Source: Caerostris darwini
Lineage: Eukaryota
Assembly: GCA_021605075.1 (NCBI GenBank)
Contig: BPLQ01015363.1
Span: 771,513 to 835,512 of the forward strand
Direction of reading: 5' to 3'
Length of the DNA: 64,000 bases
Program-made: the position numbers and the translations under genes
The notes under the pieces: model-generated
The model's input: the letters and a program-made list of their open reading frames with translations, nothing else
Database searches by the model: none
What the model was told of the DNA's origin: nothing
In this document: positions 1-64,000 of the stretch, one piece after another
Position numbering within the stretch: the stretch's first letter is position 1
How the letters are laid out: each line of letters starts with the position of its first letter

Positions 1-1839
1 GGTAAAATATATACTTTTAAAAATCACTTTTTACCACAGTCAACAAATCAAAGAATTGTGTACCAAATTTAATATAATACAATGATAAGTTATATTTATA
101 AATGAAATAAATTTAAATTTATATTACAATTTTATATATTAAATTTTGAATAATTATACAAAAGACTAGACTGATGATAAATAAATGCAAAATTACTTTT
201 CAATGCAGTGTATACAACAATTAGAAATGATTTATTTTTAAGGACAGTTATTCAATTATGAATAAATGCTTATTAAATATAGAAAATCTATATAAATATT
301 TTTTTAAAAATGCGCTTATTTCGAGGATTGGAGTTCACACAATACATTTATTTTAAATCTATTACATATTTACTAACATTGTAATTTTCAATGAACTAAT
401 ACTATATCAGTATTAAACAGTACATTGAAAATATTTAAAAGAATATATAATAGAATCGAAAGGTACAACATGTCAGCTTTCATCATCATCATTATTAACA
501 GCATTCCTCATTGTACCCAATGGCGGAAAAGGCCTTAAGTTTGCTTCACCCTTCTCCGTGGTCTTATGCAAAGGTGTTTGCACTTTTCAAATGCCAGCTT
601 TAGTTCAACAACAACAACAAAAACATGCTGTGAGTTCCACTAATAGTTTCCGTGCTTGCTGCCCGTTTCGGTTGTTAATATGACTAACATTTATCGAAAT
701 TCTTCTGGTACTTTTATAGATTTAACATTATGCTGTAAGTTATTTGAGATAAAGATTGACATTTTATTGATGTAGGCATTGTTTGTTCGTTGAAGTTGAA
801 CTGGACTCTTTCGAATTTTCTTTTTAATATTAAGCATATGGGATGAAAATTCGTTTAAAGAAATATTAAGAAAATCATTGAGTTTAAAACACGTAATTAC
901 CAAAATTCACGAGGAACTTATAAATAAAGAAATATTGAATGGCAAGCGTAAAAATAAAAATACTGTTGGAAAACAAATTCTAACTTATTACCTGCCACAG
1001 TTTTCTTTCAGTTAAATGTTAATGTGTTTATATTAATTAATATACATTTTATTAAACTCTTTTTTGAAGTAATATCAGCCTTGAACCACAGCAGACAAAC
1101 TAGTTACACAATACTTAGTTGAAAAAGAGGAAGAAAAAAAAATAAAATAGTTATTTTCAGCATCTTTTTCTTTACATCTCTAAGTTTTCGAATTTTGAAA
1201 TTGTGATTTTTTTCCTTCATCATGTAAAATAAGATTGCTATGATTTTTGATTTTGCATTTCATACGAAACGATAAAAAAAAAAGATATGATTAAAACCTT
1301 TGTAAATTGGAAAATTATGATTCATGTTGACTTCGATCATAGTCGAAGGTTGAAAATAAAGATTGTTTTAGAACTTTATAGAGAAAAATATATTTATGAA
1401 ATTCACAATAAATCAATACTATTATCAATTTTAAAGCACAATATTAAAAAATGAAAGTTTCCTTATAAAATAAGTGTTTAACAGGTTTCGTTTTGTTAGA
1501 TTTATTACAAAAAACTAAATTATTTTTTAAAAATACAATTGAATTTAAATAAAAAATGTTATTTTAAGTTAAGTAATACTGTAATTTCCAGCAGCGTACA
1601 ATTTGTAGTCTTAATTTTTGATTTACGGAACTATCTGTTATTGCTTAGTTGGCATTAAAGGCATACATACCTTCCACCAATTAATTTCGTTTGTATTTGT
1701 GGATGAGATCTTAAACTAACATAACATTTTACATATTTTAAGATTGTTTTAGATGCTAAAATAATACAAGTTTGGCAGTCCAAATTCCCCTTCTTGAATT
1801 TCATATTCAAATAAAAAATTAGTCTTATTTATATGCGAG

Positions 1840-2400
1840 GACGTTTACATTGTATTTGAAAATATAAAAGCATATGAACTTTTGAATATGTCTGTCTACA
1901 TGAGTAGTCATGCATTGGTATGTCTATATATTTAGATTTATAAATGCATGAAGATATATATACATTGGTATGAATTTTTTTTTTCAGTGACCATATTTGT
2001 ATGCGTATATTTGTGCATTTTTTATGTAATATATGCTTGTATGTAACGTTTATGTATGTTCGTATGCATATGTATGTATGTATGTATGTTCGTATATATA
2101 TGTATGTATGTTCGTATATGTATGTTCGTATATATATTATGTATGTTCGTATGTGTGTTTGCATGCACTCGTCTATGTGATGCATGCCGGTACGTAATAT
2201 ATACATGTTCGTAATATATGAGCTTATGTAAAGTATGTATACATGCCTGCATACACTATATACATGCATACATACACCCATATATACATTCATACATACA
2301 TACATTTAAAAGATATATATACTCACACATATAAGCAGACACATATACATACTCCCATAAAGACAAATATACATACACATAAGCATAAAAACATACATAT
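1840..2400. repeat. Compound microsatellite or low-complexity tract rich in TATG/GTAT/TACA motifs
   Basis: Runs such as gtatgtatgtatgtatgttcgtatatatatgtatgtatg and catacatacataca are visible directly. Track ORFs 1829..2305 and 2022..2252 are translations of this repeat. Confidence 0.85.
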
Positions 2401-2465
2401 ACAGCAGTGTCAAAGTAAATAATTTTTATTCTTTATTTAAAAAAAATATGCTTGGTTTGGGAGAA

Positions 2466-3110
2466 AGGTAAAAAATGGCTTATTTAAAGTATACGCCATC
2501 ACTAGTCATACGTTCACCACATCTCTCTGGCAATTTGTGGATTTCATCCCAGAAAAACAATACATCTTTTGGAGTGGTTCAGTCATGATGCCATTTTTGG
2601 ACATCTTCCTATTTTGAAGTGTTTCATGGAAAGTGTTGAACTGTTTCATGGAAAGTGCATGAGACATTGATGAAAATAAGTGGTAATCGGAAGGGGTCAA
2701 GTCTGGTGAGTACAGCGAGTGGGGGAAGAGTTTCAAACTAAGAGCAGAAATGATGTCTCTGACATCTTCCGCTGTGTGTGATGGGACGATGCCGTCTTGC
2801 AAAATCAATTTTTCGTTTCTTGTAGTCCATTCTGGTAGCTATTCGATTAATACATGGTTTAAATTAATCATTTGTTGACGTTATCGAATGGTATTAAAAG
2901 TTTCATCTGTTTTCAGAAGCTCATGGTCATTTCGGTCATTTCCGGTTGTCCTGGACATTCTTTGCTTTTCAAGTCGAAATCACCACTTTCGAATCGTTTA
3001 AACCAACGCACACAAACGACTTCAGTTGGGACATTGTCACTATAAATTTCCACATGTATCACTCTCGTTTTTCCTTTGAATGAACAAGGAAAACCGTACC
3101 GAAATTACTC
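2466..3110 (-). mobile_element. Internally deleted mariner-like element; transposase pseudogene fragment
   Basis: The minus-strand translation of about 2935-3105 reads ...VRWFKRFESGDFDLKSKECPGQPEM..., which matches the conserved mariner N-terminal motif WFKRFxSGDFDLEDKERSGRP. Minus-strand ORF 2506..2808 contains LFPHSLYSPDLTPSDYHLFSSM..., which matches the mariner C-terminal signature LPHPPYSPDLAPSDYHLF. The central catalytic region is missing and there are stops and frameshifts between the two parts. The 5' end abuts the microsatellite that begins at about 3130. Confidence 0.8.
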
Positions 3111-3129
3111 TTGATTTGGCTCAAACTTC

Positions 3130-3700
3130 GATATGTTTACCACACAAAGTACATATAACGTATATACAGGCAAATATACACACATAGGCATATTATACAC
3201 ATCTATGTATATACAGACATTTATATACTCACATACATACAGATATATATTCACACACACATACAGATACACATACAGACACGCATATAGACACGCATAT
3301 ATACGGACATACTTTTGCACATATATATACAAACATATACTTAAAAAAAGCATGCACACATATGATTATTCTTTTACATGTACATACAGGGGCGCATTAG
3401 TATACATAAAAATTCGATCATACATAAATTTACATGCGCCTATATACGCATGCCTACATACTTACGCATGCTTTACGTATACTGATGTATCACATGTTAC
3501 GTATATTACATACATTCAAATATAAAAACAAGCATGCATACATATATACATGCTCTCATACAAACATACAAACTCTCGTATAGATATGCGTACATTCGAA
3601 CATACATATGCTTGCATACATAAATATACATACAATACACACACACACATAAATTGTATATAAACATACGGGCTCACTGAAATAGATGCAGATTAATGTA
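3130..3700. repeat. Compound microsatellite rich in ACAT/ATAC/CACA motifs
   Basis: Example run: acatacagatacacatacagacacgcatatagacacgcatat. Track ORFs 3133..3525, 3105..3359 and 3556..3741 lie inside it and are repeat translations. Confidence 0.85.
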
Positions 3701-5089
3701 TGAATACCCTCATGCATATTTATACATCGATCCATACCCATACCAGTATATGATTACTCATGTAAACATACAAATTCTGATGCACACATGGTTTACGTAC
3801 GGTTCATAAACAAGCATATACGCACGTCCTTGCATGTAAATACGCTAATATTCAGAGGGGTGACTTTGAAATGTAAAAAGGTAAATATGATTTGAAAAAT
3901 GATAAGTTTGGTTTGCAAAAGGGTGAATTTGGACTGTCAAACCTGTATAACATTATTATACATTAAATATGAGTTGTACATTAAATATGGTGAAAGTAGT
4001 AAAGGATATTTATGCATTAAAGAACAATGATAAAGGGGGCGTATTTCATAGAGATACAAGGCAAATAAAGGTAATATAAATAGGTAGCTTTGTTTAAGAA
4101 TGCATGAATCAATTTTAAAGTGTAAAAATTATAGGAAAACTTCAGATTTTGAACTATTTTATTATGACTGAGACAAATTTAAAAAAATTTCCATCAATTT
4201 AAAATTCTTGTATTTGCCAAAGAGACGAAAATATTAATCAGTATTACAATCAGTTATTAATTTATTCTTTCCGAAATAATTTTTAATTATTTGTTACTTC
4301 TTACAACTGTTTTTTTTATAAATCATTCACACGTTTTGTCGTACAAAGCAAGACTCAACTTGCTTTCTTTATTAACAATTCACAATTATTAACAATTCAC
4401 GTATCTTCCATAGTCTGAGTTTCCATAAGTTCCTCATTCTATTAAAATATTTGTTTATTTCATTCTCACAATATCTATTAACATCAGAAGTCTTTACTAT
4501 CTATTAACATCTGAAAATCTTTTCTAAATTATTAAATATTATACATTAAATATAGTGAAAGTAGTAAAGAAGATTTATGCACTAAAAGACAATAATAAAG
4601 GGGTCATATTCCATTGAAATAAAGACAAATAAAAGTAATATAATATATAAATGTATTATATGTAACTGTATTATATGTTTACTTTCTCAGGAATTTTTTT
4701 TACATAAAAAAAACCACAGATACCTATAAACCATAACATATTTTTAACGTATAATCTGTGATTATCAGGCAGAAAATTACTTTACATAGGAAATTGTACA
4801 ATCTGTTAATATTTATTACAAAGATGGTATTCACATTTACATATGCAAACAATTCTGTCGTTAAAATCCTTTGCACATTTGAATTTTTATTTAAGGTTAT
4901 TTTTTTGTTCACTATTTTATTTGGATTGATCCAAATATTGTAAAAATTATAAGCAGTAATTTATTTACAATTAAGGAGACATAGTTTAAACCACTTTATT
5001 TCAATATTTTGTTGTAAAAGACACGATATATTTTTACTTCTATGCAACATAATATATCTATCATAACTTAAATGTATTTTTAAATAAAC

Positions 5090-5690
5090 TTTAATATAAA
5101 TAAAAATTAAATATTGTTTTAATAACTAAAATAATGTTTTAAAATATTGTTTTCATAACTAAAATATTGCTTTAAAATATTGCTTAAAATATTGTTTTAA
5201 TAATTAAATTATTGTTTTAAAATATTGTTTTCATAACTAAAATATTGTTTTAATAACTAAAATATTGTTTTATAATATTGTTTTCATATTTAAAATATTG
5301 TTTTAAAATATTGCTTAAAATATTGCTTTAATAATTAAAATATTGTTTTAAAAAATTGCTTAAAAATTTGTTTAAAATATTGTTTTAATAACTAAAATAT
5401 TGTTTTCATAACTAAAATATTATTTTAAAATATTGTTTTAAAATATTGTTTTCATAACTAAAATATTATTTTAAAATATTGTTTAAAATATTGTTTTAAT
5501 AACTAAAATATTGTTTTAAAATATTGCTTAAAATATTGTTTTAAAATATTGTCTAAAATATTGTTTTAATAATTAAAATATAATTACTTAATTATTAAAA
5601 AAATTAAATATTGTTTTAATAATTAAAATATAATTATTTAATTATTAAAAAAATTAAATATTGTTTTAATAATTAAAGTATTGTTTTATA
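5090..5690. repeat. AT-rich minisatellite with units based on aaaatattgtttt(aataact) of about 13-20 bp, plus a roughly 57-bp unit repeated twice at about 5570-5690
   Basis: Dozens of consecutive copies of aaaatattgttttaa(t/a)aactaaaatattg are visible. The terminal part, aataattaaaatataattacttaattattaaaaaaattaaatattgttttaat, is duplicated. Confidence 0.9.
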
Positions 5691-7587
5691 TATCATGTAA
5701 CATTTATTTTTGTTAAATTAGTGTGAACGAAAATATTTTCCCTCATTATTGAACGATCCAGCTTCTCGTTTTATAAGGATCTCTGACTCACCGTGTTGAT
5801 ACTATAAATATAAATAAATGAAAAATTCTGGAAGCAATTTTCTTCTATCATCCCTTTTGAGGGAAGAGTTATTGCTTGTCGTTGGTCATACGTTCCTCAC
5901 AAAGCTCAGTTTAGCTAGTAAACTGTCAGTATTTACGTTTCTTAAATCAACGTAGAGGGTGCGGCATTCGGGTCAAAAGAAGTCTCCGTAAATTTACATT
6001 TGAGATCCATAAAGAATGTCAGAAGCACTTATTTTATCCTTTGAGAAATTAACGAGATTCTAAAAATATTCACGGTCCAAGTATTTCAGCATACTTAGGC
6101 GGAAAATAGATTTGACGTTGTATCTTTCATTCAAAACACCTCTGACTAATTTCTATTTGTTATTTAAAATTTAAATTTATACTTTACAAGAATATTGCAC
6201 ACTTATCTGGCCCAAAATAAAACTTACTCATTGTATTTATGGTCTATTCTTAAATTCGCTCAGGCCAGAACAGTTCAAGATTTTTTATGCTGTGAAATAT
6301 CTAACAGAACAGGAGTTTTTTTTCTCTTTTTGCAGCAATTCATGCATTTAAACTGTTTTCTAAGTATGTAAATTCGTTTGTTACATGGAACTGAATGTAA
6401 ATGTGTTTTTAATGTATTTGGATAGTTAAGTTGCAAGCATTTGTGCAAATCATTTTGTCTTTCCTTCAGATTATTTCCAATGTTTGGATATTTTGTTCAA
6501 AATAATTAGCATAAATATCTGAAAAAAATGCATAGCAATTTCTGAATAAAAATAAGAAATAATTTAAATGTAAACTAATTTTTAAAAAAACTTGAAAAAT
6601 TATATTAATTTCATATTTTACTCAATATTTATATGTTCAAAATTTTTAAGGTTTAAATTTTAATTAAAACAAATGACTAATAACAATTAATTTGATTAAC
6701 GCAAATTTAATTGACGTTGATTTTTAAAATTCTATATTGTGGGAAGTTGTGTTGACAATTTAATCAAAGTAATTTTTGTTAAAGAGAAAAAAATTATGAT
6801 TTATTATTATATCCAATGTTATTAAGTTACATCGAGTCTAACATATTTATCTCTTAAGGAATGAGATTCAAATTTAATTTGCAAGTATTGATTTCAAATC
6901 ATACGTATTTATTTATCTTGAAAAATTAAAAATTTTGAGGAAAATTAATTATTTAAAAAAAAATTATTAAATTCAAAAAATTTGTATTCAAAAATTTATT
7001 CTGTATCAAAAAAACTATGGATTTCAAAATAAAACAGGGCACTCAACTGAGCATTCATACTTAGAGAAATTGAATGCAATATTTTATACAGCTCAAAAAA
7101 TATGATATTACCTGGAATATTCATTGAAATTCGAGCTTTATGTAATGAATCTAATTTCAAATAGCATGCTAATCAACTTCCTCTTACAAATGATTCTAAA
7201 TAGGACAAAAGCAGTAAATGTTCAAAATTTTTTCTAGTTTGTTCTTTTTCTATGAACAGCAAACTTAATTCATTCAGATCTTTTTGGGTCAAAAAAGAAA
7301 AAATATTACTTAAATACAATTAAAATTAAAATGTTAAAAATGCATCTACTTAAATATTATCTCAAATATTATCAATTCAAGCAAGTTTGTATTTTGCATA
7401 AAAAGTGTGTTTATTTATGTATAAATTGGTGTATTAAACTGGCGAAAAATATTCCCCCTCCTTCTCTAAGATAAATAAAATACTAAAAAAGATCTGTGAG
7501 CATTTTGCTTATCTTATGAGGCAATAAAAATTTCTGTCTGTATATAAGCAAGTGAAAAGAAACAAATAAATGTGCAATTTAGAATCA

Positions 7588-7648
7588 TAGATCTTCATTT
7601 ACGTGAATAAATTCTATTCACTTAAATGAGGATCTATGATTCTATTAG
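7588..7648. repeat. Imperfect hairpin or inverted repeat immediately 5' of a tandem repeat
   Basis: gaatcatagatcttcatttacgtgaat...attcacttaaatgaggatctatgattc. The two arms are near reverse complements of each other. Confidence 0.6.
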
Positions 7649-7860
7649 GATCAGTTACATAGAAAAGGATACATACTCTATAGGATCAGTACATTCCTAT
7701 ACATATGTACTTTATAGGATCAGTTACTTAGAAAAGGATACATACTCTATAGGATCAGTACATTCCTATACATATGTACTTTATAGGATCAGTTACATAG
7801 AAAAGGATACATACTCTATAGGATCAGTACATTCCTATACATATGTACTTTATAGAATCA
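7636..7860. repeat. Tandem repeat, 69-bp unit in about 3.3 copies
   Basis: The unit aggatcagttacatagaaaaggatacatactctataggatcagtacattcctatacatatgtactttat recurs at about 7636, 7705 and 7774. Track ORF 7626..7871 is a translation of it. Confidence 0.9.
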
Positions 7861-8585
7861 GTTTCATCTGAAAGTAATACTGGAAGGAAATATCCTCCCC
7901 TCATTACTCGTAGGTGGGCTGCCCGTGGCATGCATCAGTGAAACGCGAGGCTCACAGATGTTCAACAAGAAATAAAATAGATCTTATTCTGGGTTGAAAA
8001 ATATATTAATTCCGTTATAATAGTAAACAAGATATGTGGGTTTGGATATTACATTAATTAACGTTTTAAAATACAGCTCTGTAAGAAAAATGTTATAATA
8101 ATACACACAATGCTCCTAAAATATACCTTTTTTTTGGTGAAAAATTATTTTTAATTCCTTGTTAAAAGATCTTCATATAATGCCACTAACTTCAAGTGCA
8201 TACAGAAAATTATTAAATTTTTAACCGTGTAAATTTTTGAATGGGTATTTAATGTTAAAAATTTAAAAGTGATAAAATAATTAAAGAATCATGATTTTTA
8301 TAGTAGAATGCAAGGGTCGTAGAAATACCACTTAAGAATTTATTAATAGATTATTAATTTATTAATAGATTAGATAGATTAGATTATTAATAGATTAGGT
8401 TATTTATTAATAGATTATTTTAAGAAATAACAGTATAATTTTGAAATTAGAAAAGAAAAAAAACCGATTTCCCAACTTCCAAAATACCAGTAATTCAGTA
8501 AAATAACCTTTATTATTTATTGGAAAAATAATTCGCAACTTTAAATGATAAAAAGCTTTTAATTTCTTATCTAGCATTTATAGAG

Positions 8586-8990
8586 GAAAAATGCAAAAAA
8601 CAAATAGTATGTTTGTTTAAAATTTTGTCAAATAAAAAGAATTTGCCAAATTAATTAGTTAATTAACTAATTTAAAATGTTGTCAAATAAAAATAAAATT
8701 TGTAAAATGAGCGATATTGATGATGACATAAAAGCATTAAAAAGTAAAAGTTTGTTACTTTTTTATGATTGTTTAATTTAATTTCATAATTTTTTTTTAA
8801 AAATGCAATAAACAAATACTATGCTTAAAATTTTATCAAATAAAATTTTTTTGTCAAATTAATGAATGAATTAATTAACTAGTTTGAAATTTTGTCAAAT
8901 ATGAATAAAATTTGTAAAATTGGTAATATTGCTGATGGCATGAAAGCATTAAAAAGTAAAAGTTTTTTACTATTTTTATCATTTTTTAAT
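8586..8990. repeat. Tandem duplication of an AT-rich unit of about 220 bp
   Basis: Copy 1 reads aaaatgcaaaaaacaaatagtatgtttgtttaaaattttgtcaaataaaaag...aaagcattaaaaagtaaaagtttgttactttttt. Copy 2 reads aaaatgcaataaacaaatactatgcttaaaattttatcaaataaaattttt...aaagcattaaaaagtaaaagttttttactattttt. Confidence 0.8.
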
Positions 8991-10479
8991 TGTATTATTT
9001 ATTTGGTTTAAAAATTGCTGATATTTCACTCCTTCTTCCAATTCTGACACATTGCATTTTGCTTTGCATTTTGTAATAATGAATTAAGAGAGAAAAAGAA
9101 CAAAAATGTTAAAATAAATTAAGAAACTATTGAAGGAACAAATATTAAAAAAAAATTTGATTTTAATTTTTTTGCATTTCAGTTTATAAAATCCTATTAT
9201 GAGCTGTAGGCGTCTATTTAGATGCATTTCAGAAATCACTCATTGGGATAAGCATATCTATTTAGTTAAACGGAAAATAAGCTTTCTACATTGGTTCTCT
9301 TCAAGCTTTGTAGAGTTACAAATATTTATGAAATATAATCACTACTAAAAATAATTCAGGTTAGAGTAATTTAAAATGATTAGTAACATTTTTTTATTTA
9401 AAAAAACAATTCTGATTTCTATTATAATCCCATAATTCTTATTTTTCACAGATGCCAATGTTTCAACGAATGTGATACGTATAATTTATTAATAAATAAA
9501 AATATTTTTTCTGGAAATGAAATGCTTTTTTACGTACAGTTCATGCTTTTCTAAATACTAATTTATTGTAGAAATAAATTGTTTAAATAAATTAAGTAAC
9601 TTTAAGTAAGTTAAAATTACATTTAATGTTCCATTACTCGTGTTCTATAATTTTTATATTAATTTAAAATATATTTATTGATTTTTCAGTGACTGCTTTT
9701 TTACTTTTTTTTTTAAAATAAAAACAGTTGAAAAGAGCAGACTTCTTGTAGTATAAATATAAAAATATTTAAATAGTTTGCAGTAAATTAAAATTCATTA
9801 AAGTTTAACATGAAAATAACTGTTTTGTTCCCTAAGCACTAAAAAGTGTTTGAGATTTACCTTCATAATTCCAATTAGTACTTATTTTCACAAGTGCTTA
9901 GTGCAAGTGCACAAGTACTTGTAAAAATAAGCACTTTCACAAGTGTTTTTCCAATTAGTGCTTATTTTCAATTAATTTTTATTAGGTCAGTTAAGCTCTT
10001 CAGAACGGCATACAGAGAAACTATTTTTTTAAATAAACAAATTCTGTAAAGTCTTAATCATTTTTTAAAAAATTATATTGGAATATAAATATTTGATTTT
10101 TTTTTCTTTTATTCTCGAATTTGTTGCCCAAATAAAGAATAAATATTCATGACTTCATTTAGTGAATTGCTTGTTTTATATTAATAGAATTTTTTCAATT
10201 ATTAAATGAAAACATATTTAAAATTTGAAATTCCCCAAAAATATACCATAAGAATATTACTAAAACATAAAATTGGTCTATAAGCACAAAAAGCCTTTCT
10301 TATTATCTTTAATGTAAGATAGCGTAAATAAATTTTACCTTGCTTGAATGGGTAAAGTTACAAATTATTATAGGTAATTATGTTTTAATCTAATAATTAA
10401 ATCTTACTCAATCACATAAAAAATATAACAACTTCCTTTTATAAATAATTTAATAAAAAAATTAAAGTTTAGATAAGAA

Positions 10480-10575
10480 TTATCTAAACTTTAATTGACA
10501 AATTAAAATTTAGATAATGCTTGACAAATTAAAATTTAGATAATTCTTGACAAATTAAAATTTAATTTTTAAAAA
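10480..10575. repeat. Short tandem repeat with a unit of about 27 bp (cttgacaaattaaaatttagataat) in about 3 copies
   Basis: Read directly from the sequence. Confidence 0.7.
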
Positions 10576-11451
10576 TTGGATTAGCTTTAGAAATAAATTA
10601 TTCGTGACATAGTTTAATATATGCTCAAAATTGAAAATACAATAAATAGTATATATGAATATTTTTTCGAAGTTATGCACTTGCCACAAACAAAACTGTT
10701 TTAGAAATATATGCTAGGATTTAAGTTTATTTTTTAAAGAAGAGAACAAATCCTGTCCAAAACTAAATCATATCTATCACAAAAAAAAAACTTGTCACTC
10801 TTTGTAAAAATATACGCAAGGATTTAAATTTATTTTTTAAAGAAGAGAATAAATCCAGATAACACTACATAGTAGCAAATCAAATTTATCGCATTTGCTT
10901 TCATTATTTCATATACGTACTATTTGTCGTTCAATTAAAGGCGTAGATTTGAATTCTCTTGTTAGTTAACAAAAAACTTGAGATCTCTTAGCAAAAATTT
11001 GCCTCAACAAACATATAATAAGTTTTAAATTAAAATTCTTATAGTACTATTGATTAAACTCAATTCACGTTTCCTAAAATATTGTGCTTTGAATTACAGT
11101 TTGAATTAAAGCACAATTAAAAAAAATTATTAACTGTTCTTGTATGCATTTGTGAGACAAAAAGTGTAACACGCTGAAACGGCGATTTTATTTAGATTCT
11201 ATTGCTGATTAAATCTTCAACAGTAGTAATTTGAAATTACAAAATGGCATTTGAAAGTATGAAATATATTTTTAATTAAAAAATTACAGATAGAGAATTA
11301 CTCTTACCAGATATACATAGTCATTAAAAACAAAGTCTCTGATCCCTTAACGCTGGGATTCCTAATGTTATCTCTTCAAAACTTCCTTGAAATTACATAA
11401 TGTTATTATTTCAAACTTCCTTGATATACTTGAAAAATAGCTAACTAAAAT

Positions 11452-11623
11452 GTGATTAGGTTTGTTGCTCTAAGGTAATTTTTTGCACACTTTAGACTAA
11501 TTAGACCGGGACCAACAGTTTAAAGTGGATATCGAACCCCTACCAATATCCATGCCACCGGCAGAATTCGAACCTGAATCCTGTGGTACCAAAGGCTAGA
11601 GTGCTATTGGCCATCAGGCCGCC
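11452..11623 (-). mobile_element. tRNA-derived SINE, copy a (tRNA-like head, core and start of body)
   Basis: The reverse complement reads gcggcctgatggccaatagcactctagcctttggtaccacaggattcaggttcgaattctgccggtggcatggatattggtaggggttcgatatccactttaaactgttggtcccggtctaattag...caaagtgtgcaaaaaatt. This matches the other copies at 49820, 51221-51504 (minus strand), 53143 and 59378. Confidence 0.8.
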
Positions 11624-14600
11624 TAGCTAAAAGGAGAAACTCTATAAGCACAGAAAAAAATCGAATAGAATTATTTTCCCAAAAGGATACTCCACCACCA
11701 ATTACATGAATTACATTACAGGCACATGAAGTCAAATACCTCGGACTAATTTTAGGTAGCAAACTCTCCTCTAAAAGGCACATAAACTAAGCTAAGAAAA
11801 AATTCTGGAAACAATACACCTCAGTTTACCTCTAATTCGGAGATACTCAGAACTATCTCTTCAAATTAAAGTTATCTATCATAAAAAGTAATAAGGCCCA
11901 TTTTTATGTAGGAAACAATTATCTGGAGCCTTGCAGCACAAACAAATAGAAAGGAGACACAAATCCTACAAAATATTGGGTAGAATTTTTGAATCAGTAC
12001 CAACTCACTCTGGTTTATAGAGAACAGTTTTATTATAACGATTTCAATATGGAAGATGTTGAAAACTCAGTTGCATAATTATTCAAAAAAATTTTCAGAA
12101 GTGTCACAATCACACTAATCCATTTAAAACTTCTTCACTCACAACAATAGGAAAACACAAACACTCACACTCAACTGCAAAATGGACACTACCGCTCAAC
12201 ATTTCAACAATTAACCTACTCACTCAATTGCCACAATAATTATTCTGCATCACTCATGGGTTTCTTTCCCTACTTCAGTTCATTGTAAAATTTTTGTTTT
12301 CACTCATTTTCTATTGGTCCACTCACTGATCAACAACCTTCTGAGAATTTTTGCTTTCCAAATCACATCACTGTATTAATTCCTGATTCTTATCAATTCA
12401 CACTTACCCACCATCTTAAACTGAGCAAAAGTGTTTTGATCACTGGCGTTTGAGAGCCAGCATTCAATCTTCGCAAAAACGAATTCCTTTAAGTCCGGTT
12501 CGCGTGTATTTTTTTTCCTGCAAAAATGAGGAACTAAATATCATACTTAATTTGTTATTTTTGAGGCTTGGTGTGAATAGGGACTACTGCATTTTAGTAC
12601 TTTTTTACTTTAAAAAGAATGTTATGATACAAGTCAACGTTCTAAATTTAATGGAGGGATAGGTTGCAACTTTATAAACAAATATTATTTATAAATCATA
12701 TTTATTTCTGTTTGATGAGAAAGGAATGACATTCCTGTTGCTAAAAAAGCAATTGACGTTAATTATGGTAAAGCGAAAACAAACACTCCATTTACTCTTG
12801 GCGCCAGAAATCGCTTATTTATCATCGCGAGGGGAAAAAAATCATGATTCTATCAATTTAATTAGATAACGTGTAGTCTAAGCGATTTCATTTTGTCACT
12901 AAGAAAGTTTATTAAATCTTTTAAAGTGAATTGCTTTTGATGCGGAAGGATTCAGGAAATAGAAGATTGAATCTTTGCGTTTTACAAAAGACATATACTT
13001 TTGTAGGAATCAGGTTTATTTTTTTCTATGAACACAATTATAAATTAGATACTAATTCAAAAGAATTAAAAATAAACTCATAATTCTTGCCGTCAAAATA
13101 TTTCTGAAAATTAATTTGTTTTCTGAAATTAATTTAGCATGAAATCGAATTTCAGATAAAATTTAAAATTAATTTCAGTCCATTTTGGATTTAAAATAGG
13201 ACTATATTAGTGTTGTGCTACAGAAACATAAAAAATGTTTATGACATTAATTACCTTTTTTTAATTTTAATGATAAAAATCGAGAAAAATATGCCTTCGA
13301 TGAAATTTACGTTCTTCTAACCGTAACGATGATAAGAATTCTTTATTTTTATTAATTTAAAAACAGTTCATTATCATTCCCCAAGTTTAAAACAATTACT
13401 AAAATGTTTTTAGCCTCCCTCTAATTTTCCAGTTATCACCATTAATTAAAAGTGTATGCCTTGCTTGTTATTTGAAATAGAATCTTATAAATCCCAATAT
13501 GAAGAAACGTCATAGTCATATATGTCATATATACGCCAGAATGAACAGCTTCTTTTTATACTAACATGCAGACTTTAAAATTATAATTTCACATGAAGAT
13601 CAAAATAAAAAATTACAAGCCCATTTTTTTAAATCGTTGAGTAAAACTTTAAACATCTTACCATTTCATACTGAAATTTGAATTTCTGTATAGTTTTTAC
13701 CAAGTTTTGTTAAACTTTTTTCATCAATAATTTTTTTGTAGTGTGAAAAAATTATTTATTTGCTTTCATCTAATCATTTTATTACTCCTTTTTAATTATA
13801 ACTCTATTCTACTTTTTCTAATTTCTTTCTGAAAAATAAATCCATTATCTGTATAATTAAAATGCACGTTCAGTTAGAATTTGCATTGATAAAAAAGGCC
13901 TTTTTTTACTATAGTCAAGAATTTTTTACTGTGACATCTGATTAATTCACAATTTATAAAAAGAAGGTTCATTTATGCTTTTGTACCTCCAATGGAAAGC
14001 AATGGTAAAAAAAAAAAAAAACTCTGAAATTTTATAAAAAAATATTGATAAGTTTTCAGTGTATAATTTAAATTGAATCTAAATTCAAAATTTTTTATTT
14101 AATGTCTAGTTAGTAGAGTTAATGTATTTTTTATTTTCAAAAGAAAAACTCAAATTTTAATTCAATTCCTTATTTTTATTTCTAAAAAATAAATTATTCT
14201 ATTTTTTTAAAAATTTATTCTGTCAAGTAAATAAATTTTTGCCTAGGGATATAAAATTTCATTAGTTTTTAAATCAAGGGTAATTTATGAGAACACATAA
14301 TAACACAGTAGCACATGCATATATGTTAACACAGTAACCCCTTGTTATATAACATATTCGAATATTTCGCTTCCTTTTTTTTTCCCCTTCAAAAAAAATC
14401 TAAAAAATGTTACACAATCCTGATAAAATCATTGGTTATATTGCAATTTTTCTTTCTTTATGTAATAATAATAGAAAAAAAATTCTCTTAAAATTAAGAA
14501 TCATAAAGAAAGAGCTCAACCTTTATTTAAAATATCTTTTATCATATTGTATATATTTTCTTTTATACAAATTAATAGAATAAGTCATTAATATAAAGTC

Positions 14601-17600
14601 AAAAGAAAACATGCATTTATTATAATTAATGATTAATTTTTAACATGCAAAAATTATAATTTTGAATGAAAGAGAGAGAAATTTAAATTTGGTATACTTT
14701 CGTTTCAAATGAAAAAACAATGTTACGAGATAAAACCTATAACATGAAAAGGTTAAGAAATGTGTTATCAATACAATTTTAATAATAAATATTGTAATTT
14801 TTATCTTATAGGTGTTTTTATTTTATTGAAAACGTTTACATTTATTGGAATTAAAGTTTAAACTAAAGTACTTAGATTAAAGTAAAATATTTATCTGTTA
14901 ATGTCAAAATACAAAATTAAAATAGAAAAAAATATATAAATATGATAAGGCATTGCAATTGATATCGTAAAAGCATAACAAAATATTTAAACGGAAATCA
15001 TATATGATAAGGCGTGACTTTAAATTGCAGAGTTCCGAGAAAGATATTGGTAAGTTATGTAAAAATAAGGAAAATGAACACTTTGAATGTCACAATTCAT
15101 TAAGAAAACAAACAAGAATCCTGTAGAAGGCCACACATTCTTTGCTGCAATGTAAAAAAAAATATCCGAGTCGAGTGAAAGAAAATAAATAAAAGCCGTT
15201 ACCCGGAAAGAGTATACTACAGGTTAAAATTATCTACTGTTAGACAAGATACAATCTACCCCATTCTACGAGTGAGAATAAGTTATGAAGATGAACATAA
15301 ACCTCAGCTATCTACTCCTGACATTGCTAACTTTCTATCTTAGATTTGTGTTAGCCATAAGATGTTTTTCAAATCCATCTTCTGTCCCAATACCATAACT
15401 AATAAGCGTCTTAACGGAGCCGAGTTCTGTGTCATTCAGGATTTTGTCGCGTCTTTATTTTGAATTTCTCTCTCATTCAATTGGCTAGTAAGGAACCAAT
15501 AGGTCATTTGAGCAGACGGATGAGCTAACAGCACAACGGGCGCCACCATTGGCATATTCTTTCACGGAAACGCAAGACGATGTGTACCAGCAACCCATAG
15601 TGCAGATTTATCGCACATATCTGACACATTTGTCTCCACATTATCTGCTTTGATGAAGGTTAAATCGTGTTGATGAAGAGGTTTCAAAATGGGCTGGACT
15701 CTGGTTCGTATTACGCCTCGCGTCATGACAACTTTTTTTTTTCTTTTCACTTTTTTCTCCATTTTTTTTCCTTTGATTTTTATGAAAATGAAAATTGTAC
15801 TGAGAATTATAAAATTATTTTGTCGTAAAAGACAGAAGAAATATTTATGCGATAAATTACGAAATTTTCTTTAATATTTAATAGAATTACAAAGTATTTG
15901 TAAACTAATATTAAGTATAATATATTCCACTATTCTTGAATTGTGGAGGGGGGAAAACATCATCAATTATTACACTATGAGCAATACACTCATTAATTTT
16001 GTAGGCAGAATTTTCTCATGTAGGATTATTTATATTCTGTACTTTAATGAAAATTCTCATAGGAACCAACCCTAGTATTTCAAAGAAATTTTTCCCTGTT
16101 GTGTAAAGCATTATAAATAATTAATTTTATTATTAATATTATAAAAATATAGAAATGGATATTTTATAATTCATAAAATAATATAATTTTAGGTTAAAAC
16201 ATTAACAATTAGTTCAAATGTTTTAATAAAAAAATTTTGAAAAAAAATCTAAGAATTAAGATTTTTTTCCTTACATAAAATCTTTTTAATCTCTAACAAG
16301 AGATTAAAAATATTTTGATTTGATTATAAATTGATATAAAATAATATGATTTTAAATATATTTTTATGAATAATGGAGGAATGTGAAAAAGAAAAAAAAA
16401 CGATAAAGTACCATTAACTAGTGTGCAATATAGTTAATTAAAAAATTGTACTATCACAAGAAAATTGGATGTATGATTCTTATTATATGGCCACAAAGAT
16501 TGGCTGGATATTTAAAAAAAAACAATATTAATTAAGCTATACATTAGTTAAGATGCATATTATATGGATCTTGCTTAATTTTTAATATAAATAACGTTGT
16601 ATTATTACTTAAGATGTTGAAGGAAAATTTTAAAATTGCAAGTAATTTCACTTAAAGTTGAGAGCAAGCAATTCTCAAAAAGTAATAAAATTCCGTATAA
16701 AATGTTTTTTGCTGTCTTACGAATTTTGTTATGAATTTGTCAAATTTTATTAAATCTTATATGAAGTTAACAAAAAAGATCTACATTTACAAATATTTAT
16801 AACAAATATTATAATTTAAGAAAGAAATTAATTATTTTAATAACAAATGTTATTTGTTTAAAATAATAAAGAGAAAATTAGAAAACAAAATTCTTCATTT
16901 AAAAAAATGTATAAAGTAAAATTCAAATATTAGATTAATAAAATTACTTTCCATTCTAAAAAATTGAAGGATCCGGAATTTGGAAGTTATTTATCAATAA
17001 TTTTCTTGAAAGTTAAAAATAAATAAATAAATAATTTCATATTAAAATCTAATGATGGAGTTTCAAGCAAATTAAAAAAAATTTCAAAAGCAGGAATTTG
17101 TTTAATAATTTATTGTAAGATTGTTAAGTGTCAATTTAAAGTAAAGCATCATGAAATTTATGGCAAACTTTTCTCGTCTTGTTTATTTATTTTGAAGTTA
17201 CTTTTTACAAAATAATACATCTGATATACTAACTTGACTTATTTGATAGAGAAAAATATCTTCAGCAATTTCCCTAAATTTTAAAACATCTTTTTCAAAT
17301 CTTAATGTTTTCACATATATAAATTGAATAATAAAAATGTAAATATATTAAAAATGCTTTAAAATAGTTTTTTAAAATCAGATATTAATATGTGGATATA
17401 GAATACAGTTATTAAAAAAAAAATCTTTTTTTGAAAGCAAGGTTTTAAATAAACATATTGCTATTTACTTAAAATAGAAAATATGAAAAAGAAATTAATT
17501 TTTTTATCAGGAATTAAGTACTTTCTTACTTAGACTTTATCTGTATATTATTTTTTGTAGGTATACAGAAAAAGGAACAGGTATATTTAAATAAATTTTC

Positions 17601-20600
17601 TATAAAATTTCGATGACTAAAAATTACTAGTTATAATAAAAATAAAATGTAAAGTTATTTCTAGAAAAGTAAAGTAGAGATTTCAATCCTTTAAAATAAT
17701 TTTTAGTTTAATAGGAAACATGATTCCACATTTTCTAACATAATTTTTAATAATTGCTGTAATTATTGTTGCAAAAACTCTTGGTTTAATATTTTTTAGC
17801 TTCCTAGAAATTTGTTTCAAGTACTGAAATTAAATTTCTCAATATAGCTAAGTATTACTTATAACATTCTTTGTATTTTTTAAATAAAATCTTAACATGT
17901 AAAAAAATTCTACCTACTTAAAGTATTCTATTGTTTAAAAATTCATAATAATTTTATGTTTTACTGTTAACTCTATATTTTAATTTTTTCGTGGGCATGT
18001 TTAACATATTTATAAAACGTTAGCTTACAATCATTAGCTTGATTTTCATAAATTTTCAGTTTTATTATACAGAAAATCAATTTCTCTCTTATTATTAATA
18101 ATATAAAAATATTAATATTTTCGATTTCTGAGAACTAATTAAAATTTGAGAATTGTTTTTGTAAATAGAAAGCAAGTTAAAGAATTTTCTGTTAGCCATA
18201 AAGAAAATCTCACAACTCTTTATCAACTCAATTATTAACTCAATTATCTGTTGTCCGATCACAAAATTCTAAAGTCAAAATTTTCCATACTTTAACAAAT
18301 ATTATAAATAATTAAGTGATAATAACTCAGTTAAAAAATTTACTAAAATGATATTGTTAATAATACATGATTTATCAGTATGGAAATCCTTTAAAAAATT
18401 TGGATGAATGTTACTGTAATTTTTGGTTGAATCGATTTAATTTTCAAAAAAGAAAAGTATGGTGGGAAATAGCAAAAATTATTTTGTCCTTCACAAATAA
18501 AAGTAATTAATAATATTGCTAATTTCGATGAATCAAATTCTTTCCCAAGAATAAAAGTTAAAAAGCATACGTACAAGAAACTACTTAATTTTAACTCTTA
18601 TAAATAAGTGTAAAATGAATTTACAAACTTTTTTATTGTAAAGAAACAAAATGTATTATAAGTATGAATACACTAGGATTTCAAATGAATCTCAAAAAAA
18701 GTTTTGTAATTCTATTTATTCAAAGGTTCCCTCTCTCTTCATCTACAGTTTTAATTAGGCTTTTCTTTTATATTAATAATGTGTTCATTGATAAAATTTG
18801 GTTTATTCATAGAAACTCAATTAAAAATTTTAATTAATTTATCATGGTTTTCAATGTTTTGGGGGCTTTTGTCTGAATTACTTAAATTAGTAACAAATTT
18901 AATATTGAGATGCTATTTAAAATTTTATCTCTTCTTATTTCTATAATTCAATAGTGGATATCTTCTTTGATTTCCGCTGTTATAGATGTTAACATGCCAT
19001 AAATGAATATGAAAAAAGAAATAATATATGTAGAATGTTTATATTTTAATAAATATAACATTTATTTGCTTTGTTGGATTTCATTGAATTTTATATGATT
19101 ATTAAATCATAATATTAATAATTTCCTCTTAGGTTAAGTTTTCTTGAGGATGACTTACTAGGATGATTTTTCCAACTTTGTATTTTTTTCATCAATGTAG
19201 GAAAAATTATTAAATTTTTTGTTACTATTATTGTTATTTAGTTGTATCACAAAGGGGTACAAAATTTATCTGATTTTCTTTGATTTAAATCATAATGAAA
19301 AAAGCATCAGGTCTATTGTACTATGACCCTATTCCTATTTTTCTTACATCAGATAAAGCTATGCATAATTTAATTATATTTAAAGTTTGTATTAAAGAAA
19401 AAAACTCAGCATCTGGTAGAAGTGCCAAAAATAGAACAAAAACCCCAAATTGTATTATATTCCAATAACATAAAATGAAAATTACAAAGATATATCTTAT
19501 TGAAAAGGCAACAAACTGATTAATTAAATAGTACAATCAATGAAGAAATAATAATTGCATGAACGTTATGGTAACTATCATATAAATTATTTTTCCTTTT
19601 ATCAAAGTAAAGAAATGAAGGTCTTTATCTTTTGAAAACGAATCGTCAGAAATTATTGCTACATATACTTGTAATTTATCAGATAAGAGTTGATAATTTC
19701 GATACACTTTTTGTATACGTAAGATAAATGCAGAACAAAATTGTTTTTGCATATTACAATGAAAATAAATGCATTCTTAAAAATATCAATATATTAAGAT
19801 AATATTAACATTATATGCTGTTATAAATTATACCTTCAACATCGAAATCAGAAATTCATATTTTAAAATTTTAGGTGAAATTTGACAGTGTAGAAACACA
19901 CTGTATTTTGATTATAATTTACTGCAATGGTTTCAAAAGATTGATTATTTTAACATTCATGGAAGCAATTATTTTAAAAATATATATATTTCAATGTTTT
20001 TAAGAAAACAAAGTTCTAAAATCATTATGTTAAATATTTAATTGTGAATGCCTGTTTAAATAAAATGTGCAAATACTTTTAAAACAATTATTCTGTGGAA
20101 CTTTTCACCGAATAACGACAATGGCAGTATTTAATACATTTTAAATGTGTTATTTTATTGAACTTCCGTATCAATTATCTTTTAATTGGATGGAAAATAG
20201 GAATTTTCAGTGGTACAAAAGATGTATCAAATTTGATGTATAGATATAATTAATCAACAAAGCATTTTCTGAAGAATGATGCTTTATATGAAAATTAGTT
20301 ATATTTTCTAGATATATATTTTCAGGTAATGCATTTTAATAGTCTTCATAATTAGAATTTGATTTCATCGATTTGTTTCGTGTGTGAAAAAAATTTATCA
20401 TTTCATAAAATATTGGAAATAAATTTTTTCTGAATAAAAATCTGGGATTGATATTTAAACTCTGATGTGTAAAATGCGTGGCTAAATCACTAAGGGAACT
20501 AGACCCTTGAAGTGTCTAAATGAGGACACAATTCGTTGATAAATATTACATTTGTATATTGTTTTCATCATTTCGCCTAATCGATGTTCTAAGCTACTAA

Positions 20601-23600
20601 ATAAACTTTCCAGTTGTGTTAATACCAGTAATAATTTTATTTATAAAAATATGCAATATTTTAAGAAAAAATAATTTTATAAATAAGAAATCGAATAAAA
20701 TCGATGGGTTAAAATTCATTCATTACTTAAAATACTTCATAATTCATTTATGTTTAATAAATATGAAATTCTGCACTTTAGCCATAATATAATACATTTA
20801 TTAAAGAAATTTTATTATTTCTAATTTGTAGGAAACAGCATATCACAACCATTATACCAACTAAACAGACCAAGCAAAAATTCAAATTAATTTATGGAAA
20901 TATTGTATTTGAGAAATGTAGGACAAAATTTTGATTATTTGATAATGATAATTACTTTGATCAAACAAATTTAGAAAGGACAAATTATGCATTATTATTT
21001 AATTCACAGATGCAATTAATCAATTATACAGAAATTTAACAGTAACTAATAACAAGTATTTAATTTCTTACTACAGAAATAATGAAGTTTTAATGCCATC
21101 TGTCATTAACCTGTAGAATAACCTGTTTTCATGAGTTGGTTTTTCGTCTGATGTATAATCAGAAAGTTCTTTCTAAATTATCAATATTTAATTCTGATTT
21201 ATGATGTGAAAGTAGCAGTGTAAAAAAAAAAAAAAAAAAAAAATACGACAGCATAAATACGTTGTTATAGAAGGAATTTTTTTTAAGAAACAAAACGTTC
21301 TCTCGTATTATTTTTTTGTTAATTTTTCATTTATTTGGGGTTATTTAATTTTTTTTATAGGAAATATGCATGGCCCCTTTTTTCTCAAATATTCCCGACA
21401 GCATTGGAAGTCACGCTCCACAATTTGTGAACCACTTTGCTAATGTGTGATGCTCTATTTGTTCAAGATAATAGCATTTCTTCTGAAATACGAACTTACA
21501 GAAAATAAAAATTTCTAAAAGTAAAGAAGAAAGTTACCTTTTGAAAAATTACTGTTATTTTTAGAGAAAAACGTTTTTTAATTAAATAAGGATAAAATTG
21601 AATGTTAGATGCATTGTATTGCATGAAGTTCTTATCAAAATATATATCAAGTCGTCAACTTTGATACACATTTCAAATATCTTATAAATTAAAATCATTC
21701 TGAATTTAAAAGTGTCTGATTATACATTTTTCTAAAAAGAAACTTCGGCATTACTACGAAAGTCAACAGAAACTTCATGAATCCGTTGATTTAAAAAAGT
21801 ATTTAATTTCGAATAGTTTCGATAAAAAAAATTTCAAAATATTATCGAAATTGAAATAATAAATTAATAAATTTAATAAATATTATTTTTATTTAATTTT
21901 TATCAATTAATTGTATTAATTAATTTACTCGAATTAATTAGTTTAGTTTATTATTATTAATAAAATAATTAATTAATTAAATAAGTTAAAATAATTAATT
22001 CGAGTTATAAATTGAGCTGCATTCAAATAGAAATTATATATTTTCAGATATTTATATCATTGAGATATTTTGAACATCAAATTGATGAAAATTTGATTTT
22101 TTATTCCTATGTTTTAATTTCTTCTTCACTTTCTAAATATATTCACCCTTTTCCATGCACAATACTTAATTTTGGTACTTACCTAAACACCCCATGTTAT
22201 TTGTTTTGCGATATTGTTTTAATATTTTTAGTAAAGCCTATTGTTTGTCTATAGTATTTTTTTTAAGCTGAAAAAAATCTATTCTACAAATTTAATGTTG
22301 CGATTTTTTAATTAAAGAAGAAATATTAACAGAAAATTCATTAAAAAATTCTGGTTGAAAAGGCATTTTTATAAAATTTAGATTGCATTGTCCTTCATTT
22401 AATGTGAACAATTGAAAACGCGATTTACTTTAATGTTTTTAGTCATGTCTTATTGTTAGAACATTAAAAATTTCAGTAACTGAAAATTTAATTTAATAGG
22501 AATTCACACCAACTTCCATTGATATCTAATAAATAACAATATTTTTTAGAATTAGATTCGTATTTTTCCGAATATTTTAATATGCAATCAAGAGAATCTT
22601 ATCAAGTTAAAAAATCATTTATTAACAAAAAAGTTAGCTTTTAGATATTTTTAGAGAACTCCTATCTGAAAAAAAAAATTTGAATTAAGTTCCACTAATT
22701 TATTTTATCTTCATAAATAAAAAAATTACTTATATAAGTGCTAAATCAGTTTACCTTACTTTATACTAGGATTTACCTCATTAAAAGTAATGGGTTTTAA
22801 TATGTAAAACTATTTTTTATTACTGTTATATTTTCCAATATAAATTTTAAAAGTTTTTAAAAATTAAAAAGATTATTATTTTAAAAATTTTAAAATCATA
22901 ATTTTTTTCTCTTGAAAGGTATAGAAAACATGGTTCATAATCATATTGGCACTGTTGTTAATTGAACAAGTAATGGTTGTTTTAAGTAATCACATTTTGA
23001 ATTTTCTATAATCAAGCTTCATATCATTTTAAGTAATAAGAAAAATTAGAGGAGAATTTGGTAAGTAAATTGTAATTCTTAAAATCCGAAGAAAATATTA
23101 ATCTAATAAATATTCCAAATGTAATAAATTAATTGTAAATTCCATGAAAATATGGTTTGAAAAGTAAAAGCCTATTAAATGCTTATTGAAATTACTTTAA
23201 AAAAAGATTAATTTAATGAAAGCTTTGTTGAACAGATGGAAATTTCGTAATATGTAAAGGGTACCTATGTATAGAAAGCGATGTATTTAATTTATATATT
23301 ATGCTTCTGAAGTTTAAAACAACAAATATTTGAAGTTAAAAGGAGATGACGTTGATTTAAAAAAATAGTTCTGAGCATTTTTTGAAGTATTCTGGAACTC
23401 ATAAATCTCGAACTACTCATGATTTTCATATACTTGTTATATTTAAACTCTTATTCACAATAATTCTTCAGTATTTCCTACTTATACCATTTAATTAACG
23501 GATCAGTTATTTTTTGTTTTAGTTATAAGTTATAACAGGAGAAATACATTTTCTATTTCTAGGAAGGAACACATTTTATATCCTTTTTGATCAGTTAACC

Positions 23601-23806
23601 GTAAATGTTATTAGTTCTCAAGGTCTATTAGTATTTTATTTATTTATATATTTTTAAATTTCAGATAATCAAAAGGTATTCTAGGAAAACCTTAATATAA
23701 TAAACTATACAAATGATTTCTTTGCTTCCTCAATTTTAAAAATGAATTTGTGTTTGCTATTGCAGAAAATAAGAATACAAATCAATCAAAATTTACTCTT
23801 AATATA

Positions 23807-25017
23807 CACTGAAGTGACAAAAGTCATGAGATAGCAATATGCAAATTTTCAGATGGCAGTAGCATCGCGTAGAACAGGTATAAATGCGCAGTGCTTTCGC
23901 AGAGCTTTCATTTCTGTTCAAGTTATTCATGTGAAGAGGTTTTGACGTGATGATGACCGCACGACGGAAATTAACAGACTTTGAACGCGGAATGTTAGTT
24001 GGAGCTAGACGCATGGGACATGCCATTTCGGAAATCGTTAGGGAATTCAACATTTCCAGATCCACTGTGTCAAGAGTGTGCCGAGAGTATGAAATTTCAG
24101 GCATAACATCCCACCATGGACAGCGCAGTGGTCGACCGCCTGCACTTAACGACCGAGACGTCTGCGAAGACTCGTAAATTCTAACAGACAAGCAACACTG
24201 CGTCAAATAACCGCAGAAATCAATGTGGAACGTACAAGGGACTTGTCTGTTAGAACTGTGCGGAGAAATTTGGCTTTCTTGGGCTATTCCAGCAGAAGAC
24301 CGACTCGAGTGCCTTTACTGACAGAACGACATCGCTTGCAGCGACTCTCGTGGGCACGTGAGCATATCGGTTGGTCCCTAGATGAATGGAAAACCGTGGC
24401 CTGGTCCGATGAGTCACGATTTCAGTTGGTAAGAGCTGATGGTAGGGTTCGAGTGTGGCGCAGACCCCACGAAGCCATGGACCCAAACTGTCAGCAAGGC
24501 ACTGTTCAAGCTGGTGGTGGCTCCGTAATGGTGTGGGCTGATTTTTCATGGCATGGACTTGGTCCTCTGGGGCGACTGGACCGAACATTGACTGGAAATG
24601 CTTATGTTCAGCTACTTGGAGATCACTTGCAGCCATTCATGGAATTCATGTACCCAAACAACGATGGGATTTTTATGGATGACAATGCGCCATGTCACCG
24701 GGCCACAACTGTTCGCGATTGGTTTGAAGAACATTCTGGACAATTCCAACGAATGATCTGGCCACCTAGATCGCCCGATATGAATCCCATCGAGCATTTA
24801 TGGGACATCATCGAGAGGTCTGTTCATGCCCAAAATCCTGCACCATAAACGCTTTCACAATTATGGACGTCTATCGAGACAGCATGGCTCAATATTCCTG
24901 TAGAAGACTTCCAACGACTTGTTGAGTCCATGCCACGTCGAGTTGCTGCCCTTCGCCGGGCGAAAGGAGGGCCGACACGATATTAAGAGGTATCCCATGA
25001 CTTTTGTCACTTCAGTG
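23807..25017 (+). mobile_element. Tc1-like (Tc1/mariner superfamily) DNA transposon, nearly full length, flanked by TA
   Basis: There are perfect terminal inverted repeats of about 24-27 bp: cactgaagtgacaaaagtcatg at 23807 and catgacttttgtcacttcagtg ending at 25017. TA dinucleotides sit on both flanks (23805-06 and 25018-19). The internal region encodes a DD34E transposase. Confidence 0.9.
23950..24986 (+). pseudogene. Tc1-family DD34E transposase, inactivated by one frameshift (about 24150-24165) and one in-frame TAA (24846-24848)
   Basis: Segment 1 reads MMTARRKLTDFERGMLVGARRMGHAISEIVREFNISRSTVSRVCREYEISG...RSGRPPALNDRD, which is a paired-like HTH. After the frame change, the sequence continues RRLVNSNRQATLRQITAEINVERTRDLSVRTVRRNLAFLGYSSRRPTRVPLLTERHRLQRLSWAREH...WSDESRF...VMVWADFSWHGLGPL...MDDNAPCHRA...WPPRSPDMNPIEHLWD.... 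After the in-frame TAA, the same frame continues TLSQLWTSIETAWLNIPVEDFQRLVESMPRRVAALRRAKGGPTRY*. Conserved catalytic D (WSDESRF), D (DDNAPCH) and E (NPIEHLW) motifs are all present. Confidence 0.85.
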
Positions 25018-28000
25018 TATTTTTCTATGTTTAAGTTTAAAACAAAAAGAAACCTAAATTACAATAATAATATGACATTTGATCATAAGTGATTTAATTA
25101 ATAAAGAAAATATCGTAAAATTCTACTATTAACTGCTAAAGTATACAAAAAAATTTGGCTCTTATAAATATCCAATAATGTGATTAGAAAAGCATAATTT
25201 TTGAATATGTAAGAATTATATATTTTTTTAAATAATGTCAATTTTTGAGTATTTTACAAAAACAATTCCAGTTTTGCTTCATATCAAGAAAAGCAATATC
25301 ATATCAGCAGAAATATTTGAGTTGTTGCTTATAGTTTCATAAAACTATAAGCAACAAATTTTGTCTTGAGTTTTTTTTATTAATATACAGCTATGCAAAT
25401 AAGAATTGTATTAACAAAACAAAAGATTAGAGTCCTTGTTTTGCATATTTTTACTTTTTTCTTCATTTTTCTTGCTTGCCTAATGTCTCAAGTTTTCTTA
25501 TCATTTGTATAACCAAAAATATTTTAAATAAGCTAATCCTTAACTCTTAAGAAAGTCCTTTAGAATAGATGGTAATTTGACATCAGTTGAACCTATAGTA
25601 AATCGTGATTGGTCAATGTCTCTCTATTAATATAAAGGAATAAGTTTTAATAAAATTTTCTTTAAGGGTATGCAGTCATATGTTAAGTATTTATAAGTCA
25701 GTATAAATCTGTAAATACTTCAAAGGTCTTGCCTGTTTAATACAGCAGGCACTATTAATGAATTCAGGAGCTGAAGCTTAATTTGTGGCAGATTATATAA
25801 CTTAGTAAGTTTAAACAGTTTTGGGATACAATTTAATTTTTTTGGAAATTATATATTTTTTTATCTTGTTAAAATCTTATTCTTTATTAAAAATGTGATG
25901 CTTTTCCTTCGATAGACTACAATAAACAAAATTATTCGCATAGGTAATACTGGAATTCTGAGTATAGAATATATAAACTTATATGTCAAATAATGTATTA
26001 CAATTAATAAAATACTTTATTTATAACATGAAATAAAGAATATTACACATTAGTATTTGCTAATAATTATAATAAATTTGATTTACATTGATTAACATTG
26101 AATTAATTTATGATGGATTAGAGAATTATATTGGCATTGGATTTATTTTATTGATTTTCAATATATATATTACTAATATTTAAATGTTTTTACGAAATAA
26201 ACATTACGAATAATATTATTGACCAGGGTTATAACAACCAATTCTAAAAATCAACATACATTTACTTTATAAAAGGGAAACCTTTCCAATTATTGTTTTT
26301 ATTATTATTATTATTTTGTTAAACTTATTTAAAATTTTTTTGTTAACATGATGTGAAGATTTTTACTTATTCAATTTCCGCCTCAATTATTGAGTTAAAT
26401 TTAATAACAGTAAAATGATGACAGAAATATTCTCTATGATAGTACATAATAACGTCTTTATGCAATTAAGAAGTCATTCTTTTAAATTGCAGATTTATGG
26501 GAATAATAAATTTAAAATAAGTCTAGATCTATAAATTTAAAATAAAACTAATGAAAAGAAATGTGATATATGTTAAATATTTTTTGTAATTCTTAATTTT
26601 ATATGTTCTCTACAAATAAAATACAACCTGTGAGTGTAGCAAAGAGACTATTAAATTTTAAAACAGTTGAATCCAATTAAAAATTTTAATAAGGTTCAAT
26701 TATAATGCCTTCACAATTCTTCTATGGATAGATTCTTCTTCTGCAGAAGCTTATACAGGAAAATCTGATGAGAATTTGAAGGATTGAAAAAATTCTTCTA
26801 GTTTCAAAAAGCTTAAAAGACTTCATTGTTATAGTTTTGATGATGAGATGTTTGTAGATCTTCTCATCGACTAAGCTTCAAAATCAAGGATAGAAGTAGA
26901 AAACGGTCTTTTTTATTGATTTTCAGGATGGCATTCCGATTACAGTAGATACAAACTTTTAAAATGGGAATGAAAATATAATCTCTGCCACGTTACCAGA
27001 CAATAAAGGAATAAATACATTTTCCTTTATCACAAGATTATCTTCACTTTCTTACAGAAATTGTGAAATAATCCTCAATAACATATTAAAAAAAAAGTCA
27101 TATCTAACATAAGAATATTTATGTTGGAAAAAATGGGAGATTCATCTAAAGAAAATAACAGAATTTTCGTGATTTGTCTGAAATATAAATGTGTCGAATT
27201 TTCTCCTTTTGATAAACTAAAAAAATTCAACAGCACTTTCATCAGCAAAGCACACAACTATGTTGCAGTGTACAAGAAATAATGTAAATGTAAAAATTAA
27301 TTACATTGAAAAAATAAATACTTCACAAACTAAAAGTGATTTTCTCGTTTTTATACATATCATAAAGGCAGCAGGCCAAAGGAGAGATCTTAAGAATTCA
27401 AAGATTTTGTTGAAGCTTTTGTTTCTGACATATATGTACCTAATGCTATTATTGGTTCTGGCATATTTACACCTAAACAAAGTTGGTTTTACGCTCTTCA
27501 TGTGTCCAACTGTGCAACTGTAAACAAATGAGTTAATTTGCGATGAAATCCACTAAGAAATTTCCCAAAATTTCCATGCCCCGATTAAAAATGAGTAATT
27601 TTAAAGTCGCGAAAGAAAAAGGGTTTATATCTTAATATTTTCTGCACAGAAGGAAAAAATTTCTTCGCATGGTTTCTTTTGAAGATGAGATATATTCTTC
27701 TTCCCCCTCACTCATCATTCTTTTTGGTAACACACGTTCTTCCAGTGGCATTTAGGAATGATAACTTACAGAAAAATTGCGAGATAAAATGCCCTTTTGT
27801 CAAGAAAGACAGTTCTTTCTTTAGAAAAATCTCAACTATGTCTAAACACATATTAATTCCATTTATTTTAGTAGCACTAATAATGTGAGAGTTTCAATAA
27901 AAAATTTATCTTTGCGTATATACTTTGAATGGAGGGAAGTCACGACAAGGAATTGGAGCAAATGAGACACTACTAAGAGGATCTATGACTTTCTTCAAAC

Positions 28001-31000
28001 CATTTGACAGCAAAATTGATACACAAAAACTGAACTTGATAAGCAGTTTATACTTCAAGGATGTGATTTTGGATAAATGCAAATATCTGTATTATCTTCA
28101 AACACAACTGATACTAGACTAATCTTTGAATTAATTTTGTTTCCGTCTGTAAAGCATAGTCTATAAAAATTATTCTTATTTATATTGTTTTATTTGCAAT
28201 AAATGATTTTATGGCTGAACAGCACCTTTATAGATACTTTATTTTGGATGTTTGTATTATATACAAAGCATTAATTAATATTTCTCATTTGAATTAAACA
28301 GCAAGATAACAAGTACTACTACTACACCACATACATCTCTGTGCCTAAAGCTGAGATGTTTCTATACAGTTTGGGAATGATGTGGGTGAAATTAAATGGA
28401 CACACGACGGAGGCGGGAAAATTTTCGCGAAAATTACTTTTGGCGCTAAAAAAGCTGAACAATGAAGAAACATTTTACGAAAACAGTAGAAAATATTAAA
28501 AAACTTAAATTTAAAAAAAAGTAAAAAATACAAAATGAGAGAATATATAAAAATGTTAAAAAATTCATAAAGCAAATTATTGGAAAAATTTAAAAACAAT
28601 GCTATACAATAAACATAACATTGGAGAATATATAAATCAGAAAGTGGAAGGAATGTTCCTCAAAGCAATTAAAATGTATTGAAGCAATAATTAAAAGAGA
28701 AGTAACATAACACCTAAGCAAACATTTCAGGTTGTGTGTAGGACATCGATACAGATTTCTCATTAGTGTTTTTCCTTTGATTTAATGAAAAATATTTTAT
28801 GGACTAATGATTCAGGCTAGGTGTAGGATGAAAATATTCTTGCCGTTTGTTTTGTTACAGCATTTTATCCTAAGTTTGCAAGTTGCTAACGAAAACCAAT
28901 TGTTATGATTAAGTGTATACAGGTTTTTAAGAATGCAAATAATTTATTAATTCTTAGATGAAGAATGTCCATTATTTCAATAATTACAAATTATATTATT
29001 TAAACTTTTGATTAGTTTAACTAACATGTTTACTGAAGGATACTTTTCTGATGTAATTGTAATAATTTTACCAAAATAAAAACAAACACTAAAAGGGTAA
29101 AAAAAAAATAACAAACATAAAATTTAAGAAGAAATATATTGTTGAAAAAAAATTATACTAAGTCGCAGAAAAATTATAGAAAGGCCTTTTCCTAAAATAT
29201 AATTTTTTACATGTGAATAATCTTTGTTTTCTGATACAAATCAATTATTTTTTTTAAACATAATTCAGAACTAATTAATATCTTATTTTTTAACTACATG
29301 TGTTAAAACATTTTAATCATTTAAGAAAAATTACTTCCTCATTATTTGAATTCTGATTATTCTTCTTATCTGCCGACATATTCAAAATTTGACTTAAAAT
29401 CTAAGTATTTGTAGTCTTAGGAAAGTAAAAAAAAATTTCTAAAAGAATTTTTTATAATATTTTTTAATTAAATATTCTTAACTTCTTTACTTAAGTCTGA
29501 AGAATTAATATTTGCTAATTAATAGTAAATACATTTGTCCTTGTCATTAAGATGTAAACCTTTATCAAGGCTTATCAATTTTTAAAAAAAATATTTTTCA
29601 TTTTGACCTCAATATTTCATGTACTTCTAATCGTTAATGATCATTTTTAATCAGCTCCATTAGTAATTAAAAATAATTGCTCTTTTAAGGTACTTTTAAC
29701 ATTAAGTTGTAAAGAATTAGGTCAAAATATTTTTTTTGTTTTTTGATTATTCGCAATAGCATTTGAAATATTCTAACGGAAACAATAAATGATATATTCA
29801 GAAAAAAATTACTTTTTATGTTTTCTTCAAAGTAATTCATTTTCACACAAAATATATAGCATGTTTCATAAATATGCTTTATAAAATCTTAACATTGTTA
29901 AGCTTGACTTTGACTCCCATACTTTTATGTGAGAGGAAATTTAATTTTTAACTGTTTGTTTCTTAAAAAAGTTATTGCTTTCAAGTGAAACAGATTCCAA
30001 AATCTTTAAGAAGGATTTTTTCAAAGTAATCATATTGTACAAAATGTGTTACAGAAAGGTGTAAAGCATTTATCAACGATGCACTATTTTAATATGTCAA
30101 TGTTGAGAAGATATTATAAAAATGTAAGGAGCTATATAAACATTATACATTTATCATTATTTTTATAATAAATATTTAAATAATGAAAACAATTTTTTCT
30201 TGTGATATTTAGAATAATTCTTTAACTTGAATATTGTCAGTTTGCAAAACAGAAAAAACCCTATAATGATGTACCATATGGAAACACTGATAATATCAAA
30301 CTTTAACTACAAATTTGAACTTAAATGTGGATAATATAATTTCTTAAAAAAATAAATTATTTTTTAAAAAGTCTAGCATCGAAAATACTTCTTTGATATA
30401 TGATATTCTACATTTTAAATACATTGTATTTGAATACAGGTATTGCAATTTTGGATATTTTTTAAAATATATATCAATATTATTTTATTACTAGTTTTTT
30501 AATGTGATGGATAGTATATAAAGTTTTAGAATTAGACATAACAGGCTTTTTACTATTTGCAATAATTCTTCAACAGCAAAGTGCTTATTCCCTTTAGATA
30601 ATAGAATAGTTACAAGAAATGGTGAGTTTTTCCATATTTAAATTATTTAAATTAAAATATCATAAAGATTTTATGAGCATTTCTAAATTTGCCAGAAACA
30701 TGTATTTCGAATTTTAAATAACATTTCAAAGCATTCGATCCTCGTTAAACTACACCCTAGAAAATGCTTCACTTAAAAAGTAGCTATTTAACGAGGTATT
30801 TTATGCTGAACAACCTCGTTAAACAGTAACATTTTATGGCAAGGTTTGAGATGGCAATTTACAGAGGTTAGACTGCAATAATAATTTAACAATTTTTTAA
30901 TTTATTCTACTTTCATTTTAGATGAAAAATATTTGAAAAATTTCTTATCTGTTAGAGATGCTCAATAATATTGCTCTTAATATTATTATTGTTATTATTT

Positions 31001-31309
31001 ACAAAATGAATATAGCCCACTACCTACAGCTCATGACGGTTTGAGAGGATAAACTATTGACTTCCGGAAAAAATTTCAAAGATAACTGTCCTATATTTTC
31101 GTGTGGTAAGGCACAAAACCAGGAAAACTTCCAATAGGTGGTCCGACAATTATCATGAAATGTTTATACACTATGTCAAATTCGCCGTTGAATCTCCTCG
31201 TTATCTCCTTATTAATTTCAACATGCACCACTAGCAGATTCTAACTTCTATTTTCTTACTTGGTGGCTAAAATTACTGATCTGTCACGAACCTGGTAATG
31301 TTTTAATGT

Positions 31310-31440
31310 AACACTCACACATACATACTCAGGCACACACGGACGCCTACACACACACGCACATACGGAAGCGAAGCAAACACACGCACACACATGCATA
31401 TATATTGCACGCATTATATACACGTGCATATATATTGTTT
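31310..31440. repeat. CA/ACAC-rich microsatellite or low-complexity tract
   Basis: acacacatacatactcaggcacacacggacgcctacacacacacgcacatacgg...cacacgcacacacatgcatatatat. Confidence 0.7.
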
Positions 31441-32959
31441 TCTTCTGTATTCATGCCTTATTTAACATGGAAAAATTTAATATAAATAGAATATATAAAA
31501 ATCAATAAACATTTTTAACCTGCAGACATTTTTTAAACTAAAATAAGTAAATCAGTGTCTTTTTTGATACATACATGATAATTATTATTTGAACACTGTT
31601 ACATTTTTTAACAATCATCTTATCAGCTTAAAAAACTGAACAATAATAACCCATAATCAAATAAACCCATTATTATTATTTTACCCATATCTTTTTTTAA
31701 ATGAATCAGTAAAATAAATTTTAAAACTAAAATTTTAAAAGGTCATTTGCTATTATTTAGCATGTAAAATGAACTTCCATTTGAAAAAAAAAAAAAAAAA
31801 TGTTAAATGGATGTCGAATACTTCCTCAAATATTTTTTATTTAAAGCTTTAAAGGTGAGGTCTTAAAAGATTCCAGAGTGAAGCTCATTATTTTCTCCCA
31901 CATTTTGGTAATATTTCTATTCTTTTTTAATTAGAATGTCTTGAATCTGGAGTGGCATGAAACGGAATTTCCTCTGAATATCTCCTCTTTTTTTATATAA
32001 AGGATAATTTATTTATATTTGTATTATAATTTTGTACTTAAGGAGACACTTGTCTCTTATTTATCACAATTATTTTTATATATTTTTAAGAGTAATAACA
32101 TAATTACCCAAATACCCAATTTTTTTATCAAGTTGTATTGATTTTACTGTTAGAAAGCCATTTTTTGTGGTAGTAATACAGATTCATTTACTTATTTCGA
32201 TTTGTTAGTTAGAGCTTAAAATTCATACATTAAATTAAATTTCACTTTAAAGTAAAAGTAAGAGGTCTGTGAATTTTATATTTATTTCCCATGATGAGCA
32301 TTTCTAATTTTCTTAATGATATACACTAATTTTCAACGTTCTTTATTGATGCAATTGGGATAAATGTGGAAAATTTTTTGTGAAACTCAAACATTTTATC
32401 TTCCGAATAAATCAAAAATAAAATATTCATAGAAAATAGAAATTGAAATGTTCACAGATAAAATTGTGGAACACAAAATGATAATTTCATGTATATATCA
32501 GAGATAAATATCAGCTGAATTGGGCTCATTCTAGTAATGATATTTTTAATTAACGAAAGAGCAATTGTTAAAAATATTACGAAATAAAAGGTTAAGACAA
32601 AAAAAAAAAAAAATTAAAAGTAATGTCAAAATAAATTTTGTTATTTTTTTCAATATTTATAAAAAAGTTTATCACACATAGACTTAAATCTCTTCTTCCA
32701 ATGTGGGACGTTTACGATAAGGAAAAATCAACTATTTTTGCTTATTATTTCATAAAACTCTAACTTTTTCTTTAAGATCGTCCTTTTTTTATTATTAAGT
32801 AATAAAAATAATCCCTTGCAATCAATCTTCAATTGTTATTGAAGTATTAATGTCAAAATTAAAGCCTGTCTACCATTTTATTTATTTTTGTTGAGAAGCA
32901 CTTATTTTTCAATTAAAACAGTTTTTATGAGATCAATTTATTTACCAAGCTATGATAAA

Positions 32960-33200
32960 ATTTTCAAAATTTAACTTTACAAATTGTTAACATTAAGCAA
33001 GTAATTCAACAATAAAAAATAATAAGCAATAATAAATAATAAGCAATAACAAATAATAAACAATAACTTTACAAATTGTTAACAATAAAGAAATATTACA
33101 ATGATAAACAAATGATAAACAATAGTAAATAATAAACAATAGCAAATAATAAACACATTAAGCAATAACAAATAATAAGCAATAACTTTACAAATCAAAT
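32960..33200. repeat. Minisatellite based on (aataa[g/a]caataac)n, together with a repeated motif of about 100 bp (aactttacaaattgttaacattaagcaa)
   Basis: caataataaataataagcaataacaaataataaacaataactttacaaattgttaacaataaag... recurs at about 32965, 33068 and 33185. Confidence 0.7.
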
Positions 33201-36200
33201 TGTTACATTTGATTCAAAGAAATTAAGTATTTGATTGTATGATTCTGGTTGTCATTTAAGTATAATGCATACTAATTATGTATTATTCTTAAATGACTAC
33301 CAGCATTTTATACTTAGGCATACATGCAGCTCTTATTATTCTTTTCCATTGCATTTCCCTGTTCTACTTGAAATAAATACTTATCTAATAAATTTTAAAA
33401 TTTCTTATAGACTATGAAATAGTTAGCCATCAAAAACTTAAAAACTATTTTTTTAGCAAATAATATTAAAATACAAATTGAAAATAGGAACGTAAGATAA
33501 TAGGCCTTTGGAAAAATGCTCAAGTAGACGTGGGAGTGAGTAAGAATTCGTCTCAAGTAATTTCCAAGTTTGTTGAGAGGCTAAATGGAAATAAAAACAG
33601 GGCAATTTAACAAACATGTTAAGAAATAAGATACTTAAAAAAACTGCCAAAATTCTCATTAAATTTTAAAATTATTTATTTATTCGTATAATATGGAAAT
33701 TTTTACTATAAATTTAAATGAAGCTATTTAAATATTAAAGTGTTCTCAAAGTACTTCAAATACTGAATTTTATTAATTATTTTTTTTTAAAGAATTTTTC
33801 TTTTTAAGAACTATACAAAATGTAACCATTTAGTTAGTTTTTAAAAAATTACAAGGTACTTCTGAGATTCAAAAATATCTTTGTGATCAAAAGATTACAC
33901 GTAATATGTTATTGAAAAATATTCTTACTTAACTAATAGTTTGAAGCATTCTTTTACCATTTATCAGATAATGATTACACAATTATAAGTAAATATAAAA
34001 ATCAAATTTTATCAGAAATGTTTATTTAATTTTTTATACAAACTAGTGACATTTATGATATCTATTTCAGATAACTAATTAAAATTACATAATTAGATGT
34101 ATAACTAATTAAATTAATTACATAATTAGACGTATTAAGTCGCTGATTATTTAATAGTTATTAAAGTACTAAGAATAACATTTAAGTAACATAAGTAAAT
34201 ATTTGATACACTACTAGAACCACCTATTATTACCTGCTCTTTTTTTGAAGTTTAAGAATCAAATGGCGTAAGCAAACTATATAAAAATGCTATTAAGAAT
34301 ACTTAAGGTCAAAAGATATATTTTGAATTGAATTATTAATAGTTTCAAAATGAAAAAAATATTTTATAATTGTATTTCCATTAGACTTTAAATTAAGCTA
34401 AAATAATTTTCAATGCATTTGAAATCATTATGTACATGGGTTTTTCCAATGAGCTTCGTAGGCATTTATTTAGATTCAAAACTTTATAACTTTAGTTTAA
34501 AACTTTATAACTGAAAATGATATATATGAGCTATTTTACTTTAGTTTTCTTTGTCATTTTTATGTTGTGCTAATATTTTCCCATGCTCCAAATGTACTAA
34601 TTCATACAATCTAGAGATATAACTATTATTCAAAAACATTATTTTAATGCTTTTTCGAAATTTTTACAACATTTTTTCAATCATTACGAAATTCCCTTTT
34701 TTAATTGTTACAGTGATATCTCGGTATACTTCCTTAATCTGTTCTAAATCCTTGCACTTATACCAAATGAATTTTTTCCCATAAGAGATAAAGGGAAAAT
34801 GTTTAATCCATTCCCATGAAAAAATCTGTCATTGGCATATTCTGTCATTGATGGGGTTATATAAAATAATTTTGAACACTTTTTAATACAAAAATATATA
34901 AATACAAAAGCGGTTAGATTAAATGTATACAAAAATTTAATTTAATTTAATTTTACCAAATTTAAATTTATCTTTTCCCTATTTGGACCTGGTTGAAGAA
35001 TAAAACTAAATTGTTGGTCAAACTACTATTACGGTTTATTTGGGGTTTGTTGGAGTAGTACTCCTATGCAGAGTTTTTGATAAAATTTTTGCAGAGAATT
35101 TAGCCCACGCAAATCTTATTCCAACCAAAGGTAATAAAATATTTTCTGTCCAACCAGGGACTTATCCACAAGTTCCAACCGGACTTATTCCAAAGCGGAC
35201 ATATACCAAGCTACCACTGTACTTAAAATGTAACGTAATATTCAACTAATATTATAGATATATAACTGAACATTGGTAGAGAGAATGATTTTCAAAGAAA
35301 TTTGGATTCAAATTGCATATTATTTTTTTTTATCAAAAACTGTTATAATTATTATTGTACATTATTAAACGTTTTAAATCCTTTAAAAGCTTAAAAAGAA
35401 ATTATTTATCCCTTTTTTTTATTCAATTTTGTCATTTTAATTCTTTTAATCAAATTGAATTAACCCCATCTAGAAATGAATAAGAATTTTTAATTTTTAT
35501 TTGATATTCTTCTGAGTAATTAATGTTAAGTATTGCACCTTTTAGACAATTTATTGAAGAACGATTCCCATGCTAAGCTATTCTAATAAAAAATAAATTC
35601 GATACTTTTCAAAATTACAAAATTGATAATTTAAAGCATCAAATAGCTATGAAAAAGAATAGTTAATTTTTTTCCCTCGTTTAAGTGTAGATTATACATC
35701 CTGTTGCTTTTAATTCGTATCATCTTCGCTATATTTCTGCAGCGGAATCTAATTATATATGATGGTTTTAGATAATGAAATAAATTTACTATGAACAATT
35801 AAACGAATGTCTAAAATATTTTAATTTCACCAATATAAAAGCCAGATCAAAATGTCAAAATTAAAAAAAAATCTTATTATTATATAAATATTTCTATTTC
35901 TAACAAAGCAAAATGTTGGCCTATTGATTAACATATTTTGAGAAATCATGTACATCAATCAAATTAGTAAATGTTAAATATCCAGACGAAAAAAAATAAG
36001 ATTATTTGATATTACTTTAAAGGCTGAAATCACAAGAGATATTTAAATACTTTTAAATCCTTGGTTTTCATTCTTATAATAAAATAGTAATTTAATTAAG
36101 CAAAGGAATTGATGCAAATGGAGATGCTTACAATAAAATTTAAAAAAAAGAATTATGACATGAGTATTTGCAAAAGAGATCTTAAAATGAACTGAAAGTT

Positions 36201-38279
36201 CTGGGGTGAACAGAAAGAAGTGTTAAAAAATTTAAAAATAACAGACTTTGTCAAAAAATAATTTATCTATATATTTTTAAATTGTTTTAAATAGTGATTT
36301 TTGTAAAAAGATTGATTAATATTTGTACATTTTTCATCCTTTATTTCGTATTCTTTAAAGGTGTTTGCAAGGGATATTATAACAGCTATAATTAATTGCA
36401 ACAATTATGTTTTATAATGTTGATTTTCAGCGTAAAATGTGTAATAGCGTTTTAAAATGGAATTTCTGAAATTAACTTTATAGATAAAAGAAATCAGAAT
36501 TCAGGTAAAGTTTTAAAGTTTAAAGTATATTAATTTTTAATAATTTAATAATTTTAATAATTTTTTAATAATTTTTTTTCATAATTTAGGCAAGTAATAA
36601 AAACTAATAATCATTTAAAAATAAAATATCTTTGTTTTTTCAACAAATTCGCATTTCTTCATTTTAGAGCAAGAACACCAAAAAAAATGCCTTTCAGTTT
36701 AATTTATTTCAATAAAATTAGTTATTTTATTAAAGTATTCGGATACGGTGATTTTGTAAAAATGAATTTTTTTTTATTATTTCATTAAATAAAGTATTTA
36801 ATTTGTTTTGTAACATACATTTTCTTTTATCTGCATCTTACTTAGAAGTGGAAATATTGAAGATAATAGGTGAATCGAAAATTTGAAAGTGGATATCTTA
36901 ATTACCATCAGCTATTTTGACAGGTGTTGAGCATTTGAGGCGAAAAGCCAATATACCACACAGTATTTTATTTCACAATGCATATTTAGAACAGCTTTCA
37001 GTGATTTTTCGAAAAACAATATTCATTTAGTAGACTTAAAATTATTTCATATAAATTGGCAACAAAGTTTTATTTAAAATCCGATTTTCCTATTAAAAAG
37101 TATTTCGTTTCTTCTAAATATGCTGTTATTACTTTTCTTCAATCGGATATTTGATGTTGAAATACAATAAATGAACAACAAAAAATAGTAATTTTAAGGT
37201 AATATTTAATAACTATCTTCAAATTTAATAATTTTAATTACTTACGAATAAATTTTGATGAAATTTAGATTACTTTGTTTATATGTTATTATCTAGTTAA
37301 TTCACGAATATTTTAAGTGCATTAATGTTTTTTAAAATTAATAATATGTCAGATTGACAGCGAATGCATGAAACTTGGAAAAATGAAAACATTGTCAGGA
37401 AGACTATATAAATTCAATAAATGGTAAAAATACATATAGCCAAGCAAAACCACAGTATGATTTATAATTAGGGTAAATTTCAAGATCGTATTTCAATAAT
37501 TTGTAGCAAAATATAATAAGCATACTTCTTGGAATCAATTTTTATTTATAATTTTTTTCACTTTAAAAAGTATAGCAAAAATATTATTTTATTTTTATGA
37601 AATTTTGTAAAACCCTCTGTTGTCTATAGTTGTTTTCTAAAGAATGTACTAAAAGAATTTCCATGGTATGTTTATGGTTTAATTTATGGTTTGTCGCAAG
37701 TATAAATGTCTTACAAATAAGTTGAAATTTTTTTTACAAGTACAATTTTAAATCAGTTACAATTTTTTTTTTTATCATTGTAATCACAAACATTTAGTAC
37801 ATCCTCTAAATAAACGAATGTTGTTTATTTTAGTAACATTTGCTTATAATATAATAAATTGCTTTTTCTGTAGCATTTTTTAGGTTTTTGTGAAACAATT
37901 CCTAGAAATTCATTAGATAATTACCTATTTTAAAATAAAATGTTTATTTGTTTTTAATATTTTTAGTCTATTATAAATAAGTGTTATCTTTAGTTTATAA
38001 AAGTGATTGCATTTTTTAATTCTGTTTATTTAATAAAATGCACTCTAAACTATTTCGAATATCTTAAAGGACTTAATAATAATTATTTATTAAATATTAC
38101 GATAAATATATTAATTAATTTATTTATTTATTAAATAAAATTGAAGTCATATCAGAGTTAAATCAGCTACAGTTCCCTTTTAATTTATTTTGATTATTTG
38201 CATACGTTCCTATATGATTTTTTCTTAACAGATATTTTTAATACGTTCTTCTATTGTACTTTACTGTGTATTCTTTTAT

Positions 38280-38720
38280 ACTAACGCTGTATCAAATGAT
38301 ATTTTACTATATCAAATATCATTTATTGATATTTTACTGTATCAAATATCATTTGTTGATATTTTACTGTATCAAATATCATTTGTTGATATTTTACATA
38401 AATTATATTTTACTGTATCATTTGATGATATTTTACGTAAATGATATTTTACTATATCGTTTGATGATATTTAACGTAAATGATATTTCTGTATTATTTG
38501 ATGATATTTTACGTATATGATATTTTACTGTATCAAATATCATTTGATGATATTTTACGTAAATGATATTTTACTGTATCAAATATCATTTGATGATATT
38601 TAACGTAAATGATATTACTGTATCATTTGATGATAATTTACTTAAATGATATTACTGTATCATTTGATAATACTGATATTACTGTATCATTTGATAATAC
38701 TGATATTACTGTATCAAATG
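38280..38720. repeat. Satellite with units of about 30-36 bp (tgatattttactgtatcaaatatcattt), each carrying an internal palindrome
   Basis: There are a dozen or more consecutive variants of atcaaatgatattttactgtatcaaatatcatttgttgatattttac. Track ORF 38254..38520 is a repeat translation. Confidence 0.85.
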
Positions 38721-39034
38721 ATATTTTAGGTATAATTTGTAGCTTTATTCCCATTCACAGGTAGCACATATGTTTTCTTTAAAAGGCTGCATTTAACTAG
38801 AAGGTATTTTTTTTTCAGTTGACTAACATTCTGCAGTTGAATCATCCTTGGATGCCCGGAAGGCTATTTATTCTGTGATGTAACCGTCGCCGGAGTAAAG
38901 GCTTCAGAAATGCCAACTCCAGAAATTTCAACGAGATAAATATCGATAACTCACTTCAGCGGGTCTCTCACTACCAAAATTCCTGAGGTTTGTAAACTAC
39001 TTTTTCTCTCGTACACATATTTCGAATCCACGCT

Positions 39035-39291
39035 TATAAATCGAGGGGGTGACGCATGTCACTTCACTTCCCCGAGCACAAGTGAATGAATGAAAGTACG
39101 AAAATATAGAAGAAAGAATCTACAGAGCAGGCGCCAGAGAAGCTCTTCCCCCGCAACTCCAGCCTCTCATATATATTGAAACCCCGAAAAATCGCTTACT
39201 CTGTTTTCCGTTTCTGAAGCCACGGGTCGCGTGCCGCTTCTTGGCCACAAATTTCGTCGGTTTCACCTGTTGAAAAAAAAACGCAAGTCAA
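39035..39291 (+). promoter_or_regulatory. Candidate core promoter (TATAAAT at 39035-39041) and a non-coding first exon that ends at a consensus splice donor, CAA|GTAAGT, at 39292
   Basis: There is a GC-enriched island at about 38820-39290 within otherwise AT-rich DNA. A TATA box is followed about 25-30 bp later by tcacttc, which resembles an initiator element. Only very short upstream ORFs are present (MNESTKI*). This exon could splice to the acceptor at 43705-43706 upstream of the ATG exon of the downstream gene. The link is speculative. Confidence 0.3.
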
Positions 39292-40200
39292 GTAAGTAAG
39301 GGTTATTGCATGGTTCATTGCAAAAATAGTTGTTTAAAGGTATTAAATGAGCAAACATTGTGTTTGGATATCTAGTTTAGTTCTTGGTTTTGTGCGAATA
39401 GTTAATGAATAGTTTTTAAAAAGTTAGAAAACTCTTGGAAATAATGTGGACAAATTTAAGTGCGAAAGATTTTTGAAAATGTTTCAAAAATGTTTTATAA
39501 ATACTTAAGCTTTATTAAAGTTAAAATTCTATTTCATAATAGACACTTTAATTTGTACATTTATGTATGATATTTCAGTAAAGTAAGTAAGGGTTATTGC
39601 ATGGTTACGTGTAAAAATAATTGTTTAAATATTTTAAATGAGCAACATTATGCTTGAATATTTAATTCAGTTCTTAGTTTTGTCCCAAAAAATGAATAAT
39701 GAATAAAATTTAGAAAAAAGTTGTGAAAACGTGTAAAAATAGTTGTTTAAAGATTTTAAATGAGCAAACATTATGATTGGATATTTAATTTAGTTCTTAG
39801 TGTTGTCTGAAAAATTAATCAATAGTTTTTATATACGTGCAAAAATAGTTGCTTAAAGATTTTAAACGAATAAACATTATGCTTGGATATTTAATTTAGT
39901 TTTTAGTTTTGTCCAAAAAATTAAATAATATTTTTTAAAAAGTTAGAAAACTCAAGGAAATAATGTGAATAAATTTAAGTGGTAAGGATATTTGAAAATT
40001 TTCAAAATGTTTTAAAAATAATTAAAAAAGCAATACATTTTTTTTATAGAGAATCGCAGTATTTTTGCGTTGGAATTGAATTTCAAACAAATATTGACTT
40101 TTTAATCTAATTAAATAATTTTAATGCTTTACTAAAGTTAAAATTCTATTTAATAATAGACACTTTAATTTATAGATGAATATGAATATTTATATATGAT
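39292..40200. repeat. Complex tandem repeat: a unit of about 300 bp duplicated, with internal sub-repeats of about 110 bp
   Basis: agtaagtaagggttattgcatggtt...gtttaaag(g/a)tattaaatgagcaaacatt(g/a)tg(t/c)ttggatat...ag(c/t)tttattaaagttaaaattctatttcataatagacactttaatttgtacat recurs at 39292 and 39590. The sub-repeat gtgtaaaaatagttgtttaaagattttaaatgagcaaacattatg occurs three times between 39600 and 39900. Confidence 0.8.
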
Positions 40201-41679
40201 ATTCTATAATCAAAATAATTTATTACAAAATTTCTTATTTGTTTTTTAAATATTATTTTTAAAGCAAAATGAATAGTAGTTAGAAATTTAAATACATATC
40301 GTATTATATATGGTTTAAATCAGTTAAAATTAATTAGTAACTGACAAATAACTTATTAATTAACATATGAAGTGAAGTTTGAATTTTTTTGATGAATTTC
40401 TTTTTGAAACGTTAAATGAAAAAAATAGCCTTTTAACTTTCAAAATAATTTAAATTATGATGCAAAATATATAATATGTTTAATTAAATAAAATAATTTA
40501 GCTTTAATCAAAAAAATAATATAGTTTATAGTTTCGAATAAAAACAAGTTTTTAGCGTCAATAATTACAATTCTACAGTGATCAGAAAGTCCCAAAAATA
40601 TTTTTTCAATTTTAAAACTTTTTTATTAAAATTGGATTAACAATTAACGTTTTAAAGACATTTTACACATAACAAAAATTCCGTTTTTTCATAATTACAT
40701 GTTTACTAATATTATTTAACTAATTTGAATATATTCCATTAAATTTATTTGCATTTAATTTGTTCCAACGAAAATAAATTAGCAATTTATTTCTTATGTA
40801 TGCTTTAATTAATTTTTTGTACATAACTTTATATTTGTTTTACTGTTCAGTAAAAAAAATATATAATTTTTTTTGTATTTTAAATTAGTGTTGTAAAGAT
40901 TTAAGAAAAACATATGAAAATAAAAATAATTCTTATTTTTCGAATTAATATTTTTTAGTAATAAAAATTAATTTTAATATTTCGATTTTATTTTAATTAC
41001 ATGTTTAAGCTCATAGTTTAGAAATAGCAATGAGAGAAAACGTGAGTTTTATGTCCAATATTCCTAATAATTTCAGTTGAGAATCTTTTTCTCACCAACA
41101 GTTTTCAAAAAAGAAATTGTTTTAGAGTGCTTACAAATTTAAAGAAGATTTTAAATTATGATTATTCTAATAATTAAGATAATTTTTATGTGTTGAGTCG
41201 TTTTTAGGTAACCTAATTTTATTTTTTTTTACTGGGAATTTTTATTAAAGAATTACAAATACATTATAATATCAGTTAACTTGGTTATATTTTATGTCCC
41301 AGTTCAAATTTAAAAAAATTTTGAAGATTGTTTAAATAATTTATTTTCTAATTATAATATCTTTCTGCAGTCGTCAGTATTTCGCTTAAAAGTATAAAAG
41401 AATAATTCATTTTTATTTTTTCAAGGTTCAATAGAAAGAAAATTACAAAATTATAAGGTAACTTTTTATTTCAAATTAAATTTAATTAGATCAATGTTCT
41501 TTATTTTAAGAACCCTGAATCATTTACCCTATTTTAATTTTCTTCAACATTTTGATTATTGAATTTATATTTATATAAAATAAACTTATTCTAAATTAAT
41601 ACATTAGATTTTTATAGTATAAAACGCGTAAGAGATTTAATGGAAAGCATTTTACTTAACTGACTGAAAAGAAGAATGA

Positions 41680-42537
41680 TTTTTTCATAAATAAATTTGA
41701 AAACTTGGTTAACATAAGTTCCGTGTTTGATTATGTCATTTTAAAACATATGTTACCACTTTATTATTTCTAACAAATACCCAACATAACTTGTCACACA
41801 TAAGAAGTAAAACCCGAATTAAGGAAAAAACAGTACAATTCCTGGGTTTAAAATTGTAAATATCTGCATACACAAAAAATATACAATACACACCCAGAAA
41901 AGGTTTATCAAAAACTAATAAAACTAGAAGTATTTCTAACAATTAAATTTATTTTCATATTTCTTTGAATTTTTAAAAGAAAGTATTTATCTTCTTAAAT
42001 TTAATATATTCTCTTTTCATCAGATAGATGGCCTACGTCTAAAATTATTTATTAAGCATTTATAAAATTAATTTATATTTTATAAATCATTTAACATTGT
42101 ATCATTTAATTTCAGTTTGTTATATTTTGTTTACTGGCTTTATTTGTTGCCATTTAACAGTACACAAATTATTATGTTTTAAATACGATTATGTATTACG
42201 TAATATTATATTTAAAACGTAGTTTTAAATATTATTTCGTTTTAAATATAATATTACGTAATACATATATTATTACATGTATAATAATATATGTATTACA
42301 TTTTATATATTCACTGCGTACGTAAATGAAAATTGTTTTCTTAAGAATTGTTAATTTAGAGTATTTTCTGTAAATACATTTATTATGTGATGCAATTTGC
42401 TGTTTTGTACTTTAATAAGACAACACATAAATATATATGATATTATTATTAATTCATTGTTAGTTTATGGGATGCATAATCAAACACGGAATTTACGTTA
42501 ACCAAGTTTAGATTTTCAAATTTATTTATAAAAATAT
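41680..42537. mobile_element. Foldback or MITE-like non-autonomous element with imperfect terminal inverted repeats of about 55-60 bp and a central 29-bp perfect palindrome
   Basis: The left end, ttttttcataaataaatttgaaaacttggttaacataagttccgtgtttgattatg at 41682-41737, is the reverse complement of the right end, cataatcaaacacggaatttacgttaaccaagttt(agat)tttcaaatttatttataaaaa at 42472-42535. In the centre, atgtattacgtaatattatatttaaaacg at 42191-42219 is perfectly inverted at 42238-42266 across an 18-bp spacer. Confidence 0.65.
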
Positions 42538-43140
42538 AATTATTCTTTACAGTCAGCCAATTAAAACTTTCGAAATCAATTTATGCTACAGAATGGTTTA
42601 TATCATAAATATATTTTACTTTTTTAATGAAATTTTTATACATAACTATTTTTTGTGCTGTATAAAATGTAGTAATAAGTAATACTGGTATATAAAAATA
42701 TATAATTTAGTAACATGTAGTATGTTACTCTTATTAAAGATTTCTGGTAAAGGCTTAAGACACCCACGGTTAAAAGCTTTGGTAAACAATTACTTGTCAT
42801 AATATTCCAGACTTATCTATGATCATCAATTAATCAACAAAGATTTCAAGTATACAAAAGCGCCATTTATACTTTAGTATCGTTAATTAATGTCCAATGA
42901 ATCATTTTGGTCATCTTCATTCGAGATGTCGGTGAAAGACATCACTTCATATTAGGTAGATATGATTACACTAGATTGTGGATAGTAAATATATCAAGAA
43001 AAATTCAAAAATATGCTTAAAGCTAAAAAATTATAAAAAGACTAAATTACTTTAACGAATACAATGTTTTTATCAATTCTATAAAAACTAAAAATACTTT
43101 TAATGAGTTATATTAAAATATATAAAACTGCTCATCTGCA

Positions 43141-43268
43141 GCATATCTTTAAGCTACACGTGCCTTCTGGGTAGTGCTAAATGAGTAACAGGGTGCAGCC
43201 CTTGCTTATGCCATAAAGATTAACTGTCTCTGTATTGCAGCTGCATTAGAAGAATAACAACATATAAA
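43141..43268 (+). mobile_element. tRNA-derived SINE, copy b (5'-truncated; body and 3' module A only)
   Basis: gcatatctttaagctacacgtgccttctgggtagtgctaaatgagtaacagggtgcagcccttgcttatgccataaagattaactgtctctgtattgcagctgcattagaagaataacaaca aligns to 53305-53430 of full-length copy f. Confidence 0.8.
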
Positions 43269-43765
43269 ACTGCATAAGTTATTCTCAAATAAACTGAATT
43301 TAACAATATATCATGGTTTTGTTGATCGTTTGGAGAAGAATATAAAAGAATTTCATCAAATTAAATTTATAATAATTAATTTACTCCATTAAACTTTATC
43401 TTTTTTCTGTCCCTATCAATTAATTGTCTTACCTCTTAGGTTATTGAATGCCATGAAATCCTTTTATACAGTGCTCCGTCGTGATACACGTCTTATTAAA
43501 GTTAATTATATTTCAATATTAGTTACTTTAGAAATTAAAATATTTAAAATACCCTTTGTTAATAAATACTTAATTATTTTATTAAAAAGTTTATTATTGT
43601 TTTTTGTCCACATCAAATTGAATAAGAAGAGTTTTTCTTAATCTCTTGCTGAAAAAGTACGATGTTTTTAACAAGTATTCAGAAATAATCTATTTTATTT
43701 TTTCAGAATACTTGGAGTGAAGCTTTCCTTTCTTTGAAGCTTATTAGTATATCTTCATCGAAATA

Positions 43766-44083
43766 ATGGTTTCTCCTCTCCTGATCTTCGTTCTTTTTGC
43801 TGTGGCAGTTCAATCTTCACCGACTAGCTATCAGCCCTTTAATGCAATTAAGCAAATTTCTGACATAGGAAACAATCTGGATCCCCTCCTTGAAACGGCT
43901 AACCGAAAAGCCTTGCAGAACAATAAGATACTTGATTGCGATATGGAAGAAATCTTGAAGACAGTGGGTTTGAATGAATTACAGAATCTCATTGAAGCTG
44001 TAGCATCTAGAAAAGGAACCAATCCATTTGCAATAATGAAGATGCTTTACAAAAGGATGAAAAGCCACGAAGAAATTGAAGAA
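43766..44083 (+). CDS. Exon 1 (ATG exon) of a candidate secreted-protein gene: signal peptide plus 106 aa
   Basis: ATG in the context cgaaataATGg. The N-terminus MVSPLLIFVLFAVAVQSSPTS is hydrophobic and signal-peptide-like. The exon ends ...HEEIEE at a GAAGAA|GTAAGA donor (GT at 44084-85), phase 0. An upstream polypyrimidine tract and CAG acceptor at 43705-06 suggests a further 5' UTR exon. Confidence 0.55.
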
Positions 44084-45789
44084 GTAAGAATTATTTTCAT
44101 TTGATTTAAAATAACTTAAGAAATGTATCTTCCTATTCTTATACTAAGCAAATAAAGACCAATTTTAAGATTATAAAAAAATTTCTTGGAACATACCTAA
44201 CGGACTTGTTTATTTTTGTCTGAAATTGTAATTTTAGTGGAGCAAAACATGGGAAGGATTTTTTAAAGTATTTTATTCGTAGTATTTATTTAGATAATAG
44301 AAAAAAAAAGTATAGAAAAATGTTAGATAGTTTTTTTAGTAACCCCAAGGAAAATTTTTAATTTACAAAACTCTTAAGTATATCTTGATTTTCAAACTTT
44401 TTAATGTTATTTGCTATACTTTTTCTGATTTTGTAATGGTTATAATATAGTTTTGTAATTGTTATAATTGAGTTACTGAAAATATTTATAATTATAAATT
44501 ATGAATACTTTTAATTCATATTTTTGAAAGTTGGCATGTTAAACAATAAGGGTTTCTAAAAAATTTTATAATGAATTTTCAATATTTATCCTTATGAAAT
44601 TTTTTAATCTTCTTAAAAATCACAAGAAATTCCATAAAAATATTCCATCAGTATAATGTTTAAGTAGTAATATTTTATGAATTTGATATGGAACCATATT
44701 ATCATAAATCAGTTTGTAAGAAAATTTCTAAAAGGAATATAAATTTATAGAGATATATTTTCTGATTCAAATTTAAGTAAAACATAAAACAATAAACATT
44801 TTATTAATATATGCTATCACTAGAAAACTTGTTTGAAAAAAATAATGCCATAGCTATGCAGAGTTTTCAATTAGATGGGGACTAAAATGTTTTTTAAAAA
44901 ATAACTGAAAATTAAAATTTTATTTAATATTACTACTACTAGAAAGTATTAGATATAGATCAAAATAATTAAAAAGAAAAATATATAATTTAAAAATTTA
45001 AATAATTTAAATTAGAATACAATGACTTATTACTTACTTATGATGAATACAATGTCTAAATTTTTATTAAAGTAAATAAGGAAGAAAGTGAAACACCTAA
45101 ATATAAATTTACGAAGGAATGTTATAAACACCCAATAAATATCTTTGAATTTGAAAAATATATTTTCCTACGAATAAAAAGCAATATTTGAAAACTGAAC
45201 AAAAACTTGTAAACAAGTTGTTTCTATTTTTCAGCGGTTTTTTATTTTACAGAATAGTTGTATATACTTTGTTGATTGCAGTGAATAAAATGAAGAAAAA
45301 GTTTGTTTACCCTCTGAGTGAAAATAATGTTAAAATACCGCATGCTGGGTAAATTGCTTTTTTTTTTTCTTCTTTTTACTAAATGCATCTAAACACGGCA
45401 TAACTTTTAAATAAAATACAAAAATCGATACATTTGCTAAAAAAATTCACATTCCTTTTAACACTCAAATCAACCCAATTAATTTGGGCAATTAATTTTT
45501 TCCCATCTTTTCAGTAATTCCGTACTCATTGTATTTTGATTTTAAATTTAAATTTATTCTTTGACTATTTTGTAAACATCAGGTAAGTTCAGAGTTTGTT
45601 ATTTTTAGAGAATTATTTTATGAATATGATTTTTAAAAATCCCATTTAATAAATTTAAATAATTCGTTTGTTCATTCAAGTTGAAGATGATTAAATTTAA
45701 ATTATAAAATAAAAATATTTATTGAAATTAACAATTTATTAGTCATGAGAAATAGATGGAATTGATATGTTGAAACAATTATAAAAAAA

Positions 45790-46190
45790 AATAAAGATTA
45801 GAAAAATAAATCTATTTTAAAAATAAAATAAAAATAATTTTTTAAAATGTCTAAAAAAAAAAAAATAAAAATAATTTTAAATTTAAAAAATAAATTAAAT
45901 AAATATTTTAAAATAAAATAAAAATAATTTTAAAAAGTAAGTTTAAAAATAAATAAAATAATTTTTAAATAAAACAAAATAAATTTGAAATAAAAAAAGT
46001 TTAAAAAATAAATGAAATTAATTTTAAAATGAAATAAAATAAGTTTAAAAAATAAATAAATAAATAAAATTAATTTTAAAATAAAATAATATAAAAATAA
46101 TGTTAAAATGAGGTAATAAGTTTAAAACATAAAAATAAATAAAATTAATTTTAAAATGAAATAAAAATAATTTATGAAGGAATACATGTA
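45790..46190. repeat. AT-rich minisatellite in intron 1, (aaaataaaataaaaataatttt)n, units of about 22-35 bp
   Basis: Serial copies of ttaaaa(a)taaaataaaaataatttt and variants are visible directly. Confidence 0.85.
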
Positions 46191-46736
46191 TTTTAATAGC
46201 ATCAATTAAACTTCCTTTGCCTTTAATTAATATATCTTACCTTCTCTAATTTAAAATATGGTTAAAATTAAAGAAGTGAAAAAACGTGATATGAAAATAA
46301 TTTTAAACAAATTATAACTGGTTGAAATAAGCTAAAATCAATACATCTCAGGGTAATGAACTCATGCATTAAATACGAAAACGAATTATTTGGGAAGAAA
46401 ATAAATTATTTGGGAAGAAAATGAATGTCTAATACGTCAACAACGAATATACAACAATTTTGCAACAATTCCTTAAATTAAATTGGTTTAATTAATACAA
46501 AAAATCTATGTAATTTAATCTTAAGTCTTCATTTTTTAAAAACATCGTTAAATTGATCTTATTTTAAAGATAATCTAATTGAAGAGACGATTAAAAGAGG
46601 TTGGTACGAATTTCTTTATCACTTTTTACCCCTTACATTCTTAACGATATTTAAAATAATTTTTTTCATCTTTCCTTACAGAATTTAATGATTTCTCTTG
46701 ACGGTATTCCTCTTCCTGATCTTTCGAGCTCACCAG

Positions 46737-47033
46737 TTATCGAGACCCCTCCTCAAGCAAAAATCCCCCCCGGCTGTCGGCCACACCCCCTATTCCTTAC
46801 CCTCAAACGATCCGATGAGTACTAATGACGAAGAAGACACCAAAGTCGTTATCATCCCAGTTGCTCCCGAAGCTCCAACACAAAATAGATTCCCGCCAGC
46901 GGTTGTGCCAGATATAAAAATAAAGAACGAAGCACCTTTTATAATTGGACCACCTGTAGCAAAGATGAACCATGTGTTACCAGTTTTTCCTGTATTGTCT
47001 CCAATGAAAAGCAACCATTTAAGACCTCCTCCA
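46737..47033 (+). CDS. Exon 2 of the candidate gene: 99 codons, proline-rich (LSRPLLKQKSPPAVGHTPYSLPSNDPMSTNDEEDTKVVIIPVAPEAPTQNRFPPAVVPDIK...HLRPPP)
   Basis: Acceptor ttcctcttcctgatctttcgagctcaccag|tta. The exon is open in frame for 297 bp in DNA that is about 70% A+T, and it is locally GC-enriched. Donor CCA|GTAAGT has its GT at 47034-35. The exon is phase 0 at both ends. The exact acceptor is uncertain; an alternative AG lies at 46680-81, but an in-frame stop follows it. Confidence 0.5.
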
Positions 47034-48042
47034 GTAAGTATTATTGATTTATCCATAATTATAAAATTTATTATCATTAAGATGCTAAACTAGGGTTTTA
47101 AATGAAAATTGCTAAAACCTATTATTACAATCTGTATGACGGTCAGTAATTTGCGGTTTACCCTTAGCTGTGGTTTATAATTACCAATATTAAACTCGAC
47201 AGAGATGAAATTGGTAACTTTGATAAATAATGCTATCATTTATATACTTAACTAGTGTTAAATACTTAAAAAAAATTGCTGTTTTTATTTAAGTAAATTA
47301 TTGTTTTTTATATCTTTTTTACATTCTAATGCTCATTGTATTTGTTACTTCTTAAAAATTTGTATCTGTTAAGGCTCAGATACTCGAAATATTTTAATTA
47401 ATTAATATTTTAGATAATTTATTAATAGAAATTACCTTATTTTTCATTATATTTGAAATTTATATTGCTAGTGGTCATTTTGACTTGATGTTATAACAGA
47501 CCTACTTGGTGCTTCTTTATTAAAAACCCCAACTGTATTTTAAACAAAATATTGTATAGTATCAGATAATTTATATAGGGATATATTTATACAAATATGA
47601 CAGTAGGTTGTAATAAAAATAATTTAATTTAAAATGTTTAAATTTTAATATAAATACATGCGATATTATAAATTTTAAATTATTTGTTTGCTTCGCCGTT
47701 GATTGTTGTTCGATTAAGCATCGTAAATTACTAATAAAAATATTTATAAAAAGTGTTGGTACATATTTTACTCTAATCAAAAATTACTGGCTGGATTAAA
47801 GATACATTTTGAGTAAGGGAAAATATTACTATAATTAATGTTACTACTGTCCATAATAGTTGCAAGTTTAACAATATATGTATGCATGTATATATATATA
47901 TATATATAAAGAGGCTTTAAGTTTTAATGATGAGTAGAAATTATTATTATAACACACTGGAAATTAAATTTATCGCATATTTTATGTCAGATTTCTAAAT
48001 TATAAGATATTCATTTTTCCTATTTATCTTTTTTTTTTTTAG

Positions 48043-48315
48043 CTTGGAGCAACTGTTCGAATCAATTCTGGTGATGCCCGAAACCCAGTTAACCGCGACA
48101 TCAGTGTTACAGTGTCTCCTTTGATGACCATCATAGAAGCTTTACGCCAAGCTGAAATCAAATATCAAAACGTTCTCGGTCTTCATCATGATATGGATGT
48201 TATTACTTTCACCCACTCATTAGCTATTGATTGTTACATAGTTAACCGCATCAACGATGTAGTCAAAAGTGATGACTCGGGTTGGAAAATCACCATCATG
48301 GATCGTGATGGTCAA
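48043..48315 (+). CDS. Exon 3 of the candidate gene: 91 codons (LGATVRINSGDARNPVNRDISVTVSPLMTIIEALRQAEIKYQNVLGLHHDMDVITFTHSLAIDCYIVNRINDVVKSDDSGWKITIMDRDGQ)
   Basis: Acceptor tcttttttttttttag|ctt (AG at 48041-42). The frame is open across the whole exon. Donor CAA|GTAAGT has its GT at 48316-17. Phase 0 at both ends, consistent with exon 2. Confidence 0.55.
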
Positions 48316-49054
48316 GTAAGTTAATTTTTAACTGTCTTAAGTTTCTTAACAATAAGTTGTTTTAATATGCTCTAGCAGTGGTTCTCAAATTATGGGAAAC
48401 GACGTATCTTTTACAGATAAAAGTCTTAAATAAGAGAAGGATCAACAAAATTAATATGAAAAAAAAATTGGTGTATATAAACTTCAATTATTATGCAATT
48501 ACTAATAATTAAACTCTGATTGATAGTAAATTAAAGTTATTAAAAACTCTTATTTTTTAACAACAATGTATTTATGCGAGAATGGCTTTTTTCTTATTTT
48601 TCTGCTATTATACCGAAAATCAAAACAATGCGTTTCTTAAAAGTCTATTAATAACTTTGTGATTATGCACCAGACTGAAAAACCCACTTACTTAATTTTA
48701 AAGCAATCTACCCACTACTTTAATGACTGATGACAACAAATTATTATTAATGGCAGCAAATTATTATTATTAACTGGTTAATTATTTTTTGCAGTAAGAA
48801 AACAATTAATAGCTGTTAGGTTTCGCTATATTTTAGTACAATTGAGTAATTGGAACTAATAAGAACAATTTGATATTTTAATTATTTAATTATTCATGCA
48901 TTTCTAATGCAAAAACGTTGAATATAAAATTTTATTGTTACTATTATATTTAATACGAGGGAAGTTATATCTGCCTAAAGGCAGCACTATGGTAATTTGT
49001 TTGAGTACAGTTGTATTGCGCTACCTACCCTAGCCAATTTCGATCATTTGATTC

Positions 49055-49300
49055 CGAGAATGATGCTAATACTGAGCTCTGGTACTCAATAATGATGAAT
49101 GGTAGGCTATTTGAGTGATTTTTGTGTAATAAAATGCTTTTCGGAATGATGCTAATACTAAGCACCGATGCACGGTAATGATGAATGTTATTGTATTCCA
49201 GCGATTTTCGTTTCAACAAATGCTTCTCAGAATTATGCTAGTTCTAAGTTCGGATGCATGATAATGGTGAATAGTGTGATAATGATAATGGTGAATAGTA
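49055..49300. repeat. Tandem repeat with a unit of about 75 bp in about 3 copies, located 400 bp upstream of the 5S gene
   Basis: ttccgagaatgatgctaatactgagctctggtactcaataatgatgaatgg..., then ttcggaatgatgctaatactaagcaccgatgcacggtaatgatgaatg..., then tcagaattatgctagttctaagttcggatgcatgataatggtgaatag. Confidence 0.75.
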
Positions 49301-49695
49301 ATAAGTGTGAAATCTATTTCACAAATTATTTTATTCATGGAAGCATTTAGAAAGGTATTAAAATCGGGTCATTTTTTAAAAATTTAATCATCCGTATGAT
49401 TGGAATCGCATCCAAGTTGAAAATTCCGTTGTCCAGTAGCCAGTTAGCGAACTCAATAGAATCTTGATCCGGAGAGTATTTTGCGTTAAGATTTAAAATA
49501 TATAAATATGGATCGCAACCACCCCACTTTTAAGATAAAATTCGCAAAAGATTTCTCTGGGTTTCACTTGATGAAATGAAATCCATTGGCTTCACCTTTT
49601 CAATTGCTGGGCAAACGTGAGCAGCAAAGGGAGAAAAAATAATGTTGGAAAAATTCTCGTCAGTAAAGTTGTATATATATATAAAATATAAAGAC

Positions 49696-49814
49696 TCCAA
49701 CGGCCGTACCATGCTGAATATACCGGTTCTCGTTAGATCACCGAAGTTAAGCATCATTGGGCGCGGTCAGTACTTGGGTGGGTGACCACCTGGGAACACT
49801 GCGTGCCGTTGGCA
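49696..49814 (+). rRNA. 5S ribosomal RNA gene or orphon, about 119 nt
   Basis: tccaacggccgtaccatgctgaatataccggttctcgttagatcaccgaagttaagcatcattgggcgcggtcagtacttgggtgggtgaccacctgggaacactgcgtgccgttggc matches the eukaryotic 5S consensus throughout. Helix I pairs ccaacggc with gccgttgg. Box A is AGTTAAGC, the intermediate element is GGTCAGTAC and box C is TGGGTGGGTGACCACCTGGG. An upstream AT-rich TATA-like tract (tatatatataaaatataa) lies at about -30 to -10, as required by insect 5S promoters. No oligo-T terminator follows the gene; instead there is aaattt and then a SINE. Confidence 0.8.
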
Positions 49815-49819
49815 AATTT

Positions 49820-50102
49820 GGGACCTGAATGGCCGAGTGTCTAGCGCTCTGGCGCTCGGTGCCACAGGTTTCGGGTTCGAATCCCGGCGGTGCCATGGAT
49901 GTTGTAGTGGTTCGGAATCCACTTTAAGCCGTAGGTCCCGGTCTTCTATGACTGTAAGAGCGTCACGGAGCAAAAGTCAGGCTTCTACCTACGGGGTGCT
50001 CCATCACAACAGAAGCTGCTTCCTTCCCCTTCAATCATGAGTCCATATGGGCTCGTGGGCTTGGCCAGCCAAGTGGGATAAGAAACAACAAACAACAACA
50101 AA
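49820..50102 (+). mobile_element. tRNA-derived SINE, copy d (tRNA-like head, conserved core, 3' module B, ending in a (CAA)n-like tail)
   Basis: gggacctgaatggccgagtgtctagcgctctggcgctcggtgccacaggtttcgggttcgaatcccggcggtgccatggatgttgtagtggttcggaatccactttaagccgtaggtcccggtct...aacaacaaacaacaacaaa. The head and core match copies c, f and i. The 3' body differs from module A of copies c and f. Track ORFs 49767..49973 and 49837..50040 lie within this GC-rich element and are rejected. Confidence 0.8.
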
Positions 50103-50363
50103 TATAGAGACACTTGAAAATGCATTATTGAGAATAATAAAATTTTATGTTAAATTTAAGTAAGGATGTTGTCAATAATTTCGACAATATTAAGTAAATT
50201 GTTTTTCAGCAGTTATAGCTTCTTAGACTTATTTTTCCAATTTAAATTAGGGAATTTTCACTCTTAACCTCAGTCTTTTATAAGGGATGTTTATATCCTA
50301 GGAATTAAATAAGTTATTGTTTCAATGAATGTCTAAAATGTATTTGTGAATTTTTATTATAAC

Positions 50364-50416
50364 AGCAAATTAAATATATATATATATATATATATAGATA
50401 TTTAATTTGCTGTTAT
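50364..50416. repeat. (TA)n microsatellite embedded in a perfect hairpin of about 16 bp per arm
   Basis: acagcaaattaaatat(atatatatatatatag)atatttaatttgctgt. Confidence 0.7.
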
Positions 50417-51220
50417 GTTCTCTTGAAAATGAATTTTATCTCCTAGTAAAGAATTAACTATCAAAAATAATTTCGATTTAAGTTCAAGTTAATTTTAAAT
50501 AAACGATTTGCTAACTTTTTAGAAAAAATAAATTGATTATAATATTTTCTTAATATTAACTTAGAAAATAGTAGGCTAATTAAAAGTTTTTTAATTATTA
50601 TAATAGTGGTCAATATAACTCATAAAATTAAAATATAATAGCCCGTATTTTTTAATGAAACTATGAAGATAAATTTAAATGGCTTCGAATTATTTTAACT
50701 CAATTTTTGTCAATGGATCCTTGGTCTTTTTTATCAATGGTTCTTTTTAGTTAATTCAAAAATAAAAATTAATTAATTAATTAAAAAAATTGAAATTGAT
50801 ATTTTGAAAGCGTAAAACAACTCATTTTTCGCATCAATATTTTAATTATTTTTTTGTCAACAATAAAAAACAACTATATACCGTAATTGGAGTAAAGTTT
50901 TTTTTAAATACGCCTTTTATTTAGGATATAATAAATCTCTTTTGATAAAAGGAAGGCTATAAAGAAAAAAAATAACAATTTACAACTAATAATAATGCTA
51001 CCATAAATCCGATTTCTTTTTTTGTCAATTAACCATTTAAAAGAAAGAAAATTATTCACATGGTGTAGTCGATTTCAAAATACAGAAAGATTTCATTCGC
51101 AAAAAACTGTAACTATGCTTGTACGGAAGTATGACAATTTCATAGGTGCAGAAATAATGTCAATAGGTGCAAAGGTGCACTATTCCAATTTTAGACTACA
51201 ATTACTCATTTTCATTTAAT

Positions 51221-51504
51221 TGTTGTTCTAATGCAGTTGACAATGCAGAGACAGTTAATCTTTATGCCATAAAAAACGCTAACCGCTTTACTCATTTAGC
51301 ACTAACAAGGAGCACGCGTAGCTTGAAGATATGCTACGGACGCGAGCAACACTACCCCACAATGCTCTACAATTATATTAGACTGGGACCTATGGTTTAA
51401 AATTGATTTCGAACCACTACAAACATTCATGACATCGCCGGGACTCGAACCCGAAAGCTGTGGTACCGAGCGCCAGAGCGCTAGCCACTCGGCCATCAAG
51501 CCCC
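51221..51504 (-). mobile_element. tRNA-derived SINE, copy c (full length, module A), flanked by a 15-bp target-site duplication
   Basis: The reverse complement reads ggggcttgatggccgagtggctagcgctctggcgctcggtaccacagctttcgggttcgagtcccggcgatgtcatgaatgtttgtagtggttcgaaatcaattttaaaccataggtcccagtctaatat...tagtgctaaatgagtaa...cataaagattaactgtctctgcattgtcaactgcattagaacaacaa. The direct repeat tcattttcatttaat occurs at 51206-51220 and again at 51505-51519. Confidence 0.85.
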
Positions 51505-51786
51505 TCATTTTCATTTAATTAAAAATGTAAAATTAATAGGTTATTATAATAACTAAAAAATTGTTAAGCAATATTATTTCAATAATTAAAAAATTTTTTT
51601 AGCGCGCAATAGGAAACATTATTACAGATACAATGGGCAAAATATGCGCGCTAGAGGAAAAAATAACGATAAAATGCGGTATGTAAAAACTCTCTAATAT
51701 GTGAAGGATATTTGTTTAATGAAAGATATGGTAGTCTCATAACATAAGAGGTGCAATTTCGGTAATACATATTGAATGGGACACTT

Positions 51787-51880
51787 TCTGAAGTTTGGTA
51801 TCCACGTTAAACTGAAAGTCCCGGTTTAATTAGCCCAAAGTGTGCAAAAAATGACCATAGAATGGCAAACAAAACCAAAT
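51787..51880 (+). mobile_element. SINE fragment, copy e (core and body only, no tRNA-like head)
   Basis: ggtatccacgttaaactgaaagtcccggtttaattagcccaaagtgtgcaaaaaatgaccatagaatggcaaacaaaaccaaatc matches the core of copies a and i. Confidence 0.65.
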
Positions 51881-52799
51881 CATATTTAAAAGAATTCATT
51901 TCAATATTTTTTCTATTCTAGTATGTAATAAAAGTCATCCCATTCAATGAAAGAAAAGAAATTTAAAAATTTTGCCTGAATATTTTCTTCCTAAAAAAAT
52001 ATGAGCATATTTTATATTTTTCTTATATATTAAATTCATAAAATACATGCTTTCCCCCAAACTTCATCTGTAAGTTTATGATTTTTGCGTTTGTAAATTA
52101 TTATATTTTGATTATAATATCATACAGTGCTTGAAGTATTAAAATTCGATGTAAGCATGAATTTAGTCAATACAGGAAATTGTAGTTTAATAGCAAAATT
52201 GCGTTAATAATTCATTGAAATATATCCTTATTATCTGAAAGCACTTTTGTGACTTTGATTTATTTAAAAAAAACCTTTTTGAATTAGAAAGTGAATCCAC
52301 TACTAGAAAGAGTGGAAAATACAAATCTTTATATATATATATATTTCAAATATTATGGTACCAAATCCGTCAATGTTTCTTTTTTTTAACATATCTTTTT
52401 TAAAATAATGGAAGAACAAAGAAAATAATAGGTTTATTTAACTTGAAGCTCACATAAAGTTTCTCCTAAGAAATTGCAAATAAAAGAACATATTAATTGT
52501 CTTAAGCATTAGAAATAATTCTATTGATTTAAAATAAAATTTGCCTTATATGAAATGTTAAATTAATTATTTGTCATAATTGATAAATCATCAAATGTAC
52601 CTATTGTTTAGCAGCCACCATTCTCCTAATGATGCACCCTAAGTAATGCTAAATCTACTGCATATCTGTCGTTCTATTGGCTGATAACTTAGGTCAAAGA
52701 TCCTAAAGTGTCATTTTAAAACAGCAATATGAACGACTTGACAATTTTTTCATAACTTACATTTTCTTGCAATTAAATAGAATCAATACGCTTGGCTTA

Positions 52800-52925
52800 A
52801 AAGGCAATACTTTTCAAAATATATAAGAATGATTCAAACATTAACGTGAAAAATGCCAAGAAACTTCCATCAACTAATACTGGTATTGTAAATATTAATG
52901 TGTAAAATGCCAAGAAAATTCCATC
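52800..52925. repeat. Tandem duplication of about 58 bp (aatgccaagaaa(c/a)ttccatcaactaatactg(g/a)(t/c)attgtaaa(t/c)at)
   Basis: Two adjacent copies are present. Track ORF 52797..53036 on the minus strand spans them and is rejected. Confidence 0.7.
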
Positions 52926-53142
52926 AACTAATACTGACATTGTAAACATAATATCATTTTTTAACTCACTATTACTAAATGTATACATTAAATGATTTAA
53001 CTTTAAAGGAATAAAATGTTTAACTAGTGTAACCAAATCGTTGCATTTGGTAATACCATTATATTAATTATTATATTAACAAAACAAACAGAACTTCATA
53101 CACTTCAATAGAACACTTCATAATTCTATAACAACTATATAC

Positions 53143-53430
53143 GGGCCTGATGGCCGAGTGGCTTGCGCTCGGTACCATGAGTTTTGGGTTCGAGTTCGGA
53201 GGTGCCATGGATGTTTATAGTGATTCATAATCTACTTTAAACCGTAGATTCCGGTCTAATATGATCATAGAGCGTTGTGGGGGAAGTGTTACTCGCGTTC
53301 GTAACATATCTTCAAGATACACGCTCCCCTGGGTAGTGCTAAATGAGTAACAGTGGTGCAGTCCTTGCTTATAGCATAAAGATTAACTGTATCTGCATTG
53401 CCAGCTGAATTAGAACAAACAACATAACAC
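53143..53430 (+). mobile_element. tRNA-derived SINE, copy f (full length, module A), ending 65 bp upstream of the acceptor of terminal exon 4
   Basis: gggcctgatggccgagtggcttgcgctcggtaccatgagttttgggttcgagttcggaggtgccatggatgtttatagtgattcataatctactttaaaccgtagattccggtctaatatgatcatagagcgttgtggggg...gggtagtgctaaatgagtaacagtggtgcagtccttgcttatagcataaagattaactgtatctgcattgccagctgaattagaacaaacaacataacac. Confidence 0.85.
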
Positions 53431-53494
53431 CCATTCATAAATGTTTTTGATTCATGCTAAAATATTTTACTTAATTTTATACTTTTTCTTTCAG

Positions 53495-53584
53495 ATTGTT
53501 TACGATGGTTTCTGTCTGCCGAATGCAAAAGATGTTTTGGTGAAACCAGGAACAGTGATTTACTTGTCTTACGTTTCCCTGTAG
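53495..53584 (+). CDS. Terminal exon 4 of the candidate gene: IVYDGFCLPNAKDVLVKPGTVIYLSYVSL* (29 codons plus TAG)
   Basis: Acceptor actttttctttcag|att (AG at 53493-94), phase 0. The stop codon TAG is at 53582-84. AATAAA polyadenylation signals lie downstream at 53666-71 and 53827-32. Confidence 0.5.
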   Translation: MVYDGFCLPNAKDVLVKPGTVIYLSYVSL

Positions 53585-55702
53585 TCCTGTTCACTTCTTT
53601 GAAAAGCTTCAATTTTATTCCAATGCATATCGCAAAATTATCATTACAAGTTATTCATGCCAAGAAATAAAAAGCTTCCGGAAGTTGTTCTCAATTCTTA
53701 TCATCTTGTCCTCATATTGACGACGTGTTTCCGTTCTGTATTTAGAAAGCAGTTTGGAAAATTGGATGTAAATATTATTTACGGATAAAATGTTACTTAA
53801 AAGTGTATTTGGTTTCATAATTATTAAATAAAGTATATGATTACGATTTCCAGTTTCATTAAATATTTTATCTATGATTTTTTTTTTTTTTACTTAAACG
53901 ATGATGATTCTTCTTGAATTGCCAGTAATATGAAATAAACTCATTTAATAGATTTCAAAGAATTAATAAGACGCTAATTTGTGCTTCAAAGGCAATGAAT
54001 TGAAAATATCTTATTTCACTGTGGATAAAATCTTTAAAAAGGTGACAATGCAGTTTTCTCAGCAATAAATGCAATGAAAAGTTATATTTTCAAATCATAA
54101 AAATTAGCAATATTTTAAAATTTTATATGTTTAGATGTACTTTTCCTGGTTTGATTTATTACATTTATTCTAGTGATATTGATTCAAAACATTGCAACTT
54201 AATTCCATAATCATAACTGTTCATTTGATTGTAAAGTGCTAGTAATTATGAATTGATAGTAATTTCTTTCAAGAAGATTTTTAAATACTTAAACGTGGTA
54301 ACAAGCTTTTTAAAAGGCAACGTTTAAAGTAACATTTACGACTTCAAGCAATAATTGAATCTCATTAAATTAAAGTAATTTGATATTTATAAATAACATT
54401 TTGTAAATTTCTTGAAATTTAATTAAAACAAATGAATTATATAATTTTGCCTCGAAAACTACAGAACTGACTTTTTTCCAGCAAATGTTGTCATAGCCAA
54501 ACTTGTAACAGTGGTAATTTGCACAGTTAGCTTGCAAGATGGATTAGGTTCGAATTCTCTGGTAGAATCGATTGCAATCATTGCTTTCATAAACTTTCAG
54601 CATTGCTTCAGGGACTTGATGGCAATTTAAACAGCATGATTCACATCTTGCATCAACAATTAGACTGCCTTAAATTGGAACGAACACACTTGATGAAATT
54701 TTGTTGATTTTCTTGCGTACAACATGTAAATGATGAGCAATTACCCTAGAAGTTCTCCCTTCATAATGGGACCGAATGCTTGAAAAGTTGTCAGAAAGTG
54801 AAAAAAAAATTTAATTTTTTTGAATATTTCTTGAAATGTTATAAATTTTTGTCACTCCTTACATTTATAGTATTTGAGGAGGAATAATTTCCCTATTGCA
54901 CATTCCTAAAAATTAAAATATTTATAAGGCCACACGTCAGAAGACTTTTGTGATTCGGTAATCAACGCAGCTTTACAGCGATAAAGAATTTGTTAGAAGT
55001 AATTTCTGGAGGGGAATCAAATCCTTTAAATCAGTATTTTGAAGTTTTTGCATGACAAATCATTTTAAGTGATTTAAAATGACTTGTCCTGCAAAAAGAA
55101 AATTTCCTCTGCTTTTTTTAAACGAAGAGAAAAATGCCAATTTATCCCTATTTCACCTCGGAATTTTATGCATGCGTATTATCTATAAAATTTGGTTAAC
55201 AAAACTGTGGAATAAATTCTTGTTCATATTTGTATCTTTTTGAAATATTGTTAATTATATAGTGGTATCAATTTCTTTTTAAATTTTACATGATTTACTT
55301 ATATTACCAAAACTGAGTATTTCTGTTGCATTCTAATGCAAAACAGTTATCTCTGAGAAGCAAAATCTTTCTGATGCAATGAAAAATGGCAGAACAGTAA
55401 AAGATTGAAGATAAAATAATTTTTTTAGTAATCCCACTGCTGAAACAACAAACTTCTATATGAAGATATGGGTGGTCTTCGTCAAAAATTGGTCTTTTTT
55501 TCTGCCAAATTTAAAAATAAATGGGATTATTGCAAAAAAATAAAAATAAAAAGATTTTTGTTAAAAAAAAAAGACTTCATTAAGGGCAATCATTTCATTG
55601 GCTTGTTTAGTCATGAAAGGTTATCCAAGGAATTAGTGATTTGGTTCGGTTGATCACTGTACTGTCATTTTGTGCATGCACATTTGAGGTTATATACCAG
55701 GA

Positions 55703-55797
55703 TATAAAGTTTAACTTGGAGTCCGGACCAGTAACAAACATCCATGCCACCGCCAGGATTCGAATCTGTGACACCAAAGGCCAGAGCAATACCAAGG
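55703..55797 (-). mobile_element. SINE fragment, copy g (head and core, truncated at both ends)
   Basis: The reverse complement reads ggtattgctctggcctttggtgtcacagattcgaatcctggcggtggcatggatgtttgttactggtccggactccaagttaaac, which matches the head of copy i. Confidence 0.7.
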
Positions 55798-57011
55798 ATT
55801 AGTTAAGATCATTCTGATCATAGGACTATGGAAGATAGTTCTGATCATATGACTATGAAAGATAGTTCTGATCATACCAAACGGTTTAAAACAGAAACTC
55901 TAAGAAACGAAACTCCAAGTGATGGGCTATCTTTTGAAACACAAATTAGTTTAAGGGCTTCTGGTGATATTATTGTAGGAATGCTAACCATTCATCTCGT
56001 TATATCAAATGAGTATGATAATGAAACTGATACATTCAAAACTGTGCATTAATTACTACTAAACAATTAATTAAAAATTATGTATGACGTATGAAGCATT
56101 TTACAATGCACAATTTGTCAATGAATGGAGAGGAAATAATTTCATGTACATTGCTATCCATTGGACAATTATCTGAAGAGATTCAAGCGGGAATGTTTAA
56201 GAGTTTAAAAAAATATCATGGGCAGTTTTCTAGAAAGTGTTCAAGAGAGAAATATAATAAAGATAACCTCACATTCTTCTGATATCTACTGATTCATTTA
56301 AACTAGCATGGTACAACTTCCTCCAAATAGTTTCATTTGATTCCAAAAGAAGATCGAGACTTTTTAAAAACATCTGAGGCTTCAGAAACTTTGGGTGAAG
56401 GAAATTAATTGAATTCGGAAACCGATTCAGAAGAATCGTTCCTCAGTTACTGATTGTTGATTGTGCATTTTATTTTCAGACAATATTTTTAATAATTTTT
56501 AATTTTTCTTATTAAGATTTATATTTTTAAGTGTTGTTTCTAATTAAAATGAGTTATTGTTATTAGCAATAACGATTTTTTATAATTGTAAAACATAAAC
56601 AAAGAAAAATTATTGTTAATACCTCAAATTACTTGTTCTAATAATTTTGTGTTTAATATTATTTTTTATTTATATGTAACAAAAATTTTATTTCAGAGAA
56701 ATAATTTGCTTGCAAAATAAATTTTTCTATCAAAATTAATATAAAACTTGAAATCTGTAAGATAATTTATACAACATTATTATAATATACATTATCTCAA
56801 CACATTCTCAATAGTATTATATTTTCTTTATCACTTAATTTAAAACTAATCCCGCCGTTTTTATCATATATTAAATATATTGATAAAAATATTCAATTGT
56901 GGAAAATAAACCTCATACAACAATAATGCCATCTGGGTACTTCACCGAAACATCTGAAATAAACAACGAAGTTTTAATCTGAGAGCTTTCAAACTATTAA
57001 AATGAATTTCT

Positions 57012-57115
57012 CATCTCCTAAAAACTCTGACTTTAACTGTAAGTCCCGGTCTGTTTAGCCCTCGTGTGTACAAAATGACCGTAGAGCGACACACCGAACC
57101 AAACCTACAACCTCT
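57012..57115 (+). mobile_element. SINE fragment, copy h (core and body)
   Basis: ctgactttaactgtaagtcccggtctgtttagccctcgtgtgtacaaaatgaccgtagagcgacacaccgaaccaaacctac is related to the core and body seen at 51800-51870. Confidence 0.55.
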
Positions 57116-58169
57116 GAAAGACAATTTTTAAGACTATTGCATCAAAAGTTGGTATTTTGCCAGAAATCAGGAGGTTTTGTAGCATTGTGCGTCTGCAGGC
57201 TTTACATGGGAAACTAGGTCCCCCGAAAAGTCCTTATTTTTAAAATGCCCTTTTTAAAATAATAATATATATTTTTCATAGTTTTTTAGTGTTTCACTGT
57301 GTTTCCTATGTGTCTGTATAATAAAACTAATAAATTTTACAATACACTGAAATTGAAGAAGGAAAACAGACTGATTAGACTTGATGAGTACAGACTCCAT
57401 AAACATTTAATTTTGCTGAGGGCAGAAAAATTTTGTTTGAGCTCCTTAATATTTTTAAAGAGTTCCAACATAAAGGTTATATTTTTTGATATCGAACTTT
57501 TTCTGAAAGAATCTTCTAGACACCTTTGTATACTAGACACTTCTAGACACCTTTATACACTAGACACCGCCTTTCATACAGGGAATTCTCTTCAGGAATG
57601 CAATTACAGACGAACTTGTTTTCATCCTCCCACGAACATCAAGATGGTCTCAAGTAGGGTAATCAACATATATAACGTTAAGATATTTTCCATACGAAAG
57701 TATTAGATTATAAAAATTCATATTCAGAACCAAACTCAGAATAAATTCTATCAATCCTTTAAAGAAATCCTTTAAAGAAATTCTATCAAGAAATTTTAGT
57801 TTTTCCCTCTAAACTGGAAGAATTTTCTAAACTCTATCAGTTATGTTTTCCAAGATTCTCCTTTTTGAAGAATGTGGCACTGAATTAGCACATTCACATT
57901 AAATGAAATGTACACATAATAGACGTGAATATTCAAATATAATTCAATATTTAGTAAGTGATGTTAATATTAAAGTCTAAAAAAAGCTATCAATACAATG
58001 CAACATTTTCATAAGTAAGAGTTTTTAATTTTCTTCTGTTCATTTCTCTATTGATGCGTGGGAGTAATATTAATATTAATTAATTTATATAATTTATCTT
58101 AAATATTGATTGAGCGATACATAATTATGTTTTGATTTTTTTAATGTAGTACTCGACTTGATGCAATTT

Positions 58170-59690
58170 GTCATTAATTTAAGAAGTTTTGAGTAAATTA
58201 TCTCATTATTTACCCCTTTCCATGGAAATCCACTCCTCTATCGTAACAAGAAAAAAATAAGAGCCTATACTTACGTTTTTTAAGAGATATGGTCCACATT
58301 TATATGACTCGACATTGTTGTTTTTTACTGTTAAAAAACACCCTCCCAAAACCAACAATGTATAATCATGATGACAATGTGTAGTATTGTTCACCCATTT
58401 TATTTTGGCACTAATTAAGAGAAGGAAACGTATAGATTGAAAGGCATCGACAAAACAAAGCTTTAAATTTCTTTCCTTTTTATATAGGGCTCACAAATGC
58501 TCAAAGTGATTTTATAATATGTTTTAGCGTTGTATGTTTTTCATTATTTGTCCTAACAGATATATTTTCTAACTGTCATGTAATGATTTCAACAAGCCTA
58601 TAACGTTTTAAAATAACCTAATTAGATTTAAATTATCTTATTTATTTATTTACACAATACCATGGAGATCAACTCCTCTACCTTAACAAGAAAATAAAAG
58701 AAATAAGAGTCTATACTTATGTTTTTAAGAGATATGACCCACATTTATATGACTCGACATTGTTGTTTTTTACTATTAAAAAAAACACCTTCACAAAACC
58801 AACAATGAAGAATCATGATGACAATGTGTAGCACTGGTCACCCATTTTATTGGCACTAGTTAAGAGAAGGAAACGTATAGATTGAAAAACATTGAAAAAA
58901 TAAAACTTTAAATTTCTTTTTTTTTTATATAAGGCTCACAATTGCTCAAATTGCTTTTATTATATTTTTTAGTGTTATACGTTTTTCATTATTTGTTCTA
59001 ATATACATATTTTCTAACTGTCATGTAAAGATTTAAAATAGCTTAATTAGATGTAAATTATGTTATTCATTTATTTAGTTATCTCCTTATTTACACAGTA
59101 CCATGGAGATCACCTCCTCTACCTGAACAAGAAAAAAAAAGAAATTAGAACCTATGCTTATGTTTTTTAAGAGATATGGCCCACATTTATATGATTTTCC
59201 ATTGATGTTGTTTATTATTAAGAGACACAGTCACAAAACCAACAATGTAGAATCATGATGATAATGTGTAATATTGGTCACTCATTTTATTGGCACTGAA
59301 AGATTGTATAGATTGAAAAACATTGAAAAGAAAAAACTTTAAATTTCTTTTTTTCTATAGGGTTCAGAATTGCTCAAGCGGCCTGGTGGTCAATTGGCTT
59401 GCTCTCTGGCCTTTGGTACCACAGGTTCGAATCCTGGCGGTGGCATGGATGCTTGTTAGTGGTTCGGAATCCACGTTTAATTGTAGGTCCCGGTCTAATT
59501 AGGTCACGGAGCTACAAACCAAATTACATTTGCTCAAATTGATTTTATATGCTTTAGTTTTATACGTTTTTCATTATTTGTTCTAATAAATAAAGTTTCT
59601 AACTGTCATATAAAGATTTTAACTAGCCTATAACGTATTAAAACAACCTAATGAGATGTAAATTATTTTATTCATTTATTTTATCTTAGA
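58170..59690. repeat. Satellite with a unit of about 440 bp in about 3.3 copies; the third copy is interrupted by SINE copy i
   Basis: Unit landmarks: catggaaatccactcctctatcgtaacaag at 58221, catggagatcaactcctctaccttaacaag at 58661 and catggagatcacctcctctacctgaacaag at 59103. Throughout, the copies share gagatatggcccacatttatatgactcgacattgttgtttttt...aaaaccaacaatg(t/a)a(t/g)aatcatgatgacaatgtgtag...cattttattggcact...ctaactgtcatgtaaagatt. Track ORF 58206..58394 is rejected. Confidence 0.85.
59378..59527 (+). mobile_element. tRNA-derived SINE, copy i (head and core, 3'-truncated), inserted into the 440-bp satellite with a target-site duplication of about 10 bp
   Basis: gcggcctggtggtcaattggcttgctctctggcctttggtaccacaggttcgaatcctggcggtggcatggatgcttgttagtggttcggaatccacgtttaattgtaggtcccggtctaattaggtcacggagctacaaaccaaattac. 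It is flanked by aattgctcaa at 59368-77 and atttgctcaa at 59528-37. The undisrupted satellite copy 2 reads caattgctcaaattg, which shows the pre-insertion sequence. Confidence 0.85.
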
Positions 59691-61065
59691 AATTTATACA
59701 AGCTTATAGCTCATAAATTTTATAATTAAAAAGCTTATAGCTAAAATAATATTTTGACTTAGAAATTGATATGGAATAAGTTAAGAAATAACATTATGAT
59801 GAAAATAGTATTTGTAGTTTTCCGCATAAATTGCAGTTAAATGATTCTATACTTGGAAAGAAATAAGTATAATAAGAGTCTAGAGCTTCCTACGTTTAAA
59901 AATCGAGAAAAATCCTTTAATTTGATTTCAGAAATATGAAACAGCATGGAAATATATATATATATATAATCAATAAATTCTGAAACTTATAGTTAGCTTG
60001 AATTTTCAACAATATTTTAGTAAGCTTATTAGAAGGCACAGAGCACAAATAAGTCAAGGCAGCATTTTACATTTGATTGAGTTTATTTGAACTTGAACTA
60101 TTCAGAGGAAATTTTAATAAAAACCAACCATAAGAATGCTTCTCTTAGATTTTAATTAATTCTACTTACTATTGTTTTTACCTACAGAAAATTGAATTTA
60201 AGTTTCAATACGACGAAATTAATGATGTGGTCTAAAAATTTGTTTTATGTTTGCTTCAAGCATAAAATGAAGTTAGTATCTTCTGTCTATGTTGCTCATC
60301 ATTCGCCTAAACTTTTGAACTTAAGGACATCTTAAAACGAACACTGCGTATGAACTTAACATGAGATGATACTTTGATATTTAGCCGGGATCAGTTGCAA
60401 GTGAAGGTAGCAAGCCATGCGAGAGAATAAAGACGTATATTTTCAAAGTCTACTTAACCGTACATTTGAGACAATTAATTATAAACTAAAGTCTTAGTTT
60501 TCTATCGACCAAAGTTTTAAAACACGATCTAAGTGGAATAATCGATGAAAGTTAAATGATTGAATTCATTAAAAGTTGCAATGAAATTATGATTTGTAAA
60601 TATTTCTTGTATTATCAGATTAATTATTTTATGAAGTTTTGCAAACAATTAATAAAACTTTACATTTACAAGAAAAATTATTTATTTTATAAATCCACTA
60701 ATTTTGAAGAAACAAAACATAAAAACAAACATTATTTAAGGATAATTACAATTCTTAGGTTGTAGAACACGAAAGTCTATAATGAATTACTTGCCATTAA
60801 GTGTCCCCCTATACAGTCGCGTAAATTTAAACTTTAAGAATTTGTTGCTTGAATCTATTCTTATAATAGTGCTTCTATTCCATGCCGTTTCTTTGAATCT
60901 ATTCTTTCATGTTGTTTGAACTTTTTAATTGTATCTCGTCATCTAGTTAGTAGATATATGATGGGTTATAATATCATAAGTTTACGCATTTCGCGAAAAA
61001 GTTATCTTCAAAAAAAATTTTTCTATTGATTTCCTAGATAAATTTGATTTTTTAAATCTCTTATT

Positions 61066-61712
61066 TATATACAGTGATATTTGGAACTCATGCGACAAAC
61101 TTTAAGAACTGGAACGCATTATAGCAATTTTTTTTTGTATATTTTGACGCGATTGACTCGTTGAAGCACAACGCAACAGACATGAAAGGAAATATGATTT
61201 TTTTACTTATTGTACCGTTAACAAATAATTTTTACAGCAATGTTTAAAATTGCTATAATTACTCAAAATTACATTCTCCACCAGTAATAAAGACTTTACA
61301 GTGTCTAAGAAGATATTGGCGTATATTTTCAACGATGCCATGTATTTTTCACACATGTGGAGCTGCAACATTTATTTGAAAAAATTTTGCAATTCTGATT
61401 CTTTGCAGCAATTCTGACAAAACGACTTCGAGAAAAATTGCCACAGTCGAGCTGATAGCAAATATAACTCATTGACATTACTAAGCATCTGATATTGTTA
61501 GTGAACGTAATTTTAAAAATTATTGTAAACATTGTTGTGAAGAACGGTAATAAACACTTCATGTTTCTTTTTTTACGCCTATTTCTTGTATTTTTGACTC
61601 AACGCTTCCCTTGCATCAATATTCCTGCAAAAGGTACGCTTGTTGTAGTCTGCTCTACAACTTCGTAATGTTTGACTCATGAGTTCCGATGATGAGATAC
61701 CATGTATTTTTT
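61066..61712. mobile_element. Probable Tc1/mariner-like non-autonomous element (MITE remnant) with degenerate inverted repeats of about 40 bp
   Basis: The left end reads tatacagtgatatttggaactcatgcgacaaactttaagaactgg at 61066-61110. The right end at 61655-61710 has reverse complement tacatggtatctcatcatcggaactcatgagtcaaacattacgaagttg. The motif ggaactcatg(c/a)g(a/t)caaac is shared. A further partial inverted-repeat copy, with an internal deletion, is at 60797-60830 (tacagtcgcgtaaatttaaactttaagaa). The interior has only short broken ORFs. Confidence 0.4.
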
Positions 61713-62496
61713 TTAGCTTGAATCCCATCATATATATAACTGCCGTTTTACGAACTCCTAGCGACAGCACCAATACAATGAATCGAAATGAAAGTCGAAT
61801 TGAAAAATAGCAACCTAGTTAAACAGTTAAGTTGTTACAGATATAATTTGGAAGAAAGTCGAATCTTAATACTCTTATTTATGCATCACAAAAGGACTAA
61901 CGCAGAGAAAAACCATGAAGGGCATTAGATCTATAGCAAGAAAGATGGGAAAATCTATTAATTTTTGTTAAAGGTGTAAACCATTAATGCTAATATAAAT
62001 TAACGGTTAATTTTAACAGTCCTCAATTATTAATGTGTGGTTAAGTTATGTATATGAATATTATACAATCTTTAATTTGAATTTTAACACAGATTCATCG
62101 GGACACACAGTCAATGATATCCCTTTACTGAATGTAGGGGGAAATTATTGAATCCCACCATTACAATCAAGTGATCACCCTAACAACAAACCTCCAGGTA
62201 CTGAACCCTTATGACGATTGCGAATTCAAGTTGACAATGATCTTTCCTTTCAAAGCCTCTATACAAGAATATAACAATCATGATGCTGTAAGCAAAACTG
62301 AGATTCATCTGAAAAGACGGTATGACGCCTTTTCGACAACTATTTTCTTCACTGAATGCACCACTGTAGCCGCATATGTCTTTACTGAAGCTTTAGTCAG
62401 GGAATCTCGATTAATGAATAAAATATTGCTTCTGGCACTAGTCAAGGTAAACAATGATAATGCTGTGATTAACTTCCAACGCTTACTGATAAGTAT

Positions 62497-63200
62497 TCCT
62501 TCACACAAGTTAATTAATGTTAATTCACTAAAGTAATGTAATTTATGTTAATTCACACAGGTTATGTTATTTCACACAAGTTAATTAATGTTAATTCACT
62601 AAAGTAATGTAATTTATGTTAATTCACACAGGTTATGTTATTTCACACAAGTTAATTAATGTTAATTCACTAAAGTAATGTAATTTATGTTAATTCACGC
62701 AGGTTATGTTATTTCACACAAGTTAATTAATGTTAATTCACTAAAGTAATGTAATTTATGTTAATTCACACAGGTTATGTTATTTCACACAAGTTAATTA
62801 ATGTTAATTCACTAAAGTAATGTAATTTATGTTAATTCACACAGGTTATGTTATTTCACACAAGTTAATTAATGTTAATTCACTAAAGTAATGTAATTTA
62901 TGTTAATTCACGCAGGTTATGTTATTTCACACAAGTTAATTAATGTTAATTCACTAAAGTAATGTAATTTATGTTAATTCACACAGGTTATGTTATTTCA
63001 CACAAGTTAATTAATGTTAATTCACTAAAGTAATGTAATTTATGTTAATTCACACAGGTTATGTTATTTCACACAAGTTAATTAATGTTAATTCACTAAA
63101 GTAATGTAATTTATGGTAATTCACACAGGTTATGTTAATTCACACAAGTAATGTTATTTCACACAAGTAATGTTAATTCACACAAGTTATTCACACAATG
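62497..63200. repeat. Satellite with a 71-bp unit in about 10 copies
   Basis: The unit cacacaagttaattaatgttaattcactaaagtaatgtaatttatgttaattcacacaggttatgttattt begins at 62502, 62573, 62644 and so on, and degenerates by about 63130-63200. Track ORFs 62171..62536 and 62305..62508 overlap it and are rejected. Confidence 0.9.
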
Positions 63201-64000
63201 TTATTCACTCAAGTAACACCGCTTTACCATCGTCACTTTCCCACTACAAATGGTGTTACTCCTACCAGTTTTACGAACATGAAAGTTGAAATACTAATTA
63301 TCTGCATATTCCAGCATCTTATACTTTCATTTAAATTTCATATTTGTCGTTTGCCGTCTTTGTATTGTAGCTTTAATAACCAGTAATGTACTTACATAAG
63401 ATAGGAAGGAATTGTTTTTCTTTAAATGTATTTATAATGTGTTTATTTTTTCAATAAATCATATTGGGTTGCATAAGAACATTCTTAATGTGTTTATTTT
63501 TGTAACTATTAACAATATTAGAGAATTTTAACAAATCAAATAATATAAGAAAAATAATGAACTTCATATTTGTATATTTAAAATAAGAAATCAAAGGAAG
63601 AAAGACAATAAAAAATATATTAATCTTTAATATTTAATTACATTTTTATTACATTTTATATAGAATGTATTAAATAAAAGCAAAATAAAGAATAAAAATT
63701 GCAGATAATGCAAAGTAATCAATTATTTTACATAAATGAGGTTAATTTTATTCAAGTGTTATTATGTATACGTGAAGTATTTTAATATATATAATAGCAT
63801 ACGTAAATATTTAATATCTTATGCAATAATTTTCAACTAATACACACTGAAAGCAGAGTCCAGAATGCATTTAAAAATTGGAATTAAGAAATACATATTG
63901 GTAGATGATAGTGTAAGTTGATTTATTATGTATTAGAAACTGTTGTCATAAACTGTTTTTATTTAAATAATAATTAATTCATAAAACACTTCAAATAATT

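Follow-up and report, generated by a model that had tools for sequence, protein, structure and literature searches.

Chimeras in which a small RNA is fused to a retroelement have been described in several forms. Bipartite retrocopies of the U6/L1, 5S rRNA/L1 and small RNA/Alu types are credited to Buzdin et al. (2003), as cited in PMC3272025, and a human census lists small RNAs, among them 5S rRNA, joined to LINE-1 3′ ends and flanked by 7–15-bp duplications, the 5S part being usually truncated and antisense (bioRxiv 10.1101/2025.02.02.635956). 5S sequences also occur as heads of SINEs. For HaSE3 in Helicoverpa, a template switch from a tRNA-derived SINE RNA to 5S rRNA has been proposed (PMC3272025), and the same switch is put forward for vertebrate SINE heads made of 5S and a partial tRNA (PMC4824008, there attributed to Nishihara 2006). 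The table of 5S-derived SINEs in a 2024 review covers fish, mammals and insects and has no arachnid entry (PMC10946416); the paper on the Caerostris darwini genome is silent on SINEs and rRNA (PMC9170102).

Here we describe a 5S rRNA sequence that is joined almost directly to a SINE in the spider C. darwini. The stretch analysed, called the window below, comprises 64,000 nucleotides (assembly GCA_021605075.1, contig BPLQ01015363.1, positions 771,513–835,512 of the forward strand), and all coordinates refer to its first letter. An earlier note, made from the sequence alone, had seen at this place a 5S gene with a SINE where its terminator should be, and had offered three options: a SINE inserted into or next to the resident terminator, a 5S–SINE chimaera propagating as a composite element, or a dispersed 5S orphon. 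The reading that we favour, with a probability of roughly one half, is that 5S and SINE were inserted as one unit by a single LINE-mediated (target-primed) retrotransposition and thus form a bipartite chimeric retrocopy.

Results

A full-length 5S rRNA copy in an intron

The earlier note had proposed scoring the 5S sequence against Rfam, and the 119 nt from 49696 to 49814 (+) indeed match RF00001 over model positions 1–120 with 98.3 bits (E = 3e-20; gathering score 38). No other Rfam hit in the 64-kb window exceeds its threshold, and a permissive scan of the same 64 kb returned no second, degenerate 5S at E ≤ 1, in agreement with the description of the 5S as a single copy outside an array. Box A, the intermediate element (IE) and box C are present (49744–49793), and the predicted fold has the three arms of a 5S rRNA (−47.8 kcal/mol, z = −2.9). 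The further statement that it matches the consensus throughout is right as to length and to these boxes but goes too far otherwise: two pairs in the helices are disrupted (U1 faces C118, and C19 the U at about position 60) and the conserved CAUA of loop A reads CGUA. The first base is a T where a purine is expected, and the score lies about 11 bits under that of genuine 5S genes (about 110 bits in unrelated eukaryotes, the yardstick being eukaryotic contaminant loci from a prokaryotic genome collection).

A degenerate 30-mer of the 5S, run against the prokaryotic genome collection, retrieved three eukaryotic contaminant loci, which are only 83% identical. Two contigs are eukaryotic contamination in this public resource: CAXXDF010000012.1 (L002/L003, labelled as an Opitutales MAG) contains a eukaryotic rDNA unit with 18S, 5.8S, 28S and a linked 5S, and DUZW01000065.1 (L001, labelled as a Deltaproteobacteria MAG) is eukaryotic and has a 5S adjoining six tRNA genes.

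A high Rfam score and an intact internal control region are what a functional dispersed 5S rRNA gene under selection, with the SINE beside it by chance, would present; the AT-rich tract upstream and a CpG observed/expected ratio of about 1.0 at the locus agree with this as well. The two broken pairs and the changed loop-A base do not, and are as expected of a neutral retrocopy. We return to this alternative after the flanks and the orthologous loci have been considered.

The position in intron 3 of a protein-coding gene on the same strand, as the earlier note had it, is borne out by tblastn with orthologous proteins, which finds exons at 43766–44083, 46679 to about 47045, 48043–48318 and 53492–53581 (all +) and so puts the unit between 48318 and 53492. 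Exon 3, after which intron 3 begins, is 82–87% identical to P0001–P0004 of the CDAR_118651 orthologue family, and exon 4, before which the intron ends, is the last of the gene. The exons are 100% identical to C. darwini CDAR_118651 (P0006), and 57–61% identical to the other orb-weaver orthologues. Two more SINE copies are housed in the same intron. Exon 2 of the host gene shows a frame shift at a C7 homopolymer (AAAAATCCCCCCCGG, 46760–46800), with the tblastn pieces 46679–46798 and 46767–47045 in different frames; the deposited CDAR_118651 model (153 aa, compared with about 350 aa in orthologues) keeps to the first frame until this ends in a stop, and is without exons 3 and 4. Either the assembly is wrong at the homopolymer, or the frameshift is real and the host gene a pseudogene.

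The joint between 5S and SINE

The 5S ends at 49814 and the SINE starts at 49820 in the same orientation, with the five bases AATTT (49815–49819, +) between them (junction GCCGTTGGCAAATTTGGGACCTGAATGG; in its 40-nt form, GTGCCGTTGGCAAATTTGGGACCTGAATGGCCGAGTG). The spacer is therefore as short as had been reported, but one base shorter than the aaattt given in the earlier note. Shortly after the 3′ end of the 5S there is only its T3 (49817–49819). No T4 was found within 49696–50142 (+), and the first T4 run downstream of 5S base 1, a potential RNA polymerase III (Pol III) terminator, lies only at 50143–50146 (+), so that the terminator reported as missing is indeed missing. In two unrelated eukaryotic 5S genes a T-run is found 0–12 nt past the 3′ end. 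A final T3 fits termination of Pol III within the T-run of a terminator, and AATTT is probably the trailer retained at the 3′ end of a 5S primary transcript that had been terminated in this way but not processed.

A complete tRNA-type SINE and its relatives

The SINE, here called copy d, has a tRNA-like head (49820–49895, +) that is complete to its 5′ terminal G-run, with box A TGGCCGAGTGT at 49830–49840 and box B GGTTCGAATCC at 49874–49884. A tRNA-like covariance match to the head is weak (49845–49894, 25.9 bits); the Rfam tRNA model gives no match to copy d at E ≤ 1, and ARAGORN calls no tRNA on the SINE. The head is followed by a conserved body (49896–49961, +), which blastn also finds in five other copies of the window, by a 3′ module (49962–50079, +) without blastn match in the window, and by an (AAC/AACA)n simple-repeat tail AAGAAACAACAAACAACAAC (50080–50099, +; in fuller form AAGAAACAACAAACAACAAC(AAA), which moves the end to between about 50099 and 50102).

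The five other copies are 74–84% identical to copy d over head and body (blastn-aligned parts: c51, 51510–51364, −; c11, 11606–11503, −; c59, 59387–59496, +; c53, 53162–53264, +; c55, 55787–55711, −). The most telling of them is c51, which lies in the same intron and has no 5S head. Around its conserved core, the whole c51 element, in the region 51200–51545 (−), is flanked by a perfect 16-nt duplication (16/16, ATTAAATGAAAATGAG), which shows that the machinery mobilising this SINE family makes long duplications and that the family was active recently. With box A and box B, six dispersed copies, the duplication around c51 and a simple-repeat tail, the family has the features of a tRNA-derived SINE. 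A LINE was not recognised in the window.

The c51 duplication also fixes the 5′ terminus of the family at the G-run GGG(G/A)C(C/T)TGA. At this same G-run c51, c53, c11 and c59 start as copy d does, and five unrelated database ORFs with SINE heads diverge into differing flanks at the same 5′ point; this shared start and point of divergence indicate that copy d lacks nothing at the 5′ end of its SINE part. The idea that the other copies are 5′-truncated 5S-headed elements was ruled out by the common start of c51, c53, c11 and c59. At the other end the copies are less uniform. The tail type of copy d recurs in c51 (gaacaacaa) and c53 (gaacaaacaaca), which share one 3′ module; it is neither the one in copy d nor the one in c11, c59 and c55. 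These differences amount to at least three tail modules on one SINE head and body, and copy d, whose module has no counterpart in the window, belongs by this token to a different subfamily from the neighbouring copies.

The window contains further repeats. The tandem repeat that the earlier note had placed 400 bp upstream of the 5S (about 75 bp, three copies) is real, and spans 49057–49272 with a period of 86, 2.5 copies and 75% matches. A 445-bp unit is repeated 2.5 times (84% matches) at 58251–59354 and stops about 20–30 nt before SINE copy c59 (59375–59500), and a 71-bp tandem array with 9.2 copies and 98% identity occupies 62500–63149, inside or beside an ORF-like stretch. The CA/TA-rich simple repeat at 1800–3650 gives rise to spurious long ORFs (YIHTYI...); matches to mir-297 and mir-466 in this region were rejected as repeat artefacts (30–44 bits, with gathering scores of 85–90). 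Among DNA transposons, a nearly intact Tc1-family element (23947–24950, +; Pfam DDE_3 and HTH_Tnp_Tc3_2) encodes a transposase that can be rebuilt to 347 aa across two or three disruptions. It is 94% identical to the database protein P0008 (42 member sequences), matches C. darwini CDAR_86611 and, along part of its length, is 86% identical to a Stegodyphus mimosarum protein. Lastly, the ORF at 2506–2808 (−) carries a mariner-like C-terminal motif, as judged by eye (SPDLTPSDYHLF), and no Pfam match at E ≤ 0.01; it is probably a decayed mariner remnant.

A direct repeat brackets both parts

A 12-nt direct repeat, absent from the earlier note, brackets 5S and SINE together. Its upstream copy AAATATAAAGAC (49684–49695, +) ends exactly at base 1 of the 5S, its downstream copy AAATATAGAGAC (50100–50111, +) abuts the SINE tail, and the two agree in 11 of 12 positions. 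Allowing one mismatch, the two strands of the window (128 kb) together contain five occurrences of the 12-mer, these two included, with a mean of 2.97 in shuffled sequence, and the probability that a copy would by chance lie no more than about 13 nt from the end of the tail is about 3e-4. A looser test, in which either end could be displaced by up to 6 nt and which drew on real window sequence including its tandem repeats, returned 251 of 20,000 random site pairs (1.3%). It counts against a single insertion that this repeat is short and imperfect (one mismatch) and that its surroundings are AT-rich, as does the T in place of a purine at the first base of the 5S; a chance match of the two 12-mers is unlikely, with a p of about 0.01 under the loosest test. 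That the repeat is part of a larger duplication was considered and dismissed, the flanks past the 12-mers sharing only (TA)n.

The best repeat around the SINE alone is CAAATTT/CAAATAT with 6 of 7 matches, a score reached by about 16% of random pairs and hence not significant. With a 12-nt repeat around the whole unit and none comparable around the SINE alone, 5S, linker and SINE most likely entered together. In addition, both parts have the same orientation, the 5S extends to its own 5′ terminus, and the SINE closes with a retroelement tail. The TATA-like tract upstream, which the earlier note had listed with the boxes of the 5S, is on this evidence largely AT-rich target site, its last 12 nt being the duplicated target itself.

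The converse order of events, in which a lone 5S orphon or retrocopy came first and the SINE later inserted at a TTT/AAA site just 3′ of it, thereby destroying or displacing the terminator, has some features in its favour: ...AATTT|AAATAT... is a good AT-rich endonuclease target, the weak 6/7 repeat does flank the SINE, and a full-length insertion is the norm. However, that repeat is of a kind common by chance, whereas c51 has a 16-nt duplication, and removal of the SINE gives back only AATTTATATAG and no T4 terminator. The 12-nt repeat would then have to be a coincidence, or the SINE would have landed exactly between the trailer and an older duplication while making none itself; moreover, a tail-less 5S would have had to be retroposed alone in a way that is unexplained. 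We consider this sequence of two events unlikely, and less parsimonious than the insertion of a single unit. Among the options of the earlier note, the 5S–SINE chimaera thus came closest, the insertion of a SINE into a resident terminator is disfavoured, the SINE alone having no better repeat than the 6/7 one in a family that makes a 16-nt duplication in the same intron, and the term dispersed 5S orphon applies only in the sense of a retrocopy, as the target-site duplication shared with the SINE marks joint retroposition.

If the unit entered in a single event, the 5S is most likely a retropseudogene and not a resident gene stripped of its terminator. No terminator would ever have stood at the locus, and it would be absent because none was brought along with the retrocopy. 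In the mechanism that we propose, a LINE endonuclease would have nicked the AT-rich site AAATATA(A/G)AGAC in intron 3, and reverse transcription of the SINE RNA would have run from the (AAC)n tail to its extreme 5′ end. The reverse transcriptase would then have jumped, end to end, from the 5′ end of the SINE RNA to the 3′ end of a free unprocessed 5S transcript (...GGCA-AAUUU-3′) and copied this through to base 1, and integration with a 12-nt staggered cut would have produced the flanking duplication. The empty site before insertion would accordingly have held a single AAATATARAGAC in the context ...TATAAAATATARAGACACTTGAAAATG..., without 5S or SINE.

Orthologous loci and the search for further copies

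At the orthologous loci of Trichonephila clavata, Larinioides sclopetarius, Argiope bruennichi (two assemblies) and Nephila pilipes we found no 5S and no homologue of the unit or of the other SINE copies, and the search of an unrelated locus of Araneus ventricosus had the same outcome. Four SINE queries had no blastn hits in 186 kb from five other araneoid species. The comparison is one with other genera, whose introns are not alignable; judged by these sequences, the insertion, and the SINE family as far as sampled (~186 kb), is specific to the Caerostris lineage. In the orthologous locus of T. clavata, an intronic stretch (L004, 14207–14277, +) matches the tRNA model with 33.4 bits (threshold 29) and could be an unrelated tRNA-derived SINE.

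For a functional 5S gene under selection, the lack of a 5S at the orthologous locus of four other orb-weaver species adds to the defects in helices and loop A. The sequence has neither a T4+ close to its 3′ end, with about 450 nt free of a terminator, nor a place in a tandem array or conservation of the locus; it is a single intronic copy bracketed by a target-site duplication. We regard a functional gene as very improbable.

The alternative that deserves more attention is a propagating composite SINE family, in which the chimaera arose earlier and elsewhere and the present copy is an ordinary daughter insertion. Its master would consist of 5S, AATTT and tRNA-type SINE, be transcribed from the type-1 Pol III promoter of the 5S, read through the weak T3 and be mobilised via the SINE tail. 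The anatomy of the unit and its duplication as a whole fit this reading equally well. As no T4 intervenes from 5S base 1 to the tail, a 5S-initiated transcript would carry the entire SINE and its tail. None of the five headless copies has the 3′ module of copy d, a difference that hints at a separate lineage; this private module is also the point at which a single event loses ground, as it fits a separate, possibly 5S-headed family just as well. A random 64-kb window is, moreover, a priori more apt to include a member of a multi-copy family than a chimaera that exists only once, and 5S-headed families have precedents in SINE3, AmnSINE1, HaSE3, MEG and Ped-1 (PMC3272025, PMC10946416).

On the other side, a 5S heads only one of the window's six SINE copies, and the permissive scan (E ≤ 1) showed no degenerate remnant at the others. 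A 5S promoter that has been retroposed is considered to have little activity where upstream signals are lacking (PMC3272025, citing Kapitonov and Jurka 2003), and the known 5S-SINEs keep a partial tRNA-related region and no complete second promoter head (PMC4824008). Searches of sequence collections gave no second copy, a result of little weight for collections that probably do not include this genome. In JGI metagenome contigs, which probably lack C. darwini, an exact scan found neither a second 5S–SINE junction nor a match to a 30-mer of the 5S. The minus-strand ORF across the junction (49750–49923) had no candidates in a word-index search of 5.8 billion proteins, an index that is again probably without this genome. 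HMMER against 1.84 billion representatives gave five hits to the SINE-head part only, followed by unrelated flanks; none continues into the 5S, which counts for little as the ORF has only 49 aa. Taken together, we regard a composite family as a live alternative, though a less probable one than a single event.

Discussion

Reading the locus as one retrotransposed unit changes its annotation: it is a retrocopy and not a 5S gene that lacks its terminator, and should not be counted as rDNA. A chimeric retrocopy is a known kind of by-product, and has also been proposed as the first step in the birth of 5S-headed SINEs. What the locus would add is a clean and nearly undecayed case of this event from outside mammals and insects, in which both partners are complete and the probable trailer of the primary transcript is preserved at the joint. 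Complete partners with a trailer between them indicate that the putative LINE partner of this SINE in spiders can jump between templates end to end.

Should further copies exist, a SINE family would have been caught at the acquisition of a new promoter. It is conceivable, although we lean against it, that Caerostris harbours a young 5S-headed composite SINE lineage, of which this locus is a member or the founder, and which would have kept the whole 5S, the trailer of its transcript and an entire tRNA-type head, with two Pol III promoters in tandem. A transcript initiated at the 5S would in that case read past the T3 as far as the T4 at 50143 and so include the tail on which mobilisation depends. 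Such a lineage would be the first 5S-SINE in a chelicerate and an otherwise unobserved intermediate in the birth of elements of the SINE3/AmnSINE1/HaSE3 type.

Among described systems, dispersed 5S orphons and pseudogenes resemble the locus in being lone copies outside arrays with few disabling substitutions; here, in contrast, the signature of retroposition is shared with the adjoining SINE. Closer are the LINE-mediated bipartite retrocopies, which likewise have a small Pol III RNA 5′ of a retroelement 3′ part and a single target-site duplication at an AT-rich site, and for which a template switch during target-primed reverse transcription has been proposed. The human L1 chimeras differ in host and in partner, as the 3′ part in the spider comes from a complete tRNA-type SINE that ends in (AAC)n instead of from an L1 or poly(A) element. 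They differ also in their 5S part, which is full-length and in sense orientation in C. darwini, and the predominance of truncated and antisense 5S parts in human is a point against carrying the single-event reading over without reserve.

With HaSE3 and AmnSINE1/SINE3 the locus has in common a 5S head with boxes A, IE and C that is joined to a tRNA-SINE body and tail, and a template switch as the proposed origin. Whereas HaSE3 (body and tail) and the vertebrate heads (5S and partial tRNA) are multi-copy and retain only part of a tRNA-derived SINE, the Caerostris unit, known from one copy, has its 5S (119 nt) and its tRNA-type head, with both boxes, in complete form, and a transcript-like trailer between them. 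With both of its partners complete, the locus is what a template switch from SINE to 5S is predicted to yield as its primary product.

What the first reader, a model, noticed from the sequence alone, without database searches (positions are those of the whole stretch)
53143..53430. Apparently uncharacterised tRNA-derived SINE family with a modular 3' end; at least 9 copies in 64 kb
Nine full or partial copies share a tRNA-like head (g(c)ggcctg(a/g)tggccgag...ggttcgaatcc(c/t)ggcggtgccatgg) and a conserved central core (gttcggaatccac(g)tttaa(a/t)c(c/t)gtaggtcccggtctaat). They lie at 11452-11623 (minus strand), 43141-43268, 49820-50102, 51221-51504 (minus strand), 51787-51880, 53143-53430, 55703-55797 (minus strand), 57012-57115 and 59378-59527. 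Two different 3' bodies follow the core. Module A, in copies b, c and f, reads ...gggtagtgctaaatgagtaacag...cataaagattaactgt...attagaacaa. Module B, in copy d, reads ...gagcgtcacggagcaaaagtcaggcttctacc...(caa)n. Two copies have clean target-site duplications: 15 bp, tcattttcatttaat, around copy c, and about 10 bp, a(a/t)ttgctcaa, around copy i. These indicate retrotransposition, not segmental duplication. The density, about one copy per 7 kb, suggests a high-copy-number family.
Basis: seen in the sequence. Interest (0 to 1): 0.6.

Follow-up and report, generated by a model that had tools for sequence, protein, structure and literature searches.

The report
Spider SINE family, one 5S-fused copy
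The nine repeats are copies of a short "copy-and-paste" retroposon (SINE) family in the genome of Darwin's bark spider; this is an ordinary kind of element, but one copy was inserted fused to a complete 5S ribosomal RNA, and the sister species still has the empty site.

Summary
Exactly nine related repeats lie at the stated places (E-values down to 1e-60) and nowhere else in the window. The window is from Caerostris darwini: one exon matches CDAR_118661 at 91 of 92 residues.

The copies share a roughly 80-nt head with Pol III A and B boxes and a roughly 65-nt common body. They then carry one of three 3' ends, A (b, d, f), B (c) or C (a, e, g, h, i), each ending in an A/C-rich tail. Seven of nine insertions have target-site duplications of 8-17 bp anchored exactly at their ends, and four copies are 5'-truncated.

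In the orthologous 29.5-kb locus of C. extrusa, copies d to i are present. The unit 5S rRNA + AATTT + copy c (407 bp) is absent, and the site there is clean, with one copy of TATAGAGAC. That composite therefore inserted as one piece after the species split.

Verdict: a LINE-dependent SINE family with interchangeable 3' ends, plus one 5S-SINE chimeric retrocopy. The partner LINE, the genome-wide copy number and the Repbase/Dfam status could not be tested. It is a new member of a known kind, of modest interest.

The parts
11451..11622 (-). Copy a: full-length, short form (head + core + type C 3' end). Flanked by CTAACTAAAA (11441-11450) and CTAGCTAAAA (11623-11632).
   Evidence: blastn and nhmmer; duplication of 10 bp with 1 mismatch anchored at both ends
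43132..43261 (+). Copy b: 5'-truncated type A copy holding only the last ~130 nt of module A. Perfect 12-bp duplication ATATAAAACTGC at 43120-43131 and 43262-43273. It lies inside a 2.27-kb stretch (41174-43440) that C. extrusa lacks.
49687..49695 (+). Left target-site duplication (TATAAAGAC) of the 5S+SINE composite.
   Evidence: the C. extrusa empty site holds a single TATAGAGAC
49696..49814 (+). Complete 5S rRNA copy forming the 5' part of the composite insertion. It is followed by the spacer AATTT (49815-49819).
   Evidence: Rfam RF00001, 98.3 bits, model positions 1-120; absent from the orthologous C. extrusa site
49820..50102 (+). Copy c: full-length SINE with the type B 3' end and an (AACAAC)n tail. 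It has no duplication of its own.
   Evidence: c alone scores 4, no better than chance
50103..50111 (+). Right target-site duplication (TATAGAGAC) of the 5S+SINE composite.
51221..51504 (-). Copy d: full-length type A copy. Perfect 15-bp duplication TCATTTTCATTTAAT at 51206-51220 and 51505-51519. Orthologous copy present in C. extrusa.
51776..51880 (+). Copy e: 5'-truncated short form, starting at the end of the head. Duplication CATATTGA (51768-51775) / CATATTTA (51881-51888). Orthologue in C. extrusa.
53143..53430 (+). Copy f, the flagged interval: full-length type A copy. No detectable duplication. The 5' flank aacaactatatac resembles the element's own tail. Orthologue in C. extrusa.
55638..55791 (-). 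Copy g: short form, 5'-truncated within the head. Duplication ACTAAT(T)CCTTGG at 55625-55637 and 55792-55803; it is a perfect 12 bp in the C. extrusa orthologue.
57025..57115 (+). Copy h: 5'-truncated short form (part of the core plus the type C end). No clear duplication. A ~155-bp stretch specific to C. darwini follows it. Orthologue in C. extrusa.
59378..59527 (+). Copy i: full-length short form with a secondary 20-nt internal deletion; the C. extrusa orthologue has the complete type C end. Duplication AATTGCTCAA (59368-59377) / ATTTGCTCAA (59528-59537).

Best explanation
The nine repeats belong to one SINE family of Caerostris orb-weaving spiders.

Anatomy (shown):
- A ~80-nt head with an RNA polymerase III A box (TGGCCGAGTGG) and B box (GGTTCGARTCC).
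- A ~65-nt common body: GGATGTTTGTAGTGGTTCGGAATCCACTTTAAACYGTAGGTCCCGGTCTAAT, followed in all types by ATGAYYRTAGAGCG.
- One of three 3' ends. Type A has ~130 further nt ending GCATTAGAACAA(CAA). Type B has ~125 different nt ending (AACAAC)n. Type C has a 20-nt insert before the ATGAYYRTAGAGCG block and then only a short tail, ACAAACCRAACCAAAY.

Mechanism (inferred from established SINE biology):
- Pol III transcribes a master copy from the internal promoter. The consensus has no run of four or more T that would stop it.
- The reverse transcriptase/endonuclease of a partner LINE recognises the 3' module or the A/C-rich tail.
- The cDNA is made at a nicked target (target-primed reverse transcription). 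This leaves target-site duplications of 8-17 bp and frequent 5' truncations.
- The three 3' ends on one head+body are best explained by exchange of the 3' part, through template switching or recombination, so that different LINE machineries can be used.

Timing and the 5S copy:
- Six insertions predate the C. darwini / C. extrusa split.
- One insertion happened afterwards in the C. darwini lineage. It carried a complete 5S rRNA with a 3' AAUUU trailer joined head-to-tail to a complete type B SINE.
- That copy is most simply a chimeric retrocopy, made when the reverse transcriptase reached the 5' end of the SINE RNA and switched onto the 3' end of a nascent 5S transcript.
For: Family and limits:
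- blastn and nhmmer recover exactly nine copies with unrelated flanks.
- The shared block ATGAYYRTAGAGCG and the three 3' ends are shown.

Promoter:
- The type A consensus has an A box at positions 10-20 and a B box at 54-64, and no T run of four or more.
- The 5S+c composite has no T4 run until 41 nt past its tail.

Retroposition:
- End-anchored duplications occur in 7 of 9 insertions: d 15-17 bp perfect, b 12 bp perfect, g 12 bp, i 8-10 bp, a 10 bp with 1 mismatch, e 8 bp with 1 mismatch, 5S+c 9-12 bp with 1 mismatch.
- For an anchored match in this window, the chance of a score of 9 or more is 0.018, and of 15 or more is 0.003.
- Four copies (b, e, g, h) are 5'-truncated.

Empty site:
- The C. 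extrusa orthologous locus L012 aligns to window 31440-63758 at 84-94% identity.
- It reads ...ATATAAAATATAGAGAC|ATTTGAAAATGC..., with one copy of the duplicated 9-mer exactly where C. darwini has 5S-AATTT-SINE c.
- No 5S is found in L012. Copy c alone has no duplication.
- Copies d, e, f, g, h and i are orthologous in both species.

Species: exon 48043-48321 matches CDAR_118661 at 91 of 92 residues.

Precedent for the concepts:
- Variable 3' tails on one head+central domain through partner-LINE change and template switching (PMC4824008, PMC11481361).
- A 5S / tRNA-SINE chimera in an insect, HaSE3 (PMC3272025).
Against: - No partner LINE was found. The window has no reverse-transcriptase or endonuclease ORF.
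- Transcription by Pol III is inferred from sequence motifs only.
- The head is not recognised as a tRNA by ARAGORN at default settings or by the Rfam tRNA model.
- The predicted RNA fold of a full copy is no more stable than shuffled sequence (z = 0.27). A conserved 3' hairpin in module A rests on only three sequences.
- Copies f and h show no duplication.
- Only one type B copy and only one 5S-linked copy were seen, so template switching versus read-through cannot be decided.
Confidence: 0.85

Rival explanations
1. The 5S-SINE unit is not a one-off chimera. It is one copy of an established composite SINE subfamily whose master carries a 5S head in front of the tRNA-like head, comparable with HaSE3, SINE3 or AmnSINE1. 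In that case the 5S internal promoter drives transcription of the whole unit.
For: - The composite has an intact 5S (98 bits) and no T4 terminator until 41 nt beyond the tail, so a Pol III transcript started in the 5S would cover the whole unit.
- It is the only type B copy in the window and the youngest insertion.
- 5S-headed SINEs that share a body with a tRNA-headed SINE are known (PMC3272025; Nishihara 2006 as cited in PMC4824008).
Against: - Only one such copy exists in 64 kb plus the 29.5 kb of Caerostris DNA held.
- Known 5S SINEs replace all or part of the tRNA head, whereas here both are complete.
- The AATTT junction looks like the 3' trailer of a primary 5S transcript, as expected for a fresh template switch.
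Confidence: 0.25
2. The composite arose from read-through. A SINE had inserted 5 nt downstream of a 5S gene whose terminator is only TTT. Pol III read through into the SINE, and that long transcript was retroposed to the present site.
For: Only three T separate the 5S from the SINE, which is a weak terminator. The SINE 3' tail on the read-through RNA would recruit the LINE machinery.
Against: This needs a source locus with exactly this arrangement, and none was seen. Template switching onto small Pol III RNAs is a documented route to the same structure (PMC2104539; bioRxiv 10.1101/2025.02.02.635956).
Confidence: 0.2
3. The repeats are products of local segmental or tandem duplication, or are a DNA-transposon derivative (MITE), and not retroposons.
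For: Eight of the nine copies lie within 16.4 kb (43.1-59.5 kb). Tandem repeats are nearby.
Against: - Similarity ends exactly at the element borders and the flanks are unrelated.
- The duplications differ in sequence and length (8-17 bp).
- There are no terminal inverted repeats.
- 5' truncations and A/C-rich tails are present.
- The sister species has a clean empty site.
Confidence: 0.02
4. The family is already catalogued, for instance as a RepeatModeler-derived or curated spider SINE in Dfam or Repbase classed as tRNA-Deu, MIR or tRNA-Core. It would then not be uncharacterised.
For: Automated annotation of a related orb-weaver, Trichonephila antipodiana, reports about 106,000 SINE copies classed tRNA-Deu, MIR, tRNA-Core and tRNA (PMC7976613). 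Spider SINE models therefore exist in the libraries.
Against: - The strings of the core and modules occur in no relevant paper of the searchable library.
- Spider genome papers give only bulk percentages.
This is a lead only.
- No copy was found in 90 kb sampled from three other spider species.
Confidence: 0.35

Closest known systems
SINE superfamilies with one head and central domain but interchangeable LINE-derived 3' tails (MetaSINEs; 'jigsaw' or 'mosaic' mollusc SINEs: PMC4824008, PMC4758252, PMC11481361)
   Same: It has a head with Pol III boxes, a conserved central block and several alternative 3' ends within one lineage. Duplications are 6-18 bp. Copies accumulate near genes.
   Different: The central block here matched none of the domain sequences I could reproduce (CORE/MIR, V, Deu). 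The Meta, Ceph and Nin-DC domains could not be compared. The family was seen only in two Caerostris species, so no deep conservation is shown. The partner LINEs are unknown.
HaSE1 / HaSE3 of Helicoverpa armigera (PMC3272025)
   Same: This is an arthropod tRNA-like SINE, and a 5S rRNA-headed element shares its body and 3' tail. It is interpreted as a chimera of 5S rRNA and a tRNA-derived SINE.
   Different: HaSE3 is a multi-copy family in which the 5S region replaces the tRNA head. Here there is one copy, with complete 5S + AATTT + complete tRNA-like head. The sequences are unrelated.
SINE3 / AmnSINE1-type composite 5S + partial tRNA promoters (Nishihara et al. 2006, as cited in PMC4824008)
   Same: A 5S sequence sits upstream of tRNA-like SINE sequence. 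[quoted passage not shown]
   Different: Those are ancient vertebrate families carrying a Deu domain. No Deu-like sequence was found here, and family status of the composite is not shown.
Chimeric retrocopies made by LINE reverse-transcriptase template switching (U6/5S-L1 chimeras in mammals, bioRxiv 10.1101/2025.02.02.635956; MGL/Mg-SINE chimeras in Magnaporthe, PMC2104539)
   Same: A full-length small Pol III RNA, with its U-ended 3' trailer, is fused head-to-tail and in the same orientation to the 5' end of a retroposon. One pair of duplications flanks the whole unit.
   Different: The 3' partner here is a complete SINE in a spider. The LINE responsible is unknown.
Insect tRNA-like SINE heads: four JGI metagenome contigs (L004-L007), which from memory resemble the heads of orthopteran Lm1/SGRP1 and termite Talua-type SINEs
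   Same: They share the B box and the following GGTTCGAATCCNGGCGGTGNCATGGATGT (30-65 nt at 75-94% identity).
   Different: Everything downstream differs. The resemblance may reflect a common parent tRNA or convergence on a good Pol III promoter. The names of those insect families are recalled from memory and were not tested.

Membership tests
SINE (short, non-coding, Pol III-type, LINE-mobilised retroposon) | Short (under ~600 bp), non-coding, many dispersed copies with unrelated flanks | tested here: met
   Nine copies of 90-290 bp; similarity ends at the element borders
SINE (short, non-coding, Pol III-type, LINE-mobilised retroposon) | Internal Pol III promoter (A and B boxes at proper spacing) and no internal T-run terminator | tested here: met
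   A box TGGCCGAGTGG at 10-20 and B box GGTTCGAGTCC at 54-64 of the type A consensus; no T run of four or more in the consensus sequences. Motif level only; transcription was not tested.
SINE (short, non-coding, Pol III-type, LINE-mobilised retroposon) | Insertion by retroposition: variable-length target-site duplications, 5' truncations, empty orthologous site | tested here: met
   Seven of nine insertions have anchored duplications of 8-17 bp. Four copies are truncated. The C. extrusa site of the 5S+c insertion is empty.
SINE (short, non-coding, Pol III-type, LINE-mobilised retroposon) | 3' end or tail shared with a partner LINE of the same genome | not testable with these tools
   No LINE ORF in the window. 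No further C. darwini DNA was retrievable. No match to modules A, B or C in other held loci.
tRNA-derived (type 2) SINE head | Head recognisable as a tRNA or tRNA pseudogene (cloverleaf, identifiable parent tRNA) | tested here: inconclusive
   ARAGORN at default settings finds none. At relaxed thresholds it finds a pseudo-tRNA in the long-head consensus and in some copies. Rfam gives no tRNA match at E<=10, only mascRNA-like acceptor/T-arm matches of 15-26 bits.
Conserved-domain SINE superfamilies (CORE, V, Deu/Nin-DC, Meta, Ceph) | Central domain homologous to the superfamily's domain | not testable with these tools
   No library or supplementary consensus was available. Meta, Ceph and Nin-DC were not compared.
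5S rRNA-derived SINE family (SINE3, HaSE3 type) | 5' region derived from 5S rRNA, with its internal promoter | tested here: met
   Rfam 5S_rRNA, 98.3 bits, full length, at 49696-49814, directly upstream of copy c and inside the same pair of duplications
5S rRNA-derived SINE family (SINE3, HaSE3 type) | Many independent copies carrying the same 5S-body junction | not testable with these tools
   Only one such copy was found in the 64-kb window, and none in the 29.5-kb C. extrusa locus
Chimeric retrocopy by reverse-transcriptase template switching | Two different RNAs joined head-to-tail in one orientation, with the 5' partner a full-length small RNA including its 3' end, and one duplication pair around the whole | tested here: met
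   The structure is 5S (positions 1-120) + AATTT + SINE position 1. TATA(A/G)AGAC flanks the 407-bp unit. There is a single copy of it at the empty site. Copy c has no duplication of its own.

The most novel reading that the evidence does not exclude
The 5S-AATTT-SINE unit may be more than a dead chimeric pseudogene. It could be a newly born 5S-promoted SINE lineage now amplifying in Caerostris darwini. The evidence does not exclude this: the unit has two Pol III promoters in series, no terminator before its tail, a type B 3' end seen in no older copy, and an insertion date after the split from C. extrusa. If true, this would be promoter capture, the first step in the birth of a new SINE family, caught at a dated locus with a known empty site.
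Probability: 0.15. Interest if true: 0.5.

Novelty: new member of a known kind. Interest (0 to 1): 0.3.

Why it matters
Spider genome papers report SINEs only as bulk percentages (0-1% of the genome) from automated classification. I found no family-level description in the searchable literature. This locus gives a concrete spider SINE family with its anatomy: one head and body with three 3' ends. It also gives dated insertions, six older and one younger than the C. darwini / C. extrusa split, and a textbook-quality empty site. Such insertions are usable as presence/absence markers for Caerostris phylogeny. They also help correct repeat annotation in AT-rich spider genomes, where a large share of repeats remains unclassified. 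The 5S-SINE fusion is a clean natural example of how new composite SINE heads can arise. None of this changes current understanding of SINE biology.

Tried and rejected
1. A protein-database search with a sense-frame translation of copy d found no candidate. An exhaustive HMMER search with a 72-aa translation of copy c gave one low-complexity hit only. Predicted proteomes therefore gave no view of the family's distribution.

2. Retrieval of more C. darwini DNA through three C. darwini proteins failed because that assembly is not in the index. C. extrusa was reachable only through the orthologue P0123.

3. I sampled other spiders: Araneus ventricosus (L001 and L011, 42 kb), Trichonephila clavipes (L002, 22 kb), Stegodyphus mimosarum (L003, 26 kb after Ns), and an unidentified assembly (L010). 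None had a copy by blastn or nhmmer. This is too little DNA to claim absence.

4. Collection scans:
   - The head motif in metagenomes gave four contigs with a different, insect-type SINE, and nothing in prokaryotic genomes.
   - The core 17-mer gave two chance hits in bacterial MAGs.
   - The core and module A patterns gave nothing in viral contigs.

5. Supplementary consensus files for known SINE domains are not held. A literature string search was empty.

6. Search for a partner LINE: tblastn with RT and EN ORFs from L010 against the window found nothing. A (CAA)5-tailed stretch at 460-625 does not align significantly with modules A or B. Modules A and B align only weakly with each other (z about 2.6).

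7. Structure: the full-copy fold is not more stable than shuffles. A small conserved hairpin in module A rests on three sequences.

8. An apparent link between copy i and module B (a shared GTCACGGAGC) was rejected. The C. extrusa orthologue shows that i simply suffered a 20-nt deletion.

Full report
**1. What is in the sequence**

The window is AT-rich (about 26% G+C). The flagged 288 bases (53143-53430) are 79% identical over their whole length to 51223-51503 on the other strand. They are 86% identical over their 3' part to 43142-43264. Their 5' 120 nt match four further places.

I repeated the search with five copies as queries, and then with profile HMMs of the head+core and of each 3' part. 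In every pair the similarity stops at the element ends, so the copies sit in unrelated DNA.

- The module "GGGTAGTGCTAAATGAGTAACAG...ATTAGAACAA" is in b, d and f.
- The module ending in (CAA)n is in c.
- The 15-bp duplication flanks d.

**2. Origin of the window**

A 93-codon open stretch at 48043-48321 matches "uncharacterized protein CDAR_118661 [Caerostris darwini]" at 91 of 92 residues. The one difference is at the exon edge. The window is therefore from Darwin's bark spider, an orb-weaver.

**3. Anatomy of the element**

The multiple alignment and pairwise alignments of the parts after the core show these components:
- **Head, about 80 nt.** A box TGGCCGAGTGG and B box GGTTCGARTCC lie 44 nt apart.
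- **Common body.** GGATGTTTGTAGTGGTTCGGAATCCACTTTAAACYGTAGGTCCCGGTCTAAT, followed in all types by ATGAYYRTAGAGCG.
- **One of three 3' ends.**
  - Type A (b, d, f) continues for about 130 nt and ends GCATTAGAACAA(CAA).
  - Type B (c only) continues with about 125 different nt and ends in (AACAAC)n.
  - Type C (a, e, g, h, i) has a 20-nt insert (TAGCCCAAAGTGTGCAAAAA) before the ATGAYYRTAGAGCG block. It then ends at once in ACAAACCRAACCAAAY.

The type A consensus (293 nt) and the type C consensus contain no run of four or more T, as expected for a Pol III transcript.

The head is tRNA-like only loosely:
- ARAGORN finds no tRNA in the window.
- Rfam gives no tRNA match even at E<=10 on short stretches. 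It gives only a weak match to the tRNA-like mascRNA model, covering an acceptor/T-arm.
- ARAGORN calls a pseudo-tRNA only at relaxed thresholds.

**4. Evidence for retroposition**

I looked for duplications anchored at the element ends and compared them with 4000 random anchored pairs from the same window. The chance of a score of 9 or more is 0.018, and of 15 or more is 0.003.

| Insertion | Duplication |
|---|---|
| d | 15-17 bp, perfect |
| b | ATATAAAACTGC, 12 bp, perfect |
| g | ACTAAT(T)CCTTGG, 12 bp, perfect in the sister species |
| i | A(A/T)TTGCTCAA |
| a | 10 bp, one mismatch |
| e | CATATT(G/T)A |
| 5S+c unit | TATA(A/G)AGAC (see section 5) |
| f, h | none found |

Copies b, e, g and h lack their 5' parts and begin at different points of the consensus. 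Variable-length duplications, 5' truncation and simple A/C-rich tails are the signature of LINE-mediated, target-primed reverse transcription. No terminal inverted repeats are present.

**5. The 5S rRNA**

Rfam finds one family above its gathering threshold in the window: a complete 5S rRNA (98.3 bits, model positions 1-120) at 49696-49814. It is followed by AATTT and then by position 1 of copy c.

Copy c by itself has no duplication. The unit 5S + AATTT + c is flanked by TATAAAGAC and TATAGAGAC.

**6. The sister-species test**

The cluster of CDAR_118661 contains the C. extrusa orthologue CEXT_586821. Its locus could be fetched as L012 (BPLR01003961.1:65514-94994). L012 is collinear with window 31440-63758 at 84-94% identity.

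- Profile searches find orthologous copies of d, e, f, g, h and i in L012, at the same positions and with the same flanks. These six insertions predate the species split.
- At the position of the 5S+c unit, C. extrusa reads ...ATATAAAATATAGAGAC|ATTTGAAAATGC... There is one copy of TATAGAGAC, no 5S and no SINE.
- The 407-bp composite was therefore inserted as one piece in the C. darwini lineage after the split. The family, or at least its reverse-transcriptase supply, was still active then.
- Copy b lies in a 2.27-kb stretch that C. extrusa lacks. That is uninformative.
- The comparison corrected two details. The g duplication is a perfect 12 bp in C. extrusa. The odd short 3' end of i is a secondary 20-nt deletion in C. 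darwini.

**7. How it most likely works**

*Shown:* the anatomy, the dispersed copies, the duplications, the truncations, the empty site, and insertion of the composite as a single unit.

*Inferred from established SINE biology:*
- Pol III transcribes from the A and B boxes.
- A partner LINE's reverse transcriptase recognises the 3' module or tail.
- Target-primed reverse transcription inserts the copy.
- Exchange of 3' parts explains three ends on one body, as proposed for MetaSINEs and bivalve SINEs (PMC4824008, PMC11481361).

For the composite, three routes fit:
- **Template switch.** The enzyme reached the 5' end of the SINE RNA and switched onto the 3' end of a nascent 5S transcript. The AAUUU fits a Pol III 3' trailer. 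This is the route documented for U6/5S-L1 and Magnaporthe chimeras (PMC2104539; bioRxiv 10.1101/2025.02.02.635956).
- **Read-through** from a 5S gene with a weak TTT terminator into a SINE just downstream.
- **An existing 5S-headed subfamily**, as in HaSE3 of Helicoverpa (PMC3272025).

The held data cannot separate these. I rank them roughly 0.5 : 0.2 : 0.25.

**8. What could not be settled**

- **Partner LINE.** The window has no RT or EN ORF. No held DNA has a LINE 3' end like modules A, B or C.
- **More C. darwini DNA.** None was retrievable.
- **Protein-space searches** with SINE translations found nothing.
- **Other spiders.** 90 kb sampled from Araneus ventricosus, Trichonephila clavipes and Stegodyphus mimosarum contain no copy. 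That is too little DNA to claim the family is Caerostris-specific.
- **Metagenomes.** Scanning for the head's 3' motif returned four contigs with a different, insect-type SINE. It shares only GGTTCGAATCCNGGCGGTGNCATGGATGT. This part of the head is therefore not unique to spiders.
- **Repeat libraries.** No Repbase, Dfam or SINEBase comparison was possible. Supplementary consensus files are not held, and the element's strings occur in no relevant paper.
- **Known domains.** I treat that as a lead, not a test.
- **Literature context.** Spider genome papers report SINEs only as percentages, for example 1.1% and about 106,000 copies in Trichonephila antipodiana, auto-classed as tRNA-Deu, MIR and tRNA-Core.

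**9. Verdict**

In addition, one recent 5S rRNA-SINE chimeric insertion was documented by an empty orthologous site.

In kind it is ordinary: a new member of a known class. Whether it is already in a repeat library is open. Interest is modest (0.3). The most novel reading not excluded is that the 5S-SINE unit is a newborn, amplifying 5S-promoted lineage (probability about 0.15).

Noticed in passing
window 23935-24845 (+): Tc1-family transposase pseudogene (HTH_Tnp_Tc3_2 + DDE_3) in a GC-richer island. The nearest database proteins are 94% identical (ENA), with 82-87% identity to Stegodyphus mimosarum. There are several C. darwini paralogues, and close relatives are recorded from a termite and from 'Salmonella' entries, the latter probably contamination.
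   Followed up: partly
window 2509-2838 (-) and 1800-3700: An ORF fragment that looks mariner-like by eye (no Pfam match at E<=0.01), embedded in long (CATA/TATG)-type microsatellite-like sequence that produces spurious long ORFs.
   Followed up: no
window 460-625 (+): About 150 nt of GC-richer sequence ending in (CAA)5AAA. It looks like the 3' end of another retroposon with the same kind of tail as module B. Its alignment to modules A and B is not significant.
   Followed up: partly
window 41174-43440: A 2.27-kb stretch, containing SINE copy b, that is absent from the orthologous C. extrusa locus. Whether it is an insertion or a deletion is not resolved.
   Followed up: partly
window 51583-51695 and 57131-57281: Two small stretches (about 113 and 155 bp) present in C. 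darwini but not in C. extrusa. The first has inverted GCGCGC-containing ends (MITE-like). The second is flanked by TTTTT on both sides.
   Followed up: no
window 58251-59354 and 62500-63149: Tandem repeats: a 445-bp unit x2.5 (84% matches) next to copy i, and a 71-bp unit x9.2 (98% matches).
   Followed up: no
window 38950-39290: An isolated island of about 48-50% G+C in a 20-25% G+C background. It has no Rfam match and may be a promoter or first exon.
   Followed up: no
L004:794-1000, L005:1502-1760, L006:2982-3260, L007:381-600 (JGI metagenome contigs): A different tRNA-like SINE of insect type. It shares only the B box and the following GGCGGTGNCATGGATGT with the spider head. One copy (L006) is followed by a (CTAA)n / (CTGA)n repeat run.
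   Followed up: partly
L012 versus window, copies d-i: Orthologous SINE copies differ between the two Caerostris species by about 5-11%, ignoring the 20-nt deletion in i. Their immediate 30-nt flanks differ by about 3-5%. The sample is small, and the difference might reflect faster decay of the CpG-rich elements.
   Followed up: no
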